Shown here one piece after another: positions 1-64,000 of a stretch of 64,000 nucleotides of DNA. A model generated the notes under the pieces. It made no database searches. It was given only the letters and a program-made list of their open reading frames with translations, and was not told where the DNA came from. The DNA comes from a bacterium. Lineage in GTDB: Bacteria > Patescibacteriota > Microgenomatia > UBA1400 > UBA12108. The number at the start of each line of letters is the position of its first letter. The first letter of the stretch is position 1. The DNA is taken from positions 2,847 through 66,846 of the forward strand of contig JBDRPO010000004.1 in NCBI GenBank assembly GCA_043827085.1, in the 5' to 3' direction. The position numbers and the translations under genes were made by a program.

Positions 1-56
1 CACCCCCTCCAACTAAATCCTAACCTCTAGTATCTAGCTTCTCGCCTGACCAGCGG

Positions 57-1160
57 TCAAGCATTTATCGGCATCACCACATATCGCCCGCTCTCGCGAC
101 TTGTATCGCGAATCATTCCCGGGGCAAGCCTATTCCCCATTCCCACCCAAAGCACCTCGCCCGTCACGATCGATAAATAGTCAAGTACATATTTTGCATT
201 AAAGATAATCTCCAATCCCTCTCCTGTAAGCTTTATTAAAACCTCAACTTTGCACTCCCCTCTCTCTGGTGAACTAGACGAAAGAATAAGTTTATCCTTC
301 TCAATCTGCCACCTCATCATGTTTGAGTTGTCACGCGCAAAAATATGGACTGCCCTAATCGCCGACAGTAATTCATCCCTATTCACCTCCACCTCCGTCG
401 TGAATTCTTTTGGCAGTATCTTCTGATAATCCGGGAAGTTCCCAGACAATAGTTGCGACACTATCTGGGTATCCCCCACCAAAAAATATATTTGATTGGT
501 AGCAGACAGATGACCAATTCGAATTTGTTCTTCTCCAGCAAGTCTAATAACTTCAGATACCACTCGCGAAGGTACAAGTAGAGTCAGCTGTTCCACTTTA
601 GTCTCAACCGCAAGCTCCTCAACGGCAAGTCGAAACCCGTCTGTTGCGACCAGTTTCATTCTTTTCTTCCCAAACTCCAATAACACTCCAGTCAATACTG
701 GTCTTAGACTATCGCGCGCACTTGCGAACACCACCCGCTCAACCGTCGTGGTAAATAAACCAGCCTCAACAGTACAAATTCCCATCTCCTTCTCTATATC
801 TGGAATAGCCGGGAACTCGTCTATGTTAATCGTCTGGAACTTGCCACTGTACCCTGGTGCCGACAAAATTAAAGTTTCCTTTTCTAATCTCAACTCAATC
901 TTTCCTGGGTTTAATGAACTTAAAAACTCACCAAAAATCTTTGCAGGAACTGCCACAACCCCCACCCCTACTACTTTTGCCGTCACTTTGGTTTTAATCC
1001 CAATTTCAAGATCTGTCGCTGACAAAACCAACCCCTCACTCTTTGCCTCAATTAGGATGTGTGATAAGGCTGGAAGTTGTGCCCTTGTCGCAACCGCTCT
1101 TTCCACAATATTTAAACCCACTAAAAGCTGTTCCTGTAAAACCTCGACTTTCATAAACAT
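57..1160 (-). CDS. dnaN: DNA polymerase III beta subunit (sliding clamp)
   Basis: 367-aa ORF with the three-domain beta-clamp pattern. It lies directly downstream of dnaA on the same strand, the canonical dnaA-dnaN order. Confidence 0.93.
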   Translation of the reverse strand: MFMKVEVLQEQLLVGLNIVERAVATRAQLPALSHILIEAKSEGLVLSATDLEIGIKTKVTAKVVGVGVVAVPAKIFGEFLSSLNPGKIELRLEKETLILSAPGYSGKFQTINIDEFPAIPDIEKEMGICTVEAGLFTTTVERVVFASARDSLRPVLTGVLLEFGKKRMKLVATDGFRLAVEELAVETKVEQLTLLVPSRVVSEVIRLAGEEQIRIGHLSATNQIYFLVGDTQIVSQLLSGNFPDYQKILPKEFTTEVEVNRDELLSAIRAVHIFARDNSNMMRWQIEKDKLILSSSSPERGECKVEVLIKLTGEGLEIIFNAKYVLDYLSIVTGEVLWVGMGNRLAPGMIRDTSRESGRYVVMPINA

Positions 1161-1225
1161 CTTCCCCCCTTAGTGTTTATTACTAACACTAATTATTATA
1201 AATAACATTGTAGCAGTAGTAGAGC

Positions 1226-1290
1226 CGGTGGATTTTGGGATAACTGTCTGAAACCGCCGTGGAAAACCCTGTGGATAACTTTGTGGAAAA
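1226..1290. promoter_or_regulatory. DnaA-box cluster (candidate oriC segment) between dnaA and dnaN
   Basis: Perfect TGTGGATAA (reverse complement of TTATCCACA) at 1270-1278, TGTGGAAAA at 1282-1290 and GGATAAC-like sites at 1228-1245. An AT-rich stretch at 1180-1215 is a possible DUE. Further one-mismatch boxes (TTTTCCACA at 2748-2756) lie upstream of dnaA. Confidence 0.55.
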
Positions 1291-1382
1291 CTTTAACTTT
1301 ATGGGGACAACCCGGAATATTCCTCTTTTCCCCAAATATATTATTTCTTTTCCCGCTCTTTTCCCCATACTTATTCACCTAC

Positions 1383-2729
1383 TTATAAACCGTGTTTAAT
1401 ATCTGCAATTATTTTGGCCATCCCGGGGGCTGTCTTAATCTTCTCGGCTATCTTCTCCACGGCGTGAATTACCGTGGTGTGGTCGCGCCCCCCAAACAGC
1501 CTCCCCACCTGTTCATATGGTAAGCGAAGGTCATTATATAAAAGATACATCGCAGTATGTCTTGCCTCAGTGAGTGGTGCCTTGCGGCTCGCACTTATTA
1601 GCTCGGTTGGTTTAAACGAAAAATACTGAGCGGTCTTATTTATTACACTACTTGGCCTAATTCGTTGAGTTCTCCGCTCCGACTCTGCTCCAAAATACGC
1701 CCTGACTAAGTCGCTCGTGATCTCTCCTCCGCTTGGCAGCGCCTTTGTCAGAATTCCCTGCAAGGCGCCCTCAAGTTCACGAATGTTGGTCGTTGTCCGC
1801 TCGGCAATTAATGAAATTGCCTCGCTAGGGATGGTAATATTCAGGGACTCACACTTCTGGGTTAAGATCGCCACTCTCGTTTCAAAGTCTGGCGACTGGA
1901 TGTCAACCATCAGTCCCCCCATAAATCGCGATGAGAGCCTCTCTTCGAGCCGCGCAATTTCTTGTGGTGGTCGGTCAGACGTGAGGATCACCTGTCGCTG
2001 TGACATATAGAGCTCGTTAAAGGTGTGGAAAAACTCTTCCTGGATATATTCTTTGCCGGCGATAAACTGGATATCGTCAACCAGTAGTACGTTAGGGGCA
2101 CGATACTTCTTCTTAAACGCAGGCGTCTTTTTATTCTGTAAACTCGCAATTAAATCACTCCCAAACGTCTCCGCTGAGATGTACATAATGTTCCAGTCTG
2201 GGTGGTCGGCGTATATCGCATGCCCCACCGCCTGCATTAGGTGAGTTTTCCCCAAACCCACCCCGCCATAGATAAAGAGTGGGTTATAGCGTGTTCCTGG
2301 ACTTTTTGTTGCTCCTTGAGCTGCGGCGTATGCAAAATTATTCGATGGCCCAACCACATAAGTCTCAAATGTTAGTCTCGGATTTAGGTTGTGTGAACCA
2401 TCCCCCCTTACCGTAGTCTTAAGCTCGTCAAATAGTGGTGATGGTGGTTGTTTAGAACTAGTCGCAACATCCTTTCCTATTACGTAAGCCACCCCAACTT
2501 TCCCTCCGCAGATACGCTCTAAACTTCGCTTAATTTGTCCTTCATACCTCTGTCCCACCATTGTTTGGTGGTATGCAGACGGACAAACAATCGTGATCAG
2601 CTGCACTCCCCCCTCAAGCTTTTCGAGAGACTCAATTGAGAGTGGTTTAATCCAGGTTGGAAAATACACGGGTGATATCGCAAGCTCCAACTCTCCCAAA
2701 ACCGCCTTCCATATTGCTAAGATATCCAT
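1383..2729 (-). CDS. dnaA: Chromosomal replication initiator protein DnaA
   Basis: Walker A GVGLGKTHL, the AAA+ sensor motifs and a C-terminal DnaA-box-binding helix-turn-helix (RHTAMYLLYNDLRLPYEQVGRLFGGRDHTTVIHA). Confidence 0.97.
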   Translation of the reverse strand: MDILAIWKAVLGELELAISPVYFPTWIKPLSIESLEKLEGGVQLITIVCPSAYHQTMVGQRYEGQIKRSLERICGGKVGVAYVIGKDVATSSKQPPSPLFDELKTTVRGDGSHNLNPRLTFETYVVGPSNNFAYAAAQGATKSPGTRYNPLFIYGGVGLGKTHLMQAVGHAIYADHPDWNIMYISAETFGSDLIASLQNKKTPAFKKKYRAPNVLLVDDIQFIAGKEYIQEEFFHTFNELYMSQRQVILTSDRPPQEIARLEERLSSRFMGGLMVDIQSPDFETRVAILTQKCESLNITIPSEAISLIAERTTTNIRELEGALQGILTKALPSGGEITSDLVRAYFGAESERRTQRIRPSSVINKTAQYFSFKPTELISASRKAPLTEARHTAMYLLYNDLRLPYEQVGRLFGGRDHTTVIHAVEKIAEKIKTAPGMAKIIADIKHGL

Positions 2730-2824
2730 ACATTCATTATCCCCAAATTTTCCACATAGAACAATATAGCGAAACTATCTCCCACCGTGACAAATCCACT
2801 CGCTCCTGTTAAAATACATAAATC

Positions 2825-2959
2825 ATGAAACGCACTTACCAACCCAAAAAAATCAAGCGCAGAAACGTTCACGGTTTTATAAAGCGCATGAGTTCCCACA
2901 AGGGCAGGCTTGTTCTCTCCAGGCGTCGTCTCGCCGGTCGCGCCAAACTGACCGTATAA
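2825..2959 (+). CDS. rpmH: 50S ribosomal protein L34
   Basis: Hand-translated 44-aa [47 protein letters not shown]. This is the classic L34 sequence, divergent from dnaA and upstream of rnpA. It is below the ORF-track length cutoff. Confidence 0.9.
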
Positions 2960-2970
2960 CAGGTATTGGT

Positions 2971-3106
2971 TGGTCAGACTGCAACTCCCAAGTTAGTAAT
3001 CAACCTGTCGTCAGAAGGTCTGTCCTGCTCAGGAAACCCCGAGCTTGTCGAGGGGTGTTTAGTCGACTTCAATATACAAACAGGAGACTAGGACAGACCT
3101 TAAAGG
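2971..3106. repeat. MITE-like palindromic repeat, family A, full-length copy (~135 bp) between rpmH and rnpA
   Basis: Near-identical copy at 34613-34752 and an internally deleted copy at 17097-17160. Arms GGTCTGTCCTG and CAGGACAGACC form an inverted repeat. Confidence 0.8.
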
Positions 3107-3118
3107 TATAATACGAAT

Positions 3119-3439
3119 ATGATCTCCCGCTCTCACAAATTCCCTCTCCGCACCCAGTTTCTCTCTTTTCGTGCCGCGTCCTCTCAAACCGCCACTCCCC
3201 ATCTTCGCCTCCTCACATCACCCCATACTCCCAGTAGACTCTCTGTAATTGTTCCCCTTAAAGTTAACAAGCGCGCCGTGGTTCGTAATCACCTCAAGCG
3301 CCTAGTTTACGATGTGGTCTGGAAAATTCTTCTCGATAAAAATATCGACTGCGTGATCATGTCCAAACCTCTCGCTCTCACCAAAGGCGACCCCACCGAC
3401 AAATTAATCCTTTCGGAATTATCGAGCCTTCATGTATAA
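3119..3439 (+). CDS. rnpA: Ribonuclease P protein component
   Basis: RnpA RNR-type motif (KRAVVRNHLKRL), ~106 aa, positioned between rpmH and yidD. Confidence 0.85.
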   Translation: MISRSHKFPLRTQFLSFRAASSQTATPHLRLLTSPHTPSRLSVIVPLKVNKRAVVRNHLKRLVYDVVWKILLDKNIDCVIMSKPLALTKGDPTDKLILSELSSLHV

Positions 3440-3650
3440 AATCTACCGTCGCCTCTCCACTTTTCTAAAGTCGTTCACCCGCAATCTCGGTCTCTCAACG
3501 GGCCATTGTCGGTACGTTCCCACCTGTTCTCTTTATGCTAAACAAGCTTTTACCAAACATGGTTTGTGGAGGGGCGCTTGGTTATCTACCCAAAGACTGT
3601 TAAAATGTCACCCATGGTCTAAAGGTGGTTACGATGCACATCAGGAGTAA
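3432..3650 (+). CDS. yidD: Membrane protein insertion efficiency factor YidD
   Basis: 72-aa protein with the conserved CRYxPTCS..A and HPWSKGGYD motifs. It overlaps the rnpA stop. Confidence 0.85.
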   Translation: MYKIYRRLSTFLKSFTRNLGLSTGHCRYVPTCSLYAKQAFTKHGLWRGAWLSTQRLLKCHPWSKGGYDAHQE

Positions 3651-3700
3651 TAACTCCTGAGAAATGCCTCCAGATACGAAGTAATCTGAGAGGCCCCCGA
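3650..3700. repeat. Short hairpin repeat, family D (CTGAGAAATGYCTCCAGAYACGAAGTARTCTGRGAGGCC)
   Basis: Second copy at 6715-6765, which sits in frame inside the flippase-like gene. Confidence 0.7.
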
Positions 3701-3713
3701 CAACTAAACAATT

Positions 3714-4451
3714 ATGTACAACACTCTAATCTATCAACCCATCCTTAACTCTCTCCTTTGGCTCTACCAGGTCACAGGGCAGAATCTTGGCTTCGCCATC
3801 ATCTTCTTAACCCTGATAATCCGCGGTATTTTGATCCCGTTTACTCTCCCCCAACTCAAGTCCGCCAAAAAAATGGCTCAGTTAAAACCCGAGCTTGACG
3901 CGCTTAAAAAGAAATATGGCCACGACAATAAACTTTTCCAGCAAAAGCAAGTCGAGTTCTACAAAACTCACGGCGTCAATCCCGCTGCCGGTTGCTTACC
4001 CTTTATTGCTCAGTTCATTGTCTTAATTGCCCTCTACCAAGTGTTTATGCACACACTGGGAGGCAACGGTATGGGGGAAATCAACACCTCCTTTTTTCTT
4101 TGGGATCTTAAAGTTAAAGACACGACCTTTATTCTCCCCGTCCTAGCCGGTATTCTCCAGCTTGTGACCTCTCTTGCCATTCTTCCTGCCGTGGAAAACG
4201 AACCCGAAAAGCGGCAGGGATCTGTCGAAGACAAAAAAGATGTAGCTGACATGGCAACCTCATTGCAACAACAGATGGTTTTTATGATGCCCATCATGAC
4301 CGTCATCTTTTCTCTTCAGTTCCCCTCAGGGCTCGCTCTGTACTGGGTGGTGACAACCGCCTTCTCCCTCGTTCAACAACTCATCGTCTCTGGCCCTGGG
4401 GCGATCCTTACCTATGCTTACAAATTTAAATTACTCAAGAAGGGGAAATAA
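3714..4451 (+). CDS. yidC: Membrane protein insertase YidC (short Gram-positive/Oxa1-like form)
   Basis: Five-TM core with the conserved GCLPFIAQFIVLIALYQVF region, following rnpA-yidD. Confidence 0.85.
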   Translation: MYNTLIYQPILNSLLWLYQVTGQNLGFAIIFLTLIIRGILIPFTLPQLKSAKKMAQLKPELDALKKKYGHDNKLFQQKQVEFYKTHGVNPAAGCLPFIAQFIVLIALYQVFMHTLGGNGMGEINTSFFLWDLKVKDTTFILPVLAGILQLVTSLAILPAVENEPEKRQGSVEDKKDVADMATSLQQQMVFMMPIMTVIFSLQFPSGLALYWVVTTAFSLVQQLIVSGPGAILTYAYKFKLLKKGK

Positions 4452-4452
4452 T

Positions 4453-4905
4453 ATGTTAGCCACCGATATTAAAAAGATTGAAGAGCTTCTTCAGCTTTTT
4501 GACATTACGCCCGACCAAATCAAGATTGACGAAACTGATGAAGCAGTCACCATCACCGTTGATCAAAGCGAACTCGAAGCCGGCCGCCTAATTGGTCGCT
4601 TTGCCTCTACCCTCGACTCTCTTCAGTTGATTATCTCGCTTATGCTCAATAAAGGCGATGTTCACCGCCACATTCTTTTAGATGTTGCCGGCTACCGCGC
4701 TCGTCGCTTGACCACCCTCGAGACTATGGTTGAAAACGCCAAACAACAAGTGAGAAATATTGGTGGTGCCTGCGCCCTCCCGCCCCTTTCCGCAACCGAA
4801 CGCCGCCAAGTTCATTTTATGCTTCAAGATGATGCAGAATTCACTAGTTACTCCGAAGGCTACGGGCAAGATAGGCGCCTATTTATCGCTCCCAAAACTA
4901 TCTAG
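4453..4905 (+). CDS. jag: Jag/KhpB-like RNA-binding protein (KH + R3H domains)
   Basis: Jag N-terminal domain, KH and a C-terminal R3H-like region, following yidC. The start is set to MLATD at 4453, because the ORF-track start at 4414 overlaps yidC. Confidence 0.75.
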   Translation: MLATDIKKIEELLQLFDITPDQIKIDETDEAVTITVDQSELEAGRLIGRFASTLDSLQLIISLMLNKGDVHRHILLDVAGYRARRLTTLETMVENAKQQVRNIGGACALPPLSATERRQVHFMLQDDAEFTSYSEGYGQDRRLFIAPKTI

Positions 4906-6148
4906 TCTCCTAGTCGGTCTGATTATTTTTTTCTCTGCTACCCAATTTGGTTTGCATTTCTGGCCGCTCTCAACTCTTGTTTATGGCATCCGTATTGACT
5001 ATCTCTCCCCCGCCACCTACTTCCTCGACATCCTAATCATTTTTTATTTATCTCTCTCTTCACGCCTACCATCCACACTCTCTCGCTTGCATTCTATTTT
5101 CCCCATTCTCCTTGTCAATCTCATCTTTTCTCAAAACCCCGCCAGCACCCTCTCCTGGTCTCTCCACCTTGTTCTATATTTGTTGTTTATCTCATCTCTA
5201 CCCCTCAGCAGAATACGCAATACTCTATACAAAATATTGCCCATAGCAATCCTCTTCCAAGTCACGCTCGCGCTCACCCAAGTCACCATTGGTCATTCTG
5301 TTGGTGGGCTCATGTACTACCTTGGTGAACGAACCGTGGCTGTGGGTGCGCCTACGATCGCCCTTGCCATGTTTATGGATCATGTTGTACTACGTGCCTA
5401 TGGTACTTTCGGACACCCCAACGTGCTTGCTGGATGGTTAGTAATCGCTTTATTGATTACCATCCAACTTTGGAGACAACGCCAATCGTCAGTGGGGCTG
5501 ACCTTAAAGGACTCGAGCGCGATTAGTGTCCGAAAAGATCCTAGAAGGTCAGACCCAATGGGTACTAAAACCATTTGGGTACCCCTCATCCTCACCACCC
5601 TCGGCATTTTTCTCACTCAGTCTCGCGCCGCCGCCCTCACCCTCTTTGTTTTCATCATTCCTTTCTATCTACTTAAATCCCTCAAATCTCGAGTGATTTA
5701 TTTTGTACTTATTCTAGCTTCTAGCTTCTATCTTCTATCTTCTGGCACACTATTACGTGCGTTCGATCTCTCCTCTTCCGAGCGCCTTACTTTGCAGGGA
5801 GTCTCCCTTAAAGCAATTCAAGCATTTCCGCTTTTCGGCACCGGGGCGCAGGCTAGCATTTCTACCTACCCTACCGTCTCTCCCAATACTCGCCTCCTCC
5901 AACCCGACCACAATTCTCTTACCCTCTTCCTCTCCTGGTTCGGTATTTTTGGTCTCCTAGCCATTTTATACTCTCTGAGATTTCAATTTAAGAATTTGAG
6001 AATTTATGATTTTCGATTTGTCCTCCCACTCCTCCCACTTCTTCTCCTCGACCACTATCTCTTCACTTCCCCCCAAGGTTTATTTGTATTACTTCTATAC
6101 CCTGCCGTTGCGGTAAACTACTCTCATGCTCAAAAAAATCGCGAGTAA
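4760..6148 (+). CDS. O-antigen ligase (Wzy_C)-like polytopic membrane protein; true start uncertain, probably ~4830-4950
   Basis: 10-12 TM helices and an FLTQSRAAALTLFVF segment typical of O-antigen ligase domains. The N-terminal part of the track ORF overlaps jag and is probably not translated. A 75-bp palindromic repeat is inserted in frame at 5500-5578. Confidence 0.45.
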   Translation: MVVPAPSRPFPQPNAAKFILCFKMMQNSLVTPKATGKIGAYLSLPKLSSLLVGLIIFFSATQFGLHFWPLSTLVYGIRIDYLSPATYFLDILIIFYLSLSSRLPSTLSRLHSIFPILLVNLIFSQNPASTLSWSLHLVLYLLFISSLPLSRIRNTLYKILPIAILFQVTLALTQVTIGHSVGGLMYYLGERTVAVGAPTIALAMFMDHVVLRAYGTFGHPNVLAGWLVIALLITIQLWRQRQSSVGLTLKDSSAISVRKDPRRSDPMGTKTIWVPLILTTLGIFLTQSRAAALTLFVFIIPFYLLKSLKSRVIYFVLILASSFYLLSSGTLLRAFDLSSSERLTLQGVSLKAIQAFPLFGTGAQASISTYPTVSPNTRLLQPDHNSLTLFLSWFGIFGLLAILYSLRFQFKNLRIYDFRFVLPLLPLLLLDHYLFTSPQGLFVLLLYPAVAVNYSHAQKNRE

Positions 6149-7343
6149 TACCCTGGCACAACTTGTCGCCAAATTTTTTGGTGCTGGACTCACCCTCTTC
6201 ACCACCTACTATACGATCCGTCTTACCGGTCTCGAACTTTATGGTGATTTAACTAAAATTCTCGTCCTCGTCGCCATAGGTTTTACCGCCATCGATTTTG
6301 GTTTGAACGCCGAAGCAATTCGCTTTGGTACGAGTGAAAGCAAAATGCGTCAAGTTCTAGGTCAAGTTATCCTCGTTCGCCTAGTTCTTTCCGCACTCGT
6401 CATCCTTGCCCTCAATCTCCTTATTTTCTTTTTACCCGGCGGCTATTCGAGTGAAGTTAAATCCATTTTCTGGCTTGGTAGCCTGGCAATCATTTTTCAA
6501 GGCATCTATACCTCAGGCAATGCTTGGTTTCAATCCAATTTGTCATACTGGCGTCCTACCATCTCGGTCGTTGTCGGGTCACTGACCGGCACGGGTCTCA
6601 CCCTCTATTTTCTTGCGACCTCCCCCACCCTCTCTCATCTGGTTCTTGCCAACACTATTGGATACTCCGTCATGGCCCTCTGCTCTGTTTTCATGCTCTG
6701 CACATCAGGCGCGTTAGCGCCTGAGAAATGTCTCCAGACACGAAGTAGTCTGGGAGGCCTTCTCCGTCGCTCCCTAATTCTCGGGCTGATCTTAATTGCG
6801 AGCGTCTTTGCCTCAAAACTGGATACTATCATCCTCGGCATCTTCCGCCTCTCTAGCGAGGTTGGAGAATATGGTTTTGCCTACCGCATTTTTGACGTCA
6901 TTCTCGTCCTCCCAGTATTTGTCATGAATGCCGTCTATCCTCTCTTAATCAAAGATAGTGGAAACTCTTCAAAACTAATCAGTCATACCACAAAAAACAT
7001 GGCCTTCATTGGCGTCGCTACCGCCATTTTTCTCTGGTTTGCCGCCCCCTACGTCAATCTTGTCAAACCCGGCCTCACACTCACAGTAAGCGTCCTTCGT
7101 CTCCTCTCCCTCTCCCTTCCCCTCTTCTATGTGACCGCACCCCTTATGTGGTCTTTGATTGGGGCTCGTCGCGACAAAATAGTACTCAGCGTGTATGTTG
7201 TTGCTGCCCTGGGCAACGGTCTTTTAAACCTACTTTTTATACCCTCTTTTGGCGCCCCCGCCGCCGCCGCGATGACTGGTATTACCGAGTTATTTATTTT
7301 TTGCGCTCTGTTATACTTCTCTCGCAATGATTTGAGAACTTAA
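6126..7343 (+). CDS. Polysaccharide biosynthesis protein / Wzx-like flippase (MOP superfamily)
   Basis: 12-14 TM helices. The N-terminal ASNTLAQLVAKFFGAG..YG motif is typical of Wzx/MurJ-like flippases. A family D hairpin repeat is in frame at 6715-6765. Confidence 0.55.
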   Translation: MLKKIASNTLAQLVAKFFGAGLTLFTTYYTIRLTGLELYGDLTKILVLVAIGFTAIDFGLNAEAIRFGTSESKMRQVLGQVILVRLVLSALVILALNLLIFFLPGGYSSEVKSIFWLGSLAIIFQGIYTSGNAWFQSNLSYWRPTISVVVGSLTGTGLTLYFLATSPTLSHLVLANTIGYSVMALCSVFMLCTSGALAPEKCLQTRSSLGGLLRRSLILGLILIASVFASKLDTIILGIFRLSSEVGEYGFAYRIFDVILVLPVFVMNAVYPLLIKDSGNSSKLISHTTKNMAFIGVATAIFLWFAAPYVNLVKPGLTLTVSVLRLLSLSLPLFYVTAPLMWSLIGARRDKIVLSVYVVAALGNGLLNLLFIPSFGAPAAAAMTGITELFIFCALLYFSRNDLRT

Positions 7344-7348
7344 GACTT

Positions 7349-7795
7349 ATGATTACAAAACTATTATTGAATACAGACGGTGGTTCGCGCGGCAATCCCG
7401 GCCCTGCCGCCTACGGCTACGTTATCCGCGACATCTCTGGCCTGCCCGCCGAAGCCTCGGCGAAGGAGGGTACGGGAATCATTCTGGAAAAATGCGGTAA
7501 TTATATAGGCACTGCCACCAACAACACTGCGGAATACGAAGGCCTAATTGCGGGGATCAAATGGGTGCTCACCCACCACCCGCGCGCCATGCTCACAATT
7601 AAAATGGACTCACTCCTTATTGTCAATCAAATCAAGGGCCTATTTAAAGTGAAAAATCCCGGTCTCATTCCAAAATATCAAGAAGTGAGGGGACTATTAT
7701 CTCAACTCCCCAAGTGGTCTATCGAACACACCTACCGTGAAGGCAACTCCCTAGCAGATGAACTAGTCAATCTAACGCTTGATGCACGTACTTAA
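7349..7795 (+). CDS. rnhA: Ribonuclease HI-like (type 1 RNase H fold)
   Basis: DGGSRGNPGPAAYGYV...TNNTAEYEGL...D..L...REGNSLAD pattern (DEDD carboxylates). A family C repeat (GCCGAAGCCTCGGCGAAGGAGG) sits in frame at 7446-7470. Confidence 0.7.
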   Translation: MITKLLLNTDGGSRGNPGPAAYGYVIRDISGLPAEASAKEGTGIILEKCGNYIGTATNNTAEYEGLIAGIKWVLTHHPRAMLTIKMDSLLIVNQIKGLFKVKNPGLIPKYQEVRGLLSQLPKWSIEHTYREGNSLADELVNLTLDART

Positions 7796-8054
7796 CTTTT
7801 CTTATAAGCTATAGGTCTTCAATAGTCTAGTCAAAATTTTGTATTCACTAGTGGTCTTTTCAGACTAATGAAAAACGTGGAAAAAGTGTAACAACGAAAA
7901 AGGGTAGAAAAGTATACATACAAACCAAGACACGAAACAAAAATAAATCGTAGTAACAAAGAAGTTAGTAGGGGAGTAATTTGTATAGGTCTGAATATAT
8001 ATAAGGTATTTAAACATTCCGAGTTATCCGAGTTTTCTGATAAACTGAAATCGT

Positions 8055-10862
8055 ATGTCTGCTCGTACTTTTGCCGTCGAAACTCAAGCTCAAGCCGTGG
8101 CCATTTTCGGTGGTCCTACTGAACTCACCACCAAACTTACTCAGGAGCTAGAGGTAAACGGTCTTCATGCCGAAAGGGTAGCATCTTCAACCCAGCTCGA
8201 AAAACTACAAGCTACTCACGACCCCGATTATCTTGTGATCTTCTCTGACTTTAAAGACGGCGATCTCCTCCCAACTCTCCAAACTCTGGTTGAATCAGGC
8301 CAATCTCACCTTATTCTCATCTCTCCCCTTAACTCGCCCGCCTCGAATCTTCCCCTCCCTCCCGCCACCCTAAATCTTATTTATTCTGATTATGTAGGGG
8401 ATGACGAGTTATTCTCTCCCACTCTCGAGTCTTGGCTCACTAATATCCAAAGCAGCCGCGCCCTCGAACTTGCCGGTGATGGACTTTCCGAACTAAGCCT
8501 CTTGGGGATTAACGATCTAGCTAGCCTTCTCAGTCTCGCCATTTTCCATAGCGGGGGAGGGTCCGGCGTCACTCTCTACTTGGGTAATCCCACTCCAATT
8601 TCATTTCTTAATCTCGCTTACCTTATCCGCACCAACTTGCCCTTTAAAATAAACTTATCGTTTACGGCAGGGGAGGAGTCCACTCAGCTTGAACTGGACA
8701 ATTTTGCCGCCGCTCTCGAGAAACTAAACTATCATCTCCTCGATTCATTTGAAGACTTGCTTAAAATCTACCTCAAGACGCACGTGAAAGTCGAAGAAAA
8801 ACCCACCCCTCGTAGCGAAGCGGAGACCCCTCCATTAAACCCGAATGCCAATACGGCTGAACAAGCAGTCAGTGGCAAATCGAGCATTAATGGCGGGGCC
8901 AAAAAACTTACCCCTCTTAAAACCTCAATCCCCGCTTTTATTCCTCTCCAGTCCAAAAAGCGCCCCTTTAGCTTCTCAAATCTTATCCCCAAATTTCATC
9001 TAAAACGTCACCATATTCTCCAGCCCTCTCCCACCCATCCACACCTTCGTACCATCGTGGGTAGGGGACTCATTATTGGTCTTGCCCTCTACCTTGGGAC
9101 TGTCGCCTTCTCCGGCACCATCGTCGGCTTATCCGTCAATAGCAACATAAAAACCATTCGCCAAGAAGAGCTCCCTAAAAGTAATCGGCTAAGTAGCTTT
9201 TCGCTCACCTACCTCCAAGCCAACTGGATCGCGCTCACTTCCGTCCCCGGTCTCTCCACCAAACAATCCATGATCGACTTAACCCTACTTCTGGACGCCT
9301 ATCACCAGGCTCTCTCCGCCCTAGACACGGCGAGTCTCTTAAATAAATCAACTCAAAATCTCCTTGGTTACATTTTTGGCTCCGGCAACGCCGACGTTGC
9401 TCAAGTTATCAGTCTCTCTCGTCTTCAAGCCGAGGAGTTGTATCAAAAACTCTCACTCCTCGATGGTTCACTTCCAAAGGATCCGCCCCTCATCGTCCCA
9501 ACTAAATATCACTTATCCTACGAGCGAGCTAAAGCTAAATTGGGGGTAGTCAAAAGGGGAGTCACCACCACCAAGGCCGTCCTCGCAGTCACCCCCGACT
9601 TTATCGGCCTTGGCGGCAGACGAAAATACGCCGTTCTCTTCCAAAATAATCTTGAGCTCCGCGCAACCGGCGGGTTTATTGGCTCTTTTGCCATTCTCAG
9701 TTTTGAAAACGGCAAGCTTTATGACATGCCGATCTACGATGTATACGACTCTGACGGTCAGCTCAAGGGCCACGTTGAGCCCCCATCTCCCATCAAAACT
9801 ATCCTCGGCGAAGGGAATTGGTATCTCCGCGACTCAAACTTCGATCCAGATTTCCCCACAAGTGCCAGGCGGGCCGAGTGGTTTATCAACAAATCACTCA
9901 ATTTTAACCTTGATGGTACGATCGCCATGACGATTCCCTCGCTCTCCGCGCTTCTGGAAGCTACCGGTCCCCTCGAAATTCCCGATTATAACGAGACCAT
10001 AACCGGGGGGAATCTCTCCGAACGGGTCCAACTTCACGCCGAAGTCAATTTTTTCCCCGGCAGCACCAAAAAGAAAGAATTTTTAAGTACCGTCGCAAGT
10101 GCTCTCTTTGCCAAGCTTCCTAGCCAGGGAGGACTAGTTAGCCTCAAGTTGGGGACAGCCCTCGCCGACTCAGTCGCGAGAAAAGATACTCTTATCTCGC
10201 TCACAAATACTACTACCAACCACGTTTTTCAGACTCTTGGCTGGAACGGCAGTTTGGTTGATTTTCCCTGTCCCACCACACTTAACTGCCACAAAGACTA
10301 CGCCATGGTCGTCGATAGTAATTTTGGTGTCAACAAAGCCAATTACTTTATCAAAAGAAATATCGAAGAGGTTATAACCCTTGATCAAAATCTGGCCGTG
10401 AATCACGTCCTACGTTTACGTTACCAGAACACTGCCACCTCCGACGCTTGGCCTGCCGGCACCTACAAGAATTATCAGCGACTCTATCTCCCGATCGGCA
10501 CCACCATCGGGAAAATCAGAGTAGGGGACAAGGAGCTCGCGACCAAAGACTATACTGTCTACTCCGAGCACAATCGCGCTGTTCTCAGCTATCTCGTTTC
10601 TGTCCCCATCAAAGAAACAGTCATCGTTCAAATAGAATACACAACTCCCCAACTCCCTCAGGAAAATGAACTTCTCTACACCTGGTACTGGCAAAAACAA
10701 CCCGGTACTTCCAGTGATGACAGTCTCACGGTTTATCTCAACCACCCCGCGTACTTGAGCCCCACGACCATCTCTCCCGCGGCCGACCTTGGTCCCCAAC
10801 AACTCAAGTTTGACATGCAAAACGACACCGATCGTCGCATCACCGTCAAATTCACCAAGTAA
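8055..10862 (+). CDS. Large membrane-anchored protein; C-terminal extracytoplasmic part resembles the DUF4012 family
   Basis: 935 aa. An ~300-aa N-terminal cytoplasmic region precedes one TM helix near residue 335 (LIIGLALYLGTVAFSGTIVGL). A GGFIGSFAIL.. block follows, as recalled for DUF4012 cell-envelope proteins of Actinobacteria and Saccharibacteria. Confidence 0.4.
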   Translation: MSARTFAVETQAQAVAIFGGPTELTTKLTQELEVNGLHAERVASSTQLEKLQATHDPDYLVIFSDFKDGDLLPTLQTLVESGQSHLILISPLNSPASNLPLPPATLNLIYSDYVGDDELFSPTLESWLTNIQSSRALELAGDGLSELSLLGINDLASLLSLAIFHSGGGSGVTLYLGNPTPISFLNLAYLIRTNLPFKINLSFTAGEESTQLELDNFAAALEKLNYHLLDSFEDLLKIYLKTHVKVEEKPTPRSEAETPPLNPNANTAEQAVSGKSSINGGAKKLTPLKTSIPAFIPLQSKKRPFSFSNLIPKFHLKRHHILQPSPTHPHLRTIVGRGLIIGLALYLGTVAFSGTIVGLSVNSNIKTIRQEELPKSNRLSSFSLTYLQANWIALTSVPGLSTKQSMIDLTLLLDAYHQALSALDTASLLNKSTQNLLGYIFGSGNADVAQVISLSRLQAEELYQKLSLLDGSLPKDPPLIVPTKYHLSYERAKAKLGVVKRGVTTTKAVLAVTPDFIGLGGRRKYAVLFQNNLELRATGGFIGSFAILSFENGKLYDMPIYDVYDSDGQLKGHVEPPSPIKTILGEGNWYLRDSNFDPDFPTSARRAEWFINKSLNFNLDGTIAMTIPSLSALLEATGPLEIPDYNETITGGNLSERVQLHAEVNFFPGSTKKKEFLSTVASALFAKLPSQGGLVSLKLGTALADSVARKDTLISLTNTTTNHVFQTLGWNGSLVDFPCPTTLNCHKDYAMVVDSNFGVNKANYFIKRNIEEVITLDQNLAVNHVLRLRYQNTATSDAWPAGTYKNYQRLYLPIGTTIGKIRVGDKELATKDYTVYSEHNRAVLSYLVSVPIKETVIVQIEYTTPQLPQENELLYTWYWQKQPGTSSDDSLTVYLNHPAYLSPTTISPAADLGPQQLKFDMQNDTDRRITVKFTK

Positions 10863-10908
10863 TCCTGATCTGCTATAATACCTTCACCATTAGCTATATG
10901 GAGGATCT

Positions 10909-11640
10909 ATGACTATTTTTGAACTCGCCGCTTCTACTCGCACGCTCTTTGGCCGGAAAACCAAACAGCTCAGGAAAAAGGGAATCGTCCCAGCGAACAT
11001 CTTTGGCAAAAAAATCAAATCCCTCGGCATAGAGATCGAAAAAGGGATTCTTCTAGACACCATGCGTAAAGCCGGCGAGACAGGCTTGATCCATCTCAAG
11101 ATCAAGGGTGACGATAAAACCCACCCCGTCCTCGTTTCTGGCTACGCTCAAGATCCAGTAACCGGCGACATGCTCCACGTCGATTTCCACGAAGTTGATC
11201 TTAAACAAAAAACCAAAGCCATGGTTCCTGTCAAAACCGTGGGCGTTTCTCCCGCAGTCGACACAGGCAACATCTTGGTTATGTTCAAAAATGAAATTGA
11301 AGTTGAAGCCCTTCCCACCGACCTCCCCGATGTCATTGAAGTTGATATTTCGGGGCTTGCCGAAGTTGGAGCCCATATTTTAGCGAAAGATCTCAAAGTT
11401 GACCGCTCCAAAGTTACGCTCGATATCGAGGGAGATGCACAAATAGTTGCCATCCAAGAGCCAACCAAAGAAGAAGTTGTTGTCCCCGCTGCTCCAGCCG
11501 AGGGCGAGGAAGCCGCTCCAACCGAGGGTGAGGAAAGCAAACCAGCCGAGGGCGAAACTAAACCGGAGGCTAAAGAAACCAAGAAAGAAGACTTGTCCGC
11601 CGAAGCCAAGGCTAAGGCGGGACCTAAGGCTGAAAAATAG
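10909..11640 (+). CDS. rplY: 50S ribosomal protein L25 / general stress protein Ctc
   Basis: N-terminal L25 beta-barrel (LFGRKTKQLRKKGIVPANIFG) plus a low-complexity E/K/A-rich C-terminal tail. GGAGG ribosome-binding site 8 bp upstream. Confidence 0.85.
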   Translation: MTIFELAASTRTLFGRKTKQLRKKGIVPANIFGKKIKSLGIEIEKGILLDTMRKAGETGLIHLKIKGDDKTHPVLVSGYAQDPVTGDMLHVDFHEVDLKQKTKAMVPVKTVGVSPAVDTGNILVMFKNEIEVEALPTDLPDVIEVDISGLAEVGAHILAKDLKVDRSKVTLDIEGDAQIVAIQEPTKEEVVVPAAPAEGEEAAPTEGEESKPAEGETKPEAKETKKEDLSAEAKAKAGPKAEK

Positions 11641-12097
11641 GATCGTTAGGATCCAAAATCCTGGCTTGTTCTTGGTATTCTTGCGCTTTTTCTATGTTCC
11701 CTGTCTCGCCATATAAGCGCGCTATCTCGAGTAGTATTTCTTTATCTCCTGGGTATTTCTCTAACTTCTGCTCCAGTTCTGTGGTCCTTTTCTCAACCAC
11801 ACGCTCAGGATAAACTTTCTCTTCTAACTCACTCTCTGTTCCAAGTACATTTTCTGCCGCTTCCGAATAAAGTCTCTCCGCCGCCTGATAATCTCCAACT
11901 TGTACTGCTTTCTCTATTACTTCTCGCTCGCTCCGCGCCGAGACTACACTATTTTTCACGTTTTGCGCCGACATCACCAAGATGATCCCCACAACCCCCA
12001 CTCCTATCCATGTCCAGTATCGGGGTAGGGGAGATCTCACAACCACTCTCCAGCTATATTGTTCTAAACTCCGCCAAAATCCTTCACTCTTTTTCAT
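11624..12097 (-). CDS. Hypothetical membrane-anchored protein with TPR-like C-terminus
   Basis: One N-terminal TM helix and a coiled/TPR-like tail. No recognisable catalytic motif. Confidence 0.3.
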   Translation of the reverse strand: MKKSEGFWRSLEQYSWRVVVRSPLPRYWTWIGVGVVGIILVMSAQNVKNSVVSARSEREVIEKAVQVGDYQAAERLYSEAAENVLGTESELEEKVYPERVVEKRTTELEQKLEKYPGDKEILLEIARLYGETGNIEKAQEYQEQARILDPNDPIFQP

Positions 12098-12100
12098 TTC

Positions 12101-12508
12101 TTGAGTATACAGCGTAGAATATTTCTTATGCTATCTCTTACTCCCGAACTACTCGTTGAAGACATTCAAAAAACTCTTGATTGGTACCAAACCACTCTCG
12201 GATTTGAGGTTATGTTTGTCTCTCCCGAAACTGGCACCCCCACCTTCACCCGGATCAAAAAAGAGGGGACAAAAATCATGTTTTTCCGCCGTGCCGAGTT
12301 CTCAAGTGAAATCCTCACCTTTTCTTTCGCTCCCATGGGCGGTAGTTTTGTCCTCTATCTCGAAGTTAAAGACATCAAAAAAATATGGCTAGAAATACAA
12401 GACAAAGTAACCATTGTCCAACCCCCCCAGATTAAAGACTATGGTTCCCAGGAATTCACTATTCAAGACTTTAATGGTTATCACCTTATGTTTGGTCAGA
12501 GGAGTTAA
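12101..12508 (+). CDS. VOC-family (glyoxalase / bleomycin-resistance fold) protein
   Basis: ~130-aa beta-alpha-beta-beta-beta module (TLDWYQTTLGFEV....YGSQEFTIQDFNGYHLMF). Confidence 0.6.
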   Translation: MSIQRRIFLMLSLTPELLVEDIQKTLDWYQTTLGFEVMFVSPETGTPTFTRIKKEGTKIMFFRRAEFSSEILTFSFAPMGGSFVLYLEVKDIKKIWLEIQDKVTIVQPPQIKDYGSQEFTIQDFNGYHLMFGQRS

Positions 12509-12725
12509 TCTATGTTCTCTAAATGAGATCTTTGTCACCCAACTATTTATACTTAAAAACTTCTTTTCTCTGGTTATCAGCTGGGTATTCTATGGCGAAG
12601 AGGTTGGAATTCTTACCCTAGCAGGAGCTGGAGTCGTCATCACGAGCGTCTATCTCATGAATAAACTAGAAGTTACACCGTGCTCGCCCCCATCAGTCCT
12701 GTCATAATCGTCATGCTCGCGAGGC

Positions 12726-13322
12726 ATGCGCTTTGTTGCGACATCACCCGATCAACTGAGCTTTCTCCTCTCCGACCGCGAGCACGAACTCGAGAAACTG
12801 CGCGCGTCTCTCCCAATCCTCGAGTCCCAACTATCCGAACTCAAAGGATCCACTTCGAAATCCCAGGTTCTCTACTACCACGGCAAGGACGGTCTCAAAC
12901 AAGTGACCTACAACTCTCTAAAAGCTAAAGGAGAGCTCCTAACTTACGAGCTCTCCACCATGAACGCCTTCATGTCTCACGATGAAGCCGAAAAGCTTCA
13001 TGCTCGTTTTGTAGAAAACAAAATTCATATTTGTACTCTCACCAACGCTACCAGACTCGAATCATGGACAAATGTATCCGCAATGGTTGAAAAGTACTGG
13101 GAGACCCGCCAGCTAGTACCCAAGGGAAATCCCTTCAAGTTCGAAATCTTGATCTACAACGACGTCTACTGCACGTATCGCTACATAGGCGAGGACATCT
13201 TCTGTATCGAGATCCACAACCAGGAACTCGCCGACATGCAACGCCAACTTCTTGAGCATCTCTGGTCTGGAGCCCACAAATTCAAGGTTCTCGATGGCCG
13301 CGGCTCCGCCAAACTAACTTGA
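12726..13322 (+). CDS. Hypothetical protein
   Basis: 198-aa ORF with coding-like composition and no recognised motif. Confidence 0.3.
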   Translation: MRFVATSPDQLSFLLSDREHELEKLRASLPILESQLSELKGSTSKSQVLYYHGKDGLKQVTYNSLKAKGELLTYELSTMNAFMSHDEAEKLHARFVENKIHICTLTNATRLESWTNVSAMVEKYWETRQLVPKGNPFKFEILIYNDVYCTYRYIGEDIFCIEIHNQELADMQRQLLEHLWSGAHKFKVLDGRGSAKLT

Positions 13323-13323
13323 T

Positions 13324-13587
13324 CTATCTATAAATATCTTGTCTGTGCCCCACCGCCAGTATGAGCACCACCCCATCTCCGTCATACACGTCATATAACA
13401 CTCGGTAGTCACCGACCCGTAGGCGATAATCCGCAGTCTTATGTTTGGTTAAATGTTTAAATTGATTAGGAAACCGTTCTTTCGCAAGCTTTTGTATCTC
13501 TGGAATAATCACATTTCTTACTTGCGGGTTTAGTTTTTTTAGTTGTTTTCTTGCCTTTAAACTTAACTGGATCTCGTATGGCCTCAT
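13324..13587 (-). CDS. RelE/ParE-family type II toxin
   Basis: 87 aa with the YRLRVGDYRVLYDV... motif characteristic of RelE/StbE toxins. Its start overlaps the stop of the upstream antitoxin ORF (ATGA). Confidence 0.7.
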   Translation of the reverse strand: MRPYEIQLSLKARKQLKKLNPQVRNVIIPEIQKLAKERFPNQFKHLTKHKTADYRLRVGDYRVLYDVYDGDGVVLILAVGHRQDIYR

Positions 13588-13838
13588 ACCACTTCAGCTA
13601 GAAAATCATCAAGCTTAGTAGTTTTCCCACGCAAGTACTCACTTCTCCCATCTGCAATGTCCTTCTGTAACGCAGGAGAATTCATCTCAAGTAAAATATC
13701 CTCCACCGCCTGGTAATCCGCAAAGGGGATTGCCACCATCGCTGGTTCATTGCGGTTAGTCACCAGATAATGTCCCCCCATGGCTTTGATATTGCGCGCC
13801 ACCATAGGCAGTTGTGTCTGGAATTGTTTGATTCCCAT
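13584..13838 (-). CDS. Phd/YefM-like antitoxin (partner of the RelE toxin)
   Basis: ~84 aa immediately upstream of and overlapping the toxin; PAMVAIPFADYQAVEDILLE resembles Phd/YefM antitoxins. The start is uncertain; the track ORF extends to 13892. Confidence 0.55.
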   Translation of the reverse strand: MGIKQFQTQLPMVARNIKAMGGHYLVTNRNEPAMVAIPFADYQAVEDILLEMNSPALQKDIADGRSEYLRGKTTKLDDFLAEVV

Positions 13839-14244
13839 TACATTACTCAACATAGTACCATTAGGATACCTTAGTCGCAGTACCACTGTCAAGTCGTTGG
13901 TGGTTTCCCAAACTCCTCGCTCGCTCCTAGCTTCTTCACCATCTCCCCTTTGAACTAAAAGATATGTCAGTCTGGATTCATATCAAAGGTGACCGCACTA
14001 GGATAGTCTCCGTCAGGGGCGATGAAGTCTGGGGTCTCAGAATTCGGTCTCAAAACTTGGCAGACTCCCTCATCGGCATCCACGAGTCCCTCTGGAAGCT
14101 TGCCACCCCCATCACCAAAGATATGATTACCGCCTGGGGCCCCAACGAATACCTCCAAGCTGAAAAACGCACAACTAACCAAAAAACAAATGATTAAATG
14201 ATTTAAATCATTATATCGACAATCATTCAAGCTATATCAAATTT

Positions 14245-14772
14245 ATGTTACAAACTACTGACGAACAACTAGACACTATCAATGAAAAGAACGTTGTCAT
14301 TAGCTCAACCAGCAAGTCTATAGCCCACCGTGCCGGTCTCCTGCACAGGATCGTCATCGGTGAAATCGTAAACTCCAAAAGAGAATACTGTTTCGTCAAA
14401 CAAGCGGGTGATCGCCAAGATCCTGGTCAGTACATCTCTCCGATTGGTGGGCATGTCCAGGCAGGGGAGCGGATCGAAGACGCACTCTGTCGCAAGTGCC
14501 ATGAAGAAGTTGGCTTTACCCCGGTCGAACTAAAATATGTTGGTGGAACGATCTACAATCGCGAAGTTATCGGCCGTCGCGAAAACCACTTCTTTCTCGT
14601 TTACATGATTCGTCACAATGGCCCAGTCATCCTCAACCATGAATCAGTCGATTACCAGTGGTTCTCAGTGGAGAAGATTCAACAAACTCTGCAAAGTAGT
14701 CCTCAAACCTTCGATGCCGCCTGGCACCACGTGTTTAAAAACATCTTCCTTAAAATCTACCAAACTACTTAA
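14245..14772 (+). CDS. NUDIX hydrolase
   Basis: Nudix box GGHVQAGERIEDALCRKCHEEVGF (GX5EX7REUXEEXGU). Confidence 0.7.
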   Translation: MLQTTDEQLDTINEKNVVISSTSKSIAHRAGLLHRIVIGEIVNSKREYCFVKQAGDRQDPGQYISPIGGHVQAGERIEDALCRKCHEEVGFTPVELKYVGGTIYNREVIGRRENHFFLVYMIRHNGPVILNHESVDYQWFSVEKIQQTLQSSPQTFDAAWHHVFKNIFLKIYQTT

Positions 14773-17077
14773 TTTCCGGTTTACCCGCCGAAGCCCCGCG
14801 CCCTTCCGAAGCCTTTGGCGAAGGAGGGTTGGCGTAGGTGGGCCACTTCGACAAAATGAGCATGCCATCCTTCATTCTTGGCATTTCCTTCCAAATCGCC
14901 TCCGTCACAAACGGCATAAACGGATGCAGCAACTTCAATCCATTTAGTAACACGTGTCGCAAGACGGACAGTGCGACATCTTGATCTTTCCTCACCTTCA
15001 CTTTCTCGATATACACGTCGGCTACGCTATGCCACATAAACTCGTAGATTGTGTCCGCCGCTTCCGCAAAACGATATTTCTCGAGTAGGGTAGTTATTTT
15101 TGTAATTTTCTCGTTTAACTCTTTGATCATCACCTCATCTTCCGCCGCTAACCCCTTTATCTTGGGTCCATACCACGGGATTTTCCCCTCACACTTTTCC
15201 GTCATCATCAGATAAAACCGACTCATATTCCAAATCTTATTGGCAAAGTTCCGCATCGCCCGCACCTTGTCTTCTGATAAAGGCACTTTTCCTCCCTCCC
15301 CGTTCCCAAACAGGAGTGACATCCGGAAAGCATCAGCCCCGTATTTATCCACGAGTTCGATCGGGTTGATCACATTACCCTTGCTCTTACTCATCTTCTG
15401 TCCCCGGGCGTCAGTCACCGTCGACCACAAGTACACATTTTTAAAAGGCACCTCTTTCTTTGCGTAAAGTCCAAACATCATCATCCGTGACACCCACATC
15501 CGGAGAATGTCCGACATTGTTGCCATCACGTCAGTGGGGTAATGGCTCGCATACTCATTCTCTTTTAGGGTGACTAGGGGCCACTGTCCAGAAGAAAACC
15601 AAGTATCAAACGTATCCGTTTCCTGTAAATATTCGCCAGCAGGCCTAGTCTCATTTACCACATATTTTGCCTCTTTTGGTGCCGACAATGTTTGGAGTCC
15701 ACTCTCAATGTCTTCAAAACGATATGTCCTTAAAAGTTCTCCAATCTTCCCGCTCACCGGTTTTTTCTCTTTATCCAAAAACGTCACGTGTATTTTTTGA
15801 TTAATACTAGAGTCTGGAGTCTTACTACTGGCGTCTATTAAGTACCACGCCGGAATCCGGATTCCCCACGCCACTTGTCTGCTGATTGGCCAGTCATGCA
15901 TGACCGCCATCCAGTCGAGGATTTGTTTCTCAAACTTCTTGGGATAAAACTGTGTCTTTTTCTTTTTGATCGCCTCGACTACCGGCGGCTTCAAAGATTC
16001 CACCTTGATGTACCAGTTGGGCACCGTCATGGGTTCCATATCGCGACCACACTTGTAACAAACAGTAACAGCATGAAGATAATGCTCATCAATTTTTTTG
16101 ATTATTCCAATCTTCTGGAGTTCCTCAACTGTCTTTTCTCTCGCCACTTTTACTTTAAGTCCGTTTAGTTCTTTAACCTTTGCATCACTCGGAATTGTCA
16201 TCCTCCCCATCTGGTCGATCACCGAAATAGTCGCGAGCTTGTGGCGTTTCCCCGCCTCAAAATCATTGGGGTTATGAGCAGGGGTAATCTTTACGACTCC
16301 CGTCCCAAACTTCATGTCTACCATCGAATCCGCAATAACTGGGATTTTTCTGGTCGTTAAGGGGAGCTCCACTTCCATCCCCACAAACTTCGCGTATCGC
16401 TTGTCTTTTGGATGTACCGCGAGAGCCGTATCCCCAAACATCGTCTCTGGCCTGACTGTCGCCACGGTAAGCAGTCCGTATTTTATGTAGTAAAGCTTAT
16501 CTTCTCTCTCGTCATGTAATATCTCTAATTCAGCCAGGGACGTCCCACAATATGTGCAGTAGTTTACAAGGTAATCACTGCGGTATACTAAATCTTCCTT
16601 AACCATTCTCTGGAAAGTCTCAAACACAGTCGAGAGTACCCGGGAGTCTAGTGTGAACACACTTCGCTCCCAATCAGCGGAGAAGCCGAGTCGACGGAAC
16701 TGCTCAAAAATAAGTCCTGAATTATCTTCTACAAACTTGGCGATATTATCGTACAAAGTTTGTCGGTCGAAGTCCAGCCGGCTTTTACCCTCTTTTGATA
16801 GTTGTTTCTCGTACACAAACTGGGTCTCTAACCCCGCGTGGTCTCGCCCCGGTATCCACTCTGTCACGTAGCCTTGCATCCTTTTCCACCGGATCAAAAC
16901 ATCATCGATCGTGTACATCCCATGTCCCGCGTGCAAGCTAGCATTTGCATTCGGTGGCGGCATTAAAATCGTGAACGGTTTACCATGAGCGGAGTCGAAG
17001 GGTCTAAACGCACCGCTTACTTCCCACTCCTTATAAATCTCGCTCTCTACCTTGCTGTGTTCAAACCTCGATTCCAT
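14765..17077 (-). CDS. valS: Valine--tRNA ligase
   Basis: Class I aminoacyl-tRNA synthetase: HIGH-type PPPNANASLHAGHG (ValRS-type PPPN.TG.LH.GH), KMSKS (GQKMSKSKGNV) and an editing CP1 region. The C-terminal 20 aa are encoded by a family C palindromic repeat. Confidence 0.9.
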   Translation of the reverse strand: MESRFEHSKVESEIYKEWEVSGAFRPFDSAHGKPFTILMPPPNANASLHAGHGMYTIDDVLIRWKRMQGYVTEWIPGRDHAGLETQFVYEKQLSKEGKSRLDFDRQTLYDNIAKFVEDNSGLIFEQFRRLGFSADWERSVFTLDSRVLSTVFETFQRMVKEDLVYRSDYLVNYCTYCGTSLAELEILHDEREDKLYYIKYGLLTVATVRPETMFGDTALAVHPKDKRYAKFVGMEVELPLTTRKIPVIADSMVDMKFGTGVVKITPAHNPNDFEAGKRHKLATISVIDQMGRMTIPSDAKVKELNGLKVKVAREKTVEELQKIGIIKKIDEHYLHAVTVCYKCGRDMEPMTVPNWYIKVESLKPPVVEAIKKKKTQFYPKKFEKQILDWMAVMHDWPISRQVAWGIRIPAWYLIDASSKTPDSSINQKIHVTFLDKEKKPVSGKIGELLRTYRFEDIESGLQTLSAPKEAKYVVNETRPAGEYLQETDTFDTWFSSGQWPLVTLKENEYASHYPTDVMATMSDILRMWVSRMMMFGLYAKKEVPFKNVYLWSTVTDARGQKMSKSKGNVINPIELVDKYGADAFRMSLLFGNGEGGKVPLSEDKVRAMRNFANKIWNMSRFYLMMTEKCEGKIPWYGPKIKGLAAEDEVMIKELNEKITKITTLLEKYRFAEAADTIYEFMWHSVADVYIEKVKVRKDQDVALSVLRHVLLNGLKLLHPFMPFVTEAIWKEMPRMKDGMLILSKWPTYANPPSPKASEGRGASAGKPEIK

Positions 17078-17096
17078 ATGGATATTGTACCAGAGG

Positions 17097-17160
17097 TTGT
17101 TCGGACCGCAGTTCCCAGGCTAGTAAACAACAAGCCGTCAGAAGGTCAGACCTTATTGGA
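17097..17160. repeat. MITE-like repeat family A, internally deleted copy, abutting the VanW-like stop codon
   Basis: Matches the left arm and right end of the 2971-3106 and 34613-34752 copies (CCGTCAGAAGGTCAGACCTTATTGGAATT). Confidence 0.7.
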
Positions 17161-17161
17161 A

Positions 17162-18934
17162 TTATTGTGCTCCCGTTCCTCGCAAAAACACGCTTGCCCA
17201 AGGTCTGTACGTCGTCGAGAACGTTTTGTCCTGAATAGTTTCCCCATCTCGCACTACCTTGTACTCAAAACTAGCCTTCGCTCCCGCTGCCGCCCAGTCT
17301 ATTTGTTTCGTCGTCCCTGCAGGAAGTGAAGGATCATCTTGGTAAATTGTTGGGAGGGGAGGGGTAATTCCCCAAACTTTATGGTTCTCAATCGTTGCCA
17401 CTCGCCCGTCGCTCGTTCCATAAATCTCGATCACTAAATGTAATGCCTTGGGATCATTAATTGTCTGAATCAGAATATGCCCCGGCGTATCGTTTTTAAA
17501 CCGGAAATCTTTAGATGGTGCAATCACCGTCGCGTCGACCCCTGGCTTACTATCGAGTTCATAATAAGACACTCGGTACGCGTGTCCCCAGCGCTCGATT
17601 ATCGGCAGTCCTGCGCTTATTACAGCTCGAAACATAGTGGTCGATACTTGGCAAAGTCCCCCGCCATCCCCCAGGACCGTCCGGCCAGCCGAAATAATAT
17701 ATGCTGGTCGATACCCCGTTGCCGAGGACACCTCTCCCACCATTTTATTAAAACTAACTTCCTCTCCAGGCGCAAACAAAGTGCTATTGATGCGCGACGA
17801 GGCAAGTGCCACATTATAAATCCGATTCGGGATGGAATGTTGGTAATACGACTCGCCCCGCCCGATCCGCTCACGTATCCCTAGTTCATTCACTTTTTCT
17901 GTCGTCACCTTGGGTGGTGTCCTAGTGGCTGCAACCTCTATTGTCTCACTTTTACTCTTTCCCTCAAGTAAATTCTTAATTCCAGTTTGAATCCTCACTG
18001 CCGTCTCCTGATCACCAACAGTTATCCCGTCCCTCCCCGGTGCAAACTCTTTTACCTTTCCCCCAATAAACTCAAATTTTGCGTCCTGAGACTCCTTATT
18101 TAAGCTATCACCAAGTCCCACCACATAACCATTTACTATCGCCATATCCACCTCTTCTATCCCTCCTTCAGTCGAGAGAAAAGGTATTAGTTCTTTCCCA
18201 CCGAGAGAAATTTTTTCATCATCAAGCGTCATCACCATGCTTACTTGTGCCAAAGTCTCCGCTCTTGCCGTCAGCTCGGAGAGCTTCTCACTGGTGAGCC
18301 TCCTCTCTGCAATTTTTGTTGGGACAGCGATATCTTCGCTTCCTAGTTTGCTATAAACACTCCGTATTTCCTGGTCAAACATCTCGCTGTCCAAGACTAC
18401 TCCGTCGCTCCCATTGGTTACCCTTACCTTCTGCCCCACTATCTCAATCGTTGGTTCAACCGGCACGATCTCAATCGCCAAGCTTATTTCATTGATAAGC
18501 CCTTCCATTTTTTCTGTCTTCCCCTCCGCAATTTTGAGTGGGTAGCTTGTTTTCTTATTAATGAGTAAAAGTAAATAGTCTTCAATCTGTACTCGTCGTC
18601 CATAGTGGTAAGCCTCATTTAGTGTGTCATCGACTTCAAAATTAACCGATTCTTTTGGTGTTTCCCAACTGCTCCCATTAAAAACCAACTTCGCTTGATA
18701 ATTTTGAGTAGCCTCCAATATCCTTACTCGTGCCTGCTCTCTGGTCAGTCCAGCAACAGAGACCCCCGCCACCTCGATTCTCGGGTAAAACTTAGTGTGG
18801 TAGGTAAGTCTGGCAACCGCCACAAGTGTCATTATCCCAACAAGCATCCCCAATAAAAAATACCCAACAATCTTCCCGTGCCCCCAACGAAGCCCAAAAA
18901 GCGAAGTAGGGTTAGCTTGTTTCGTTTTCTTCAT
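17162..18934 (-). CDS. VanW-family protein (peptidoglycan-associated, N-terminal TM anchor)
   Basis: C-terminal VanW domain (PGEEVSFNKMVGEVSSATGYRPAYIISAGRTVLGDGGGLCQVSTTMFRAV) and one N-terminal TM helix. Confidence 0.8.
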   Translation of the reverse strand: MKKTKQANPTSLFGLRWGHGKIVGYFLLGMLVGIMTLVAVARLTYHTKFYPRIEVAGVSVAGLTREQARVRILEATQNYQAKLVFNGSSWETPKESVNFEVDDTLNEAYHYGRRVQIEDYLLLLINKKTSYPLKIAEGKTEKMEGLINEISLAIEIVPVEPTIEIVGQKVRVTNGSDGVVLDSEMFDQEIRSVYSKLGSEDIAVPTKIAERRLTSEKLSELTARAETLAQVSMVMTLDDEKISLGGKELIPFLSTEGGIEEVDMAIVNGYVVGLGDSLNKESQDAKFEFIGGKVKEFAPGRDGITVGDQETAVRIQTGIKNLLEGKSKSETIEVAATRTPPKVTTEKVNELGIRERIGRGESYYQHSIPNRIYNVALASSRINSTLFAPGEEVSFNKMVGEVSSATGYRPAYIISAGRTVLGDGGGLCQVSTTMFRAVISAGLPIIERWGHAYRVSYYELDSKPGVDATVIAPSKDFRFKNDTPGHILIQTINDPKALHLVIEIYGTSDGRVATIENHKVWGITPPLPTIYQDDPSLPAGTTKQIDWAAAGAKASFEYKVVRDGETIQDKTFSTTYRPWASVFLRGTGAQ

Positions 18935-18952
18935 CTCTGCTATTATGGTATC

Positions 18953-20461
18953 ATGCCAAAATTTCCTGATCCTACCAAAGACTACGGTGGCACACCCATG
19001 ACTGGCTCTATCGACTTATCTGCCGAAGCATCGGCGAAGGAGGCGGACATCCCCCCCACCCCGCTCTATCAAGCTCCAGAACCGACCGCCGCTCCCACTC
19101 CCGAACCGGCCCCCACACCTGGCAACCAAAGCGCCGGAACACCAGAAAATCAAACTCCCAAATCGTCGATTTCCAGTTCTCCGTTCCGCAATATGATGCC
19201 GATCTTAATCGGAGGTGGTGCCCTCATCCTTTTACTAGTCCTAGGGTTTACCATCGTTCCCAAATTCTTTAAAAAAGCCGAACCCATCACTCTCAACTAT
19301 TGGGGCCTTTGGGAATCAAGCTCCGTTATGCAAACCGTCATTGCCGACTACGAGAGTCAGAATCCAACCGTCAAAATCAACTACACCATGCAGAATATCA
19401 AAAACTATCGCTCGCGCTTTCTCACCGCCGGCACCCAGGGGAGTTCACCCGATATTGTTCGCATTCACAATACCTGGCTTCCCATGCTCAAAAAAAATCT
19501 CGCCCCCGCTCCCGATACAGTACTCACAACCAGTGATCTAAGTAGCTACTACCCCATCGTCCAAAAAAACTTCGTCAGTGGCGGCAAAATCTACGCCCTC
19601 CCGCTTGAAATTGACGGGCTAGCTCTCCTTTATAACGAAGATATCTTTAATGAAGCGGGTGCGACTCCTCCCTCCGACTGGAACACGCTGAGGAAACTTG
19701 CCTTTGACTTGACCAAAATCAACGCCGAAACCAAAATTATCGAACGCGCAGGGGTAGCGCTCGGTACCACCAACAATGTCGAACACTGGTCCGACATCTT
19801 GGGTCTCCTGATCCTCCAAAACTCCGGCAATCCAGGGAAACCCACCGACACTGCCGTTCAAGACGCTCTCACTTTCTACACCATCGTTTCCACCCAAGAC
19901 AAATCATGGGACTCTAGCCAACCCAACTCTGTCTATGCCTTTGCGACCGGTACCGTTGCCATGATCTTGGCTCCGTCCTGGCAAGTCTCCGAAATCAAAG
20001 CTATTAATCCTGATCTCCACTTTAAAGTCGCTCCCGCTCCCGTTTTGCCTTCTGCTAACTATGCCTGGGCTTCATATTGGGGTGAGGCAGTGCCACTCAC
20101 TAGTAAAAATCCTGAAGCTGCCTGGAAATTTATCAAATACCTAAGTACCCCCGAAGTCCTCCAAAAAATGTACGCCGGCGCCAGCCAAATCCGCGCTCTT
20201 GGCGAGCCTTACCCACTCACGAGTCTCAGCAGTACTTTAGCTAGCGACCCACTAGCAGGAGCATATGTTACTCAGGGTCCAAACTATGTGTCCTGGTATC
20301 TTGCCGACCGCACCTACGACGATGGGGTCAATACCGAATTTAGTAAGTACTACGAAGACGCCGTAAACGCCATCAATGATGGTTCGACTGTCGGGAGCAT
20401 CCTCAAAACTCTCGACGAAGGCATAGCCCAAGTTTCCGCCAAGTACCCCGAGGCAAAATGA
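18953..20461 (+). CDS. Extracellular solute-binding protein (ABC transporter substrate-binding protein, family 1-like), orphan
   Basis: N-terminal TM/signal anchor followed by an SBP fold (LNYWGLWESS...DIVRIHNTWLPMLKKNL). A family C repeat is in frame near the N-terminus (SAEASAKEA). No adjacent permease or ATPase gene. Confidence 0.65.
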   Translation: MPKFPDPTKDYGGTPMTGSIDLSAEASAKEADIPPTPLYQAPEPTAAPTPEPAPTPGNQSAGTPENQTPKSSISSSPFRNMMPILIGGGALILLLVLGFTIVPKFFKKAEPITLNYWGLWESSSVMQTVIADYESQNPTVKINYTMQNIKNYRSRFLTAGTQGSSPDIVRIHNTWLPMLKKNLAPAPDTVLTTSDLSSYYPIVQKNFVSGGKIYALPLEIDGLALLYNEDIFNEAGATPPSDWNTLRKLAFDLTKINAETKIIERAGVALGTTNNVEHWSDILGLLILQNSGNPGKPTDTAVQDALTFYTIVSTQDKSWDSSQPNSVYAFATGTVAMILAPSWQVSEIKAINPDLHFKVAPAPVLPSANYAWASYWGEAVPLTSKNPEAAWKFIKYLSTPEVLQKMYAGASQIRALGEPYPLTSLSSTLASDPLAGAYVTQGPNYVSWYLADRTYDDGVNTEFSKYYEDAVNAINDGSTVGSILKTLDEGIAQVSAKYPEAK

Positions 20462-21411
20462 AGTCCGTATCCAAGGGGACCGTCCTTAAAAGGAATTCCC
20501 GGCTGCAAGCCGAGAAGGGCTCGTCGGCGGACGGAAGGACAGTCCCCAATGTAACCCTTTCGATTCTCCAAACACTAAAGTATAGCGATCACTTTGACTT
20601 TCCCCTGACCGCTAGTGAAATCTACACTCGCCTTATTGAGATTAAAGCCTCGCGTTCCCAAATCGAGGCTACTCTTTCCGAGCTTTGCCGCTCAAAGAAA
20701 ATTGGCAAAACCAAAAACTCCTACCATCTCCCCCATCGTGAAACTCTTGTTTCCCGCCGTCTCAAATGCGCCAAACTATCCAAGCCTCTGCTTGCCCGTG
20801 CACGAAAACTATCATCTAAAATCTCACATCTAAAATCTATTCTTGCCATCTACTTGACGGGCTCTCTCGCCGTAGGCAACACTGACAGAGACTCCGATAT
20901 AGATTTGATGATTATTACCAAACCAGGTCGTCTATGGACCACCCGCCTCCTCCTCACTCTCTATACCACTCTACTTAATCTTCGCCGCACTCCACATTCC
21001 CTCAATAATTCAGGCAAGCTCTGTCTCAACCTCTACTTAACTCCAAATGCCTATCTGCTCCCTCCTGATCGAAGGTCACTCTATACAGCCTACGAACTCA
21101 TCCAAGCCGTCCCGCTCCACGATCCTATGGATACTCACTCCGCTCTCCTGTCCGCCAACTCTTGGATTCACAATTACCTGCCCAATGCGATCACAGGGTC
21201 TGACCTTGAAGGAAGTGCCCAACCCCGCCCTTACAGCGAGCGGGGAAGGTCAGACCCTATCGGAAACTTACTTGAATCTCTCGTCTATCATCTGCAATTT
21301 CTCTACATGCGCCCCCGCATCACTCGCGAATATGTGACCAAAGACTCTGCCTTCTTCCACCCCCACAATCCAGGCGAAATTGTAATAAATAAGCTTTCTA
21401 GGCTAATTTGA
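20458..21411 (+). CDS. Nucleotidyltransferase-domain protein (winged helix + Pol-beta-type NTase)
   Basis: GSLAVGNTDRDSDIDLMII is the G[SG]x9-13Dh[DE] NTase motif. The N-terminus carries an in-frame 84-bp family B repeat (20470-20553) and a second repeat at 21205-21250. Confidence 0.5.
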   Translation: MKSVSKGTVLKRNSRLQAEKGSSADGRTVPNVTLSILQTLKYSDHFDFPLTASEIYTRLIEIKASRSQIEATLSELCRSKKIGKTKNSYHLPHRETLVSRRLKCAKLSKPLLARARKLSSKISHLKSILAIYLTGSLAVGNTDRDSDIDLMIITKPGRLWTTRLLLTLYTTLLNLRRTPHSLNNSGKLCLNLYLTPNAYLLPPDRRSLYTAYELIQAVPLHDPMDTHSALLSANSWIHNYLPNAITGSDLEGSAQPRPYSERGRSDPIGNLLESLVYHLQFLYMRPRITREYVTKDSAFFHPHNPGEIVINKLSRLI

Positions 21412-21456
21412 CAAAAATAGTACAATCAACTCATAACAAATTATTGGAGGACAAAT

Positions 21457-21717
21457 ATGACATTATTACCCGAATTGATTAAGCTTAGTTTAGCAGCAGC
21501 GCATTTGTTCGGTGGAGGAGATGTCAACACCAATGCACAAAGTAAAATTGATACCCATGCCCAAGAAGCTACTATCAATGAAGTTGTTACTACAGCTCCT
21601 TTTCAAATTGGGCTCGATAGGGAGCTTGTCATTTCTGGATACTATTATCACAATGGGAAATATTATCGAATCCAAGTTGAAGAACCACGTCATCACAGGG
21701 ATGACGACAATCATTAA
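21457..21717 (+). CDS. Small hypothetical protein (possible GG-leader peptide)
   Basis: Strong ribosome-binding site (GGAGGAcaaatATG), AT-rich context, and an N-terminal ...HLFGGG motif. Confidence 0.3.
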   Translation: MTLLPELIKLSLAAAHLFGGGDVNTNAQSKIDTHAQEATINEVVTTAPFQIGLDRELVISGYYYHNGKYYRIQVEEPRHHRDDDNH

Positions 21718-21756
21718 CTCTCAGAGTTAACCTTCAAACGCTGCTAAAATACTCTC

Positions 21757-22326
21757 ATGTTCTACACCATTTCTTCCATTGGTCCCGTCTGCCGTAAGCT
21801 GCATGCCGCAGGCTGTAAGCTGGTCCTCGCGACCGGCTTCTTTGACCTCCTCCACGCCGAGCACATTAAGTTTTTAGCGAAAGCCAAAGCCGCCGGCGAT
21901 ATCTTAATTGTCGCCGTCGAATCCGACGAACGAGCTCGGGTACTAAAAGGGGAGGGACGCCCCATCGAGCCCCAACCAGTTCGTTGTCAACATCTCCTTG
22001 ATCTCCGTAGCCCAGGGTCCGACCTGCTAAGGAGACGACCAATGGGAGTGTTTAGTCGAGCCCGCTCAGCGGGTGAGACCAGGTCGGACCCTCAAAGCAC
22101 ATTAGTTGATTATGTAATTTCTCTCCCCCCCGATTTCAACAACTTCGCCTCCTACGACTCCCTTATGTCTGCCGTTCGCCCACAAGTCTACGCCGTCTCG
22201 GCCCACACTTCTCACCAGAAAAGTAAAGATTTTCTCGTCGAAAAATATGGAGGTAAACTCCTTGTCGTCCATGACTTCAATCCTGCTATCTCCACCACCC
22301 AAATTATTCAAAACACTAGAATCTAA
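21757..22326 (+). CDS. Cytidylyltransferase-like nucleotidyltransferase (RfaE domain II / glycerol-3-phosphate cytidylyltransferase-like)
   Basis: N-terminal GFFDLLHAEHIKFL (HxGH nucleotidyltransferase motif). An ~85-bp palindromic insert (GGGTCCGACCTG...CAGGTCGGACCC) is in frame at 22013-22100. Confidence 0.55.
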   Translation: MFYTISSIGPVCRKLHAAGCKLVLATGFFDLLHAEHIKFLAKAKAAGDILIVAVESDERARVLKGEGRPIEPQPVRCQHLLDLRSPGSDLLRRRPMGVFSRARSAGETRSDPQSTLVDYVISLPPDFNNFASYDSLMSAVRPQVYAVSAHTSHQKSKDFLVEKYGGKLLVVHDFNPAISTTQIIQNTRI

Positions 22327-22349
22327 CATCTATCGTCTATAATCTATTT

Positions 22350-23156
22350 ATGTTTGAAACCTATATCTACGCTCCTTTCTTCAATATTCTCGTCGGTCTC
22401 TATGAGATCTTGGGTGGAATCTCTCCAGACCTGGCCGACATGGGTATTGCGGTCATTATTTTCTCGATAGTTGTTCGTATTATCATGTTCCCACTTACCA
22501 TCATGGGTGAACGCTCCGAAGAAGAAAAGCGGAAGATCACCACAAAAATTGAAGAACTAAAACGCACTTACTCTCACGAACCAGTAAAACTCCGCGCCGA
22601 GATCAAACTCGTCATGCGCGACAACTTTAAACGAGTTTTCGCGACCACTTTTGAGCTCTTTGTGGGTCTCGCCATCATTCTCATGCTTTATCGCATCTTC
22701 ACGACCGGCCTTGAGGGTGCCGACTTCTATCTCCTCTACGACTTTATCCCTCGTCCAGACCACATTAACTTGATGTTTCTCGGCAAATACGATCTTAGCC
22801 ACACCAACAACACCCTCAACCTCATCCAGTCCATCATGATCTGTGTGGTTGAGGTTTTGTCCGCTCTCCGCTCTCCCTTTCCCGTTTCCCGGAAAGAAAA
22901 AATCCTTCTTCAACTTGTTCTCCCCGTCGGCTCCTATATTATCTTTATGTTTCTCCCCGCCGGTAAAAAAATCTTTCTGATTACTTCCCTCGCCTGGTCT
23001 GCCGTCTACCAATCAATCAGACTCATCCAAGATTGGGGTAATAAACTCTTAACTCGCTTCACACCAACTATTCAGACTGCAATTCCCACACCAGTTAACA
23101 ACGCGCCGTCAGAGGGTCAGACCTTGACGGAAGCGCCCACCCCGACCTCAAAATAA
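22350..23156 (+). CDS. Second YidC/Oxa1-family membrane insertase paralogue
   Basis: APFFNILVGLYEILG...GIAVIIFSIVVRIIMFPLT is the hallmark YidC TM1-2 region. The C-terminal ~20 aa come from a palindromic repeat (23093-23156). Confidence 0.7.
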   Translation: MFETYIYAPFFNILVGLYEILGGISPDLADMGIAVIIFSIVVRIIMFPLTIMGERSEEEKRKITTKIEELKRTYSHEPVKLRAEIKLVMRDNFKRVFATTFELFVGLAIILMLYRIFTTGLEGADFYLLYDFIPRPDHINLMFLGKYDLSHTNNTLNLIQSIMICVVEVLSALRSPFPVSRKEKILLQLVLPVGSYIIFMFLPAGKKIFLITSLAWSAVYQSIRLIQDWGNKLLTRFTPTIQTAIPTPVNNAPSEGQTLTEAPTPTSK

Positions 23157-23237
23157 ATCAGGAGGGAGGGTCTGACCCTATGGGTACTAGAGACCATCGA
23201 GCTTGCAATCCATCATTCGTGTTAGAATATCTATGCT

Positions 23238-23789
23238 ATGTTTGACAATCTAGTAGTCTCGTTTCTGGCTGATGAGGTGGTTGGCGGGTTTTTTATCTCC
23301 GTCCCCCCTGGCCATATTGCTTGTATCTATGACCGCGGCCGCGGCGTCCTCAAGCAAGTTTATGGCCCAGGCCTCCACCTGAAGATTCCTTTCTGGCAAG
23401 TCGCTAAACTCTTTAACGCCCAGGTCCTCGAGTATACGATCCACAAGGGCTTTGACTTGAGCAATAAAGAAATCTTGGGTGACGAGCCCATCAAATCCAC
23501 CACCAAAGACGGGGTAGGAGTTGTTGTTGAAGGCTCCATCCTCTTTAAAATCGACAAAGCTAATGCCCCCGAACTCTGGGAAAACATCGGCGAGCACTTT
23601 GTTAGTAAAGTCATCCGCCCCTTTAGTCGGAGCAAAATCTCTGCCATTTTTGCGACCGTCGATGCAAACGTCGTCAAAAACTCCCGCGCTAGCCTGGAAA
23701 AGACACTTAAAGATGAGCTGAACTCCGAGTTCGAGAACCGCGGCTTGATTTGCGAAGGCGTCCTCTTGTCCGAAGTGACCGTCGGTTAA
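23238..23789 (+). CDS. SPFH/band-7 domain protein (HflC/K-like, short)
   Basis: LKIPFWQ..V....Q..E and downstream SPFH-like segments. Only 183 aa, so it may be truncated. Confidence 0.55.
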
Positions 23790-24937
23790 ATTATCCCGAG
23801 CTTTTTCCCCACTTTAATAAACGCTGCAATTCCCGTATCCAGATCTTCCTTTGAGTGTGCCGAGGAGGGCATTACGCGAATTCTCGCCTTCCCCATCGCG
23901 ACCATGGGGAATTTAATGGGTGTTGCAAATACTCCTTCATTAAATAGCTCGCGCGAAAAATCGATCGATTTTTGCTCGTCCCCAATCATGACGGGTGTGA
24001 TTGGCGTCTCAGACACTCCGGTATTAAATCCTGCATTTTTAAACTGAGCCTTAAGATAGTCTCCATTTTCCCATAGTTTCTTTACGAGCTCATCCGACGA
24101 CTCTAGTATCTCCACGCCGGCAATCAGTGCCGCCGCGTCCGGGATCGAGATCCCAGTAGAGAACAAAAACTGCCTGGCTTTTGTGCGCAAGTAATCAATG
24201 AGTTGTTTCTTCCCTGCAATCACTCCTCCCACTACCCCAAAAGCTTTGGATAGTGTTCCGACCTCCACATCCACTTGTCCATGGAGTTTAAAATGTTCGA
24301 CGATCCCTCGTCCGTTTCCAAGTACTCCCTCCCCATGCGCATCGTCCACCACCGTGATCGCATTGTATTTTTTGGCAAGCTCCACGATTTTCGGTAAGGG
24401 GGCAATATCTCCATCCATCGAAAACACTCCATCGGTAACAATCATCACTTGTTTGTCTGTAGTTCCGATCTCCTGAAGCTTCTTTTCCAAATCTTTCATA
24501 TCGTTGTGTTTATAAATAAACTTGTTCTTAATCCCCGCGAGCCGTATCGCATCAATAATCGAAGCGTGATTTAGTTCGTCCGACACTATATAGTCCTCTT
24601 TGGTCATGAGTGTTTGCACGGCCACCAAATTGGCAATATATCCACCTTGCAAAACAAGCGCCGCCTCGACATTTTTGAACTTAGCGAGTTTGGTCTCTAG
24701 TTCCTCATGTAGCTTCGTATTTCCCGATAGTGCCCGCACCGCCCCCGGTCCTACTCCATATTTTTCAATCGCGAGAGTCGCCGCCTTACCAACTCGCGCA
24801 TCCCCCGCGAGTCCCAAATAGTTATTTGAACATAGGTTTAATACTTTTTTCCCATTCACCACTATCCAGGCCCCCTGTGGGGACTCAACCACTCTTTTAT
24901 CTGGCACTACTAGCGTAGGATCTTCCCATGGTCTCAT
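23786..24937 (-). CDS. kbl: Glycine C-acetyltransferase (2-amino-3-ketobutyrate CoA ligase)
   Basis: PLP-dependent class II aminotransferase: VFSMDGD...DDAHG...GTLSKAFG (Lys-PLP). Assigned Kbl rather than BioF because it sits immediately downstream of tdh. Confidence 0.8.
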
Positions 24938-24986
24938 TGTTCTGTCCTCCGATATCCTATATTACTAACTCCTATATTACTATTTC

Positions 24987-26012
24987 TCATGGCGTCAGCA
25001 CGATCTTGCCACTTTGTCCCGACTTCATAATTTTCATCGCCTCTTCAAACTCTGCAAGCTTAAAACGGTGTGTGATAATTGGATCTAAATTTATCTTACC
25101 CGACTTTAGCAACCTAGTCGTTTCTTCCCACGTCTCCCAAATATGTCGCCCAAAAGCCGAAAGAATTGTCAGCTCCTTATTTATCATATACTTCCCCCAA
25201 TCAACGGAGATTGGAGTTTTGGGGATCCCAAAAGCCATTAAAGTCCCCGCAATTCGCACCACATCAAATGCGCGCGCGATTGCCGCTGGATATCCTGACA
25301 TATCGATTACTACATCTATAGCATTGTCATATTCTTTTGGTAACTCAGCATAAACTTTGTCACACCCCATTTTTAATCCCAAATTTCGTCGGTACTCTAC
25401 TGGATCTACTCCTACTATCTCCGCTGCCCCGTTCGCCTTTGCAACTCCAGAAGCCGCCAGCCCCGTCGGCCCCATCCCAAATATCACCACGCGTTTCCCC
25501 TTTACCCTCGCCATCGTAATTACGTGTACTGCGTTTCCAAATGGCTCCTGCACACTCATCCAGTCAAGTTTAATTGCTGGATCATTTTTCCAGCTTGTCC
25601 GAATTGGCACCGTCGCATACTCAGCAAACCCACCATTTCTCCCGATCCCAAATAATTGCATTTTCTCGCATATATGTCGCCGGTTATTCTGGCACTGATA
25701 GCACTTGCCGCAAAAAATATGCGTTTCTGACGACACTAAGTCTCCAACTTTCAATTGACCATTGACCATTGACCATTGACCATTAATTTCCAGGACCTCT
25801 CCCAAAACTTCGTGTCCGATCACGACTGGCGGCTTGATGTGGTCGGCCGCCCACGGCGTCCAGTCATAGATCCCAATATCCGTCCCACAAATCGACGCTG
25901 CCCTTACCTTTATCAATAACTCGCCGGGTTCAGGGGAGGGGATCGGTATCTGCTTCAGCACGACACCTGGCTCTGCTTTCTCCTTCACGACCGCGAGCAT
26001 CATCTTTTTCAT
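24987..26012 (-). CDS. tdh: L-threonine 3-dehydrogenase (Zn-dependent MDR family)
   Basis: Zn-ADH motifs (CGTD.G, GHEVLGEV, CGKCYQCQ, GMGPTGL Rossmann) upstream of kbl. Contains a perfect (ATTGACC)x4 tandem repeat at 25754-25781. Confidence 0.85.
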   Translation of the reverse strand: MKKMMLAVVKEKAEPGVVLKQIPIPSPEPGELLIKVRAASICGTDIGIYDWTPWAADHIKPPVVIGHEVLGEVLEINGQWSMVNGQLKVGDLVSSETHIFCGKCYQCQNNRRHICEKMQLFGIGRNGGFAEYATVPIRTSWKNDPAIKLDWMSVQEPFGNAVHVITMARVKGKRVVIFGMGPTGLAASGVAKANGAAEIVGVDPVEYRRNLGLKMGCDKVYAELPKEYDNAIDVVIDMSGYPAAIARAFDVVRIAGTLMAFGIPKTPISVDWGKYMINKELTILSAFGRHIWETWEETTRLLKSGKINLDPIITHRFKLAEFEEAMKIMKSGQSGKIVLTP

Positions 26013-26090
26013 ACCTCGCTATTGTAGCAAAGTTATCTATTCTTAGTATTGACACTCAACTATGACTATGGTACTATGACCATAGTCATT

Positions 26091-26330
26091 ATGTTAAAAA
26101 CAACAATTTCTAAATCAGAATTCAAAGCCAAAGCCCTCGAATACATGCGCTTTGTCGAGCAAAACAATCAACCCATTATCGTTACTGACATGGGAACTCC
26201 CGTTATTCAGGTTCAAGTTTTTCAACCAAAATCCAAGAGTGATCCATACGATTATTACCGCGGCAGCGTTCTCAAGTATGTCGGACCCAACAAACCCCTC
26301 GATTTGGAGGATTGGGGAAGATTAAAGTGA
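26091..26330 (+). CDS. Phd/YefM-type antitoxin (partner of the downstream PIN toxin)
   Basis: ~79 aa starting MLKTTISKSEFKAKALEYMRFVEQNNQPIIVT. A 24-bp perfect palindrome (GACTATGGTACTATGACCATAGTC, 26061-26084) just upstream is a likely autoregulatory operator. Confidence 0.5.
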   Translation: MLKTTISKSEFKAKALEYMRFVEQNNQPIIVTDMGTPVIQVQVFQPKSKSDPYDYYRGSVLKYVGPNKPLDLEDWGRLK

Positions 26331-26722
26331 TTCTACTAGACACCAATGCTTTTATTTGGTGGCTGTCTGATCGTGATAAACTCTCAAGTCGCGCACTATC
26401 CTCTATAAATTCACATGCTGTCGACAACAAAATACTCATTTCATCTATGAGTATTTGGGAGATTTGTTTATTAGTCCAAAAAAAACGTATCGACATTCAC
26501 GATTCACTTGAAAACTGGGTAAGCGGTTTAAAGAAACTACCCGATCTGGAATTTATTCCCATTGACAACGATATTGCCTATCAGGCAACTAATTTACCAG
26601 GTATTTTCCATAAAGATCCTGCCGATCGTATTATCGTGGCAACAGCTCGTTTTCTTGGTGCTACCCTCATCACTAGCGATAAACTAATTTTCAGATACAA
26701 ACACGTCAAAACCATTTGGTAG
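26312..26722 (+). CDS. vapC: PIN-domain toxin (VapC family)
   Basis: ILLDTNAFIWW...D.....TAR.......TSD pattern of acidic PIN residues. Overlaps the antitoxin stop. Confidence 0.75.
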   Translation: MGKIKVILLDTNAFIWWLSDRDKLSSRALSSINSHAVDNKILISSMSIWEICLLVQKKRIDIHDSLENWVSGLKKLPDLEFIPIDNDIAYQATNLPGIFHKDPADRIIVATARFLGATLITSDKLIFRYKHVKTIW

Positions 26723-26740
26723 TTATTCGCTTTGATCCAG

Positions 26741-26794
26741 TTGACACGCCGACCTCATTTTCTTACAATAGCACTCGCACAGTACGAGTGATAA
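26741..26794 (+). promoter_or_regulatory. groES promoter (TTGACA-17-TACAAT) overlapping a CIRCE operator (ATAGCACTC-N9-GAGTGATAA)
   Basis: TTGACA 26741-26746, TACAAT 26764-26769, CIRCE 26768-26794 (consensus TTAGCACTC-N9-GAGTGCTAA). Ribosome-binding site AGGAGG at 26810. Confidence 0.75.
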
Positions 26795-26818
26795 TTAATT
26801 ACTTAAACAGGAGGAACT

Positions 26819-28755
<1,937 letters not shown>

Positions 28756-28764
28756 CTTACTAAA

Positions 28765-28845
28765 GGACTGTCCTTAAAAGGAATTCCCGACCGCAAGTCA
28801 AGAAGGGCTCGCCAGCAGGCGAAAGGACAGTCCTCATTGGATAAC
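28765..28845. repeat. Palindromic repeat family B (GGACTGTCCTTAAAAGGAATTCCCG...CGAAAGGACAGTCC) immediately after the groEL stop
   Basis: Near-identical copy at 20470-20553. Shorter derivatives at 35440-35478 and 44290-44330. Confidence 0.75.
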
Positions 28846-28919
28846 GGTCAGACCCCACAGGTTACGATTTCTAAGTTGTTCTACTTGCACTCCCATTCTA
28901 TTCATGTCATAAATAGATT

Positions 28920-29297
28920 ATGTCTAAATCGCGCTTTCGTCGTGGCTCCCGCAAATCCATTTACCTCATCCTCGGTTTCTCCTTTATCCTCGCTCTCGGT
29001 TACGTCTATTTCCGCGCGCTCCTCTCACCTGCTCCCGCTCAAATCTTCCCCATCACCCCCACAGTGCTCGAATACGGCAATACCACCGTCGAAGGCACGC
29101 TCCGCAAAGATGCTCCCGCAGGCAGTCCCGGCAACTTCATTCTCGTCCTGTCAGACTCCCGCCCCATCCTCTTAGATGTCCAGGGTCTCGACCATCTCCT
29201 CAATCAAACAGTTACTGTTTCCGGCCTTCTCTCTCCCGCTGCAGAAACTAGTGCTCCTATGACTATGGTTGTCTCTCAACTTACCGTCGCTCAATAA
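28920..29297 (+). CDS. Hypothetical membrane-anchored small protein
   Basis: N-terminal TM helix (IYLILGFSFILALGYVYF), 125 aa, immediately upstream of the giant surface protein. Confidence 0.35.
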   Translation: MSKSRFRRGSRKSIYLILGFSFILALGYVYFRALLSPAPAQIFPITPTVLEYGNTTVEGTLRKDAPAGSPGNFILVLSDSRPILLDVQGLDHLLNQTVTVSGLLSPAAETSAPMTMVVSQLTVAQ

Positions 29298-29304
29298 ATT
29301 CATT

Positions 29305-32300
29305 ATGAAAAAATCCAAACTCAAAAAATCTCACCAGCCCAAATTTTACCCCTTCAAATACCTCAAATTCATCGCTCTCGCCACCATTATCTTTTTCGCC
29401 GGCTCTCTATATCTCGCCTTCCGTTACACCACCGGTCCCTTTGCTACTTTTGTCTTCCTCCATCCTCTCTCCGTCAATCTAATCAAATCTGACGTCCCCG
29501 AGCTAAATGCCAAAAATGCCGCCAAACAGGCCGCCGCTATCCATCTCAAACAAAAACCCGGTGATACAAAAGGAGCCGAAAAAGTTGCCGCCTCTGCCGC
29601 TAAGCAAGCCGTCAAGCAAACCATCCAAACCTTTGCTCCCCAGACAAAAGTGAAACCAGAAAATGCAATTGATAGTCAATCATCCACAGAACAAAAAATC
29701 ATGCAATTTGTTGAAGACACCACTGGCAAATCGCTTGATTTAAATGCTAGCATCTCTGACGCCATCAAAAAAGCTCAAGAATCAGTTGTTACAGATGACT
29801 TTGTTAGTAAAGCCGTTAATGATGCTAAATCAAACATTCCTGCAAGCTCTGGTACTAAATGTGGTAGTAGTAGCAAATCTTGCGGTGGTGGTAACGTCCC
29901 CGTCAAAGTTGGTTGCTGGGCCGCCACTGGTGGCGCACCAACCGATGAAGAGGGAAAAACTCTTCCTCAACGCTCCTGCGTCCGCTGCGGTCTCGATGCC
30001 TCCGGCGAGCCAACCTGGAATCGTGACGACAGTGGTGGTTCAGTATCCGGGAAAAACTGTAGTGATCTCTATAAACAAGATCCTTCCCAGGTCATCCTCC
30101 CCCCCAATCCTCCCACAGAATACACTCTCGGCATTTCTCAACCCAAGGGCGGGTGGGAAGGCACTAGGGTACTTGAGGATGGTACTATCATCACTTGTTC
30201 TGCCAAATTCGGTTGTTGGGATGGTGGCGCCAAAGCCAACTGCTACGATTCTGACGGTGGTGTCGTTGTGACCGGTGGCTCTGGCTCCGGTGGCAAGGGT
30301 AGATGTTTCAACGGTGGTTGGTACGAGACCGACTCTGCCTATCAAGAAGTATCAACTAATTTCGATAACACCATGAAAGCAAAATGTGAAGAGTTTGGTA
30401 AATCATTTAGCGGTGGCAAATGCGGCGGCAGCCAGGAACCTATACCCGAATCAGACTTAGGCATTCAACTTTCAGATGCACAAAAACAAGAGGAACTAAA
30501 GAAAGTCCAAGAAGCTCAAAGACTCGCCGAAGCCGCCGAAGCAAAACGCCTCGCCACTCAATATTCTGATAGTTCATGTGGCAGAAAATTGTATACTGGC
30601 GAAAAATGTTTCCCCGTCAATGTTAAAACATCTAGTGGCGAAAACCAAACCAAATACATGATCGTTCCCAATGACTTAAAAGCTACCATTACAACCCAGG
30701 GTGGTAACAACAGTATGGAGCGACAGTATTTTGCATATAAATTCGGCTCCAATTCCGGTGAAGCCAACATTCCCACCACCCCTAAACTCTCTCAAGATGG
30801 TGGTCAATTTGTCGTAAAAGCTTCAGATTGTGCAGGGGATGGCGCAAAGGGTGCTAAAGTTACTCGTTCCGGTAATCAAATGGGATATGCCTGTGGTAAC
30901 TCCAACGGTACTCCATTCGATTATGTTAAACAGCTCAACGAAATCACTGCCATGCAAAAAGCTGCAGAAGCCAAAGCTGTTTCTTCGAAAGATGACACTA
31001 TCGCGCTCCAAAATCAATCTGACAATACGCAAAGAGATAAATTGATCTTAGCCTACAATGCTCTCAAGCAAAACGGAATATCAATCAAAACAATCAAAAC
31101 TGACAATTGTAGTACCTCAGCCGATTGTCTTGACTACAATCAATATATCGATCTAATCGATCTAAATGATTTAAAACATCAAATAGACATTCATCACGAC
31201 ATCGTAAATTACGTCAATACGTATGAGCAAATTATCGATAATAACAAAAATGCGTTTTATGATAGATCATTCAAAAATTTTTGGACAGGTGAATACCACA
31301 CGAAAGTATATTGCGACCAAAACAAACTGAAGTGCATAAAAGTAGCCAATGGTATTGCCTATAATTATCTAACGGTAGATCAAATCAATACTAAAGCGGC
31401 AAGTTTACCAATCGAAAACTTTACACTCGCCCCCACCACAATTGTTTCTCCCACCAAGGAAGAATCAATCCTTACTTCTTCCGAAGAACTCCTTGCCAAA
31501 TACAACCAACTCGAAAAGGATGGGTATACAAAAACATTCAATGAAAATAATCAATACAAGATAGGGATTCTATGCGGAGACGATTGTATCAAGATTCCTG
31601 GACGTTGGTTATTTAACTACCTACCAGCCTCCACCATCGAGGAAATTTATAATAAATATTATCCAACCACTCAATCAGTCACAACTCCAACTACACCCAC
31701 CCCTCCTAACACTACTACCAACCCCGTCGCCGTTTATCCCGCCCCAGTCACTCAACCAGCCCCCACCCAACCAGGCGGCAATAGTTCAAATGGAATTAGT
31801 TTAGATTTTACCGTTGCCAAACAAAATGGCGTTACCACTCCAATGCCAGGTACCTACAGTAAAGCCACTCCAAATGGAATTCAAGTACTAGAACGCGGTT
31901 GTGGACCTCTCACCGTTTATAACGTCAAAAAATATCTCGGGCAAAATATTACCGTAGGCCAAGCCTATCAAGAATACAACTGGACTTGCACAGACAAAGG
32001 TTGTTCAACTAACGTTGATCAAACCCTCGCCGAATTAGGAGCTCGCGAAAGTTTCAAAAAGCCTATTATCGACGCTACAACTATTAAAAGTAAAGACGGC
32101 GTTTATCTTTATGGTGGTCAAGTTTCCGGAAACGAAGGCAGTAAAATTAACCACATATCAGCCTTTATTGTAGACAATGGTGTAGTCTACAAACTAGACT
32201 CCAATTTTGGCAGCAATAAGCCAGAGAAATGTTCCGACATCGCAAGTGGGAGTATTAAGTGTGGAGCTACCAGTTACCGCATAGCCCCAGCCGACCAATC

Positions 32301-32352
32301 TGACGGAATCGCCGATGCACTCTATTATCTCCCCGGCTCAGATACACAATAA
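29305..32352 (+). CDS. Large Cys-rich, Thr/Pro-linker-containing cell-surface protein (hypothetical)
   Basis: ~1015 aa. N-terminal signal anchor, K/A-rich segment, multiple Cys-rich modules, a TTPTTPTPPNTTTNP linker and a C-terminal globular domain. Confidence 0.4.
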   Translation: MKKSKLKKSHQPKFYPFKYLKFIALATIIFFAGSLYLAFRYTTGPFATFVFLHPLSVNLIKSDVPELNAKNAAKQAAAIHLKQKPGDTKGAEKVAASAAKQAVKQTIQTFAPQTKVKPENAIDSQSSTEQKIMQFVEDTTGKSLDLNASISDAIKKAQESVVTDDFVSKAVNDAKSNIPASSGTKCGSSSKSCGGGNVPVKVGCWAATGGAPTDEEGKTLPQRSCVRCGLDASGEPTWNRDDSGGSVSGKNCSDLYKQDPSQVILPPNPPTEYTLGISQPKGGWEGTRVLEDGTIITCSAKFGCWDGGAKANCYDSDGGVVVTGGSGSGGKGRCFNGGWYETDSAYQEVSTNFDNTMKAKCEEFGKSFSGGKCGGSQEPIPESDLGIQLSDAQKQEELKKVQEAQRLAEAAEAKRLATQYSDSSCGRKLYTGEKCFPVNVKTSSGENQTKYMIVPNDLKATITTQGGNNSMERQYFAYKFGSNSGEANIPTTPKLSQDGGQFVVKASDCAGDGAKGAKVTRSGNQMGYACGNSNGTPFDYVKQLNEITAMQKAAEAKAVSSKDDTIALQNQSDNTQRDKLILAYNALKQNGISIKTIKTDNCSTSADCLDYNQYIDLIDLNDLKHQIDIHHDIVNYVNTYEQIIDNNKNAFYDRSFKNFWTGEYHTKVYCDQNKLKCIKVANGIAYNYLTVDQINTKAASLPIENFTLAPTTIVSPTKEESILTSSEELLAKYNQLEKDGYTKTFNENNQYKIGILCGDDCIKIPGRWLFNYLPASTIEEIYNKYYPTTQSVTTPTTPTPPNTTTNPVAVYPAPVTQPAPTQPGGNSSNGISLDFTVAKQNGVTTPMPGTYSKATPNGIQVLERGCGPLTVYNVKKYLGQNITVGQAYQEYNWTCTDKGCSTNVDQTLAELGARESFKKPIIDATTIKSKDGVYLYGGQVSGNEGSKINHISAFIVDNGVVYKLDSNFGSNKPEKCSDIASGSIKCGATSYRIAPADQSDGIADALYYLPGSDTQ

Positions 32353-32483
32353 TCTTGTCTGATATTTCCATCAAGCCTGAAGGTATGCTATCCTACTTTC
32401 TGGCATTATTCCACCCCGGTATTCCACCCCGGGTGTGTTAGCCTTGTAGTTTAGAGTTTTTTCATTATTGGTATACTCGAATC

Positions 32484-33161
32484 ATGCCAATCAGGAAAGC
32501 CCCACTCGTTACAGGAGAGTATTACCATATATATAATCGTGGCATCAATCGGCGCCGGACTTTCACTGCCGAGAATAATTATCGAGATTATAATCGCGCC
32601 ATTCAAACCCTTGTCTACTATCGCCCCACAACCAATAAATTGAGATACTCCCATTTCCTAGCTAGGCCCAAGGACGAACAAAAAGACATTCTAACCAAAC
32701 TAGCAGAATCACCCCATAGAGTTACAATCATTGCCTACTGTCTCATGCCAAATCATTTTCACCTTCTCTTAAAACAAGAGGAAGATGGGGGGATCTCCCA
32801 GTATTTAGCCGACTTTCAAAACAGTTACACCAAATACTTCGACTCCAAACATAAACGTTCAGGCGCTCTTTTTGACCGCCAGTTTAAAGCAGTACTCATG
32901 GAATCTGAAAATCAATTGCTCCACTTGACTCGCTATATTCATCTCAATCCCTATTCATCCAATCTAGTTACAAATGATCAAATCGCTTCTTATCCATATT
33001 CATCACTACCTGAGTACTTATCAGGCAACTATCATCTCGCCAATCCAGGGGTAGTGTTGGATATCAATCCTCGCCGCTACGAGTCATTCGTCCTAGACAA
33101 TGCTGACTACCAACAGCAATTAGAACGTCTCAAACACGTCAGTCTCGATCTAGAAGTATGA
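32484..33161 (+). CDS. IS200/IS605-like HuH Y1 tyrosine transposase (REP-associated tyrosine transposase / RAYT-like)
   Basis: N-terminal YHIYNRGINRR, HuH motif HFHLLL and a catalytic Tyr in RYIHLNP. 225 aa, larger than IS200 TnpA, as in RAYT-type proteins. Confidence 0.7.
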   Translation: MPIRKAPLVTGEYYHIYNRGINRRRTFTAENNYRDYNRAIQTLVYYRPTTNKLRYSHFLARPKDEQKDILTKLAESPHRVTIIAYCLMPNHFHLLLKQEEDGGISQYLADFQNSYTKYFDSKHKRSGALFDRQFKAVLMESENQLLHLTRYIHLNPYSSNLVTNDQIASYPYSSLPEYLSGNYHLANPGVVLDINPRRYESFVLDNADYQQQLERLKHVSLDLEV

Positions 33162-33200
33162 GTTGGCGGGACGGATTGACAATACCATTCATACCATGGT

Positions 33201-33491
33201 ATGTTTAGTATTATGAAACAAAAAATCGTCGTTAGCAATGTCAGGTTCCCTTATCAAGATTGGATTATGGTAAAATCCGGGGCAGCTAACATGGGAATGA
33301 GCATAAATGAATACTTTCAGTACTTAGCCAATACCGACACCATAAAACAAGTAACCGGCACTAAAAAAATCATTCCACATACCAATCGTGAGAAAGCCTT
33401 CTCCGAATTATTTAAATTCGCGAGCCGTAAAGTAAAAGGCAAACCCATGGGGGCAAATGAAGACGATAAAATAATTTATGGCATCAAATAA
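33201..33491 (+). CDS. Ribbon-helix-helix (CopG/Arc-like) antitoxin
   Basis: VRFPYQDWIMVKSGAANMGMSINEYF matches the RHH beta-strand/helix pattern. A 14-bp perfect palindrome CATACCATGGTATG (33192-33205) overlaps the start. Overlaps the downstream PIN gene. Confidence 0.5.
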   Translation: MFSIMKQKIVVSNVRFPYQDWIMVKSGAANMGMSINEYFQYLANTDTIKQVTGTKKIIPHTNREKAFSELFKFASRKVKGKPMGANEDDKIIYGIK

Positions 33492-33888
33492 TATATTTAT
33501 CGATACAAGTTGGTTCAAGGCATTAGCTGATCCACAAGATAACTTTCACGCAAAAGCCTTAACTCAACTACAAAACTTTTCCCAATCAACCAATTTTATA
33601 ACCACCAATTTTATTTTAGATGAAACCCACACCTTAATTCGAGTCAAAACTGATCTAGAGTCTGCTCTCAATTTTCGTACTCTTCTGACCAAATTAGGAA
33701 TTATTCTCAAAGTTGTTCGAGTACTGGCCCAAGACGAATTCAAAGCTTGGGATTGGTTCCCTAAGCAGTGGAAGCGCTTATCATTTACGGACTGTACCTC
33801 TTTTGCTGTCATGCAAAGACTCGATCTAAAAGATGTCGCTACTTTTGACGATCACTTCTCCCGTGCTGGCTTTAATATGTTATCCTAA
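33478..33888 (+). CDS. vapC: PIN-domain toxin (VapC family)
   Basis: IFIDTSWFKAL...LDETHTL...FTDCTSFAVM PIN acidic-residue pattern. Confidence 0.7.
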   Translation: MASNNIFIDTSWFKALADPQDNFHAKALTQLQNFSQSTNFITTNFILDETHTLIRVKTDLESALNFRTLLTKLGIILKVVRVLAQDEFKAWDWFPKQWKRLSFTDCTSFAVMQRLDLKDVATFDDHFSRAGFNMLS

Positions 33889-33892
33889 TCAT

Positions 33893-34606
33893 ATGGCAAC
33901 TCCCCACTACAAACGTGTACTCTTAAAACTTGGTGGTGAAAGCTTGCTTGGCAACCGAGAATTCGGCATTGACCCCAAAGCCGCGACCAGCGTCGCCCAA
34001 GAAATCAAATCCATCAGCGAAACTGGCACTCAGGTAGCCGTCAGTATCGGCGCCGGCAATCTCTTCCGTGGTATTTCAGGAGCCGCAAACGGCATAGACA
34101 GGGCCACTGCCGATTATATGGGCATGCTTGCAACGGTAATGAATGCTCTCGCCCTCCAAGATGCCGTAGAGAAACTAGGCGTCCCCAGTAGAGTTCTCTC
34201 GGGTCTTGAGATGCCCGCCGTCGCCGAGCCCTACATCCGCCGCCGTGCGATCCGCCACATGGAAAAGGGGAGGGTGGTTATCCTTGCGGGTGGCTCAGGA
34301 GCCCCTTATTTTACGACTGACACCAGCGCCGCCCTCCGTGCCCTCGAACTAAACTGCGAAATCATTATGAAAGCCACCAAAGTTGATGGCGTCTACAACA
34401 AAGATCCCAATAAATTCCCCAGTGCCAAAAAATATCAAGAATTAGGTTATATGGATGCCCTCAAGGGACGTCTTGAAGTGATGGATACCTCCGCTTTTGC
34501 TCTTTGCATGGACAATCATTTGCCGATCATGGTTTTTAACTTCTTTGAAAAAGGTAACTCCCGCCGCGCCGTCCTCGGCGAAAAAATCGGGACAGTTGTA
34601 AAGTAA
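33893..34606 (+). CDS. pyrH: Uridylate kinase
   Basis: KRVLLKLGGESL...GAGNLFRG...ILAGGSGAPYFTTDTSAALRA amino-acid-kinase family motifs. Start at MATPHYKR. Confidence 0.9.
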   Translation: MATPHYKRVLLKLGGESLLGNREFGIDPKAATSVAQEIKSISETGTQVAVSIGAGNLFRGISGAANGIDRATADYMGMLATVMNALALQDAVEKLGVPSRVLSGLEMPAVAEPYIRRRAIRHMEKGRVVILAGGSGAPYFTTDTSAALRALELNCEIIMKATKVDGVYNKDPNKFPSAKKYQELGYMDALKGRLEVMDTSAFALCMDNHLPIMVFNFFEKGNSRRAVLGEKIGTVVK

Positions 34607-34612
34607 AGAAGC

Positions 34613-34752
34613 TGGTCGGACTGCCACTCCCAAATTAGTAATTAACCTACCGTCAGAAGGTCTGTTCTGCTCAGGAGATCCTGGCCGAAGGCCAAGACCT
34701 TTAGTCGACTTTAACATACAAGCGAGAGACCAGGACAGACCTTATTGGAATT
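34613..34752. repeat. MITE-like palindromic repeat family A, full-length copy after pyrH
   Basis: Aligns along its whole length with 2971-3106. Confidence 0.8.
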
Positions 34753-35299
34753 TTCCCGAGATATACCCCATCGGGTTCATCATTTTATTTCCCTGCAGCA
34801 CCTCAAAATGTAGGTGTGGTCCAGTGGTCCACCCGGTCATTCCGACTGTCCCTATCTCTTCTCCTCGGCTAACCTTATCCCCTGGTTTTACCCTCACTTT
34901 GTTCAAGTGTGCATACAAACTAGACATCGTACCATTGTGCGCAATCCGGGCGTAGTGTCCATATCCCACTCTCATTTCCTCGACCTCAATGACGATTCCC
35001 GCGTCCATCGCCAGTACCGCCGTCCCTATGGGTGCACGCAAATCCACTCCTGGGTGGAGTAGGTGATATCCTTGCGACATTCCGAGTGTAACCACCAGGG
35101 GGAATTGATACTGAGTTTGGGTGGTGATGACAATAGCTTCGTTAGCTCCATTTTGAGCTGATTGTGCCATAGCGTAGTCAAACGCATGAGTAGGGGAGAT
35201 CGCGATAGACAAAGCCATCGCCACCCCAGCCATCTGGACTCCGACCGCGCGGTGTGCTGAGTTTTTCTTGAATATCTGCCATTTATGTACTGACTTCAT
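34742..35299 (-). CDS. M23-family metallopeptidase (LytM-like), secreted
   Basis: HPGVDLRAPIGTAVLAMDAG..V.......GYGHYARIAH....SLYAHL and HLHFEV motifs (HxxxD / HxH). Signal peptide after MKSVHKWQIF. Confidence 0.8.
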   Translation of the reverse strand: MKSVHKWQIFKKNSAHRAVGVQMAGVAMALSIAISPTHAFDYAMAQSAQNGANEAIVITTQTQYQFPLVVTLGMSQGYHLLHPGVDLRAPIGTAVLAMDAGIVIEVEEMRVGYGHYARIAHNGTMSSLYAHLNKVRVKPGDKVSRGEEIGTVGMTGWTTGPHLHFEVLQGNKMMNPMGYISGKFQ

Positions 35300-35493
35300 A
35301 TTTGGGGTTAATCTAGCCCCTGAAGTGCGTGATCCTAGCAAAGAATGTCGATTTGTCAATCAAATTTTGTTTTTTTCCCAGGCAGAAACCAAGTAATCCC
35401 AGAGGTAAATACATAAATATATCAAAGTATATCAAAATGTCTTAGAGGACCGTCCTTAAGACGAAAGGACAGTCCTCGTGGTACATTAGAGGT

Positions 35494-36567
35494 ATGCAAT
35501 CTTTCGCCATCAATGGTTTTGGCCGCATCGGCCGCCTAGCCACCCGGGTTTGGTGGCAATATCATCGTGAAGAACTCAAACTCTCAGCCATCAACACTTC
35601 AGGTTCTATGGATATCACCGGTTGGGCACATCTCCTCAAGTACGACACCACCTATGGCCTTTTCCCTGGAGAAATTGCTTTCGAGTCATACCAATCCGCC
35701 AAAGATGCCACCGACACAGATCCCCTCATCGGATACCTAATATTTGATACACAATACAAGGTACCTGTCTTCGCCCAGCGAGATCCTGCTAAAATCCCCT
35801 GGGGAAAGTATGAAATCGAGGTCGTTATCGAATCAACTGGCGCCTTCACGAGTGGTGAGAAAGCCAAGGCCCACCTCACAGGTGGTGCAAAACAAGTTGT
35901 CATCTCAGCCCCAGCCAAGGGGGGTAATGTCCCGACTAGCGTTATTGGTGTCAACGAAGAAAAAATCGTCAGCGCCGACCACCAGAACACAATCGCTGTT
36001 CTCAATAACGCCAGTTGTACTACCAACTGTGTCGCCCCCGTCGCCCTCGTCATACAAGAGCGCCTAGGGATCGCCAAAGCCGCCATGACCACCATCCATA
36101 GTTATACTGACGATCAAAACCTCCAAGATGCCTCCCACAAGGACTTGCGCCGCGCTCGGGCAGCCGCCCAGAATATTGTCCCTACTACGACTGGGGCTGC
36201 CATTGCGACTACCGAAACGATACCCGAACTCAAAGGTTTATTTGATGGGATTGCCCTCCGCGTCCCCACAATTACCGGCTCTCTCACTGACTTTAGCTTT
36301 GTCGTGAAGAGAAAAACCACGGTCGATGAGGTAAATAACTTCTTCCGCCAGGCCACGCTCATGGATAACCTATCCGGCATTCTCGCGGTCACCGACGAGC
36401 CAATCGTCTCCTCCGACATCATTGGCCACCGCGAATCCGCCATTGTTGACCTCGCCCTCACTCAAGTCATTGACGGTGATCTAGTTAAAGTTTTTGCCTG
36501 GTATGACAACGAATGGGGCTATTCAAACCGTCTTGTTGAAACTGTGATCGACATCGCCAACGCCTAA
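35494..36567 (+). CDS. gap: Glyceraldehyde-3-phosphate dehydrogenase (type I)
   Basis: INGFGRIGR N-terminus and the active-site ASCTTNC motif. Confidence 0.95.
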   Translation: MQSFAINGFGRIGRLATRVWWQYHREELKLSAINTSGSMDITGWAHLLKYDTTYGLFPGEIAFESYQSAKDATDTDPLIGYLIFDTQYKVPVFAQRDPAKIPWGKYEIEVVIESTGAFTSGEKAKAHLTGGAKQVVISAPAKGGNVPTSVIGVNEEKIVSADHQNTIAVLNNASCTTNCVAPVALVIQERLGIAKAAMTTIHSYTDDQNLQDASHKDLRRARAAAQNIVPTTTGAAIATTETIPELKGLFDGIALRVPTITGSLTDFSFVVKRKTTVDEVNNFFRQATLMDNLSGILAVTDEPIVSSDIIGHRESAIVDLALTQVIDGDLVKVFAWYDNEWGYSNRLVETVIDIANA

Positions 36568-37325
36568 ATAAGCCCAAGAGCTTTTTTCACCCTCGGCCCC
36601 ATTAAGTGATCTTTATACTCCAGATATTTCTGATATTTATACTTAAGATATGGTGCCTTATCCAAATCATGATACATGTAGTCCAAGATATTTACAGCCT
36701 CTACACTATGGCTAATTAAATTGAAATCCCCGCACGATTTATACATTCGCGGTGATTTGATATTCAATAAACTACTAATTTCATCAGCAAGTTCATTTAA
36801 AAAAGCAATGCTACCACTGGAATATATTACACTTAAACGATTTGTCATTCTTCCCTTAGCCAAATATAAATTAATACACCCATCGCCGTCGAAATAACCC
36901 CTCAGAAAATATGAAAAATACTCGATAGGAATAGTAGGTAAATGCATAGTATTTGATTTACGGTGAGTCATTCCCAAATTAATCAAATCTTGATACATAA
37001 CCTTGTTCCCCATTTTTAGTACATAGCCCTCGCGTGAGGTATATTTTCCATGCCTGTGCTGCATCAGTCGGGGTGGCCTAACATAAATTGCATGTTCAGA
37101 GTTTAGACAAAGCTTAATTTTACTTAGTAATTCAAAATCATTATTACTGAATAACAGATAATACGTTCGACTAGATTTATTAGTATCGAGCAAAGATCCA
37201 TCAGCAAACATAAATCCAAGGACATATGCCATGTTCGGAGTCCACGTTTTGAAAAAAACTTCATTTACTTTTTTACGATTATGCCCACCTCTAGGATCTC
37301 GTACCATACTTCTAGTATTACCCAA
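36564..37325 (-). CDS. LAGLIDADG-family homing endonuclease (double-motif, free-standing)
   Basis: Two LAGLIDADG motifs (LGFMFADGSL and LRGYFDGDGCI), 253 aa. Markedly AT-rich relative to its neighbours. Its stop overlaps the gap stop. Confidence 0.85.
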   Translation of the reverse strand: MGNTRSMVRDPRGGHNRKKVNEVFFKTWTPNMAYVLGFMFADGSLLDTNKSSRTYYLLFSNNDFELLSKIKLCLNSEHAIYVRPPRLMQHRHGKYTSREGYVLKMGNKVMYQDLINLGMTHRKSNTMHLPTIPIEYFSYFLRGYFDGDGCINLYLAKGRMTNRLSVIYSSGSIAFLNELADEISSLLNIKSPRMYKSCGDFNLISHSVEAVNILDYMYHDLDKAPYLKYKYQKYLEYKDHLMGPRVKKALGLI

Positions 37326-37353
37326 ACACTACCCGAAGTCAACATCAAAAATG

Positions 37354-37426
37354 AGGCCCGAGGGAGATTCGAACTCCCGCATAAGAGTTTTGCAGACTCT
37401 CGACTTGACCTCTTGTCTATCGGGCC
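37354..37426 (-). tRNA. tRNA-Cys (anticodon GCA)
   Basis: Manually folded: acceptor GGCCCGA/TCGGGCC, D arm with GG, anticodon stem AGAGT/ACTCT with loop CTGCAAA, T arm GGGAG-TTCGAAT-CTCCC, discriminator U73. 73 nt, no encoded CCA. Confidence 0.9.
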
Positions 37427-37447
37427 ACAGCAGGTATTATAACCCAA

Positions 37448-37474
37448 ACAGAGCCCTGCCTTGTAAGCAGGGCT
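37448..37474 (-). terminator. Stem-loop (GAGCCCTGC-N-GCAGGGCTC) downstream of hsp20, likely intrinsic terminator
   Basis: 9-bp perfect stem followed by a U-rich run on the minus strand (TGTTTGGGTT). Confidence 0.5.
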
Positions 37475-37500
37475 CCATTCCTCAATTACTATCTCCAATC

Positions 37501-37899
37501 CTACTTTTTTATCGCAATTTTTTTCGGTTTAGCTTCTTCTGCCTTTTTGAAAGTGACGCTGATCACTCCATGCTTCACCTTGGCTTCAGGCTCAGTTGAA
37601 AGATCGATGTTGCCAGGCACCGCCACACGGTATGCGTAAGAACGGCTCGATTTTCGATAAAACTTCTTGTCTTCCTTCTCTTCCGTTTCCTCGGCTCCAG
37701 TAATCGTAAGCACTCCCTTCTCAAAAGTAATATCAACTTTATCAGGGTCAACCCCGGCCACAGCCGCTCTCACTACCACCTCATCTTTGGTTTCATAAAC
37801 ATCGAGATTATCTCCCACCTCGGACGTGAAATCTTCATCATCCCAAATATTTGGCCAGCGCAGTAGCGCTCGGGTAGGATCCCAGCGAATAATTGCCAT
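37501..37899 (-). CDS. Hsp20/alpha-crystallin small heat-shock protein
   Basis: Alpha-crystallin domain (DVYETKDEVVVRAAVAGVDPDKVDITFEKGVLTITG). Confidence 0.9.
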   Translation of the reverse strand: MAIIRWDPTRALLRWPNIWDDEDFTSEVGDNLDVYETKDEVVVRAAVAGVDPDKVDITFEKGVLTITGAEETEEKEDKKFYRKSSRSYAYRVAVPGNIDLSTEPEAKVKHGVISVTFKKAEEAKPKKIAIKK

Positions 37900-37958
37900 A
37901 TATACCTCCTTTGGTCTTCCGTAGCTTCAGCACAGGAGACCTCTAAACATTTTATTAA

Positions 37959-37985
37959 CTGGCAGTCCCAGGGATAGACTGCTAA
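37959..37985. promoter_or_regulatory. CIRCE-like inverted repeat (CTGGCAGTC-N9-GACTGCTAA) upstream of hsp20
   Basis: 9-N9-9 architecture. Right half matches CIRCE GAGTGCTAA with one mismatch; the left half is degenerate. Confidence 0.35.
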
Positions 37986-38053
37986 ATGAAATATAAAACA
38001 GGGTAGGGGGTTTGTCAACACCCCACTTTCATCCTGTGGTAACATAAGTTCGT

Positions 38054-38929
38054 ATGCAAAAACTCTTTCTTGTTCTAATTTCAGCCATCCTTCTCGCTGG
38101 TTGTACCCCCAAAGATCTTTTTGTAAAACCCCCTGCCGGACTTGAGATTGCTACCATTCCAGCTTCCACTGTCTTTCTCAACGGTGTAAGCAAAGGCGAA
38201 ACCCCTTACTCCGACAAAAATCTCAAACCTGGCACCTACACCCTCAAACTAATTCCAACTGGCACTCCTCTTCCTGCCCATGAAATCAATCTAACTCTGA
38301 CCTCCAAAGCCTCGACCATTATTTCTCGCACTTTCGCAGAGTCCGATCTGGATTCATCAGGATACACCCTTGAACTAAAAGAAGAGGCCTCAGGTGGCAC
38401 CTACCTCTCGGTCATTTCTGATCCCGATACCGTCAATGTAACAATCGACGATAAACCGAGCGGCTTCACTCCTCTCTCTAAACTTCCAGCTAGTCCCGGT
38501 ACTCACTCGATTACAGTCAACTCGCCAGGCTATACAGAACAAATCCTCTCCGTAAATACCGTCAAAGGCTATAATCTAGTAGTCAACTTCAAACTAGCCG
38601 GAGTCAATATCACCCTCGCTCCCTCCGAACCAGCCACACCCTCCGCCTCACTGAGTCCTTCCCCCTCACCTTCATTATTATCCTCCCCCACACCATCAGA
38701 TGAATCTTCAGTCAGCTTCCCAAAACCCTACGCCCTAATCGGTGAGACCGGTACTGGTTGGCTCCGGGTCAGAAAAGAGTCTTCTGGTACATCCGAGGAA
38801 TTAGGCAAAGTTGATACCGGCGAGAAACTCAAATATCTGGGTGAAAGTACCGATCTCGGTTGGCACAAAATCGAGTTCGAAGGCTCTGTCGGCTGGGTTT
38901 CCGGCAAATATGTAACTTTAGTTAAGTAA
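38054..38929 (+). CDS. Lipoprotein with PEGA-like repeats and C-terminal SH3b domain
   Basis: Lipobox LLAGC, two to three VxLNGVSKGETP-type PEGA segments, a Ser/Pro linker and a C-terminal SH3b-like WLRVRKESSGTSEELGKVDTGEKLKYLGE..GWHKIEF. Confidence 0.5.
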   Translation: MQKLFLVLISAILLAGCTPKDLFVKPPAGLEIATIPASTVFLNGVSKGETPYSDKNLKPGTYTLKLIPTGTPLPAHEINLTLTSKASTIISRTFAESDLDSSGYTLELKEEASGGTYLSVISDPDTVNVTIDDKPSGFTPLSKLPASPGTHSITVNSPGYTEQILSVNTVKGYNLVVNFKLAGVNITLAPSEPATPSASLSPSPSPSLLSSPTPSDESSVSFPKPYALIGETGTGWLRVRKESSGTSEELGKVDTGEKLKYLGESTDLGWHKIEFEGSVGWVSGKYVTLVK

Positions 38930-39854
38930 AGTATAAAATTGCAACTACCATCACTCCCCACAGCCCCACTACAAACAGAAGTGGTTTATCCGACATAATC
39001 ACCTTGTGTGGACTCTCCCCTTCGTTCTTTTCGTAAATTAACTGCATATAACGCATCACCCCAAAAATCACAACTGGTATCGTCGCCATTAGCCACTTAT
39101 CCATTATCAAAGTTCTCGGCAACAAAGAAAATAATTTGAGCACCTTTCCCTCTGCCGTAAATGGTGGGTGGAGGAATGTGAAAAACGCATACGTAAGCCA
39201 AGTAGTATTGGCAAACATTGAGGTATACGCGTCAAGTAATACTGGTGTGTAATGTATTAGGGTAGCTCTCAATTGTTTTGCCTCAATCTTTGACCCAGAC
39301 AGAAGCGTCATCTCGCTCCTTCTTTTCCCGACTGCCAAAAATAAAGATGCGGACACGACGGTGAGGAGGAACCATACATCCATGTGTACATTAATCACAA
39401 AACTGCCCGCATATATTCTCAGCACAAACCCAGCAGCTATCACAAACACGTCCAGTATTGGCACCTTCTTCCACCAAAGTGTATATAAAATATTCAACAA
39501 AAAGTATGTCCCCATCGCAGCAAAGAAAAACGTTGATGTCATAAGTGCCAACCAAAGAGATATCCCTCCAAGGAAAATAAACAAGAATATTGCTAAATCT
39601 ATCGGCATCTTTCCGCTAGCAATTGGTCTATTTTTCTTAAAAGGATGTTGTCGGTCGCTAGGTATATCGACGATGTCATTAAAAACATATATTGAAGATG
39701 ATAGTAGACAAAACAATATGAATGCCCAGACAACTTTAGGAAAATATCCCGGTACGAACAAAAATCCCGAAAAAATAATTGGTGCAAAAACCACGATGTT
39801 TTTGATCCACTGAGTCACTCGGATTGATTTGAAGACAAGAATAAGTTTATCCAC
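38922..39854 (-). CDS. UbiA-family prenyltransferase (decaprenyl-phosphate phosphoribosyltransferase-like)
   Basis: NDIVDIPSDRQHPFKKNRPIASG (NDxxDxxxD ... KxxRPxxSG) and 8-9 TM helices. Confidence 0.65.
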   Translation of the reverse strand: MDKLILVFKSIRVTQWIKNIVVFAPIIFSGFLFVPGYFPKVVWAFILFCLLSSSIYVFNDIVDIPSDRQHPFKKNRPIASGKMPIDLAIFLFIFLGGISLWLALMTSTFFFAAMGTYFLLNILYTLWWKKVPILDVFVIAAGFVLRIYAGSFVINVHMDVWFLLTVVSASLFLAVGKRRSEMTLLSGSKIEAKQLRATLIHYTPVLLDAYTSMFANTTWLTYAFFTFLHPPFTAEGKVLKLFSLLPRTLIMDKWLMATIPVVIFGVMRYMQLIYEKNEGESPHKVIMSDKPLLFVVGLWGVMVVAILYFT

Positions 39855-40822
39855 AACAATGCGCCTCCCACGCTAACTGCGATTAACAAGATTGTATAGA
39901 TTTTCATCTGGCTATTCAATTGCAGAGCTACTGTCCCTAAGATAGCAGTCACAAGCCAATAAAAACTGGCGACTTTCCGTTTACTCCAACCTATCTTCAG
40001 TAGTTGATGGTGTAAATGGCTAGTATCCCCCCACACTGGCGACTTACCAGACGCTATTCTCCTTCCTATCACATAAACAACATCCATAAATGGTACCCCT
40101 AGCACTATCATCGCCGTTGCGACCTTGGCTCCCGACAAAATCGACAGCACCGCCAAAAAATAACCAGCCAGCGCCCCTCCTCCCCATCCAGGCATAATTT
40201 TTTGTGGATACATATTAAAAATTAGTAGCCCCCCATAAGCTCCAGCTAGGGCAAATGACAAATACGCACTCGGCCAAGAAGTTATGTCGTTTACAAATCT
40301 AAAAGACAATATCCCCATAACCACTGCCGCGATGAGCGTAACCCCGGGCAATTGCCCGTCTAGACCCTTTGCTCCCATATTTACAAAATTCATCCCCCAC
40401 ACGATCCAAATGACAGTCAAGGCACTGGTCAAAAAATGCATATTCAACTGAACTACCCCTGAGCCTATGGGATTGCTAATATATGTAATTCCAATTCCTG
40501 ATAAAACAACAATTAATGCCGCAACAACTCCCAATAAAATCCGGAAATATGGCGAAATATCTAGCACGTCGTCCAGAATCCCCGCTACTGTTATGACCAC
40601 TGCCCCCGCGAATATTCCTGCAATTTGTGGGTCGATTTTTACAAAAATTAATGTTGTAAAGACCATTGCAGCAAATATCGGGATTCCACCGCCTCTTGGT
40701 ACAGGAATAGTGTGAATATTTTTTGGGTGTTGTTTCCTCGTTGATTTGTCTACAAGTCCAAGCAACTTATATCCCTGTATGGTGAGATATGTTATTGCCA
40801 AGGATACTACGAATGCTAAAAC
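39815..40822 (-). CDS. Glycosyltransferase family 4 (WecA/MraY-type polyprenyl-phosphate N-acetylhexosamine-1-phosphate transferase)
   Basis: Polytopic, with a C-terminal VGVPFMDVVYVIGRRIASGKSPVWGDTSHLHHQLL motif. Start set at MIVQLAIL; the longer track ORF to 41056 has a non-coding-looking N-terminus. Confidence 0.7.
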   Translation of the reverse strand, partial: VLAFVVSLAITYLTIQGYKLLGLVDKSTRKQHPKNIHTIPVPRGGGIPIFAAMVFTTLIFVKIDPQIAGIFAGAVVITVAGILDDVLDISPYFRILLGVVAALIVVLSGIGITYISNPIGSGVVQLNMHFLTSALTVIWIVWGMNFVNMGAKGLDGQLPGVTLIAAVVMGILSFRFVNDITSWPSAYLSFALAGAYGGLLIFNMYPQKIMPGWGGGALAGYFLAVLSILSGAKVATAMIVLGVPFMDVVYVIGRRIASGKSPVWGDTSHLHHQLLKIGWSKRKVASFYWLVTAILGTVALQLNSQMKIYTILLIAVSVGGALLWINLFLSSNQSE

Positions 40823-40848
40823 GAATGGAAGGATAGCTAGTTGTACAA

Positions 40849-41232
40849 TCATAAAACTAGTGACTGCACGATGCCTAGTAATGAAACCATCATCATGGCA
40901 GCGATAATCGCTGTTGATACAGCAAGGACTCTTGGCAGTAAGGGAGATAATTTTGTCGCAACCCTCCCTAGTCCCAAATTCAAGATCAAAAATACTAAAG
41001 CAATCCCAGGGATCGTATACAGCATGAGTTTTGTCGCAAGCCGTGCCTCGCCCCACGGCAACGTAAAATATATAGGCACTATAAGAGGTAATTTACTATA
41101 GAGCAGAGTAATAAAAACCATCATCAGCACTATTAGTCCAAAACCAATAACATAACTACTCCTCCCCAAGCTATCCGGAACTAGTATCTCTGCCGTCTCA
41201 CGAATGCTAAAAATTTGTTTATTCTTTATCAT
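40849..41232 (-). CDS. Hypothetical small membrane protein
   Basis: Three predicted TM helices; no recognised motif. Confidence 0.3.
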   Translation of the reverse strand: MIKNKQIFSIRETAEILVPDSLGRSSYVIGFGLIVLMMVFITLLYSKLPLIVPIYFTLPWGEARLATKLMLYTIPGIALVFLILNLGLGRVATKLSPLLPRVLAVSTAIIAAMMMVSLLGIVQSLVL

Positions 41233-41233
41233 G

Positions 41234-42721
41234 CTAAAGGTGAATGTATATCTGGATATCACCTATCGTCTTGACCAAAATATATTTGTGATCCAAAAGC
41301 GTTGTTAACGCCGGGAAATCACCCGCTCCAGGTTGCACCAAAATATACCCTGGCTGATTATTTTGCAAATTCTCTGCCGTGTAATCATACTTTTTGAGAT
41401 CCCTGACATGGAAACTCACAATATACTTCCCCCCAGAAGGCAACCGTTTTGTCAGGTTATATATTGTCGAATCAGTCCCCCAAATATATATCTTGTCTTC
41501 ATCAGTCAAATGTTCGTTTAAGTATTTTACAGTTTCATAATTCTGCGCACCATTATCAAATCTCGCCAAATATTCAGGCCACGTAATCCTCTTGGTAACG
41601 TATTCCCAATAACTTTTATATACGCTTACGGTTGGATATCCCCAGAATCCGATTCTCCACTGCACCACCCCTCCAATCCCCACGAGTACTCCAATTACTA
41701 GCCAGGTGACAACATTTTCCGCAGTAAATACGAAAGGAATTAAAAGTGCAGCGGCCGGCACCACCTCTTGTAGATAATGTGGATACGGACGAGCCGAGAG
41801 TAGTGCTCCAAATAGCGCAAACCCCACCCACAAAGAGGTAAACACAAATGATTTATTCAGCTTATTCCGAAGTAGATATAATCCAAGGGCATATACCGCG
41901 AGGATCGTCCCCCTCACTACAAGCCCGCTCTTAAACGGATTAAACGTATACGTACTCGTTGACCAAGAAGACACATATCCCAAGTTCATCGTCAAAACTG
42001 TATCCAAATAATCTGATCCAGTACCTTTAAGGTAATAGTAAACAAAAGTCGTCAGGAGTGGAGTAACAAACGCCAGTAAGTAGGCCAGGAACGACCACGA
42101 GAATATAGCTGCCAAACCTTCGCGAAACGTCTTTCTCTTATACACCAAAAAATAAAGACCCAGTGCAATCATGTCAAAAGCCACGGGAATTTTAAATAAC
42201 CAACCGATACCCCCGAGTAGTCCCGCGATCAAGAACTTCTTCCACTCTGCTAGTTTCGCGCGCCAGAGAATTACTGCTGCTGCCGTGACTGGAATCATCA
42301 TGAGTAGTTCGGCGTTTACAGTGAGTCCCTCTAGAGTGGGTAGGGTAGTCAGAAGTACGAACAAGAAAGAGCTGATATATGCCAATTTTGGCCTAGTTCT
42401 AGCCCATATGAGCTGTGACAATTTCCAGAACAAGATTGTGTGCAAGACCATAAAGCCTGCAAGCAGTCCTCGGAAAGCTAACATTGTCGGTGCCACTCCC
42501 GCCATTATGTAGATGAGAGGCGGTTTATGGTCAAACATGGCCTTATAAAGTGGTTCCCCCATTCTCCAGGCACGTCCCATTACAAAGTATATTTCTTCGT
42601 CGCCATAATAATGGGGCATCACTAAACTAGGGAGTCTCAGTACCACGACCAACATAACTAGAAATATCACCCACTCGTGCTTATTACACCAAGCCTGAAC
42701 AGCCTTCATTCCTTTGAGCAT
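41234..42721 (-). CDS. GT-C-fold membrane glycosyltransferase (GT39/GT83, PMT/ArnT-like)
   Basis: N-terminal YGDEEIYF...DHKPPL loop motif and >=10 TM helices. Confidence 0.6.
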   Translation of the reverse strand: MLKGMKAVQAWCNKHEWVIFLVMLVVVLRLPSLVMPHYYGDEEIYFVMGRAWRMGEPLYKAMFDHKPPLIYIMAGVAPTMLAFRGLLAGFMVLHTILFWKLSQLIWARTRPKLAYISSFLFVLLTTLPTLEGLTVNAELLMMIPVTAAAVILWRAKLAEWKKFLIAGLLGGIGWLFKIPVAFDMIALGLYFLVYKRKTFREGLAAIFSWSFLAYLLAFVTPLLTTFVYYYLKGTGSDYLDTVLTMNLGYVSSWSTSTYTFNPFKSGLVVRGTILAVYALGLYLLRNKLNKSFVFTSLWVGFALFGALLSARPYPHYLQEVVPAAALLIPFVFTAENVVTWLVIGVLVGIGGVVQWRIGFWGYPTVSVYKSYWEYVTKRITWPEYLARFDNGAQNYETVKYLNEHLTDEDKIYIWGTDSTIYNLTKRLPSGGKYIVSFHVRDLKKYDYTAENLQNNQPGYILVQPGAGDFPALTTLLDHKYILVKTIGDIQIYIHL

Positions 42722-42730
42722 AACACCATT

Positions 42731-44248
42731 CTACAATATTTTTGTTGGTGTTACCTTCTCTGTTACTTTGTATTCGATATACTTACCGAGCATTAACCGT
42801 GTATGGGCATCAATCCCTGGTACTGCAGTAAAAAAGAACCCTACGACTGGTATCGTCACAAACTCCAGTGCTCCCAAAATAAAGCTCACAACGGGGATTT
42901 GCCTACCCTCTCGTTTCGGACGTAGTTTATCATTTAAAATGATCATGATCACAAGCGCCACCAAACACATCGTCAGTATCCCCGATGTTACTTGCGGTAA
43001 AGTTTTTCCAATAATTGTCCGTGAAAAGTCTTTATTCAAGAATGGTGGTATCAGCGCCCCAATGGTAATCGCAAACCAATTCACCGGCCACAAAAAATGA
43101 TCCTCCATGACCCGTAATACTCTGATAGTCTTCTCCCAAAAAGGCACCGTCTCAGCCATAATCCATCGTGAAATTACGTATGGTGTATCAGACACTCCCC
43201 AGGCCCATCGCTTCACTTGTTCGTACTGGCTCGTGTACGTCTTCCACACACTCTCCGCTTCCGCCGCATCAGCCATGATCGGTAAAAACAATGGTTCCAC
43301 GCTAACCCTGCCCTCGAGCGCAAAAAAAGCCTTGAAAAATAGCCGCCAATCCTCCGGGATGACATCAGTATCCCAGTACCCAATCGCATCAATCATCTTC
43401 AAGCTCGCCGAGTACGTCGAGAAATTGATAAGACGGTCTTTTCTTGCGACCATCGAAAGTGACATTATCGTTGCCGAGGAAGAGAATACTCGCACGAGCA
43501 TGGGAACTTTCCAAATGTTATTATAAAACATGAGGATCGCCTGCCAAATAGTCGTATAACGGGCTGGGTTATCTAAAAAATGGTACGACAGGCAAGCAAA
43601 GTAGGCTGGGTGTAAGAGCGAATCGGCATCTTCACTTGTAATTGTAATGTAATCGATGTCAGCTCCTTCCTGGTCTACTAGCAGACGCTTGGCCTCCTTT
43701 GCCCCCCACGAGGTGTTAGATGATTTCCCCTTCACTTCCCCTGGTAAATCGGGATGGTAGGTGACCCACAAATGGCCAAACACTCCCCTATACTGCTCAA
43801 GTAGTTCCCCCGCCTTTTTTCTCGCCAGTTCTCCCTCCCTATCTTCAAGCGAAAGCATAATATGGATTCTCTTCAAGGGAAACGTTTGTTCTTTTAGTTT
43901 TTCAAGCGTTCTTCGGAGCGTGGCTTGCGGTTCTTTGTAAGTAGGGATCACGATGATATGGTGTACCTTTTTCCAATCTGGGAAACTTCTCACATCACCC
44001 ATCCAGTCATAAACCTGAAAAGTTTTTAACTTTAGATATCCCAATACAGCCATCAATGCCGTCGTAATTGAACGGTAGAACCAATAGACAGAGAAAGCGA
44101 TAATGTAATAGGCTACCACTTCAGGGATGACAAAAGACCCCCACACCGGGAACAGGATCAGAAACCACGAGACGAATCCTGGCAATATCTCCAGTGCCCG
44201 CTTAGTCCGCACCGGATGTCTGCGCATCCATTTTTGTAAATATTTCAT
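42731..44248 (-). CDS. Membrane-embedded family-2 glycosyltransferase (processive, cellulose/chitin-synthase-like)
   Basis: VIPTYKE, the DAD-type SEDAD motif and Q..RW (QYEQVKRWAWG), with flanking TM helices. Confidence 0.75.
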   Translation of the reverse strand: MKYLQKWMRRHPVRTKRALEILPGFVSWFLILFPVWGSFVIPEVVAYYIIAFSVYWFYRSITTALMAVLGYLKLKTFQVYDWMGDVRSFPDWKKVHHIIVIPTYKEPQATLRRTLEKLKEQTFPLKRIHIMLSLEDREGELARKKAGELLEQYRGVFGHLWVTYHPDLPGEVKGKSSNTSWGAKEAKRLLVDQEGADIDYITITSEDADSLLHPAYFACLSYHFLDNPARYTTIWQAILMFYNNIWKVPMLVRVFSSSATIMSLSMVARKDRLINFSTYSASLKMIDAIGYWDTDVIPEDWRLFFKAFFALEGRVSVEPLFLPIMADAAEAESVWKTYTSQYEQVKRWAWGVSDTPYVISRWIMAETVPFWEKTIRVLRVMEDHFLWPVNWFAITIGALIPPFLNKDFSRTIIGKTLPQVTSGILTMCLVALVIMIILNDKLRPKREGRQIPVVSFILGALEFVTIPVVGFFFTAVPGIDAHTRLMLGKYIEYKVTEKVTPTKIL

Positions 44249-45015
44249 ATCTTAAATAATCTTATTGCATTTTCTGTCGTTTGTTCTCCTAAGGCCTGCA
44301 AGGACTGTCCTCGTAGGTCAGCCATTATCTGGCCAGTTATTCTAACATTACAGGGTTCATTTCGCTCTCCTCGCTTACCAATAGGGGGTAAATATGGTGA
44401 ATCCGTCTCGAGTAACAACCTATTGCTAGGAACCAACTTCACGAGCTCCCTCAGCTCTCGATTTGATTTATACGTGACATTGCCGTCAAACCCTACGTAA
44501 AAACCCCTTGAGAGCACCCAGTCCAAAAAATCCACGTTGCCACTAAAACAATGAAACTGTCCTCTCGGCAACACTGTCATCTGCTCAATTATTTTCCTAA
44601 TTAACTCATGGCTCAACCGGTTGTGTATCACCACTGGCTTGTCTAGCCGCACGGCCATTTCAAGTTGAGCCTTAAACATTTCCGTTTCAAGCGTTTCATT
44701 TTTCTCATTCCAATGACTATCCAAACCTATCTCTCCGATACCCACAACCTTCTCATTACTTTTCACCATCTTTTCAATTTTGTCTAAATCATCCCGCCAA
44801 TGTTGGTGCTTTTGGCCATCGCCAGGATAAAGACCGGCACACCCATACACTTGAGTGTATTTCCTAGTTAACTCCAACATCATCTTTGTAGTTTTCAAAT
44901 TTACCGATGGACAAATTATTTTCCCTATCCCAGCCTCACCAGCTCTTTGTATTACGCGATCAATTTCATTAGTAGATCCCAAATACATCAAATGTGCGTG
45001 CGTATCAACAAACAT
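44245..45015 (-). CDS. tatD: TatD-family metal-dependent deoxyribonuclease
   Basis: FVDTHAHL, GEIGLD and conserved His/Asp/Glu ligands. Confidence 0.85.
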   Translation of the reverse strand: MFVDTHAHLMYLGSTNEIDRVIQRAGEAGIGKIICPSVNLKTTKMMLELTRKYTQVYGCAGLYPGDGQKHQHWRDDLDKIEKMVKSNEKVVGIGEIGLDSHWNEKNETLETEMFKAQLEMAVRLDKPVVIHNRLSHELIRKIIEQMTVLPRGQFHCFSGNVDFLDWVLSRGFYVGFDGNVTYKSNRELRELVKLVPSNRLLLETDSPYLPPIGKRGERNEPCNVRITGQIMADLRGQSLQALGEQTTENAIRLFKI

Positions 45016-45033
45016 GAGTTCATTCTACATTAG

Positions 45034-45222
45034 CTAACCCGTTCCCATCACAAACCCGCGACTATTCCCATACTGCACAAAACCCTGATAATCCAATTCG
45101 GTGTGATCTACTATAGATCCTTCAAAATTAGTGCCAGCCAAGTCCGCTCCCACAAACTTCGCCTTAGTGAGTTTACATCGATCAAACACCGCCACCGCTA
45201 GTTTTGCCTGGTCGAAATCCAC
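45034..45222 (-). CDS. Pentapeptide-repeat protein (C-terminal portion; possibly the 3' part of an interrupted gene)
   Basis: A(D/N)LxG-type pentapeptide repeats. Only 17 nt separate it from the upstream pentapeptide ORF. Confidence 0.45.
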   Translation of the reverse strand: MDFDQAKLAVAVFDRCKLTKAKFVGADLAGTNFEGSIVDHTELDYQGFVQYGNSRGFVMGTG

Positions 45223-45239
45223 TCCTTATAGGTCACACT

Positions 45240-45614
45240 TTAAAACACAGTATTAAGCAAACTCGCTCCCCGAAATATGCATTCCCGTAGTGCGTACCAC
45301 ACTACTTCATCTTTCGTCCCCGTCTTTACGTGGCGGAAGATACTATTCTCCATTACTGTTCCGCGGAAATCGCACTTAATAAGCGTCGTCGGGGTCAAAT
45401 CCAAATTACTCAGCTTACTCCCCGGGAAGCTGCATTCTTCAAAAGAAGTTCCCTCAAATATTACTCCCGTGAAATCACAATTTTCAAACATACACTTGGT
45501 AAATGAACTAAACTTTAATTTTACTCCCGCAAACCAGCACCCCACAAACTTTGAGTCTCTTATCTGCTCTCCCTTTAACTCTGTTTCAGTGAACACTTTA
45601 TCCCGATAATTCAT
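45240..45614 (-). CDS. Pentapeptide-repeat protein
   Basis: Tandem pentapeptide repeats throughout (FxGxxFxxCxF...). Confidence 0.6.
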   Translation of the reverse strand: MNYRDKVFTETELKGEQIRDSKFVGCWFAGVKLKFSSFTKCMFENCDFTGVIFEGTSFEECSFPGSKLSNLDLTPTTLIKCDFRGTVMENSIFRHVKTGTKDEVVWYALRECIFRGASLLNTVF

Positions 45615-45625
45615 TATTCTTAACG

Positions 45626-45650
45626 ATATAATGATTTAAATTCATTATAT
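45626..45650. promoter_or_regulatory. Palindromic operator-like motif ATATAATGA-TTTAAAT-TCATTATAT upstream of the pentapeptide gene
   Basis: 9-bp perfect arms. A related 16-bp perfect palindrome AATGATTTAAATCATT lies at 14197-14212 upstream of the NUDIX gene. Confidence 0.4.
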
Positions 45651-45661
45651 CAATTCCATAA

Positions 45662-47089
45662 TTAAGTTAATCGGGGGAAAAGGGGAGCCGACTTTACAAT
45701 TTTCTCTCCCCCAAACTGCTTAGATATTTTCTCGGCCGTCTCCGGCATAAAAGGCGAGAGATCGACCGCGATCTGTCGGACATCCCCAACCAACTTCACG
45801 AGCGCGCCTTCTTTTTCTTTACCTTTGAGCTCCCATACTTTTTGCTCCGACACAAACTGATCGGCCTTCTTGATCTTGTCCCAAATCCTCCCCATCGCTA
45901 TATCAAATCGATATAACTTAATTGCTACACCTACGTCCAAAGTAATCTCACGTTGTCTGTTGCTTTCGGCAATACTCATTCCACTAGCCATCGCTGCTAC
46001 TCGGGAAACCAGGTTTCCCAGCCCATTCTGCAAATCAGCCACATAGACCGTATTCATCCTCCCTTCAGTTAAATCTCCGTCATCCTGTGTTGGGATTTGT
46101 GATAGTAAATAGTATCTAAACGCCTCTACCCCAAACTTTTTGATTATTGCGTACGGGTCAACTACGTTACCGATTGATTTGGACATTTTCTTTCCGCCCG
46201 AGGTAATAAATCCATGAACAAGAAGTGATTTAGGTAATTGCAACTTTGCAGACATGAGCATTGCCGGCCAATACACGGCGTGGAAACGAATAATATCTTT
46301 ACCAATGACGTGGAGATCAGCGGGCCACCATTTTTTGTACAATTTTTGGTCGTATCCCCATCCAACTGCTGTTTGATAGATATTGAGCGCATCAAACCAC
46401 ACGTACATTTTCTGGCTATCATCGCCTGGGACTGGTACTCCAATTCCTCGCGCCCTTTGATTGCTGCGCGAAATACTAAAATCTTCCAAGCCCAATATTA
46501 TAAAACTCAATACTTCTCTTTTACATTTTTCCGGCTCTATCTTCAAAGTGTCTGATTCGATCAATTTGATTAGTTTATCTTGATATTTAGACAATCTAAA
46601 GAAATAATTTTCTTCCTCTACAACTTCTGGTTCTTTGTTGTGATCGGGGCATTTACCATCCACCAAGTCATCTTTAGTTTTAAATGATTCGCACCCCACA
46701 CAATAAAGACCCTTATACTTTTTCTTATAAATATCTCCATTTTTATCGGTCAGTTTCCACAATTCCTGCACGCCCGGCCAATGTTGTACTTGGTCGGTGC
46801 CACGCCGGAATTCGTCTAGATCTGCTTCGAGTAATTTATAAAAATCCTGAAAAACCTTGGCGTATTTATCCAAGAATACGTCCGGCTCCATCCCAACTTT
46901 CTCCGCCGCCTGCACATTTTTCAGTGCATTTTCATCCGCTCCAGACACAAAAAAGACTTCATCTCCGACCGTCTCATGATACCGATGTATTACGTCTGCC
47001 ATTACGTATTCGAGTGCATGGCCGCAGTGAGGATTAGCATTAACATAAGGAATCGCAGTAGTTAAGAAGAATTTCTTGCTCATCCCCAA
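45662..47089 (-). CDS. metG: Methionine--tRNA ligase (compact form)
   Basis: PYVNANPHCGH (HIGH-type), KMSKS (GGKKMSKSIGNV) and a Zn knuckle CVGCESF...CPDH. Confidence 0.9.
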   Translation of the reverse strand: MGMSKKFFLTTAIPYVNANPHCGHALEYVMADVIHRYHETVGDEVFFVSGADENALKNVQAAEKVGMEPDVFLDKYAKVFQDFYKLLEADLDEFRRGTDQVQHWPGVQELWKLTDKNGDIYKKKYKGLYCVGCESFKTKDDLVDGKCPDHNKEPEVVEEENYFFRLSKYQDKLIKLIESDTLKIEPEKCKREVLSFIILGLEDFSISRSNQRARGIGVPVPGDDSQKMYVWFDALNIYQTAVGWGYDQKLYKKWWPADLHVIGKDIIRFHAVYWPAMLMSAKLQLPKSLLVHGFITSGGKKMSKSIGNVVDPYAIIKKFGVEAFRYYLLSQIPTQDDGDLTEGRMNTVYVADLQNGLGNLVSRVAAMASGMSIAESNRQREITLDVGVAIKLYRFDIAMGRIWDKIKKADQFVSEQKVWELKGKEKEGALVKLVGDVRQIAVDLSPFMPETAEKISKQFGGEKIVKSAPLFPRLT

Positions 47090-47101
47090 ATTATACCAGA
47101 C

Positions 47102-47464
47102 CTATTTCATCAGCTTCTCAAGTGCGCGGGACAGTCGGATACTCCACACATCCGCCCATTCTTCCGCCTTCACTTTTGTCAACGCCATCTGCAAACCCTT
47201 GTTATTCATATTCTCCGCAACCGACGCAATAGTTGCGGTCGACACTTTAAGTACGTCCTTTATGTGCTCGTACGACTGGCGCTTGTCCAGAAATACCGCG
47301 ATCGCCAACCGCTTGGCGATAGCCGACAACTCATTTTCCGACATGAGTGCTTTCAGGGTTAGTTCCACCTCCACTTCATTCTTAGCATCCGCCAAAACCT
47401 GGTATAGGATTTTATATACCTGCGCTTCTATTTTATTGTTCATTGACTGGGTGGATTTTTTCAT
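47102..47464 (-). CDS. TrpR/YerC-YecD-like helix-turn-helix protein
   Basis: ~120 aa with a C-terminal helix-turn-helix (KRLAIAVFLDKRQSYEHIKDVLKVSTATIASV) typical of the YerC/YecD Trp-repressor-like family. Confidence 0.45.
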   Translation of the reverse strand: MKKSTQSMNNKIEAQVYKILYQVLADAKNEVEVELTLKALMSENELSAIAKRLAIAVFLDKRQSYEHIKDVLKVSTATIASVAENMNNKGLQMALTKVKAEEWADVWSIRLSRALEKLMK

Positions 47465-47777
47465 GCCTACGGTACATATACCAACTTTCAATGACTAAAG
47501 TCAAGAGGAGAGCTGCAGCTAGCCCGAAGTGCATGATCCTTATCACGGTCAAAATCAAGGCAGCAATAATCGTCAGCGTATACACGAAGCTTCTCCCCAT
47601 CGATCGGAGGATCAAGCTGAGTGTATACCAAATTGTCACAAACAGTAGCACAAAAAACGGCAAGTATAATCCTGGGATTAGAACATCTTTGAGTAGCTCC
47701 GGCTCGACATATAATATGACCGCTGTCAGCGCCCCATACAACGACAGCAAACTTAGTATTTTTGGTATCCACTTCAT
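47433..47777 (-). CDS. Hypothetical membrane protein
   Basis: Three TM helices, 114 aa. Confidence 0.3.
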   Translation of the reverse strand: MKWIPKILSLLSLYGALTAVILYVEPELLKDVLIPGLYLPFFVLLFVTIWYTLSLILRSMGRSFVYTLTIIAALILTVIRIMHFGLAAALLLTLVIESWYMYRRHEKIHPVNEQ

Positions 47778-47797
47778 CTTATGACTATAATAGCAGT

Positions 47798-48751
47798 ATG
47801 GAGCTCACTACCCTTACTCTAGTTATCGTCTTTTTCCTCCTGGGATTCATGCTCCTCATCCTCAAATTTTTCCGCGACGACCTCCACTCCCTTCGCTCCT
47901 CCATGGACTCGACCAAAGACACCATCAACTCTAGTCTGGCGGTCAATACCAAAGACATTAACGATCGCCTACTTCGTGCCACCGAGGTAATCGGCGATCT
48001 AAAAAAGGAAGCAGGGGCTTTTTCTGAGGTCAGCCGTAGCATGAAAGATCTCCACGACTATCTTCGCTCCCCAAAGTTGCGGGGAAATATCGGCGAAATG
48101 GTCCTCAAAGACCTGATCAGCCAGATCTTCCCCAAGAGCTCGTATCGTCTCCAACACGCTTTCAAATCCGGGGACAAAGTCGACGCCGTGATCACGACCG
48201 ATGCGGGCCTCCTCCCCATCGACTCCAAGTTTCCCATGGAAAACTTTCAGAAAATGATGTCCACCGTAGCTCCTGCCGAGCAAGACCCACTCCGCAACAC
48301 CTTTGCCCGCGACATTCGTGCTCACGTGACCGCAATCAGCAAAAAATACATTCTGCCAGAGGAGAACACGCTCGACTTTGCCCTCATGTATATCCCTTCC
48401 GAGTCTGTTTTCTACGAGGTCGCCAGCTCCGAAGATCTAATGGAGTTTGCGCGGGGCAGTCGTGTCTACCCCGTCTCTCCCAATACCTTGTACGCCGCCC
48501 TCCAAACCATCCTCTTGTCCTTCGAAGGCAAAAAGATCGAATCGCAAGCCAAAGAAGTTTTTAAACTCATGCGCGGCATCACCAAAGACTTCGGCAAAAC
48601 CACTGATAGTTTGACCACCTTGGGTGGACACCTCACCAACGCCTACAATAAATTTTCTGATGTCCAATCTCACTTCAACCAAATCACCCAAAAGCTCAGT
48701 TCCACTCGCGAATTGACTGGTGGCGACGACAAAAAATTACTCGACGAATAG
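47798..48751 (+). CDS. rmuC: DNA recombination protein RmuC
   Basis: N-terminal TM/coiled-coil and a C-terminal RmuC nuclease-like core (GNIGEMVLKDLISQIF...DAVITTDAGLLPIDSKFP). Confidence 0.8.
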   Translation: MELTTLTLVIVFFLLGFMLLILKFFRDDLHSLRSSMDSTKDTINSSLAVNTKDINDRLLRATEVIGDLKKEAGAFSEVSRSMKDLHDYLRSPKLRGNIGEMVLKDLISQIFPKSSYRLQHAFKSGDKVDAVITTDAGLLPIDSKFPMENFQKMMSTVAPAEQDPLRNTFARDIRAHVTAISKKYILPEENTLDFALMYIPSESVFYEVASSEDLMEFARGSRVYPVSPNTLYAALQTILLSFEGKKIESQAKEVFKLMRGITKDFGKTTDSLTTLGGHLTNAYNKFSDVQSHFNQITQKLSSTRELTGGDDKKLLDE

Positions 48752-48787
48752 TCATTACTCTAATTATTCGAATAATCGAAGTATTGA

Positions 48788-51700
48788 ATGAAAAAACCAA
48801 CTAAAAACCTCGCATTTAAAAAAGCCTACAAAGCACTCAATGCCGAGCAGAAAAAAGCCGTGGACACAATCGACGGCCCAGTCATGCTCATCGCCGGCCC
48901 CGGCACCGGCAAGACCCAAACTCTCGCGCTCCGCATCGCCAACATTCTCAAGAACACCGACACTCCCGCCTCCAGTATTCTCGCTCTCACTTTTACCGAG
49001 TCCGGCGCCCGCGCTATGCACGCGAGGCTAATCAACATGATTGGTGCGGAGGCCTACTACGCCCACATCTCCACTTTCCACGCTTTCTGTATAGAAATCA
49101 TCAAAGACAACCCCGATCACTTCACCCTGAACCCCAATCTCGAACCTCTTTCGGATCTAGAGAAACTCAAAATTATCTATGAGCTAATCGACACTACGCC
49201 ACTCAAATATTTGCGCCCCGTGGGTGCCCCCCGTCTCTACGTCAAAGCTATCCTAGGAGCGATCAGCGATCTAAAGCGTGAAAGTGTTTCGGTCGACGAG
49301 TTTGAAGAATTGCTCAGAGCTGAAGAAATACTACTAAATTCGGATGATGCCAAAGATCTCAAGAAAGTTGAACTGACTAAGCGGCTTCACAATCTCGCCA
49401 AAAATAAAGAGTTGAATATCCTCTATGGCAAATACCAGGCTCAGCTCAAAAAACTTGAAACATTTGATTTTGAAGATATGATCTCCACGGTCGTAGCGGC
49501 ATTCAAGACAGATGGTGATCTGCTTCGTTCCTGTCAGGAAAAATATCTCTATATTTTAGTTGACGAATATCAGGACACCAACTCCGCTCAAAACGAACTC
49601 ATCCTTGCCCTGTCGAGTTACTGGGGAGATAACGCAAATATTTTTGTCACCGGCGATCCAGACCAGTCCATCATGCGTTTCCAAGGCGCCTCAATCGAAA
49701 ATCAACTTTCTTTCATTAAAGTGTATCCCAAAGCTACCGTGATCACGCTTCATGCTAACTATCGTAGCTCCCAAACAATATTGGATGTCGCAGACTCCCT
49801 CATCTCTCACAACAATCTCAGGATTAGCGACGTGGTCCCAAGTGTCGATACCCACTTAATTTCGCAATGTGGCAAAGGGGAGTCAATCGGACTAGCCGAG
49901 CTCTCTGGCAGTACCGCCGAAACGGTTTTCATTGCAGAAGATATCAAGCGCAAAATAAAAGGCAGAGTTAGTCCCACAGATATCGCGGTCATCTACCACA
50001 CCAACAAAGAGTCCATGATTATCGCCGACACCCTAGTCAAATACGGTCTCGACTACACCGTGCAAGGTGGAGCCAATATTCTCGCCGACCCGACCGTACG
50101 CAATTTTATTAAAATCTTAAAAGTCATTTATAAAATGCGCGATAGCGACGACGACGAAGATCTCTTTACCATTCTCCATTATGATATTTTTCATATCGAC
50201 CCCCTCGACGTTTTAAAAATCTCACGCTTGGCCGGGGTCAAGCGACTGAGTTTGTTTGATGTCATCGCAAGTCCAGAATTATTAAATTCACTTGACCTCG
50301 CAACTAGAGCCCAAATCAACACGACTATTACCTCGCTCGGTGTCTGGCAAGCACTGGACGCCAGTACTACCTTCAGCGAGTTTTTTGAAAAAGTCTTAAA
50401 CGAGTCAGGCTACCTCACCTGGGTTTTGGGACAGTCAGATGCACACCACCGCCTCGCTCGCCTCAATACTTTGTTCGACGAAGTCAAACGGATGAATCGC
50501 TCCGATCACGCCCTTGATCTCAAAGGTTTTATCGAGAATCTGCATATTATGGAAGACAACAATTTACGGCTCGAAGAATCGACTTATGGTGTTAGTCGTG
50601 ATGCTATCACGCTCACGACCGCGCACAAGAGCAAAGGTCTCGAATGGGAGCATGTCTATATCTATCGTGCGATCGACAAAGGGTGGGGCAACAACAAAAA
50701 GCCGGAGAAAATCACCCTCCCCGATGGCGTCTTAAAACACGTCAAGTTATCCGACAAAGAAAAAAATGAAGATGAGCGGAGGCTTTTCTACGTGGCTGCT
50801 ACCCGCGCCAAGTCAGAGCTCACGATCACCTATGCCGATTCTTATTCTAGCTATGGCACCTCCCGTGAAGCCGTCCCCACCATGTTTATTTCTGAGTTAG
50901 GCCTGCCCACCACAGCTTCTCGCGACAGCGGGATGCGGGCGGGAGACAGTCCTTTAAAAAAGCTCGACGTGCAAGCCGTCGAAAATGAAGCACACAAACA
51001 TATCGAAACTCTCCTTACCTCTCCAACAAGTAGCAATTATTCGCAAGCTGAAGAGGCTTTTCTCCAGGACATCGCCGACAATTACAAACTCTCCGCCACT
51101 TCGCTCAACTCTTATCTCTTTTGTGCTTACAAATTTAAGCTCGACAAATTGCTGAGAGTCCCGCACGCGAAAAAGTCTCACCTCGCCTTTGGTACTGCCG
51201 TCCACTCTGCTCTCGAGAATTTTTACACAAAGTTCAAAGATGAAGGTGTTGCTCCCGGCAAAGAGTATTTACTCTCCGAGTTTGCACGCGCGCTAAGTTC
51301 AGCCGTCATTACCAAGGCCGATTTATCTATCTTCCAGGCCAAGGGTAGGGAAGTCCTCTCCGCCTACTTCGATTTAAACGCCACTAGTTTTACCCTTCCC
51401 CTAGCGACAGAAAAAAATATTTCCGCGCATCTCGGGGATATCGAGATCTCCGGCAAACTCGATCGCCTCGAGTGGTCAAACAAAGAGGTTAAACTCGTCC
51501 GCGTCATCGACTACAAAACTGGCAGTCCCAAAACGATGGGGAAGATAGAGGGCACCACCAAGAATAGCGATGGTGATTTACAGCGCCAACTAGAGTTTTA
51601 CAAACTTCTCATCGATTCGGGTCCTGGGTTAAATTACAAATTTGGCGAGGCCATGTTCGATTTTGTGGAAGAACCACTCGACAAGGGTAAGGACGGCAAA

Positions 51701-51871
51701 CGCCATATCCTCGTCACTGACAAACAAGTCAACGATCTAAGATCTATGATCTATCAAACTATGAAAGATATCCGCTCGCTCCACTTCCCCCGCACGACTA
51801 ACTACAAAGCCTGCGCCAAATGCGCCTTCGCCGACCACTGCTACCCAGACGGTATTCTTACCAACCTCTAG
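48788..51871 (+). CDS. AddA-like single-chain helicase-nuclease: UvrD/PcrA superfamily-1 helicase fused to a C-terminal PD-(D/E)xK nuclease with a Cas4/AddB-type Cys cluster
   Basis: Walker A GPGTGKTQT, helicase motifs through motif VI, then a nuclease core (IDYKTGSPK; D...E.K) with C...CAKCAFADHC (C-x2-C-x5-C plus one upstream Cys). Confidence 0.8.
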   Translation: MKKPTKNLAFKKAYKALNAEQKKAVDTIDGPVMLIAGPGTGKTQTLALRIANILKNTDTPASSILALTFTESGARAMHARLINMIGAEAYYAHISTFHAFCIEIIKDNPDHFTLNPNLEPLSDLEKLKIIYELIDTTPLKYLRPVGAPRLYVKAILGAISDLKRESVSVDEFEELLRAEEILLNSDDAKDLKKVELTKRLHNLAKNKELNILYGKYQAQLKKLETFDFEDMISTVVAAFKTDGDLLRSCQEKYLYILVDEYQDTNSAQNELILALSSYWGDNANIFVTGDPDQSIMRFQGASIENQLSFIKVYPKATVITLHANYRSSQTILDVADSLISHNNLRISDVVPSVDTHLISQCGKGESIGLAELSGSTAETVFIAEDIKRKIKGRVSPTDIAVIYHTNKESMIIADTLVKYGLDYTVQGGANILADPTVRNFIKILKVIYKMRDSDDDEDLFTILHYDIFHIDPLDVLKISRLAGVKRLSLFDVIASPELLNSLDLATRAQINTTITSLGVWQALDASTTFSEFFEKVLNESGYLTWVLGQSDAHHRLARLNTLFDEVKRMNRSDHALDLKGFIENLHIMEDNNLRLEESTYGVSRDAITLTTAHKSKGLEWEHVYIYRAIDKGWGNNKKPEKITLPDGVLKHVKLSDKEKNEDERRLFYVAATRAKSELTITYADSYSSYGTSREAVPTMFISELGLPTTASRDSGMRAGDSPLKKLDVQAVENEAHKHIETLLTSPTSSNYSQAEEAFLQDIADNYKLSATSLNSYLFCAYKFKLDKLLRVPHAKKSHLAFGTAVHSALENFYTKFKDEGVAPGKEYLLSEFARALSSAVITKADLSIFQAKGREVLSAYFDLNATSFTLPLATEKNISAHLGDIEISGKLDRLEWSNKEVKLVRVIDYKTGSPKTMGKIEGTTKNSDGDLQRQLEFYKLLIDSGPGLNYKFGEAMFDFVEEPLDKGKDGKRHILVTDKQVNDLRSMIYQTMKDIRSLHFPRTTNYKACAKCAFADHCYPDGILTNL

Positions 51872-51934
51872 TATAATAACAGGAGTTACGCACTCTCCCC
51901 TCAATTAGTTTGATTTGACAATTCATTACAGGAG

Positions 51935-52582
51935 TTACGCACCCGCCATTAGTATCCCTTCATAATGTTTGATTCGGTTGTATCCCCAGCTCTGGTTGAA
52001 GATAAACTTTTCTTTGAGGGAATAGAGGGTTTCTGTGGTGTGTCTCTCCTTCTGCAAAATCAGGTAGCTCACACAGATACATAAGAGGTGCTTTTCTTGT
52101 GCCCTGGTTGATCTCGCCTGACATTCGGCAAAGTGGAGTTCTTGCTTGAGAAAACGGAAGACATCCTCAATGCACCACCGCTTTAGATACTCTTTGGGAA
52201 TATCTTCTTTTGTGAGGGATAAATCGTTGGTGCCCAGATACCGATGGTCGTACTTAACCACCTTGATCTTGCACTGCTCGCCGATATATCCAGTTGTTTG
52301 ATCACCTTCCTCAGTTAAGTCCTCATCCAGTCGACACCCGTTCACAACTCGATTCTTTTTGATTCTCCCCACCCAAGTCCAGCCATATGAGTCAAGGAGA
52401 TTGACGACCTCATCAGCCACATAAAAGGCATCCATCAGAACTCGCTGGGGATGAATACACCAGACCACTTTCACTTCCCGAAGCAGGGACTTGGCAAACT
52501 CAATCTTGGTTTTGTAGTGCTTGCGGTACCACCGCCAACACAGGGGAATCGTGACTTTCCCATTGCTCCACACGACCATCAC
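51935..52582 (-). CDS. IS transposase, C-terminal ORF (orfB) with DDE/RW..IE..F..LK signature
   Basis: LKRWCIEDVFRFLKQEL is the C-terminal signature of IS4/IS5/IS701-type DDE transposases. Confidence 0.65.
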   Translation of the reverse strand: MMVVWSNGKVTIPLCWRWYRKHYKTKIEFAKSLLREVKVVWCIHPQRVLMDAFYVADEVVNLLDSYGWTWVGRIKKNRVVNGCRLDEDLTEEGDQTTGYIGEQCKIKVVKYDHRYLGTNDLSLTKEDIPKEYLKRWCIEDVFRFLKQELHFAECQARSTRAQEKHLLCICVSYLILQKERHTTETLYSLKEKFIFNQSWGYNRIKHYEGILMAGA

Positions 52583-52917
52583 TAGGTTGTATCCAAAGAC
52601 ATGGAACTTTTGACATGAGTCATAAACCCAGCAGGCTTGGGAAATACTTTTCCAAATGGCTTAGCCAGTACCGTATCATCAATCGCTATCCACCCCGATC
52701 CCCCGAGCATGCCAAATAGGTGCACCACGACAAAACGATACCAACTCCTCCAGGAGAAGGACGAGGTCAAAAACCTAGTCAAGGCGTCATGGGAATAGCC
52801 AAACTGACGAAACAAGGAAGTAGTAGTGACCTTCTTCCCTTGCAATAATCCGCGAATGTAGCATACTAATGGGGCAGGCATAGTGATCCTTTCTGATATT
52901 CTAAGTACCAGAAACAC
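52582..52917 (-). CDS. IS transposase, N-terminal ORF (orfA)
   Basis: Contains IAIDDT (first catalytic Asp region). Ends one nucleotide into the start of orfB in another frame, indicating a programmed frameshift or an inactivating mutation. Confidence 0.65.
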   Translation of the reverse strand: MFLVLRISERITMPAPLVCYIRGLLQGKKVTTTSLFRQFGYSHDALTRFLTSSFSWRSWYRFVVVHLFGMLGGSGWIAIDDTVLAKPFGKVFPKPAGFMTHVKSSMSLDTT

Positions 52918-53187
52918 TATGCCTGCTTCACTAATGAATTGTCAAATCAAACTAATTGAGGGGAGAGTGCGTAACTCCTGAAAAAAAGAACTAGAAAATA
53001 AGCTAAAAGAGATAAGATGGAATCCAAAAAATAGTCATTAAATTCCACCCCAGGTGTATTTCCACTTCGCCTGCGGCTTCGGGCGGACTCAGCAGCTTTG
53101 TATTTTCAACACTTCGATTATTCGAATAATTAGAGTATCTCCTTTTTTTACATCTTGACTCTGTCTTGAAATAGTATATTACTACCC

Positions 53188-53460
53188 TTGTCATTTATTA
53201 TCGGACTAAACAATATGTGTCATACCGCAGATCAAATTACTTGGGTAGCAAAACAACTAGGTTTCAAGGACTTTCAATGTCAGAGGGAAAATGAATGTAA
53301 TGAAGAAAGTTGTCTCCTATGCGCCGATTTGGGTTTTACCCATGAAGAAATCATTACAATTACCAATTATCTTCAAGGACAACGGCAGATAGTCAGATTT
53401 GACGATATCGCAGTTCAAGCCAACTCGGTTGATTACACCCCGGGTGTGTCAGCCTTTTAG
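53188..53460 (+). CDS. Hypothetical Cys-rich small protein
   Basis: 90-aa ORF; no recognised motif. Confidence 0.25.
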   Translation: MSFIIGLNNMCHTADQITWVAKQLGFKDFQCQRENECNEESCLLCADLGFTHEEIITITNYLQGQRQIVRFDDIAVQANSVDYTPGVSAF

Positions 53461-53501
53461 TTTAGTCAAGGTCTGACCTTGCAGGGTGATAAACTACAAA
53501 T

Positions 53502-54212
53502 ATGCCCCTGCAAAAACTCCTCACCCATTTAGACAAGCAAAAAGACCCAGAGCGGGCAGCCAATCTCGCGCGATTTTTCAAAACGGGGGCAGGGCAGTAC
53601 GGCGAAGGCGACAAGTTTGTAGGACTCAAAGTGCCCGAGCTCCGTGAGGCCGTAAAGCTATATTGGCAAAACCTCACCCTCCTCGATCTTAAGGAATTGC
53701 TTCGCAGTCCCTACCACGAATATCGCCTCGCCGGTCTCTTGGTTTTAGTCAAAAAATACGAGAAGGGGAGACCCGCCGAGCAGAAAAAGATCTATGATTT
53801 CTACCTCGCTCACCTGGACCGTATCAACAACTGGGATTTGGTCGATCTCTCCGCCCCCAACATTGTGGGCGACTATCTCTTCACCCATCCCCGCAAACTA
53901 CTATACAAATATGTTTGGTCAAGTAATCTTTGGCACCGCCGGATCGCAGTTTTGTCCACTTTTACCTTTATTCGCGAGCACGACTTCACCGACTCACTAA
54001 AACTTGCCGAGCTTCTCCTCGCCGACCCTCATGACCTCATCCACAAAGCCGTCGGGTGGATGCTCCGGGAAATCGGCAAGCGCGATCTACCCACCCTGAT
54101 CTCATTTCTCGATGCTCACGCCACTGTCATGCCCCGCACCATGCTCCGCTACGCTATCGAAAAATTGTCTCCCGCTGCGCGGCAGAACTATCTGATACTA
54201 AAGAAACATTAA
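53502..54212 (+). CDS. DNA alkylation repair protein (AlkD/AlkC HEAT-like repeat glycosylase family)
   Basis: N-terminal LAREL...DPERAANLARFFKTG...GLKVPELR and an all-alpha repeat architecture typical of the PF08713 DNA_alkylation family. Confidence 0.7.
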   Translation: MPLQKLLTHLDKQKDPERAANLARFFKTGAGQYGEGDKFVGLKVPELREAVKLYWQNLTLLDLKELLRSPYHEYRLAGLLVLVKKYEKGRPAEQKKIYDFYLAHLDRINNWDLVDLSAPNIVGDYLFTHPRKLLYKYVWSSNLWHRRIAVLSTFTFIREHDFTDSLKLAELLLADPHDLIHKAVGWMLREIGKRDLPTLISFLDAHATVMPRTMLRYAIEKLSPAARQNYLILKKH

Positions 54213-54237
54213 CCTGCAAGACCAGGCCTTGCAGGTA
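54213..54237. repeat. Hairpin repeat family E (CCTGCAAG-N-CTTGCAGG) immediately after the alkD-like stop
   Basis: Perfect 23-bp version CCTGCAAGGCCTGGCCTTGCAGG at 55821-55845. Half-copies at 53470-53490 and 44290-44300. Confidence 0.65.
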
Positions 54238-54254
54238 ACTGTATAATTACTCTC

Positions 54255-54458
54255 ATGACATACGCAAAATTTTGTGGACTAGCCAGTACCCCACTTACAC
54301 CAAAAGAATGGGCCTCAACCGACGGAACTCCTGCCACACCCGAAGAATTACAATGGCGCTTAGGTTACCAAGTCCTTCGTGCAATTAGACATAAGCGAGC
54401 CGGCATCCCCACACGCCAAGACCTCGAACTAATTGAAGAAAAACGAAAATTGTCGTAA
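54255..54458 (+). CDS. Hypothetical small protein
   Basis: 67-aa ORF only. Confidence 0.2.
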   Translation: MTYAKFCGLASTPLTPKEWASTDGTPATPEELQWRLGYQVLRAIRHKRAGIPTRQDLELIEEKRKLS

Positions 54459-54597
54459 CCAGAGATAATTACTGTCTAGCAAGATCCAAAGAACTAGCCG
54501 CAGATCGCACCAACGCTGACAAATACTTTCCCCTATAATCCCACATGATTATCGTCGAGCTACCAGCTCGCCAACTACTGGGGAGTATAATCAGCCC

Positions 54598-55035
54598 ATG
54601 TCCATTCCACGCCTCGCCCCTGACTTTACCCTCCTCGACCAAAATGGTCAGCCTCACTCCCTCCACGACTACCTCGGCAAATGGGTCGTCCTCTACTTTT
54701 ATCCCAAAGATGACACTCCCGGCTGCACCACCGAAGCCTGCAACTTCCGCGACTCATTTCGTGAGCTACAAAAACTAGGCATCGTAATCCTCGGTGTCTC
54801 CAAAGATTCTGTTGTAAGCCACGGTGAGTTCGCGAGTAAATACCAGCTCAACTTCCCGATATTATCCGACCCCGATCACAAAGTGATCGAGCAGTACGAC
54901 GCCCACTCCCTTCTCGGCACTCTCCGCATGACATATCTAATCAATTCCAAAGGCGAGATCGCGAAAGTCTACCCCCACGTCAACCCAACCGTTCATGCTG
55001 CTGAAATCCTGGCCGATCTTCCGACTCTAAAATAA
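54598..55035 (+). CDS. bcp: Thiol peroxidase Bcp (1-Cys/atypical 2-Cys peroxiredoxin)
   Basis: FYPKDDTPGCTTEAC peroxidatic Cys motif. Confidence 0.85.
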   Translation: MSIPRLAPDFTLLDQNGQPHSLHDYLGKWVVLYFYPKDDTPGCTTEACNFRDSFRELQKLGIVILGVSKDSVVSHGEFASKYQLNFPILSDPDHKVIEQYDAHSLLGTLRMTYLINSKGEIAKVYPHVNPTVHAAEILADLPTLK

Positions 55036-55103
55036 TATTTTACTAGTATATTGCTACACTTTGACCTCTTGGAATATTAGGCGATTACCTCATAATAATT
55101 ACT

Positions 55104-55421
55104 ATGGGTAGATTGCCTCCTCCAGATAGAAGAACATATACACCATTTTTAGATGGGGCTAGAAACGGTGATCCGCTTCAAGAACGTTTGTTTCGCATCG
55201 CAGTTTCTCACGGATATATTGACGTGTCTCAGACTACAAATTGTGACCCAGCCATGTTAACCGAACAAATAGGAAAATCATTATCACCAGCACAAATTAA
55301 TGCAATCATGGCTGAGCTTGCGGGAGAGGAAGAGTCAACAGTTCTACAAATAATCACTAATCCTAGAGTTTCGCAGTGGCTACCAGGTGGAAACAAATCT
55401 CGGGTAGCTAAGCATAAATGA
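55104..55421 (+). CDS. Hypothetical protein (AT-rich islet)
   Basis: ORF only. Confidence 0.25.
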   Translation: MGRLPPPDRRTYTPFLDGARNGDPLQERLFRIAVSHGYIDVSQTTNCDPAMLTEQIGKSLSPAQINAIMAELAGEEESTVLQIITNPRVSQWLPGGNKSRVAKHK

Positions 55422-55434
55422 ATTTCACTTCAAT

Positions 55435-55773
55435 TTAATCAGTAGGGAATTTCCATCCGCGCCGATACGCAGCAATAGTTCTCAGTTTTGCGATTTCGGA
55501 TAGTTCTGCTGCCCACTGAATTTTTTGATCTACAGTCGCGCCATTGTGCAACTTTCCCCAGTGAGCCCCTTTTTGGCATACAGAAATAATATTCTCTGGT
55601 ATATCCTCCTTGTCCTCAATATGGTGCACAGACATTTTGCCCCCACAAACATGCTCACCTGGGAATTTACACTCATGACCATCTCGGTCAAGAATGGCTC
55701 TTACTTGCTGAATCGTAATCAGCACAATGGGCAATATTAGAGACATCTCCGGCCCGGACATTATTTCGATCAT
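55435..55773 (-). CDS. HNH endonuclease
   Basis: RDGHECKFPGEHVCGGKMSVHHIE...NIISVCQKCH: an HNH beta-beta-alpha metal finger with paired Cys/His. Confidence 0.7.
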   Translation of the reverse strand: MIEIMSGPEMSLILPIVLITIQQVRAILDRDGHECKFPGEHVCGGKMSVHHIEDKEDIPENIISVCQKGAHWGKLHNGATVDQKIQWAAELSEIAKLRTIAAYRRGWKFPTD

Positions 55774-55846
55774 ATAAATATCTCAGGCAGAGCTATCTAA
55801 TCTTTATGCATTATACCAACCTGCAAGGCCTGGCCTTGCAGGCTAA

Positions 55847-56068
55847 TTATCCCTCCGCATTTCTATACAACAACTCCATGATAATCTCCAAAACTGGCCA
55901 TTCACCATTCTCGCTCTTATACATCACCACCCGCTCTCTAATTTTTGCCGCTTGAGCTACCTCTTTCCCTGCCTCTTTCACAGTAACCGGACCAGAAATA
56001 ATTATTCCACCACCCACTTCTTTACCCAAATAAATTCCCGGATTCTCGGCCCACAAAGAATAATCCAT
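55847..56068 (-). CDS. Hypothetical small protein
   Basis: ORF followed by the perfect family E hairpin, a likely terminator. Confidence 0.25.
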   Translation of the reverse strand: MDYSLWAENPGIYLGKEVGGGIIISGPVTVKEAGKEVAQAAKIRERVVMYKSENGEWPVLEIIMELLYRNAEG

Positions 56069-56217
56069 ATATACAATATATTACTCTTCCACTACGAGAC
56101 TTAGTTCTTGAAGATATCATGGGGGTAATATTGCTCTTATAAGATATGGTTTGTGGTCTTGCTACATCGTTCAGCATTTAGTTTAATTACCCTCGTTAGT
56201 TCTCTCTGCCCCAAGGA

Positions 56218-56454
56218 GTGTGTATGTATGAGTTCTTAAAAGCAGTCAAGGCTGAAGCAAAGAGAAAAGGTCTTGATCCTCATCTTGTAATGTGTCTGCT
56301 CCAAGGGATAGGTGGAATCTGCGATGGTACAAACTGTGTAGCTTTAGAAGTGACAGAACCAATGGATCCTGATACTCGTAAACAAACGGGTCAGGCAAAC
56401 TTAGATAAGTTTTACAATAAACTCGAAACTCGTCAAAATCTCCTTCAACGGTAG
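56218..56454 (+). CDS. Hypothetical small protein
   Basis: ORF only. Confidence 0.2.
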   Translation: MCMYEFLKAVKAEAKRKGLDPHLVMCLLQGIGGICDGTNCVALEVTEPMDPDTRKQTGQANLDKFYNKLETRQNLLQR

Positions 56455-56487
56455 TCCTCCTCTTGCCTCGACTAATAAAATATCCCT

Positions 56488-56721
56488 ATGGGAGCAAATG
56501 GGTTAGAATATTTCACAACGTATAGTCGAAGTGATAAGTGGTATCAATTATTTGACAGTAAACTACTTGTCAATAATGGAAGAGTTAGAGTAGATGGAGA
56601 TGGAGTCGTGCTGTGCGCGAAAGACCACATTAGGATGATTTATGACTTGGCTACGGGTGTGTATAAATGTCCATCTTGCTCAGCCAGCGCCGTTCGTATT
56701 CTAGTAGATGCTTTAGGGTAG
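56488..56721 (+). CDS. Hypothetical small protein with a possible C-x2-C zinc-ribbon element
   Basis: ORF only; CPSC motif. Confidence 0.2.
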   Translation: MGANGLEYFTTYSRSDKWYQLFDSKLLVNNGRVRVDGDGVVLCAKDHIRMIYDLATGVYKCPSCSASAVRILVDALG

Positions 56722-56735
56722 AGTAAACTTAAGCA

Positions 56736-57575
56736 ATGTTTACCCACTACCTCCCCCTCGCCATTCTTGCCGGTCTCGGCACGATTGGTTTTAACACTTT
56801 CAACAGGAAAACTCTCCAAAAAGGCCACGACTCCACCGTCTATGCTTGGCTCTTTGAAGTATTGCGTGTTCTCATTTTCCTTCCCTTCCTCCTCTTTGAC
56901 TACCAAGTGGTCTGGTCCTGGGCCAGTGCCAGAGCCTTCATTATCATGGGTTTCACCGAATTAGTCTCAGTCTATCTCTTCATGAAAATGCATTCCCATT
57001 CCGATCTCTCCATTTCCTCTATTTTTTCTCGTCTACGCATCATCTGGACTCCAATTGTTGGTTTTCTCATCCTCGGTGAAATCTTGACTCCTATGCAATA
57101 TCTAGGCATTCTTGTCATCTTTGCCGGTTGCTTATTTGTCTATTTCGCCAATAGGAATGGTTCCCTCCGAGGCCTCATTTATGCCTTCCTTTTTTCTTTG
57201 GTGAATGCATGTTCCAATGTTTTTGTAAAACAAGCCTCGGTCTATGCTTCCTCGAGTATGATTACCATCTTGTTTTCCCTTCCTGCCGCACTCTTTATCC
57301 CCATCATTATGCGTAGTGCTCGCACTCGGATCTCTCACAATCTAATTCCTGTTATACGCCCACTATTTACTGCCTCCCTTTTTAACGCTCTCACGATGTT
57401 TACCCTCATTTCTGCCCTCCGCCTCGCCCCCGCAGGCCAAGTTACAGGAATCTATCAGGGTATTGCCACCCTCACCATTTTTTCCGGTATATTTATCTTG
57501 GGAGAACACGATCATAAATGGGTTAAACTCATAGCCGGTCTCGCTACCACAGTCGGAATTATACTGCTTGTATAA
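56736..57575 (+). CDS. EamA/DMT-family transporter
   Basis: 10 TM helices in two EamA-like halves. Confidence 0.7.
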   Translation: MFTHYLPLAILAGLGTIGFNTFNRKTLQKGHDSTVYAWLFEVLRVLIFLPFLLFDYQVVWSWASARAFIIMGFTELVSVYLFMKMHSHSDLSISSIFSRLRIIWTPIVGFLILGEILTPMQYLGILVIFAGCLFVYFANRNGSLRGLIYAFLFSLVNACSNVFVKQASVYASSSMITILFSLPAALFIPIIMRSARTRISHNLIPVIRPLFTASLFNALTMFTLISALRLAPAGQVTGIYQGIATLTIFSGIFILGEHDHKWVKLIAGLATTVGIILLV

Positions 57576-57583
57576 TCCTATCT

Positions 57584-58444
57584 ATGCAGTTATGGCTTGT
57601 GTATTCCCTACTATCTGTTTTATCACTGGCTGGATCAGAGATATCGCAAAAAATATCTCTAACTCAAAAAGTTGATATCTCCGCCATCACCAATAATTTC
57701 TTTGTTTGGACTTTTCAAGGAATCATTGGGCTAGTACTGGCCTTATTACTGGGTCAGTTCTCATTAAGCTTACCAACCACAATGATTTGGAAATTAGTAA
57801 TGATTAGTTTCATTTACTTCGCAGGGGGAACTGCCTTCTATACCAGTTACAAAGGCAACAGCCCAAGCATTTCCATTATTTTCGGGACAATATCCGTAGT
57901 TATTAGTAGCTTACTTGGAGCAATTTTCCTCAACGATTTATACACTGGTCTCAAAGTTGTAGGGATAATGCTCATTCTCTCTGCGATAATTTTCCTCAAC
58001 TACAAGAGAACTGAGAAACTTAGTAAATATAATCTCTACGCCGTTATAGGTGGCATCTGTTTTGGTGTCGCCTTTACCCTCGACAAGTCGATGGCCACCA
58101 CCATATCACCCTTTATGTATTTGGGGTTGATGTGTTTGGGTGTTGCAGTAGTCAGCGCCATCACCAGCTTCAAACTGATTAGACAAGAAACAAGCAAGTT
58201 AACAAGCAAAAATTTCATCCCCATGTTATCCTCAGCCAGCTTCGGTTCTTCATTTAACCTCTTAACTTTTTTTGCCTACAGAAATGGTGCCAATGTGGGA
58301 GTGGCTGATGCTATCAACAATACAACTGTCTTTTTCGTGATCCTCCTCGAGATAATACTTTTAAAAGATAAAGAAAATCTTACGAAAAAAATTCTTGCTG
58401 CCATTATTGCAATTTTGGGTGTAATCCTAATAGGAGCAAGTTAG
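57584..58444 (+). CDS. EamA/DMT-family transporter (tandem paralogue)
   Basis: 10 TM helices, tandem to the preceding DMT gene. Confidence 0.7.
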   Translation: MQLWLVYSLLSVLSLAGSEISQKISLTQKVDISAITNNFFVWTFQGIIGLVLALLLGQFSLSLPTTMIWKLVMISFIYFAGGTAFYTSYKGNSPSISIIFGTISVVISSLLGAIFLNDLYTGLKVVGIMLILSAIIFLNYKRTEKLSKYNLYAVIGGICFGVAFTLDKSMATTISPFMYLGLMCLGVAVVSAITSFKLIRQETSKLTSKNFIPMLSSASFGSSFNLLTFFAYRNGANVGVADAINNTTVFFVILLEIILLKDKENLTKKILAAIIAILGVILIGAS

Positions 58445-58605
58445 ACTTGGTGAGCAAGACGTGAGAAATATTCACATTTTCTGAATGCAATTGTATCAAC
58501 AATCCCCATTCTGTGATTTAATTAATGTATTAATTAATTTAATAACAACAACTAGTTTGGAATTTGGTTATTGTTATTTGGAATTTACTCCTGAAAGGAG
58601 TTTAT

Positions 58606-58884
58606 ATGCCCGCCACAAAGAAAGCCAAGAAACCCTTAGTTAGCAAGAAAACCCAAGAAGAATTCAAGGTCGAAGGTAAAAAAGTCCTCAGCAAAGTCAA
58701 AGCGTTGATCAAAGAGGGGAACGTGAGGAAAATCACCGTCAAAGACAATAAGAGCAAAACTATTCTCTCTCTCCCCGTCACCGCCGGCGTAATTGGCGCT
58801 CTTATCCTCCCCCCACTCGTCGTGGTCGGTGCGATCGCAGCCCTCATCACCGAGTGCACGATCACAGTTCAAAGAGAAAAATAA
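58606..58884 (+). CDS. DUF4342-like small protein
   Basis: Start at MPATKK with an AAAGGAG ribosome-binding site. KVEGKKVLSKVKALIKEGNVRKITVKD...PVTAGVIGALILPPLVVVGAIAALITECTITVQRE matches the recalled DUF4342 pattern. Confidence 0.45.
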   Translation: MPATKKAKKPLVSKKTQEEFKVEGKKVLSKVKALIKEGNVRKITVKDNKSKTILSLPVTAGVIGALILPPLVVVGAIAALITECTITVQREK

Positions 58885-58886
58885 CT

Positions 58887-59843
58887 CTACTTCAGGAGTC
58901 GGAGCAACTTCCACCTCAGATTTTCAACTAACCGGTAAATCTGGTACAACATCGGTCTCGCCACGTAGTCCCAAGTCCCAATGTATTCCACATGCCTTGC
59001 TCCGTAGCCCGATTTGAAGGTGTGGAACCCAAACCACGGGTCATTTGGGTCAGGCTCTGGTCCAAGCGCTCCCCACATATCCAGGTACTTCAATTTCCAT
59101 TTCTTGGCGAGGCGGATTGCCTCCCACATCACAAGGTTATTTGCCATTACTTCCCGGTGTTCTCGAGTTGAGGCTCCGTATGGGTAATACAATGTATCTC
59201 CAAACTTAAATACCACCCAGGTAGTAATAATTTGCCCCTCATACTTGGCCACGAGTAAATGTGCAATTCCTGCTGGATGCAAGGTCTCCCACATCTTCCG
59301 GTGATACTCTCGCGAATGCGCATAAAATCCCTGTCTCTTGGTTGTCTCCTTCGTCAATTCTAGATATTTTTCAAATGCCTCGTTACTATCATCCAATTCT
59401 ACCGTCACTCCCTTCTTCTCCGCCACTTTTATGTTGTACCTAGTCTTCTGTTTAAAGTTGGCTAGGAGCTCTTCTTCGGTCGGTTGCACGTCAAGCACAA
59501 AATTATATTTAGTAAATAGTGGTCTCCCCGCCACAAGCCCCCATTTACTAAAATCTAGAGTCTGGAATCTGGCATCTGATACTTCGACCTTCGGCTCTAC
59601 CTTAATCAGAATACAATTATTCTCGCGAGCTATTTTCTTCAATGTTTCAGTCATCTTTCTATCAGGCATTCTAGCTTTCGGGCAATACCCCACGCTCCAT
59701 GGTGTATGGGTAATTCTGTGGATCGTGACCTGCAACTGGTCTTCCCGTACCACCTTGACACCAGTTTTCTCGCGGAACTCCCCCCACTCCCAGCTTTGTA
59801 GTGGATGCGCTACCTGTTTATTCCATTCTTCTCTTGTTTCCAT
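58887..59843 (-). CDS. FemAB-family peptidoglycan interpeptide-bridge aminoacyltransferase
   Basis: Two GNAT-like halves (KTRYNIKVAEKKGV... and ...TWVVFKFGDTLYYPYGAS), as in FemX/FemAB. Confidence 0.75.
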   Translation of the reverse strand: METREEWNKQVAHPLQSWEWGEFREKTGVKVVREDQLQVTIHRITHTPWSVGYCPKARMPDRKMTETLKKIARENNCILIKVEPKVEVSDARFQTLDFSKWGLVAGRPLFTKYNFVLDVQPTEEELLANFKQKTRYNIKVAEKKGVTVELDDSNEAFEKYLELTKETTKRQGFYAHSREYHRKMWETLHPAGIAHLLVAKYEGQIITTWVVFKFGDTLYYPYGASTREHREVMANNLVMWEAIRLAKKWKLKYLDMWGALGPEPDPNDPWFGFHTFKSGYGARHVEYIGTWDYVARPMLYQIYRLVENLRWKLLRLLK

Positions 59844-59857
59844 ACCTTAATTGTACC

Positions 59858-61840
59858 CTACCTATTTAAGAGTTCCTCGACCGACATATTCCCCGACAGA
59901 AAGTCATCGAGCGTTGAATCATCCAAACTATCGATCCTGATTCCAGTTTTTTTGGTATTTAACTTGGCTCCATGCTCCCGCCAAAACTTCTCATTTTCTT
60001 TATCACTGAACTTGATCCGGTTATCAACCGGCGTATTGTTCAGGGGGTTAGTCGTCAAACTGAGTTCAAACAGCTTCTGGTCGATCTCGTCCACAAATCG
60101 ACTTCTGACCTGGTACCCAGTGCTGCCCCAGATATTTCTTTGCTTTGCCCACGATATATACAACTTCTCCTTCGCTCGGGTGATCCCCACATACGCGAGC
60201 CTCCGCTCCTCCTCCATTTCTTCACTCGACATGAGTGACCGCGAGTGGGGGAATAGCCCCTCCTCCATCCCAATGAGGAATACGATTGGGAATTCTAGTC
60301 CCTTGGCCGCATGTAGTGTCATCAAAGTTACCGCGTCTCGCTTCTCTCCTCTCCCTAACTTTTCCCCCTCATAATACTCCGCTTGTACAAGCGCTACGTT
60401 TTCCAAAAACTCACTCATTTGACTAAACTCAGTCGCAACCGCCTGCAGTTCTTTTACGTTCTCGATTCTCGCCAAATCCTCCTCCACTTCTTCTTCAAAT
60501 TGATCTAGATATTTCGAAGCTTCTAGTATCATCCCCAAGGTCTCAGCGGGTGGGATTATCTTGACGTCCAGCTTCTCACCCAGGGCTAGCACCATCGCCA
60601 GCCGCCTCTTCCCCAGTTTTTCTGTTCGGCGCATACTCACTCCATCTTTAGGATTGAGCAGTATCCGCAAATAAGCCAGTAAATCTTTAATTTCTTTTCG
60701 CTCGTAAAACTTAGTGCCGCCTATTAGGACATAAGGAATGCCAGCTCGGATAAAGGATTCCTCGATTGCCCGCGACTGTGCATTGGTCCGGTATAGAAGA
60801 GCGATATCATGCCAGTCGTGTTTCTCGTGCAATTTTGTGATCTCAGCCGTGATCCGCATCGCCTCGTCTAGGCCACTATATGCTTCAATCAAAGTTATCT
60901 TCTCCCCAGCTCCAGTCTCGGTCCAAAGCGACAGAATGGGGTGATTTTTATTGTGTTCAATTACGTTCGTAGCCGCGTCCAGTATGTTCTGCGTCGAGCG
61001 ATAATTCCGCGACAACTGGATCTCAGTCAAGTCGGTATACTCCCGCTTGAGCTTAGCCATGTTCCGGTAGTCCGCTCCCCGCCACCGATAAATCGACTGC
61101 GACGCGTCCCCGACGACCGTTAGTTGTTTATATTTATTGGCGAGTAAGGTAGTAAACAGGTACTGCGCCGTATTAGTATCTTGGTACTCGTCTACAAAGA
61201 TGTAGCGGAACTGATCCTGGTATCGCGCTAAAATGCTTTGATTCTCTCTCATTAACTTGATGACCAAGTTCAGGAGATCATCAAAATCTACCGCTCCATA
61301 ATTCTTCAGTTGTTTCTGGTACTTGCTATAAACTTGGGCTACTACTTCCTGAAATGGGCCTCGCGCCATCTCGTTGTAACTTTCTGGAATTACCATCTCT
61401 TGCTTAGCTGAGGAAATCGCTCCCATCAAAGCGCGAACGCGGAAGCGTTTAGGATCGAGCTGCAAACTTGCTGAGATTTCCTTTACAAGATCTTCCTGGT
61501 CACCATCATCATAAATAACAAAGTCAGGTGAGAGCCCAAGAGCTACGGCATCTCTTCTAAGGATCCTCGCTGCCATCGAGTGGAAAGTCCCTACGTTTGG
61601 CACTCTTACCCCCACAATTTTAGCAAGTCTCTCTCTCATCTCTCCCGCCGCTTTATTGGTAAACGTTACCATCAGTAGTTGATCTGGGAGAATTGTTTTG
61701 GTATTGATCAGGTGGGCTGCTTTATATGTCAATGTTTTAGTCTTCCCCGACCCAGCTCCAGCGAGTATTAGTAGAGGACTCCCCGTGTGTTCAACCGCTT
61801 CTCTCTGTTTATCGTTCAATTCGTCGAGATATTCATTCAT
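59858..61840 (-). CDS. pcrA: ATP-dependent DNA helicase PcrA/UvrD
   Basis: LNDKQREAV, Walker A AGAGSGKT and helicase motifs II-VI (VDEYQDTN, LSRNYRST). ATG at 61840; the track ORF begins with TTG at 61849. Confidence 0.9.
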   Translation of the reverse strand: MNEYLDELNDKQREAVEHTGSPLLILAGAGSGKTKTLTYKAAHLINTKTILPDQLLMVTFTNKAAGEMRERLAKIVGVRVPNVGTFHSMAARILRRDAVALGLSPDFVIYDDGDQEDLVKEISASLQLDPKRFRVRALMGAISSAKQEMVIPESYNEMARGPFQEVVAQVYSKYQKQLKNYGAVDFDDLLNLVIKLMRENQSILARYQDQFRYIFVDEYQDTNTAQYLFTTLLANKYKQLTVVGDASQSIYRWRGADYRNMAKLKREYTDLTEIQLSRNYRSTQNILDAATNVIEHNKNHPILSLWTETGAGEKITLIEAYSGLDEAMRITAEITKLHEKHDWHDIALLYRTNAQSRAIEESFIRAGIPYVLIGGTKFYERKEIKDLLAYLRILLNPKDGVSMRRTEKLGKRRLAMVLALGEKLDVKIIPPAETLGMILEASKYLDQFEEEVEEDLARIENVKELQAVATEFSQMSEFLENVALVQAEYYEGEKLGRGEKRDAVTLMTLHAAKGLEFPIVFLIGMEEGLFPHSRSLMSSEEMEEERRLAYVGITRAKEKLYISWAKQRNIWGSTGYQVRSRFVDEIDQKLFELSLTTNPLNNTPVDNRIKFSDKENEKFWREHGAKLNTKKTGIRIDSLDDSTLDDFLSGNMSVEELLNR

Positions 61841-61860
61841 AAGGTACAATAGTACTACAT

Positions 61861-62517
61861 ATGACCTTCCTAGTCGTGGCCAATTTCAAATCCAACAAGA
61901 ATTTAGCCGAGGTCGAATCCTGGATAACTTCAGTTGCTCCCACTCCCGGCATGGTTATTGCTCCCACTTCTTCTCACCTCAATCTATTTGCTGACAAGTC
62001 ATTTGTCCTGGCTGGACAAGACGTCTCGCAGTTCCCTCCAGGAAGCTACACCGGGGCGGTAAACTCTCGCCAGCTCAAGGACCTTGGTGTCTCCTATTGT
62101 ATCGTCGGCCACTCCGAACGCAGGCGCTACTTCCACGAAACACCAGCTGACGTGGCAGGCAAAGTCCGCGAACTACTTGCCGTCGGTATCACCCCCATCC
62201 TCTGTATGGAAGAAGGGGATATCGCGCCCCAATTTGCCGCTCTCGACGATGAGTATTACTCTCAGTGTATCTATTGTTTCGAACCCGCCGCCGACATAGG
62301 AGGTGTCACAACCGCCCCCTCCGATCTAATAGTTAGTGTCAAAGATAAAATCGTTAGCTTTGTCCCCGGTGCCAAATTTATGTACGGTGGCTCCGTGACA
62401 GGAGACAATATTACTTCTCTTCTTCCCCTTAATCTCACCGGGGTCTTAGTCGCAACTGCTAGCCTGAATCCTCAAAGTTTTTTATCAATCATAGACAAAA
62501 TTCCTCATGCTAGCTAA
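61861..62517 (+). CDS. tpiA: Triosephosphate isomerase
   Basis: ANFK, GHSERR and the catalytic loop region. Confidence 0.88.
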   Translation: MTFLVVANFKSNKNLAEVESWITSVAPTPGMVIAPTSSHLNLFADKSFVLAGQDVSQFPPGSYTGAVNSRQLKDLGVSYCIVGHSERRRYFHETPADVAGKVRELLAVGITPILCMEEGDIAPQFAALDDEYYSQCIYCFEPAADIGGVTTAPSDLIVSVKDKIVSFVPGAKFMYGGSVTGDNITSLLPLNLTGVLVATASLNPQSFLSIIDKIPHAS

Positions 62518-63478
62518 AAAGATTATCCTCGCAGTTGTCCTGTCAGTTGCCGTCTTGGCGGGTTCTTGGTACTACCACAATAGAACAGCTCAAAACATCG
62601 TGAGCGGCGTGATTGGCAATCCAGCCTCGAACCTCAAATCCACCGACAGTCGTACCAATGTCCTCTTGCTCGGCATCGGTGGTGACGGCCACGAGGGGGG
62701 AGACCTAACCGACAGCATGCTCCTGGCCTCTTTTGATTTGACCGGGAACAAAGTCAAGCTGATCCCCATCCCCCGCGACGTCTGGATCCCCTCTCTCCAA
62801 GCCAAAGTAAATACTGCCTATCACTACGGAAATGTTCAAAGAGAAAGCGGGGGTCGCGATCTCGCCAAATCAGCCGTCGCCGAGGTACTGGGTATCCCCG
62901 TCCACTACGCCTTTGTCTTAGATTTTCAAGGTTTTGTCCGCGCGATCGACATCGTTGGTGGTATAGACGTAAATGTCGACAGGTCGTTTGACGATTACAA
63001 ATACCCAATCCCTGGGATGGAAAATGCCGAACCCGAAAGCGCCCGCTACGAACACATTCACTTCGACGCTGGGGCCGCTCACATGGATGGCACGACCGCC
63101 TTAAAATTCGCTCGTTCTCGCCATGCCGAGGGAGACGAGGGTACCGATTTTGCTCGCGCCGCTCGTCAAGAAAAAATCATTCTTGCCTTCCGCAACAAAT
63201 TCTTCTCGACGGGAACTCTGTTTGACTCGTCCATCTTGGGTGAACTAAAAGACAGCGTGGTGGGTTCAATCGACACCGACATCGAGGGGAGCGAGCAGGG
63301 GAGTTTCCTCAAAGTTTTTCTGGGACTAGGCAACAAAGACAATATCAAAAGCTTATCGCTCACCGATCTTTTCGAGAACCCCAAAAGTACCAGAGTCTAT
63401 GGTGGTCAATGGGTATTAATCCCCAATACTTCATGGGAAGAAATTCACGCCTATGTGGCAGAAAATCTGGCAAAGTAA
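62507..63478 (+). CDS. LytR-CpsA-Psr (LCP) family cell-wall glycopolymer transferase
   Basis: N-terminal TM helix, then the LCP core (TNVLLLGIGGDG..D..DSMLLASFD...IPRD). Confidence 0.85.
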   Translation: MLAKKIILAVVLSVAVLAGSWYYHNRTAQNIVSGVIGNPASNLKSTDSRTNVLLLGIGGDGHEGGDLTDSMLLASFDLTGNKVKLIPIPRDVWIPSLQAKVNTAYHYGNVQRESGGRDLAKSAVAEVLGIPVHYAFVLDFQGFVRAIDIVGGIDVNVDRSFDDYKYPIPGMENAEPESARYEHIHFDAGAAHMDGTTALKFARSRHAEGDEGTDFARAARQEKIILAFRNKFFSTGTLFDSSILGELKDSVVGSIDTDIEGSEQGSFLKVFLGLGNKDNIKSLSLTDLFENPKSTRVYGGQWVLIPNTSWEEIHAYVAENLAK

Positions 63479-64000
63479 ATACTTCTTCTGGACTATTTTT
63501 CTCCTCGCGATGGGGATCAGGGTATATGGTGCCTCGACCGAAGCTCAGTCATACGACATCGGTACCTATCACGCTTGGGGCAATCACTTGCTCGAGGTTG
63601 GTCCTCGCCATTTTTTTGACAATATTTGGTCAGATTATCTCCCTCTCCCCATTTTGACTTTCGCTGTCCCCGCTTGGATCTCTCAAATTCTCCACCTCAA
63701 TTTTTCGCTCGTTTTCAAACTCTTTCACAGTCTGATCGAAGTCATCCTCATCCTCGTGCTCGGCCAGACCCTCGGTAAGTCTTTTCGCTGGATAGTATTC
63801 CTCCTTTTGTTGTCTCCGGTTTTGATTGGCGATACTTCTTTTTGGGGACAAGTCGATAGTCTTCCCTCACTCCTTGCCCTGTTGTCTCTCTCGCGCCTAC
63901 TCACGCCCGGTGTGAAGGGTGCCCACACACCGGGCGTGTTTATTTTCGCAATCCTTTACGGGTTATCTGTAGCCTACAAACCTATCATGATTTTAATCGC
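63452..64000 (+). CDS. Polytopic membrane protein, probable GT-C-type glycosyltransferase (5' partial; continues beyond the window)
   Basis: Open frame from ATG 63452 to the window end, with several TM helices. Contains an in-frame 36-bp perfect palindrome at 63903-63938. Confidence 0.4.

What the first reader, a model, noticed from the sequence alone, without database searches (positions are those of the whole stretch)
2971..3106. Family A: a ~135-bp MITE-like element with internal-deletion derivatives at gene boundaries
Two full copies (2971-3106 after rpmH and 34613-34752 after pyrH) align end to end at ~85% identity. They carry inverted arms GGTCTGTCCTG / CAGGACAGACC plus an outer GGTCAGAC motif. 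The copy at 17097-17160 retains only the left arm and the extreme right end (CCGTCAGAAGGTCAGACCTTATTGGAATT). That is the classic internal-deletion pattern of non-autonomous elements. All three sit exactly at stop codons of housekeeping genes.
Basis: seen in the sequence. Interest (0 to 1): 0.6.

Follow-up and report, generated by a model that had tools for sequence, protein, structure and literature searches.

The report
RAYT-type palindromic repeats in a CPR genome
The repeat is real: it belongs to a large family of small hairpin-forming, apparently mobile DNA elements in tiny-genome groundwater bacteria (Microgenomates), related to the known REP/REPIN repeats, and unusual because copies also sit in frame inside protein-coding genes.

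Summary
Copies A (2970-3112) and B (34612-34754) align end to end, at 76-79% overall and 83-87% in the flanking blocks. C (17097-17164) is a short form, and a fourth copy, D (23069-23190), was missed.

Family A is composite. It has a conserved ~50-nt 5' module, then a long hairpin whose 13-nt arms (AAGGTCWGACCTT) are themselves palindromes, then a short tail (YTATNGGTAC). The same arms close at least six more hairpin elements in the window, with four other interior types. Four of these lie in frame inside ORFs.

Related Microgenomates contigs carry 16 more module-1 copies. Orthologous sites are empty, single-armed, or filled with different interiors. There is no target-site duplication and no terminal inverted repeat.

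Identical palindromes flank homologues of the window's RAYT-like Y1 transposase in other CPR contigs. The hairpin is supported by covariation and is strand-specific: every one-sided change gives G.U. Every oriented copy lies on the C-rich strand.

Best reading: REP/REPIN-like non-autonomous elements of a CPR RAYT family, with RPE-like in-frame insertions. This is not a classical MITE. It is a new variant of a known kind. The cognate transposase was not found in this window.

The parts
2970..3112 (+). Family A copy A. Module 1 is 2970-3016, left arm 3015-3027 (AAGGTCTGTCCTG), type i interior 3028-3088, right arm 3089-3101 (TAGGACAGACCTT), tail 3102-3112. It lies between rpmH and rnpA.
34612..34754 (+). 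Family A copy B. Module 1, arms at 34657-34669 and 34731-34743, type i interior and tail. It lies between the convergent pyrH and M23 peptidase genes, and the tail holds the M23 stop codon. It is orthologous to the L027 copy at 1297-1435. The site is empty in L149.
17097..17164 (+). Family A copy C, the short form. Module 1 is 17097-17143, a single arm 17142-17154 (AAGGTCAGACCTT), then the tail. It is antisense to the flanking LeuRS and VanW-like genes.
23069..23190 (+). Module 1 plus a hairpin (arms 23113-23125 and 23167-23179, type v interior) plus the tail GGGTACTAG. It forms the C-terminal tail and stop codon of the second YidC-like ORF (22350-23156).
5493..5568 (+). Hairpin element E (same arms, type iii interior, tail CAATGGGTACTA). 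It lies in frame inside the O-antigen-ligase-like ORF 4760-6148.
20475..20551 (+). Hairpin element D2a (arms GGACCGTCC/GGACAGTCC, type iv interior). It lies in frame at the N-terminus of the nucleotidyltransferase-like ORF 20458-21411 and is absent from L049, L149, L150 and L151.
21195..21270 (+). Hairpin element F (arms GGGTCTGACC/GGTCAGACCC, type ii interior, tail TATCGGAAAC). It lies in frame in the same ORF and translates as GSDLEGSAQP..RSDPIG. The orthologous copy is present in L148.
22014..22092 (+). Hairpin element G (arms GGGTCCGACC/GGTCGGACCC, type i interior, no module 1). It lies in frame in the cytidylyltransferase-like ORF 21757-22326. Relatives carry a type ii interior, other palindromes, or nothing at the same loop.
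28763..28868 (+). Hairpin element D2b (type iv, arms GGACTGTCC/GGACAGTCC, 28763-28839), followed by a solo arm GGTCAGACC with a tail (28844-28868). It lies directly after the GroEL stop codon.
35445..35483 (+). Mini hairpin H (GAGGACCGTCCTT-AAGACGA-AAGGACAGTCCTC plus tail GTGGTAC), upstream of the GAPDH gene. It is absent from L027 and L149.
32484..33161 (+). RAYT-like Y1 (HUH) transposase gene. It has the motifs YHIYNRG, the HUH motif MPNHFHLL, and RYIHLNP. It is flanked by a different palindrome (CACCCCGGGTGTG, 32408-32454), so it belongs to the right enzyme family but is probably not the cognate enzyme of Family A.

Best explanation
Family A is a composite, non-autonomous palindromic repeat of the REP/REPIN type. 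It belongs to a superfamily of hairpin elements that populate Woesebacteria-like Microgenomates (CPR) genomes.

Anatomy. The unit recognised is a 13-nt self-complementary arm, AAGGTCWGACCTT or its variant AAGGACWGTCCTT. It can form a 5-bp stem with a CWG triloop. Two arms in inverted orientation enclose one of about five conserved, internally structured interiors. Family A adds a conserved ~50-nt 5' module that is conserved in sequence, not in structure. A short 3' tail follows.

Inferred mechanism. The elements are moved, removed and exchanged as single-stranded top-strand DNA by a RAYT-type HUH/Y1 transposase. This would resemble IS200/IS605 'peel and paste' transposition, which leaves no target duplication and needs no terminal inverted repeats.
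- Excision, or slippage between the two arms, would leave one arm. That is the short form, copy C.
- An existing arm could then be reused as a site for a new interior.

Survival. In these compact genomes, insertions survive only in the few bases between genes or where they stay in frame in tolerant protein loops, where they are translated.

Shown here: the anatomy, multi-genome dispersal, presence/absence at orthologous sites, interior swapping, absence of TSD and TIR, strand-specific hairpin conservation, strand orientation, and the same palindromes flanking RAYT genes in other contigs.

Inferred, not shown: that a RAYT actually moves these elements, the single-stranded-DNA route, and reuse of arms as targets.
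For: 1. Dispersal.
- The window holds 4 module-1 copies and 9 two-armed hairpins.
- The arm motif occurs 17 times against 1.4 expected.
- Related Microgenomates contigs hold 16 more module-1 copies next to unrelated genes.

2. Mobility, from syntenic loci.
- Window 38929 and L005 are empty, while L027 and L009 are filled directly after the stop codon with no duplication.
- Window 42725 and L009 are empty, while L005 is filled.
- The B site is empty in L149, H is present only in the window, and D2a is absent from four relatives.

3. Modularity.
- The C site carries module 1 with a single arm, a type iii interior or a type v interior, or is empty.
- The G site keeps the same unusual C/G-centred arms but holds type i in the window and type ii in L150.

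4. Link to RAYT.
- The window encodes a Y1_Tnp/RAYT-like protein.
- Its homologues are typically flanked on both sides by a lineage-specific palindrome.
- In L132 that palindrome is GAGGGTCWGACCCT, the Family A arm.
- In L125 and L139 it is CAGCAAGGACCGTCCTTGCTG, the arm of D2a and H.
- In L142 the flanking repeat carries the tail CCCCTATTAGGTACTATAG, like the tails of D and E.

5. Structure of the type i element.
- 96.5% of cells are paired, against 31-44% when the partners are slid.
- 8 pairs change on both sides, and 0 of 500 shuffles reach the observed score.
- The outer stem is paired in 104 of 104 cells. All 6 one-sided changes give G.U on the top strand, which would be C.A on the other strand.

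6. Orientation.
- All 10 oriented elements in the window are on the + strand, although only 36 of 59 genes are.
- In 15 of 15 loci the module-1 strand is the C-rich strand.
- RAYT genes show no such bias, 41 against 46.
Against: - The window's own RAYT gene, and its 81%-identical homologue L061, are flanked by a different palindrome (CACCCCGGGTGTG), not by Family A arms. No cognate enzyme is therefore shown for this genome.
- L132 and L125 come from more distant CPR lineages, and module 1 is absent from all 80 RAYT loci.
- The classical REP hallmark, a conserved GTAG next to the hairpin, is not present.
- REPs are by definition extragenic, whereas about half of the window's hairpins are intragenic.
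- If the usual rule holds that the leading strand is G-rich, the folding strand lies on the leading-strand template. This is the opposite of what is described for IS608 (my recollection of Ton-Hoang et al. 2010; not checked here).
- Compensatory changes in DNA palindromes can arise from template switching without selection for a hairpin.
- No recent, strain-level transposition event was observed. PyrH returned only the source contig.
Confidence: 0.6

Rival explanations
1. The hairpins are primarily host RNA elements: 3'-end mRNA stabilisers, unconventional terminators or RNase processing sites. They would be selected at the RNA level and would spread only incidentally.
For: - Most intergenic copies lie within 0-12 nt of the stop codon of a co-oriented upstream gene.
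- The stem tolerates only G.U changes on the strand that is usually the sense strand.
- The hairpins after GroEL in L148 and L149 are followed by T-runs.
- Orthologous copies persist across species whose proteins are only 65-85% identical.
Against: - No Family A copy has a T-run, and none scans as a terminator or promoter.
- There is no Rfam match.
- At the C site (window, L049, L054, L150) and in L005, the copies are antisense to both neighbouring genes yet keep the same strand relative to GC skew. L017 is likewise antisense to its neighbours.
- Several copies are inside ORFs and stay open in frame.
- The conserved module 1 has no supported fold.
Confidence: 0.17
2. It is a classical MITE: a deletion derivative of a DDE-transposase insertion sequence, mobilised in trans through terminal inverted repeats.
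For: - It is small, has many copies and carries an inverted repeat.
- A short form exists.
- Sites are polymorphic for presence and absence.
Against: - The inverted repeat is not terminal on the left, because 50 nt of conserved module lie outside it.
- The element ends are direct, not inverted, copies of each other.
- No target-site duplication is seen at filled versus empty sites.
- Among the window ORFs scanned against Pfam or NCBIfam (about 30 of 59), no DDE transposase was found.
- The arms match palindromes that flank Y1 transposase genes.
Confidence: 0.05
3. The elements are ancient, now immobile relics. Their palindromic shape would be kept by quasipalindrome template switching and gene conversion among copies. 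Differences between genomes would reflect deletions and conversions, not transposition.
For: - Many copies are orthologous between species (B and L027a; L027b and L009; the C site in four genomes; F and L148).
- A is more similar to the non-orthologous L027a (87.7%) than B is to its orthologue L027a (78.7%). This fits conversion or constraint.
- No strain-level insertion was seen.
Against: - Sites empty in some relatives and filled in others occur in both directions on any plausible tree.
- The same few interior types recur at unrelated sites and in unrelated genes across genomes.
- The one-sidedness of G.U changes runs against the direction of the compositional bias.
Confidence: 0.13

Closest known systems
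REP/REPIN elements with RAYT (REP-associated tyrosine transposase) genes. Sources: Bertels & Rainey 2011, PMC3116915; Bertels et al. 2017, PMC5581495.
   Same: - Short palindromic units occur singly or as inverted doublets that form a long hairpin.
- There is no TIR and no TSD.
- A Y1/HUH transposase gene is flanked by the same palindrome, shown here in L132 and in L125/L139.
- Copies are long-lived and vertically inherited at orthologous sites.
- There are several palindrome families per genome.
   Different: - The host is the CPR. The paper searches run here returned no description of REP-type repeats in that group.
- The arms are 13-nt self-palindromes with a CWG centre.
- There is no conserved GTAG.
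- Long, structured and interchangeable interiors replace a short spacer.
- A conserved 50-nt 5' module is present.
- Many copies are intragenic and in frame.
- Orientation is strictly to one compositional strand.
- The RAYT in this window is flanked by another palindrome.
Rickettsia palindromic elements (RPEs). Source: the review PMC10969869, which cites Ogata et al.
   Same: - They are palindromic elements of ~100-150 bp found both between genes and in frame inside unrelated protein-coding genes.
- They add a peptide segment without destroying the ORF.
   Different: - The sequences and the host phylum are unrelated.
- No transposase family has been linked to RPEs, as far as I recall.
- Here one protein loop carries different palindromes in different lineages.
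IS200/IS605-derived non-autonomous elements (PATEs) and the IS608 single-strand transposition mechanism. This comparison rests on my own knowledge and was not checked here.
   Same: - A Y1 HUH enzyme acts on hairpins recognised on one strand.
- There is no TSD and no TIR.
- Excision is precise.
- Orientation is linked to the replication strand.
   Different: - No TnpA or TnpB partner is present.
- There is one long hairpin, not separate left-end and right-end hairpins.
- Under the usual skew rule, the folding strand is the C-rich strand, the opposite of IS608.
Classical bacterial MITEs, such as Correia/NEMIS elements (PMC10969869).
   Same: - They are similar in size and have short internal-deletion variants.
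- They sit at gene boundaries.
   Different: - They have terminal inverted repeats and a TA or other target duplication. Neither was found here.

Membership tests
REP/REPIN-RAYT system | The repeat unit is a short imperfect palindrome that occurs many times in the genome. | tested here: met
   The arm AAGGTCWGACCTT is self-complementary. GGWCWGWCC occurs 17 times in 64 kb against 1.4 expected.
REP/REPIN-RAYT system | Two units in inverted orientation form a hairpin (the REPIN). | tested here: met
   The window has 9 two-armed hairpins. The outer stem is 100% paired across 8 copies, with 3 covarying pairs. The spacer is far longer and more structured than in described REPINs.
REP/REPIN-RAYT system | A RAYT gene is flanked by the same palindrome. 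| tested here: inconclusive
   Met in other CPR contigs: L132 has GAGGGTCWGACCCT on both sides, and L125/L139 have AAGGACCGTCCTT on both sides. Not met for the only RAYT gene in this window, which is flanked by CACCCCGGGTGTG. The rest of the source genome could not be read.
REP/REPIN-RAYT system | The repeats are extragenic. | tested here: not met
   E, F, G and D2a lie inside ORFs in frame, and D forms a C-terminal tail. L057 has a full Family A copy inside a 756-aa ORF.
REP/REPIN-RAYT system | A conserved GTAG tetranucleotide lies next to the hairpin (enterobacterial and Pseudomonas REPs; from my own knowledge). | tested here: not met
   There is no conserved GTAG. A tail YTATNGGTAC follows the right arm instead.
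RAYT protein (Pfam Y1_Tnp PF01797; NCBIfam NF047646) | The protein matches the family model and has the HUH and catalytic Tyr motifs. | tested here: inconclusive
   PF01797 scores 39.6 bits against a cut-off of 23, which is met. NF047646 scores 56.5 bits against a cut-off of 80, below the equivalog threshold. The motifs HFH and RYIHLNP are read directly from the sequence. This is a divergent RAYT-like clade with more than 7000 relatives.
Classical MITE | Terminal inverted repeats are present. | tested here: not met
   The left end (AAGGTTGGTCAGACTGC) and the right end (GGTCAGACC-YTATNGGTAC) are direct copies, not inverted ones. The inverted repeat is internal.
Classical MITE | A target-site duplication is present. 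| tested here: not met
   Filled versus empty comparison at window 38929 against L027, L009 and L005 shows no duplication. The available relatives are distant, so junctions are resolved only to within 3-4 nt.
Rickettsia palindromic elements | The sequence is homologous to the RPE families. | not tested
   No RPE sequences were available in the tools. The resemblance is in behaviour only (PMC10969869).
Intrinsic terminator | A G+C-rich hairpin is followed by a T-run. | tested here: not met
   No terminator-like sites were found at A, B or C.
Any Rfam RNA family | The covariance model matches at the gathering score. | tested here: not met
   The only hit in the window is tRNA-Cys. Nothing is meaningful at E<10 around copy A.

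The most novel reading that the evidence does not exclude
CPR bacteria may carry a RAYT-driven 'cassette' system. A fixed 13-nt palindromic arm would act both as the transposase recognition hairpin and as a reusable docking site. Different structured interiors would then be pasted into, removed from and exchanged at the same genomic positions, always on one replication strand. This would include positions inside essential protein-coding genes, where the elements are translated and repeatedly rewrite surface loops. The conserved 50-nt module would be a new cis-acting part of that machinery.
Probability: 0.25. Interest if true: 0.75.

Novelty: new variant of a known kind. Interest (0 to 1): 0.6.

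Why it matters
CPR/Patescibacteria genomes are tiny and tightly packed, and are usually regarded as poor in repeats. Here one 64-kb stretch carries at least 13 copies of one palindrome superfamily, about half of them inside genes.

If the RAYT link holds:
- it extends the REPIN-RAYT relationship to a major uncultured radiation;
- it shows that such elements can live inside proteins, as RPEs do in Rickettsia;
- it offers a natural system for asking how single-strand HUH transposases choose a strand and a target.

There are also practical consequences. These repeats probably break metagenome assemblies: many RAYT contigs are only 1-3 kb long. They also inflate protein-length variation in CPR gene catalogues.

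Tried and rejected
- Rfam, whole window at gathering score and copy A at E<10: nothing.
- Sigma-70 promoter and terminator scans over A, B and C: nothing inside the elements. The idea that module 1 is a promoter was dropped.
- Consensus folding of 18 module-1 copies: only a weak 6-bp helix with no covariation. Module 1 is conserved as sequence, not as structure.
- Coding test of module 1: indels in its variable centre and stop codons in different frames in intergenic copies rule out a conserved peptide. The in-frame continuity of copy A with rpmH is not shared by copy B.
- A profile of the type i peptide searched against 5.8 billion proteins: no hit.
- Two viral-contig scans with element patterns: only chance matches.
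- The genome-collection scan gave about 59 hits, most of them chance. Real copies were separated from chance hits by BLAST extension.
- Search for a TSD or a target motif: inconclusive, because relatives are too distant. The 'AGGTAT' on both sides of A is part of the element ends, not a duplication.
- RNA-level removal of the in-ORF hairpins was considered and rejected. All in-ORF copies keep the frame and lack stop codons, which removal would not require.
- An origin of replication between dnaA and rpmH was expected but not seen. GC skew does not switch there.

Full report
**1. The observation**

- A and B align over their whole length: BLASTN gives 78.9% over 133 nt, E = 9e-21 within the window, and global identity is 76%.
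- The 5' 69 nt are 87% identical and the 3' 52 nt are 83% identical. The centre differs.
- The flanks do not align, so this is a discrete element.
- The repeat finder added a fourth copy, D, at 23069-23190.
- The window is 46% G+C.
- The only Rfam hit in the window is tRNA-Cys.

**2. Where it comes from**

The gene content is dnaN, dnaA, rpmH, rnpA, two yidC genes, LeuRS, a VanW-like gene, GroES/EL, pyrH, GAPDH and a LAGLIDADG ORF. Together with the nearest homologues (Microgenomates, Woesebacteria, Collierbacteria), this places the window in a Woesebacteria-like Microgenomates bacterium of the CPR. The cytidylyltransferase protein of the window is on record from an NCBI 'MAG: bacterium' contig of 69.7 kb.

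**3. Anatomy**

Lining up all copies shows three parts.
- Module 1 is about 50 nt: (A)AGGT-TGGTCAGACTGCAAyTCCCA, 4-6 variable nt, then AGTAAACAACGyGCCGTCAGArG. It is conserved in sequence. Its centre carries indels, so it does not code for a peptide. It has no supported fold.
- The hairpin has arms (A)AGGTCTGACC(TT) and (AA)GGTCAGACC. Each arm is itself a palindrome.
- The tail is YTATNGG(T/A)A(C/T).

The arms are shared by hairpins that lack module 1. The window holds nine two-armed hairpins (A, B, D, E, F, G, D2a, D2b, H) and solo arms at 17144 (copy C), 28846, 44302 and 53470. The motif GGWCWGWCC occurs 17 times against 1.4 expected.

The interiors fall into about five conserved types:
- type i: A, B and G;
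- type ii: F;
- type iii: E;
- type iv: D2a and D2b;
- type v: D.

**4. Copies elsewhere**

One scan of 185,579 species genomes with a 19-nt pattern returned 59 loci, about the number expected by chance. BLAST and nhmmer showed that 13 of them carry the whole module. These come from Microgenomates or Woesebacteria MAGs, some mislabelled 'Pseudomonadales'. L150 adds one more copy. In total there are 16 copies outside the window, next to unrelated genes. None were found in 80 RAYT loci from more distant CPR or in viral contigs.

**5. Mobility**

Several loci are syntenic with the window.
- At the SH3/PEGA-UbiA junction, the window (38922-38929, genes overlapping) and L005 are empty. L027 and L009 carry a Family A element that starts right after the stop codon, with no duplication.
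- At 42725, the window and L009 are empty and L005 is filled.
- The pyrH/M23 site (copy B) is filled in the window and L027 and empty in L149.
- H is present only in the window.
- D2a is an 84-nt in-frame addition that is missing in L049, L149, L150 and L151.

**6. Modularity**

The LeuRS/VanW site (copy C) has several states:
- module 1 plus one arm in the window and L049;
- module 1 plus a type iii hairpin in L054;
- module 1 plus a type v hairpin in L150;
- nothing in L149 and L151.

The cytidylyltransferase site (G) keeps the same unusual C/G-centred arms in the window and L150, but holds type i in one and type ii in the other. L049 also has type ii.

Because each arm is a palindrome, the two arms are direct as well as inverted repeats of each other. 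Deletion between them therefore gives exactly the single-arm form. C cannot, however, be traced to an A-type parent.

**7. Copies inside genes**

E, F, G and D2a lie inside ORFs and keep the frame with no stop codon. D supplies a new C-terminus for YidC2. L057 has a full Family A copy inside a 756-aa ORF.
- The nucleotidyltransferase-like host is 276-277 aa without inserts and 317 aa in the window.
- Among 120 homologues of the cytidylyltransferase, the basic form is 156 aa with no insert. One loop carries, in different lineages, GSDL..RSDP (this family, with one arm or two, types i and ii), AGPGL..RPGP, TPGV..TPGV, TGKxENxKTG and others.
- For two homologues whose contigs were read, L148 and L149, the DNA of these inserts forms hairpins with related arms.
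- Additional in-ORF hairpins occur in L148 and L149.

This behaviour is that of Rickettsia palindromic elements (PMC10969869).

**8. Structure and strand**

For eight type i copies, RNAalifold gives a 13-bp outer stem, two inner helices and 26 pairs in all.
- 96.5% of cells are paired, against 31-44% when partners are slid.
- Eight pairs change on both sides, and 0 of 500 shuffles reach the observed score.
- The outer stem is paired in 104 of 104 cells. Its six one-sided changes all give G.U on the module-1 strand.
- By hand, over all hairpins, nine transition mismatches are G.T on that strand and three are C.A. Two of the three C.A cases lie at the arm centre and one at the outermost pair.

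The window has an extreme GC skew of about -0.19. It is the same in genes on either strand and does not switch at dnaA/rpmH. That bias would favour C.A mismatches on the top strand, so the excess of G.U argues for selection on a fold of the top strand.

**9. Orientation**

- All ten oriented elements in the window are on the + strand, while 36 of 59 genes are.
- In 15 of 15 loci the module-1 strand is the C-rich strand, including L025, which lies beyond dnaN.
- At the C site and in L005, the copies are antisense to both neighbours yet still on the C-rich strand. L017 is also antisense to its neighbours.
- RAYT genes show no such bias, 41 against 46.

**10. The transposase link**

The window encodes a Y1_Tnp protein with HUH and Tyr motifs. 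It matches the RAYT model below cut-off. A metagenome scan gave 588 relatives, of which 80 were kept. Many are flanked on both sides by one lineage-specific palindrome.
- In L132 that palindrome is GAGGGTCWGACCCT.
- In L125 and L139 it is CAGCAAGGACCGTCCTTGCTG, the D2a/H arm.
- In L142 the flanking repeat ends in CCCCTATTAGGTACTATAG, the tail seen in D and E.
- The family has more than 7000 members, and the named ones are mostly Patescibacteria.
- The window's own gene and its 81% homologue L061 are flanked by CACCCCGGGTGTG(TTAGCCT..). This motif occurs again at 53432. The cognate enzyme of Family A must therefore lie elsewhere in the genome, if it exists.

**11. Conclusion**

The finding is real and larger than reported. 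It is best filed as a REP/REPIN-like, RAYT-associated palindromic element family with RPE-like intragenic copies. It is not a classical MITE, since it has no TIR and no TSD, and it is not a terminator or a known RNA.

Three points are inferred and not shown: movement by a RAYT, the single-strand route, and reuse of arms as docking sites.

The main open points are:
- the missing cognate RAYT in this genome;
- the role of module 1;
- why the folding strand is the C-rich strand.

Noticed in passing
window 1-64000; L025 1-8000: GC skew of the + strand is about -0.19 across the whole window. It is the same in + and - genes (-0.187 and -0.199) and does not change sign at the dnaN-dnaA / rpmH-rnpA junction, where an origin would be expected. 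In L025, which continues beyond dnaN, the skew keeps the same polarity for about 5 kb and then drops to about 0 in a lower-GC stretch.
   Followed up: partly
window 32408-32454 and 53432-53465; L061 1-35 and 730-765: A second palindromic repeat, (TT)CCACCCCGGGTGTGTTAGCCTKTTAGTTTAG, lies upstream of the RAYT-like gene (partly duplicated there) and again upstream of ORF 53502-54212. It flanks both sides of the 81%-identical RAYT in L061. It is probably the cognate REP of the window's RAYT. At 53466-53485 it abuts a solo Family-A-type arm (AAGGTCTGACCTTGCAGG).
   Followed up: partly
window 21757-22326 (protein loop around residues 80-115): One loop of a conserved cytidylyltransferase is a hot spot. 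The 156-aa basic form has no insert. Different Microgenomates lineages carry different in-frame inserts at the same position (GSDL..RSDP, AGPGL..RPGP, TPGV..TPGV, TGKxENxKTG and others). Where the DNA was read (L148, L149), the inserts form hairpins.
   Followed up: partly
window 32366-32380; L125 about 9918; L139 about 9643: The 13-mer GTCTGATATTTCC occurs just after the stop codon of the gene upstream of the RAYT gene in the window. It also occurs about 83 nt upstream of the distantly related RAYT genes of L125 and L139. It loosely resembles the start of module 1 (GTCAGACTGCAATTCCC). This could be chance or a shared left-end sequence.
   Followed up: no
window 3635-3695 and 6699-6759: Another two-copy repeat (84% identical, 61 nt, two small hairpins). 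One copy is just upstream of yidC and the other is inside ORF 6126-7343. It is unrelated to Family A.
   Followed up: no
window 7443-7470, 11594-11621, 19017-19044: A three-copy 28-nt repeat, TGYCYGCCGAAGCNNNGGCNAAGGMGGS, with hairpin potential. It was not examined.
   Followed up: no
window 36564-37325 (- strand), next to tRNA-Cys 37353-37426: A free-standing LAGLIDADG homing-endonuclease-like ORF (Pfam LAGLIDADG_1 and LAGLIDADG_3) lies between GAPDH and tRNA-Cys. L027 and L009 show no match to window 36576-37500 in tblastx, so it may be an insertion.
   Followed up: no
window 3101-3121: The tail of copy A runs into TATAAT (3104-3109), 9 nt before the rnpA ATG (3119). This could be a -10 box for a leaderless or nearly leaderless rnpA transcript. 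The scan found no matching -35 box.
   Followed up: no
L003, L005, L009, L015, L017, L027 (GenBank CAYILS01, CAYFZD01, CAZDRB01, CAYGFS01): These MAG contigs are titled 'uncultured Pseudomonadales bacterium'. L005, L009 and L027 are gene-for-gene syntenic with this CPR window and have similar G+C content and skew. All six carry module 1. The organism labels look wrong.
   Followed up: partly
L148 10930-11041; L149 16226-16341; window 28755-28840: The position directly after GroEL carries a hairpin in every genome examined. Each has different arms and a different interior. In L148 and L149 the hairpin is followed by a T-run, like an intrinsic terminator. This hints that terminators and these palindromic elements may interconvert or share sites.
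   Followed up: no

What the first reader, a model, noticed from the sequence alone, without database searches (positions are those of the whole stretch)
5500..5578. Palindromic repeats inserted in frame inside protein-coding genes (RPE-like behaviour)
At least eleven copies of short inverted-repeat elements lie inside ORFs without breaking the frame. They add 8-30 aa of repeat-encoded peptide to otherwise conserved proteins. Copies are at 5500-5578 in the O-antigen-ligase-like gene, 6715-6765 in the flippase, 7446-7470 in rnhA and 14786-14836 forming the valS C-terminus. Further copies are at 19020-19048 in the SBP, 20470-20553 and 21205-21250 in the nucleotidyltransferase, and 22013-22100 in the cytidylyltransferase. 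The remaining copies are at 23093-23156 forming the YidC2 C-terminus and 63903-63938 in the terminal GT-C gene. The clearest published precedent is the Rickettsia palindromic elements, where selfish hairpin DNA colonises ORFs and creates new peptide segments. Seeing it repeatedly in one 64-kb window of a small genome is unusual.
Basis: partly seen in the sequence, partly recalled or inferred. Interest (0 to 1): 0.8.

Follow-up and report, generated by a model that had tools for sequence, protein, structure and literature searches.

The report
Hairpin repeats translated inside CPR genes
A tiny candidate-phyla-radiation bacterium carries families of hairpin-forming DNA repeats. Many sit in frame inside otherwise conserved genes and add 5-33 extra amino acids at loops and termini. 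This resembles the palindromic elements of Rickettsia, but all copies point the same way along the chromosome and the same protein sites are hit repeatedly in related genomes.

Summary
The window comes from a Microgenomates-type CPR genome and holds at least four families of hairpin repeats, which I call A-D, plus an F-like hairpin. The core 9-mers GGTCNGACC and GGACNGTCC occur 10 and 8 times, against about 0.8 and 0.7 expected.

The syntenic relative L004 has none of these elements in 18 kb. Against it, the window shows clean in-frame gains: Wzy-like +28 aa, rnhA +12, valS +21, cytidylyltransferase +33, nucleotidyltransferase +9. AlphaFold2 puts the two modelled inserts in low-confidence loops.

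Across 120 orthologues each, the same Wzy loop and the same cytidylyltransferase site carry different palindromic inserts. Insert type does not follow host-protein similarity, so these are hot spots with fast turnover.

All asymmetric element motifs lie on the C-rich strand (53 versus 0 over seven loci). A conserved RAYT-like transposase gene is present, but it is flanked by another palindrome (F), not by families A-D.

Best reading: REP/RPE-like palindromic elements that are translated through. The mobilisation mechanism is only inferred. I found no prior description in CPR, so I rate it a new variant of a known kind.

The parts
5484..5581 (+). Focal element: a family A hairpin (CGTCAG tag, arms 5493-5505 and 5545-5557, ATGGG tail, small trailing hairpin). 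It is translated in frame within the Wzy/O-antigen-ligase-like gene 4760-6148.
   Evidence: Searches show the hairpin. It adds 28 aa relative to L004. About 70% of 120 orthologues lack any insert at this site. The copy in L007 is 93.8% identical over 97 nt, against about 70% in the flanks. It forms a loop with pLDDT 62-69 between two TM helices.
2971..3112 (+). Full-length family A element (5' extension, hairpin and tail) in the intergenic region between rpmH and rnpA.
   Evidence: A syntenic copy sits at L009 8227-8368.
3635..3695 (+). Family C element (two small hairpins) at the yidD 3' end. It supplies the last codons and the stop.
6699..6759 (+). Family C element in frame within the flippase gene 6126-7343. 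Both hairpins keep pairing through compensatory changes relative to 3635-3695.
7443..7470 (+). Family D element (peptide PAEASAKEG) in frame within rnhA, at the beta1-beta2 hairpin.
11594..11621 (+). Family D element in the C-terminal tail of ribosomal protein L25/TL5.
14786..14836 (+). D-like hairpin in + orientation. It is translated in the reverse sense as the C-terminal extension of valS, which lies on the - strand at 14765-17077.
17098..17166 (+). Family A 5' extension plus a single palindromic arm, in the intergenic region between VanW and valS (both on the - strand).
19017..19044 (+). Family D element (peptide SAEASAKEA) in the N-terminal tail of the solute-binding protein.
20472..20553 (+). 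Family B hairpin that forms the N-terminal extension of the nucleotidyltransferase gene 20458-21411.
21193..21263 (+). Family A hairpin in frame within the nucleotidyltransferase.
22012..22094 (+). Family A hairpin in frame within the cytidylyltransferase gene 21757-22326 (+33 aa).
23069..23189 (+). Family A element with the 5' extension. It encodes the YidC2 C-terminal tail, with the stop codon in its loop (23154-23156).
28760..28841 (+). Family B hairpin in the intergenic region downstream of groEL.
   Evidence: The syntenic relative L131 lacks it: only 19 nt separate groEL from the next called gene there.
34613..34751 (+). Full-length family A element between the convergent genes pyrH and M23 peptidase.
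   Evidence: L131 and L132 lack it.
35443..35480 (+). Minimal family B hairpin upstream of gap.
63902..63938 (+). Perfect 13-bp hairpin (peptide LTPGVKGAHTPGV) in frame within the GT-C-like gene. Its arms match the F palindrome at 11 of 13 positions.
32484..33161 (+). RAYT-like Y1 (HUH) transposase gene. It is a candidate trans-acting mobiliser, but the link is unproven.
   Evidence: Pfam Y1_Tnp E=6.8e-10. NCBIfam REP_Tyr_transpos scores 56.5 bits, below the cutoff of 80. It is a syntenic single copy in L131 and L132.
32411..32454 (+). F palindrome (CCACCCCGGGTGTG, partly duplicated) immediately upstream of the RAYT-like gene. A second copy at 53434-53448 is followed by a minimal family A palindrome at 53468-53480.

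Best explanation
These are families of non-coding, hairpin-forming dispersed repeats of the REP/RPE/MITE type. They populate the genomes of one Microgenomates clade, the one in which a single DNA strand is C-rich.

Shown here:
- Anatomy. A typical family A or B unit is a 13-17 bp stem of the form RGGG(T/A)CNG(A/T)CCTT ... AAGG(T/A)CNG(A/T)CCCY. The stem encloses a variable 7-75 nt interior with smaller GC hairpins. Many copies carry CGTCAG and a 45-nt extension on the 5' side, and an ATNGG tail on the 3' side.
- Location. Copies sit at gene 3' ends, between genes, and inside genes. Copies inside genes persist where the net length change is a multiple of three and a stop-free frame exists. They are then read through, adding 5-33 mostly polar residues at inter-helix loops, beta-hairpin turns or termini.
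- Turnover. Copies are gained, lost or replaced quickly at a few hot spots.
- Polarity. Every copy has the same polarity relative to the C-rich strand.

Inferred, not shown: spread and replacement act on a single-stranded, hairpin-folded DNA intermediate exposed on one template strand during replication. Replication in this clade has been proposed to be largely unidirectional. The enzyme would be an HUH/Y1 transposase such as the conserved RAYT-like gene at 32484-33161, or else hairpin-targeted recombination between copies.
For: Repeat families and hairpins:
- define the families and their folds.
- The 9-mers are enriched.
- The arms co-vary: 98.6% of cells are paired, and 7 of 13 pairs show compensatory changes in 45 cells, against 12.7 +/- 2.5 in shuffles. 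Of 35 candidate arm pairs, 28 are complementary.

Insertions are lineage-specific and in frame:
- L004 is syntenic over window 3501-24024, lacks every insert, and has 0 core 9-mers in 18 kb.
- The intergenic copies are likewise absent in L131 and L132.

A DNA-level origin, not a peptide-level one:
- The same family is read in different frames (GSD, GLT, GQT) and in both senses. Family D gives AEASAKEG in rnhA but SPKASEGRGASA in valS.

Hot spots and turnover:
- About 35 of 120 Wzy orthologues carry inserts from different families in one loop.
- In the cytidylyltransferase, 63 of 120 orthologues have a segment longer than the 17-aa baseline at this one site, and at least five palindromic insert types occur there.
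- Only 13 of 56 insert-bearing cytidylyltransferases have a nearest neighbour with the same insert type. Pairs that are 85-89% identical differ in state.

Tolerated positions:
-.

Polarity:
- 53 asymmetric motifs lie on the C-rich strand and 0 on the other, over seven loci.
- This includes copies among opposite-strand genes: window 17098-17166, the valS copy, and L092 757-854.

Candidate enzyme:
-.

Precedent:
- Intragenic REPs and RPEs are described in PMC3733652 and PMC10969869.
Against: - No transposition event, target-site duplication or precise empty site was seen. The closest filled/empty pair (L135 versus L136, 83% aa identity) shows replacement of 2-3 codons and no duplication.
- The RAYT-like gene is flanked by palindrome F, not by families A-D, so the REPtron arrangement is not met for the intragenic families.
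- Element sequences are far more conserved between genomes (about 94%) than the host genes (about 70%). This could mean a selected host function instead of selfish spread.
- Translation is inferred from frame maintenance only. There are no proteomic or RNA data.
- The census covers 64 kb plus fragments of other genomes, not a whole genome.
Confidence: 0.7

Rival explanations
1. The hairpins are host-selected functional motifs. They could be protein-binding or structural DNA sites, or RNA stability or termination signals tied to the replication or transcription strand. On this reading they are kept because they work, and their appearance in coding loops is a by-product. This is partly compatible with the main explanation.
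For: - Conservation across genera is about 94%, against about 70% for the flanking genes.
- Strand polarity is absolute, as for architecture-imparting motifs.
- A syntenic copy is retained between rpmH and rnpA in both the window and L009.
- Many copies sit at gene 3' ends and between convergent genes.
Against: - Close relatives such as L004, L131 and L137 lack the elements at the same sites and genome-wide in the sampled DNA.
- Different families substitute for one another at the same site.
- The hairpins are not followed by the T-runs expected of intrinsic terminators.
- Positions inside rnhA, valS and a cytidylyltransferase have no obvious regulatory logic.
Confidence: 0.2
2. The segments are ordinary, fast-evolving low-complexity coding loops. 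On this reading they are ancestral protein sequence that happens to be palindromic, not inserted repeats.
For: - The flippase loop, the SBP tail and the L25 tail vary in length in all relatives.
Against: - The same DNA occurs in intergenic regions and in unrelated genes at 84-96% identity.
- Different frames are used in different hosts.
- Most orthologues have no such segment.
Confidence: 0.03
3. The elements are removed before the protein is made or finished, by an intron-like, bulge-helix-bulge-like, translational-bypass or intein-like process. On this reading they add no residues.
For: - Each element folds into a strong hairpin whose base brings the flanks together.
- CPR rRNA genes are known to carry insertions (my own knowledge).
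Against: - Every intragenic copy keeps the host frame open and has a net length that is a multiple of three, although the hairpins themselves are 71, 83 and 84 nt. Only one or two of the three forward frames are stop-free. Excised sequences would not be under that constraint.
- Rfam reports no intron family.
- The segments are far too short for inteins.
Confidence: 0.04
4. Assembly or binning artefact: chimeric joins at repeats.
For: - None specific.
Against: - The same architecture is found in independent assemblies from ENA, JGI, NCBI and Logan.
- The ORFs are continuous.
Confidence: 0.01

Closest known systems
Rickettsia palindromic elements (RPE; Ogata et al. 2000, 2002, as summarised in PMC10969869)
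   Same: - Dispersed palindromic repeats in a small genome.
- Many are inserted in frame in unrelated housekeeping genes.
- They add a peptide segment at positions compatible with the fold.
- Several families coexist.
   Different: - Different phylum (CPR/Microgenomates). No sequence relationship was tested.
- Units are modular: conserved arms with a variable interior, 28-140 nt long.
- The same family is read in several frames, whereas each RPE is described as encoding a conserved peptide.
- Strand polarity is absolute.
- The same protein site is re-hit by different families across an order.
- Local density is higher, with at least 10 intragenic copies in 64 kb.
CGTC-tagged REPs (Di Nocera et al. 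2013, PMC3733652)
   Same: - A CGTC motif lies 5' of the hairpin in most family A copies (CGTCAG).
- Copies occur at gene 3' ends and inside genes.
- No dedicated transposase flanks them.
   Different: - CGTC REPs have 8-9 bp stems starting with AT, 4-5 nt loops and a CCA tail.
- Here the stems are 13-17 bp and GC-rich, with 7-75 nt interiors and an ATNGG tail.
- The cytidylyltransferase copy has CGTAGC in place of CGTCAG.
REP/REPIN-RAYT systems and IS200/IS605 single-strand transposition
   Same: - A conserved, single-copy, syntenic Y1/HUH transposase homologue is present. In four genomes it is flanked by a short palindrome (F).
- The elements are hairpins.
- No target duplication was seen.
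- The orientation is tied to one DNA strand. I recall the same for IS608-type elements and replication direction (my own knowledge).
   Different: - The intragenic families A-D do not flank the transposase gene.
- The protein scores below the NCBIfam RayT cutoff.
- No cleavage motif has been defined.
Bacterial MITEs (for example Correia, ERIC, Nezha)
   Same: - Short non-autonomous repeats with inverted ends, sometimes fused in frame to host ORFs.
   Different: - No target-site duplication was detected.
- The split DDE transposase gene at 51935-52917 has its own unrelated 49-bp inverted repeats, so no partner IS shares the ends of these elements.

Membership tests
RPE-like intragenic palindromic elements (behavioural class) | Dispersed repeat families with dyad symmetry | tested here: met
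RPE-like intragenic palindromic elements (behavioural class) | Copies inside conserved ORFs that keep the frame and are absent from orthologues | tested here: met
RPE-like intragenic palindromic elements (behavioural class) | Insert positions compatible with the host fold (loops or termini) | tested here: met
   In rnhA the insert falls in a 9-12-residue gap when the protein is aligned to the solved RNase H chains 3hst and 3u3g. In the cytidylyltransferase the insert has pLDDT 52-54 within a core above 85. The Wzy insert is a loop between TM helices.
Rickettsia RPE families proper | Sequence homology to RPE-1 to RPE-10 | not tested
   No RPE sequences were compared. The organism belongs to a different phylum.
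CGTC-tagged REPs | CGTC tetranucleotide at one end | tested here: met
   CGTCAG precedes the left arm in 5 window copies and in 7 copies in relatives. It is absent from the cytidylyltransferase copy.
CGTC-tagged REPs | Stem of 8-9 bp starting with AT, loop of 4-5 nt, CCA tail | tested here: not met
   Stems are 13-17 bp, interiors 7-75 nt, and the tail is ATNGG, compared with the description.
REP-RAYT (REPtron) | RAYT-type Y1 transposase gene in the genome | tested here: inconclusive
   Pfam Y1_Tnp E=6.8e-10. NCBIfam REP_Tyr_transpos scores 56.5 bits, below the cutoff of 80. HUH and Tyr motifs are visible in the translation.
REP-RAYT (REPtron) | The transposase gene is flanked by the repeats it mobilises | tested here: not met
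   The flanks carry palindrome F in the window, L131, L132 and L133, not families A-D. The criterion is met only for F, which resembles the GT-C hairpin.
MITE | Terminal inverted repeats plus a target-site duplication | tested here: inconclusive
   Inverted arms are present. No duplication is visible in the L135 versus L136/L004 comparison or the window versus L004 comparison, but divergence is high.
IS200/IS605-type single-strand transposition | Strand-specific orientation linked to the replication template strand | tested here: met
   53 versus 0 motifs on the C-rich strand. The clade's whole-chromosome skew is described in PMC7143001. This fits the mechanism but does not prove it.
Introns / inteins | Self-splicing RNA or protein-splicing domain | tested here: not met
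   No Rfam family matches. The segments are 9-33 aa and the frame is kept.

The most novel reading that the evidence does not exclude
A clade of CPR bacteria has one C-rich strand along the whole chromosome, probably because replication is unidirectional. In this clade a superfamily of hairpin elements would be mobilised through single-stranded DNA on one template strand, perhaps by a domesticated RAYT-like HUH enzyme. The elements would then act as interchangeable cassettes that repeatedly rewrite the same loops of essential proteins. That would link genome-wide strand asymmetry, ssDNA transposition and protein-loop innovation in a single system.
Probability: 0.25. Interest if true: 0.85.

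Novelty: new variant of a known kind. Interest (0 to 1): 0.68.

Why it matters
In-frame colonisation of genes by palindromic DNA has been regarded as a near-unique habit of Rickettsia. A 2024 review (PMC10969869) only speculates that it happens elsewhere. Here it appears at higher local density in a deeply separate lineage with a minimal genome, and with two added features.

- **Fixed polarity.** All copies share one orientation on a chromosome whose strands differ strongly in composition. This offers a natural test bed for strand-specific, single-strand transposition. It may also bear on the unexplained skew of these genomes.
- **Recurrent hot spots.** The same sites in conserved proteins are hit again and again. 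This gives many independent replicates for asking how proteins tolerate, and perhaps exploit, inserted peptides.

There is also a practical consequence. These inserts will confuse orthologue alignments, phylogenies and structure predictions for CPR proteins.

Tried and rejected
- **Rfam.** A gathering-threshold scan of the window found only tRNA-Cys.
- **Metagenome scan.** The scan with CGTCAGDRGGTCWGACC returned mostly chance hits in unrelated high-GC contigs. Only L037, L061 and L092 were genuine. The pattern was too short for that collection.
- **Viral contigs.** Two family-specific patterns found nothing.
- **Target-site duplications.** None was seen in window versus L004 or in L135 versus L136. 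Divergence is too high to define the junctions. The wanted empty-site partner of L134 (P0287) was not on record.
- **Phylogeny.** The NJ tree of the 156-aa cytidylyltransferase core was star-like and uninformative. I used pairwise identities and nearest neighbours instead.
- **Promoter idea.** The ATNGG/TGGTAnAnT tail resembles an extended -10 box in front of rnpA, gap and the RAYT-like gene. I did not pursue it, because copies in convergent and antisense contexts do not fit.
- **DNA-uptake-sequence idea.** GCCGTCAGAA resembles the Neisseria DUS as I recall it. I dropped this because the density is only about 1 per 16 kb.
- **DUF4012 gene hairpins.** The hairpin at 9568-9616 lies in a conserved region and is probably chance. 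The one at 8827-8898 lies in a variable region and is unresolved.
- **PDB search.** A sequence search with the RAYT-like protein found no solved relative.
Full report
**Source and context**

The window is from a CPR bacterium of the Microgenomates group.
- valS finds its closest genomic relatives in Microgenomates MAGs at 68-77% aa identity.
- The window begins at dnaN-dnaA-rpmH-rnpA-yidD-yidC-jag.
- The + strand is C-rich throughout, with GC skew about -0.2 regardless of gene orientation and no switch at dnaA.
- This whole-chromosome asymmetry has been described for the order UBA1400 (Collierbacteria, Beckwithbacteria, Chazhemtobacterium), where mostly unidirectional replication was proposed (PMC7143001).

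Yes. The repeat finder and a self-BLAST define the repeat families.

- **Family A.** The arms are RGGGTCNGACCTT ... AAGGTCNGACCCY. Many copies have CGTCAG and a 45-nt extension (TGGTCAGACTGCAACTCCCAAG...) on the 5' side and an ATNGG tail on the 3' side. Copies: 2971-3112, 5484-5581, 17098-17166, 21193-21263, 22012-22094, 23069-23189, 34613-34751.
- **Family B.** The arms are GGGGACCGTCCTT ... AAGGACAGTCCCC. Copies: 20472-20553, 28760-28841, 35443-35480.
- **Family C.** Two small hairpins. Copies: 3635-3695 and 6699-6759.
- **Family D.** Consensus GCCGAAGCCTCGGCGAAGGAGGG. Copies: 7443-7470, 11594-11621, 19017-19044, and a D-like copy at 14786-14836.

The statistics support the families.
- The palindromic 9-mers GGTCNGACC and GGACNGTCC occur 10 and 8 times, against 0.79 and 0.68 expected.
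- Long-stem hairpins number 27, against 9.1 +/- 3.0 in shuffles.
- Every element folds into a long basal stem with a branched interior, at -19 to -45 kcal/mol.
- Over 27 copies from eight loci, the 13 stem positions are paired in 98.6% of cells. Seven pairs show compensatory changes in 45 cells, against 12.7 +/- 2.5 in shuffles. The copies were chosen for complementarity, but 28 of 35 candidate arm pairs passed that filter.
- In the hybrid variants, a GGTCTGTCC left arm is paired with a GGACAGACC right arm. This shows that complementarity between the two arms is what is conserved, not self-symmetry within each arm.

**Are the copies inside genes, and are they insertions?**

Locus L004 (Microgenomates GW2011_GWF2_46_18) is syntenic with window 3501-24024. 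The nucleotide alignment breaks at the element positions.

Protein alignments against L004 and the other relatives show the following.

| Host protein | Change in the window |
|---|---|
| Wzy-like | +28 aa |
| rnhA | +12 aa |
| valS | +21 aa just before the last three codons; five orthologues lack it |
| Cytidylyltransferase | +33 aa |
| Nucleotidyltransferase | +9 aa internally, plus a 32-aa N-terminal extension |
| Flippase | +5 aa in a diverged loop |
| L25 | +11 to +13 aa in the tail |
| YidC2 | Tail replaced, with the stop codon in the element's loop |

Other points:
- L004 has no core 9-mer in 18 kb.
- The nucleotidyltransferase has no other in-frame start in its first 70 codons. Its ATG overlaps the SBP stop and has a GAGG motif upstream.
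- The GT-C hairpin lengthens a loop by 2-15 aa relative to representatives.
- Intergenic copies are also absent from the syntenic relatives L131 and L132.

**The origin is at the DNA level, not the peptide level**

- The same family is read in different frames. The arms appear as G-S-D, G-L-T or G-Q-T.
- Family D is read in both senses: AEASAKEG in rnhA and SBP, but SPKASEGRGASA in valS on the other strand.
- The three family A hairpins inside genes are 84, 71 and 83 nt long, and only one or two of their three forward frames are stop-free. The net change relative to orthologues is nevertheless always a multiple of three. That is the signature of a survivorship filter acting on translated sequence. 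It argues against excision.

**Structural tolerance**

- rnhA aligned to the solved RNase H chains 3hst and 3u3g shows the insert as a 9-12-residue gap after the first conserved block (GNPGPAGYG...).
- The AlphaFold2 model of the cytidylyltransferase has mean pLDDT 82.7. The insert (about residues 83-116) is coil with pLDDT 52-54, between helix 73-82 and strand 119-122.
- In the Wzy model (mean pLDDT 78.1), the focal insert is a loop with pLDDT 62-69 between TM helices 197-228 and 247-263.

**Beyond the window: hot spots and turnover**

- Among 120 Wzy orthologues, all CPR and at most 60% identical, the loop is 45-47 aa in about half. About 35 carry palindromic inserts there, from different families. 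Examples:
  - QTATPK...RGSDPLRKSW is the translated family A 5' extension.
  - RTLLKRNSRLQVEKGS is family B, the same peptide as the window's nucleotidyltransferase N-terminus.
  - GSDLKGSAQPR matches the window's second nucleotidyltransferase insert.
- P0005 (locus L007) has the window's own insert at 93.8% nt identity over 97 nt, against about 70% in the flanks. It also carries three further inserts at other loops, one of them family C.
- Among 120 cytidylyltransferase orthologues, 63 have a segment longer than the 17-aa baseline at the window's site. At least five palindromic insert types occur there.
- Insert type does not track host similarity. Within-type identity is 0.68-0.72 and between-type identity is 0.66-0.70.
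- Only 13 of 56 carriers have a nearest neighbour with the same insert type. Pairs that are 85-89% identical differ in state.
- The rnhA beta-hairpin and the flippase loop are likewise hit repeatedly.

Gains, losses and replacements at these sites are therefore fast relative to protein divergence. I cannot yet say whether hot spots reflect target preference (for example, new elements landing in old ones), recombination between copies, or selection alone.

**Polarity**

- Motifs that break the dyad symmetry are the CGTCAG tag, the 5' extension, the tail, and the interiors of B, C and D. They lie on the C-rich strand 53 times and on the other strand 0 times, over the window, L007, L009, L010, L037, L061 and L092. 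The last three loci came from a search that was blind to strand.
- Cases among opposite-strand genes are window 17098-17166, the valS copy, and L092 757-854. These argue that the reference is the chromosome strand, not transcription.
- In two of the three intragenic family A copies, no frame on the opposite strand is stop-free. This would explain why the intragenic A copies sit in + strand genes.
- One D-like sequence next to the L131 transposase gene is in the opposite orientation. The rule may therefore be weaker for family D.

**Candidate mobiliser**

- ORF 32484-33161 is an IS200-like Y1 transposase. Pfam gives E=6.8e-10. NCBIfam REP_Tyr_transpos gives 56.5 bits, below the cutoff of 80.
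- It has about 8,000 database matches, listed ones coming from Microgenomates-group and other CPR lineages. It sits at the same syntenic position in L131 and L132, which is how domesticated RAYTs behave.
- In four genomes its flanks carry a short palindrome F (CCCACCCCGGGTGTG), not families A-D.
- F resembles the arms of the GT-C hairpin at 11 of 13 positions, and both translate as TPGV. The TTPGV...TPGV insert in L137's cytidylyltransferase has only a CCCCGGGG core in common with F.
- The REPtron criterion is therefore met for F and not for A-D. Orphan status is also what has been reported for CGTC-tagged REPs (PMC3733652).
- No target-site duplication was detectable.

**Comparison with known systems**

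- In behaviour this matches Rickettsia RPEs and intragenic REPs (PMC10969869; PMC3733652).
- Family A shares the CGTC tag but fails the structural definition of CGTC REPs.
- Full-text searches combining CPR, Patescibacteria or Microgenomates with palindromic, REP, RAYT or MITE terms found no description of such elements in CPR. That library is incomplete.

**Verdict**

I rate it a new variant of a known kind. The novelty lies in the host lineage, the modular long-stem architecture, the absolute strand polarity and the recurrent multi-family hot spots. The mobilisation mechanism remains an inference.

Noticed in passing
window 1-64000 (also L004, L007, L009, L010): GC skew is very strong and uniform, about -0.2 and locally up to 0.4, on one strand. 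It does not depend on gene orientation, and the sign does not change at dnaA/dnaN. This matches the published whole-chromosome asymmetry of order UBA1400 (PMC7143001).
   Followed up: partly
window 51880-52980: IS-like unit: a DDE transposase split into two ORFs (51935-52582 and 52582-52917, - strand), bounded by perfect 49-nt inverted repeats at 51880-51928 and 52932-52980.
   Followed up: partly
window 48756-48788 and 53105-53137: A 33-nt inverted repeat (97% identical) brackets the 1027-aa UvrD-helicase/PD-(D/E)XK nuclease gene (48788-51871) together with the IS-like unit. This could be a composite or invertible segment.
   Followed up: no
window 36564-37325 (-) and 37353-37426 (-): A free-standing LAGLIDADG homing-endonuclease ORF lies immediately next to tRNA-Cys.
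   Followed up: no
window 29269-32352 (+): A 1027-aa Cys/Gly/Ser/Thr-rich ORF with no Pfam match sits just upstream of the RAYT-like gene. The syntenic genes in L131 and L137 are also unannotated.
   Followed up: no
window 54208-54238 and 55818-55847: Another short palindrome (AACCTGCAAGGC / GCCTTGCAGG) occurs twice at gene ends, 93% identical in inverted orientation. It may be a further repeat family.
   Followed up: no
window 6040-6085: A second lineage-specific segment in the Wzy-like protein (KNLRIYDFRF, +8 aa versus L004). A similar peptide (ENLRIYDLR) occurs in the other Wzy loop of P0030 and P0069, and L007 has a family C insert at this position. It is probably a further element family.
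   Followed up: partly
window 8827-8898: A 12-bp-stem hairpin (CCCCTCCATTAA...TTAATGGCGGGG) lies in a variable region of the DUF4012 protein, where the window is about 8 aa longer than L009 and L004. It may be another in-frame element.
   Followed up: partly
L137 10001-10528: A syntenic relative has almost no family A or B arms and no RAYT-like gene at the syntenic position. It carries its own 18-bp-stem palindrome (CCTGTCACTTACAACCCCCGGGGTTGTAAGTGACAGG) at the same cytidylyltransferase site.
   Followed up: partly
window 3101-3121, 35474-35496, 32465-32486: The element tail or adjacent sequence resembles an extended -10 box (AAAGGTATAAT, TGGTACATT, TTGGTATACT) 6-9 nt before the ATG of rnpA, gap and the RAYT-like gene. 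This hints at leaderless or very short-leader transcripts starting from element ends.
   Followed up: no

What the first reader, a model, noticed from the sequence alone, without database searches (positions are those of the whole stretch)
7446..7470. Family C 22-bp hairpin GCCGAAGCNTCGGCGAAGGAGG encoding an AEASAKEG-type peptide in three unrelated proteins
Copies at 7446-7470 (rnhA), 14786-14836 (duplicated, forming the valS C-terminal tail) and 19020-19048 (solute-binding protein N-terminus). In the two copies read on the plus strand (rnhA and the solute-binding protein) it translates to ...AEASAKE...; the valS copies lie on the other strand, in the reverse-strand frame that forms the PSPKASEG C-terminal tail. 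The element is a near-perfect palindrome (GCCGAAGC/GCTTCGGC).
Basis: seen in the sequence. Interest (0 to 1): 0.6.

Follow-up and report, generated by a model that had tools for sequence, protein, structure and literature searches.

The report
Tiny hairpin repeat inserted inside genes
The repeated 22-base motif is the core of a 30-base hairpin DNA repeat found almost unchanged in at least ten bacterial phyla. In this small-genome (Patescibacteria-like) bacterium it sits in frame inside four ordinary genes, adding harmless ten-residue peptides.

Summary
GCCGAAGCNTCGGCGAAGGAGG occurs exactly twice (0 expected), with a variant in the valS tail and a fourth, decayed copy in the L25 tail.

The unit is 30 nt, not 22. 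It has a 5' tag CYTG and a 26-nt imperfect hairpin whose closing pair covaries. It is 10 codons long and has no stop codon in any of the six frames.

Orthologues of RNase HI and ValRS exist with and without it, so it is an insertion and not part of a conserved domain. AlphaFold2 places the RNase HI copy in the only low-confidence loop.

The same element turned up in more than 80 genome contigs from about ten phyla. It occurs in frame in Patescibacteria enzymes, in 30-nt head-to-tail arrays, and nested in the loops of other hairpins. It also lies directly upstream of an 80-aa stand-alone GIY-YIG nuclease gene, where it supplies the ribosome-binding site.

Its orientation tracks GC skew, and it makes no target-site duplication.

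Best reading: a REP/SRM-like repeat handled as single-stranded DNA, tolerated in genes because it is frame-neutral. The peptides are by-products. It fails the published SRM and REP definitions, so I rate it a new variant of a known kind. The enzyme that spreads it is inferred, not shown.

The parts
7441..7470 (+). Copy 1, intact 30-nt element: tag CCTG (7441-7444) plus hairpin C-CC-GCCGAAGCCTCGGCGAAGGAGG-G. It is read in frame as LPAEASAKEG in RNase HI.
   Evidence: Exact pattern match. Best covariance-model hit, 52.7 bits, E=1e-11. About 8 of 33 orthologues lack the insert. It coincides with the only low-pLDDT block of the AlphaFold2 model, between strands b2 and b3. It is 28/30 identical to the orthologous copies in L122 and L125, while the flanks are 66-81% identical.
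11592..11621 (+). Copy 2, decayed element (CTTG-T-CC-GCCGAAGCCAAGGCTAAGGCGG-G). It is read as DLSAEAKAKAG near the C-terminus of ribosomal protein L25/Ctc.
   Evidence: the repeat finder family D8. Covariance-model hit of 38.8 bits, E=5e-8. Translation. The L25 of relative L122 lacks it. The L25 of relative L125 has a copy at a different position in the tail.
14784..14842 (+). Composite of two copies. The old copy is split into arms at 14784-14795 (CCCGCCGAAGCC) and 14831-14842 (GGCGTAGGTGGG). A younger copy sits in its loop (hairpin 14801-14828, CCCTTCCGAAGCCTTTGGCGAAGGAGGG). Read on the minus strand, the composite forms the ValRS tail TYANPPSPKASEGRGASAGKPEIK*.
   Evidence: Sequence, translation, covariance-model hit at 14784-14828. 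Most ValRS orthologues end at SKWPxxK. A few carry a single-copy tail S/YAKATAGKPEVK, which corresponds to the old copy alone. The composite lies 12 nt beyond the stop of the convergent NUDIX gene.
19015..19044 (+). Copy 4: intact core with a decayed outer stem (CTTA-T-CT-GCCGAAGCATCGGCGAAGGAGG-C). It is read as DLSAEASAKEA in the low-complexity N-terminal region of an ABC solute-binding protein, ahead of its membrane anchor.
   Evidence: Exact pattern match. Covariance-model hit of 39.3 bits, E=3.6e-8. Translation.
18878..18916 (+). Possible fifth copy, strongly decayed (GCCCCCAACGAAGCCCAAAAAGCGAAGTAGGG), in the divergent region between the VanW-like gene and the solute-binding protein gene.
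   Evidence: Weak covariance-model hit only: 14.3 bits, E=0.15. Uncertain.
7349..7795 (+). Host gene: RNase HI-like protein (148 aa).
   Evidence: Pfam RVT_3 and RNase_H. Orthologue alignment.
10909..11640 (+). Host gene: ribosomal protein L25/Ctc (243 aa).
   Evidence: Pfam Ribosomal_L25p plus TL5_C.
14765..17077 (-). Host gene: valyl-tRNA synthetase (770 aa; close orthologues are mostly 733-742 aa).
   Evidence: Pfam tRNA-synt_1 and Anticodon_1. Orthologue lengths and C-termini.
18878..20461 (+). Host gene: ABC-type solute-binding protein. The true start is probably the ATG near 18953.
   Evidence: Pfam SBP_bac_1 and SBP_bac_8. Sequence.

Best explanation
The motif is the core of a 30-nt dispersed DNA repeat. 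The repeat has a 4-nt 5' tag (CYTG) followed by a 26-nt imperfect hairpin, N-CC-G-CC-GAA-GC-(CTTG)-GC-GAA-GG-A-GG-N'.

It behaves like REP or Ssn-related hairpin repeats. It is recognised and propagated as single-stranded DNA by a trans-acting enzyme. It lands in exposed single strands such as hairpin loops and one replication strand, and it leaves no target-site duplication.

It is exactly ten codons long and open in all six frames, so an insertion inside a gene neither shifts nor stops translation. In gene-dense Patescibacteria genomes the surviving copies therefore sit in surface loops and terminal tails, here in RNase HI, L25, ValRS and a solute-binding protein. The AEASAKEG or PSFAKASAG peptides are by-products without a protein-level role.

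The most likely partner enzyme for the family is an 80-aa stand-alone GIY-YIG nuclease, whose gene carries a copy as its 5' leader and ribosome-binding site.

Shown: the anatomy, the insertion status, the frame neutrality, the cross-phylum distribution, the nesting, the strand bias and the GIY-YIG adjacency.

Inferred: the single-stranded-DNA mechanism and the identity of the enzyme. No such gene lies in this window.
For: - Non-chance repeat: 2 exact copies plus 2 variants, all on the + strand.
- Boundaries and structure: the bases flanking the searched core covary. 67 of 86 are Watson-Crick against 33.7 expected (chi-square p=2e-21), and all four pair types occur. At that pair 18 sequences differ from the commonest pair (C-G) on both sides, and 0 of 500 shuffles reach the covariation score. 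In variants the conserved G.A position becomes A-T, T-A or G-C. The minimum-free-energy fold of the consensus gives the same hairpin as DNA and as RNA.
- Unit of 30 nt: seen in head-to-tail arrays (L096) and, approximately, in the RNase HI insert, which is 10 residues in place of one, a net 27 nt.
- Insertion, not domain: orthologues with and without it, in a patchy pattern on the RNase HI tree. The loop is the only low-confidence part of the model.
- DNA-level entity: the same sequence is read in several frames inside M24 peptidase, ABC-F, Mur ligase, RluA, GatB/YqeY and ArgRS of other Patescibacteria. It is intergenic elsewhere.
Of these, 82 also carry the unsearched CC and covarying flanks.
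- Single-stranded-DNA hints: copies sit in the loops of other hairpins. Seven loci have flanking stems of at least 7 bp, against 0.6 expected. Two of the nested cases are in NTS/SRM-like hairpins (L072, L081). No target-site duplication was found. Orientation follows GC skew: 55 versus 26, p=0.0017, and 14 versus 1 where |skew|>0.1. In the window, 4 of 4 copies are on the C-rich strand whatever the gene direction.
- GIY-YIG link: a copy ends 6-12 nt before the start codon of an 80-aa GIY-YIG gene in L003, L014 and L080, and in three of four further independently fetched homologue loci. The fourth has only degenerate copies.
- Orthologous RNase HI copies are 28-30/30 identical while their flanks are 66-81% identical.
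Against: - No GIY-YIG gene of this subfamily lies in the 64-kb window or in any Patescibacteria locus I hold. The partner enzyme in this organism is therefore unknown.
- The hairpin is thermodynamically weak (z-scores -0.3 to -2.3).
- Strand bias was measured against local GC skew in 8-kb pieces, not against mapped replication origins. The window's skew does not switch at dnaA.
- Strong conservation of the orthologous RNase HI copies could mean an in-place function rather than selfish spread.
- No closely related empty and filled allele pair was available, so the exact insertion boundaries and any target preference are not established.
Confidence: 0.6

Rival explanations
1. The element has a function where it sits, as a recognition tag on DNA. 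In this reading it is the target of a site-specific single-strand nuclease that polices incoming or replicating DNA, as NTS/SsnA does for transformation in Neisseria. Copies are kept by selection rather than by selfish spread.
For: Orthologous RNase HI copies are 28-30/30 identical while their flanks are 66-81% identical. The sequence is nearly invariant across phyla. It has a consistent strand orientation. There is a precedent in Chenal et al. 2025 (PMC11893778). From my own knowledge, Patescibacteria carry competence machinery and are naturally transformable.
Against: Other copies in the same window are visibly decaying: the L25 copy, the old valS copy and the outer stem of the solute-binding protein copy. 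Orthologues lose or erode the insert freely. Density is low, at 4-5 copies per 64 kb. No nuclease gene was found nearby.
Confidence: 0.2
2. It is an RNA-level element: a hairpin that presents or masks a perfect Shine-Dalgarno sequence (GAAGGAGG). It would act as a translational leader upstream of genes, or as a ribosome pause or internal-initiation site inside them.
For: The 3' arm is AAGGAGG. It lies 6-12 nt upstream of the start codon of GIY-YIG genes, and of a phage amidase-like ORF in L209. The 5' arm CCGCC can pair with GGAGG.
Against: Inside genes it occurs in both orientations relative to transcription. ValRS and loci L017, L034, L045, L077 and L100 carry the CCUCC strand in the mRNA. 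No in-frame start codon follows the RNase HI or solute-binding protein copies. Orientation follows GC skew rather than gene direction. No Rfam family matches.
Confidence: 0.1
3. It is a selected peptide module (AEASAKEG-like linker) that arose or was recruited independently in several proteins.
For: Three of the four window copies are read in the same frame and give similar hydrophilic peptides.
Against: Codon choice is identical at 6 of 7 codons between unrelated genes. ValRS and many other proteins read other frames. Many copies are intergenic or in arrays. The insert is absent from many orthologues and lies in a disordered loop.
Confidence: 0.03
4. It is mobilised by the RAYT-like Y1 (IS200-like) transposase encoded in the window at 32484-33161, making it a true REP-type element.
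For: Pfam Y1_Tnp at E=7e-10, and NCBIfam REP-associated tyrosine transposase at 56 bits, below the cut-off of 80. The element has a tag-plus-hairpin anatomy, makes no target-site duplication, and shows strand bias.
Against: The gene is not flanked by copies of this element. The tag is not GTAG. No Y1 gene recurred next to the element in the 119 loci. The gene more plausibly serves one of the window's other repeat families.
Confidence: 0.07

Closest known systems
NTS / Ssn-related motifs (SRM) with the SsnA single-domain GIY-YIG single-strand nuclease (Chenal et al., Nat Commun 2025, PMC11893778)
   Same: Both are short (20-50 nt) oriented hairpin repeats with a conserved non-palindromic 5' part, present in many copies and in many phyla. 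Both are found next to a stand-alone GIY-YIG gene of about 80-95 aa. In both, the proposed action is on single-stranded DNA.
   Different: The element does not match the published SRM search sequence and has no GTC/CGTC tag. Its stem is short and carries conserved G.A mismatches. Its sequence is nearly invariant across phyla, rather than co-diverging with each nuclease. NTS is rarely inside genes (2%), whereas all four window copies are inside ORFs. Copies are even found nested inside bona fide SRM-like hairpins (L072, L081). Whether the linked GIY-YIG belongs to cd10448 could not be tested.
REP / REPIN elements with RAYT tyrosine transposases, including the GTAG- and CGTC-tagged families (Di Nocera et al. 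2013, PMC3733652)
   Same: Both have a tetranucleotide tag plus an imperfect palindrome of 20-40 nt. Both occur as single units, inverted pairs and clusters, make no target-site duplication, and occasionally lie in frame inside ORFs.
   Different: The tag is CYTG, not GTAG or CGTC. No RAYT gene is flanked by the element. REP families are species-specific, whereas this one is shared across phyla. Intragenic location is the rule here rather than the exception.
Rickettsia palindromic elements (RPE)
   Same: Both are palindromic repeats inserted in frame into functional protein-coding genes of a reduced genome, adding peptide segments at permissive surface sites.
   Different: From my own knowledge, RPEs are about 100-150 bp and confined to Rickettsia. 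This element is 30 nt, spans about ten phyla, and is open in all six frames.
IS200/IS605-type single-strand transposition
   Same: Both involve hairpin recognition, no target-site duplication, and an orientation bias with respect to the replication strand.
   Different: The element has no transposase gene and no distinct left and right ends. It is a single 30-nt hairpin, and no cleavage or target motif has been defined for it.

Membership tests
Ssn-related motif (SRM/NTS) | Matches the published degenerate search sequence HGTCWYN(0-2)YYVSBRHN(0-5)WNVSBRGN(0-2)RNCYNB | tested here: not met
   The pattern, used as a regular expression, finds 0 matches in both consensus forms of the element, 0 in the window, and 0 next to the linked GIY-YIG genes. 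It does find true SRMs elsewhere in L072, which shows the search works.
Ssn-related motif (SRM/NTS) | Oriented hairpin repeat of 20-50 nt with a conserved non-palindromic 5' flank | tested here: met
   A 26-nt hairpin with a covarying closing pair, plus a conserved CYTG tag.
Ssn-related motif (SRM/NTS) | Copies flank a single-domain GIY-YIG gene of about 80-95 aa | tested here: met
   This holds for the family in other genomes: L003, L014, L080, L225, L226 and L228, with degenerate copies in L219. It does not hold in this window or in the Patescibacteria loci I hold, where no such gene was found.
Ssn-related motif (SRM/NTS) | The partner nuclease belongs to CDD family cd10448 and cuts one strand of the motif as single-stranded DNA | not testable with these tools
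   The only results available are Pfam PF01541 and a PDB similarity to UPF0213 protein BH0048. There is no CDD search here and no biochemistry.
REP / REPIN-RAYT | GTAG (or CGTC) tetranucleotide tag at one end of the palindrome | tested here: not met
   The tag tetramers are CCTG (23), CTTG (15), TTTA (6) and others, with no GTAG or CGTC.
REP / REPIN-RAYT | A RAYT (Y1) transposase gene flanked by the repeats | tested here: not met
   The Y1_Tnp ORF at 32484-33161 has no copy in its flanks. No recurrent neighbouring gene was found in the 119 loci.
REP / REPIN-RAYT | Predominantly extragenic location | tested here: not met
   All four window copies lie inside ORFs. The element is largely intergenic or at gene ends in non-Patescibacteria loci.
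Rickettsia palindromic elements (RPE) | In-frame insertion into functional ORFs at permissive sites | tested here: met
Rickettsia palindromic elements (RPE) | Element length of about 100-150 bp and Rickettsia-specific sequence families | tested here: not met
   The unit is 30 nt. The host is Patescibacteria-like. The RPE length figure comes from my own knowledge.
MITE (DDE-transposase-dependent) | Terminal inverted repeats with a target-site duplication | tested here: not met
   No flanking direct repeat above expectation, for any boundary definition tried.
DNA uptake sequence (DUS/USS) | Very high genomic density, roughly one per kb | tested here: not met
   4-5 copies in 64 kb. The density benchmark comes from my own knowledge.

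The most novel reading that the evidence does not exclude
The 30-nt element and the 80-aa GIY-YIG protein may form a previously undescribed, pan-bacterial Ssn-like pair whose recognition hairpin is nearly invariant across at least ten phyla. The element would then be among the smallest DNA parasites known. It would spread through single-stranded DNA at replication forks and hairpin loops, move between phyla, and in Patescibacteria colonise the coding sequences of essential genes. As a result it would write the same few decapeptides into many unrelated proteins.
Probability: 0.3. Interest if true: 0.8.

Novelty: new variant of a known kind. Interest (0 to 1): 0.62.

Why it matters
If this reading is right, it matters in four ways.
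- It adds a third tag class (CYTG) to the tagged hairpin repeats of bacteria. This class is conserved across phyla to an unusual degree.
- It gives a simple rule for why such DNA can live inside essential genes: 3n length and six open frames.
- It explains a recurrent source of odd low-complexity inserts and tails in Patescibacteria proteins. It also explains mis-called N-terminal extensions, such as the 'MPAEALAKEG...' forms of the GIY-YIG gene in public databases.
- It nominates a small nuclease and a 30-nt substrate for testing as a site-specific single-strand DNA cutter.

It also warns annotators that these peptides are not domains.

Tried and rejected
- **Sequence and peptide literature search.** A full-text search for the DNA core, its reverse complement and the six-frame peptides found nothing relevant. 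Concept searches for REP or in-frame repeats in Patescibacteria also found no prior description.
- **Rfam.** Only tRNA and tmRNA matched at gathering threshold, in ten element-rich loci and in the whole window.
- **Recurrent neighbouring gene.** All-against-all BLAST of ORFs within 700 nt of each copy found only chance groups in high-GC genomes, such as glycosyltransferases whose coding sequence happens to match the pattern.
- **Plasmids as carriers.** Only weak, partial hits.
- **Phages as carriers.** 4 of 14 viral-contig matches look genuine, so the element is present but not enriched.
- **Target-site duplication.** None found.
- **Crude intragenic/intergenic classification by longest open frame.** This is unreliable in high-GC genomes and was used only qualitatively.
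- **Preprint on coevolutionary mining that mentions SsnA.** It could not be opened.

Full report
**1. The observation**

The stated 22-mer occurs exactly at 7448-7469 and 19022-19043 on the + strand. None is expected in 100 dinucleotide-preserving shuffles, even with three mismatches allowed.

The third site holds CCGAAGCCTTTGGCGAAGGAGG, preceded by the half copy CCCGCCGAAGCC. The repeat finder added a fourth, 82%-identical copy at 11594-11621.

The host ORFs are:
- an RNase HI-like protein (7349-7795, +)
- ribosomal protein L25/Ctc (10909-11640, +)
- ValRS (14765-17077, -)
- an ABC solute-binding protein (18878-20461, +)

L25 adds DLSAEAKAKAG.

Best hits for RNase HI and ValRS are Microgenomates/Collierbacteria-type Patescibacteria.

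**2. It is an insertion, not a domain**

In an alignment of 33 RNase HI orthologues (68-83% identity), the segment falls in one hypervariable loop. About eight proteins have no insert, for example DITSGAGIILEKCG. About nine have GLP..ALAKEG-type versions. Others have eroded or different inserts.

At the DNA level, the copies in the window, L122 and L125 align as CYTGCCCGCCGAAGCCTYGGCGAAGGAGGG. The insert-less L121 simply lacks the segment.

Presence and absence are patchy on a neighbour-joining tree built without the loop.

AlphaFold2 gives a confident RNase H fold (mean pLDDT 93). The single weak block is residues 31-40 (mean 66), between strands b2 and b3.

Most ValRS orthologues stop at ...SKWPxxK. 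A small group ends ...S/YAKATAGKPEVK, which is one reverse-strand copy. The window adds twelve more residues. The DNA shows a younger copy (hairpin 14801-14828) lying in the loop between the two arms of that older copy (14784-14795 and 14831-14842).

The whole composite sits 12 nt past the stop of the convergent NUDIX gene. ValRS therefore reads into a repeat that would otherwise be intergenic.

For L25, relative L122 has no copy and L125 has one at a different place in the tail.

**3. A surprise from the genome collection**

The pattern GCCGAAGCN{3,4}GGCGAAGGAGG has 19 fixed bases. By my own estimate it should occur by chance roughly ten times in 596 Gb.

About a third are plausible chance matches in high-GC coding DNA. 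But 82 loci also carry an unsearched CC immediately upstream and share further features.

These loci come from:
- Verrucomicrobiota
- Kiritimatiellia
- Planctomycetota
- Bacteroidota, including the isolates Niastella yeongjuensis and Chryseolinea serpens
- Patescibacteria (Saccharibacteria, Gottesman-, Yanofsky-, Staskawicz- and Paceibacterota)
- Omnitrophota
- Acidobacteriota
- Armatimonadota
- Gemmatimonadota
- several proteobacterial classes

Four of 14 viral-contig matches also look genuine. Plasmids gave nothing convincing.

**4. Anatomy**

Upstream of the core, positions -7 to -4 read C-Y-T-G in 54-59 of 86 copies. Then comes one variable base N, then CC. Immediately after GGAGG comes N'.

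N and N' covary:
- 67 of 86 are Watson-Crick, against 33.7 expected under independence (chi-square p=2e-21).
- The pairs are C-G 32, T-A 28, A-T 4 and G-C 3.
- There is no pairing further out.

The count of structure pairs gives the same picture at that pair: 18 sequences differ from the commonest pair (C-G) on both sides. For the structure as a whole, 0 of 500 shuffles reach the observed covariation score.

The unit is therefore 4 + 26 = 30 nt. This matches the period of head-to-tail arrays (L096). It also roughly matches the RNase HI insert, which is 10 residues replacing one in the insert-less L121, a net difference of 27 nt.

The hairpin is N-CC-G-CC-GAA-GC-(CTTG)-GC-GAA-GG-A-GG-N'. The consensus folds this way both as DNA and as RNA, though weakly.

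The conserved G.A position turns into a standard pair in variants:
- A-T in L106
- T-A in the young valS copy
- G-C in both L25 copies and in a copy adjacent to the match in L034

These are seen.

The 30 nt contain no stop codon in any of the six frames; I checked this by reading the sequence directly. The frames give LPAEALAKEG, (C)PPKPWRRR, ARRSLGEGG, PSFAKASAG, PPSPRLRRA and LLRQGFGGQ.

A covariance model built on this structure finds only the four known copies in the window, all on the + strand. It also finds one doubtful relic at 18878-18916.

**5. Behaviour elsewhere**

In other Patescibacteria the element lies in frame inside conserved enzymes, in different frames and in both orientations:
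- M24 aminopeptidase
- an ABC-F ATPase
- a Mur ligase (two copies)
- RluA
- GatB/YqeY
- ArgRS

In other phyla it is mostly intergenic or at gene ends, as single copies, inverted pairs or arrays.

Copies are nested in the loops of other, locus-specific hairpins. Seven loci have perfect flanking stems of at least 7 bp, against 0.6 expected and a maximum of 4 in 200 shuffles.

Two of the nested cases lie inside NTS/SRM-like hairpins (GTCATTCC...GGAATCC; L072, L081). Several others lie inside older copies of the element itself (L050 and the window's valS site).

No target-site duplication is detectable.

Orientation follows local GC skew:
- The GGAGG-bearing strand lies on the C-rich strand in 55 loci versus 26 (p=0.0017).
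- Where |skew|>0.1 the split is 14 versus 1 (p=0.001).
- Among the Patescibacteria-like loci I tallied by eye, it is 9 of 10.

In the window the + strand has a skew of -0.1 to -0.3 throughout. All four copies are on it, although one host gene is on the other strand.

**6. Link to a GIY-YIG gene**

In L003, L014 and L080 a copy ends 6-12 nt before the ATG of an 80-aa ORF (MxYVY...). This ORF matches Pfam GIY-YIG and, in the PDB, UPF0213 protein BH0048. The element's GAAGGAGG serves as the ribosome-binding site.

I then fetched four further homologues of that protein without reference to the element:
- Three have the same layout: tRNA 3' end, an inverted copy, a spacer, a forward copy, then the gene. 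They come from Sphingorhabdus, a Rickettsiales MAG and one unnamed lineage.
- The fourth, from Desulfuromonadales, has degenerate copies.

Some database entries for this gene even begin MPAEALAKEG..., because gene callers read through the element.

No such gene is present in the window or in the Patescibacteria loci I hold.

**7. Comparison with what is known**

The nearest published system is NTS/SRM with SsnA. In that system a single-domain GIY-YIG nuclease binds an oriented hairpin repeat and cuts one strand as single-stranded DNA. Its gene is typically flanked by the repeats, and the repeats are rarely inside genes (PMC11893778).

The published SRM search sequence does not match this element or the flanks of the linked GIY-YIG genes. 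It does find true SRMs elsewhere in L072.

REP elements share the tag-plus-palindrome design and are sometimes found in ORFs (PMC3733652). But their tags are GTAG or CGTC, and they pair with RAYT transposases.

The window does encode a RAYT-like Y1 protein (32484-33161), but it is not flanked by this element.

Rickettsia RPEs share the in-frame lifestyle but are several times longer.

I therefore class the element as working like a REP or SRM, but not as a member of either family as currently defined.

**8. Interpretation and limits**

The copies in this window range from intact (RNase HI) to eroded (L25, the old valS copy). Orthologues freely lack them. This fits passengers that are tolerated rather than needed.

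Against a purely neutral view, the RNase HI copies of three lineages are 28-30/30 identical while the surrounding gene is 66-81% identical. This points to repeated re-insertion or conversion at one site, or to constraint on the DNA.

Four things remain inferences:
- the single-stranded-DNA mechanism
- the replication-strand reading of the skew bias
- the GIY-YIG protein as the active partner
- any role in this particular organism

Noticed in passing
window 2971-3039, 17098-17166, 23069-23137, 34613-34681 (also 5543-5567, 21244-21268, 23165-23189): A second dispersed repeat family of about 69 nt, with a 25-nt sub-unit that contains a GGTCAGACC-type palindrome preceded by CGTCAGAAGG. All copies are in the same orientation and mostly at gene boundaries. 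No Rfam match.
   Followed up: partly
window 20477-20551, 28765-28839, 35444-35477: A third repeat family of about 75 nt (GGACCGTCCTTAAAAGGAA...GGAAGGACAGTCC). One copy lies inside the N-terminus of ORF 20458-21411. Another lies just after the groEL stop. So it is a second element that is intragenic at one site and intergenic at another.
   Followed up: no
window 3635-3695 and 6699-6759: A 61-nt repeat at 84% identity. One copy is upstream of the yidC-like gene and the other is inside ORF 6126-7343.
   Followed up: no
window 32484-33161 (+), with upstream 32408-32454: A RAYT-like Y1 (IS200-like) transposase ORF: Pfam Y1_Tnp, and NCBIfam REP-associated tyrosine transposase below its cut-off. 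It is preceded by a tandem TATTCCACCCCGG motif. A 34-nt stretch is repeated at 53432-53465. It may serve one of the window's other hairpin repeat families.
   Followed up: partly
window 51880-52980: An insertion sequence with perfect 49-bp terminal inverted repeats (51880-51928 and 52932-52980). Its DDE transposase is split into two ORFs (51935-52582 and 52582-52917).
   Followed up: partly
window 36564-37325 (-) and 37354-37426 (-): A free-standing LAGLIDADG endonuclease-like ORF lies immediately beside the only tRNA gene in the window.
   Followed up: no
window 1-64000: GC skew is uniformly negative (-0.08 to -0.30) across the whole window. There is no sign change at the dnaA/dnaN locus (57-2729), so dnaA does not mark a skew switch here.
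   Followed up: no
L014 3685-4200; L228/L229 about 800-1270; L225; L226: The 80-aa GIY-YIG gene forms a cassette of about 400 nt inserted right after a tRNA or tmRNA gene. A second copy of the tRNA 3' end follows the gene, as in integrative elements that target tRNA genes.
   Followed up: partly
RNase HI orthologues P0011, P0043, P0046, P0056 (L123 about 335-380): The same RNase HI loop carries another recurrent insert, EAGLTRGSHQAD (GCGGGCCTGACCCGCGGAAGCCACCAGGCTGAC). It may be a frameshifted, diverged copy of the element or a separate element.
   Followed up: no
L072 1943-1970 (+) and 2859-2886 (-): Hairpins matching the published SRM/NTS search sequence (TGTCATCCCCGCGAACGCGGGGATCCAG) are present in a Staskawiczbacteria (Patescibacteria) MAG. 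A further SRM-like hairpin in the same locus carries a copy of the 30-nt element in its loop.
   Followed up: partly
window 14765-14772: The convergent NUDIX (14245-14772, +) and valS (14765-17077, -) ORFs overlap by 8 nt. The overlap arises only because valS reads through the repeat.
   Followed up: yes
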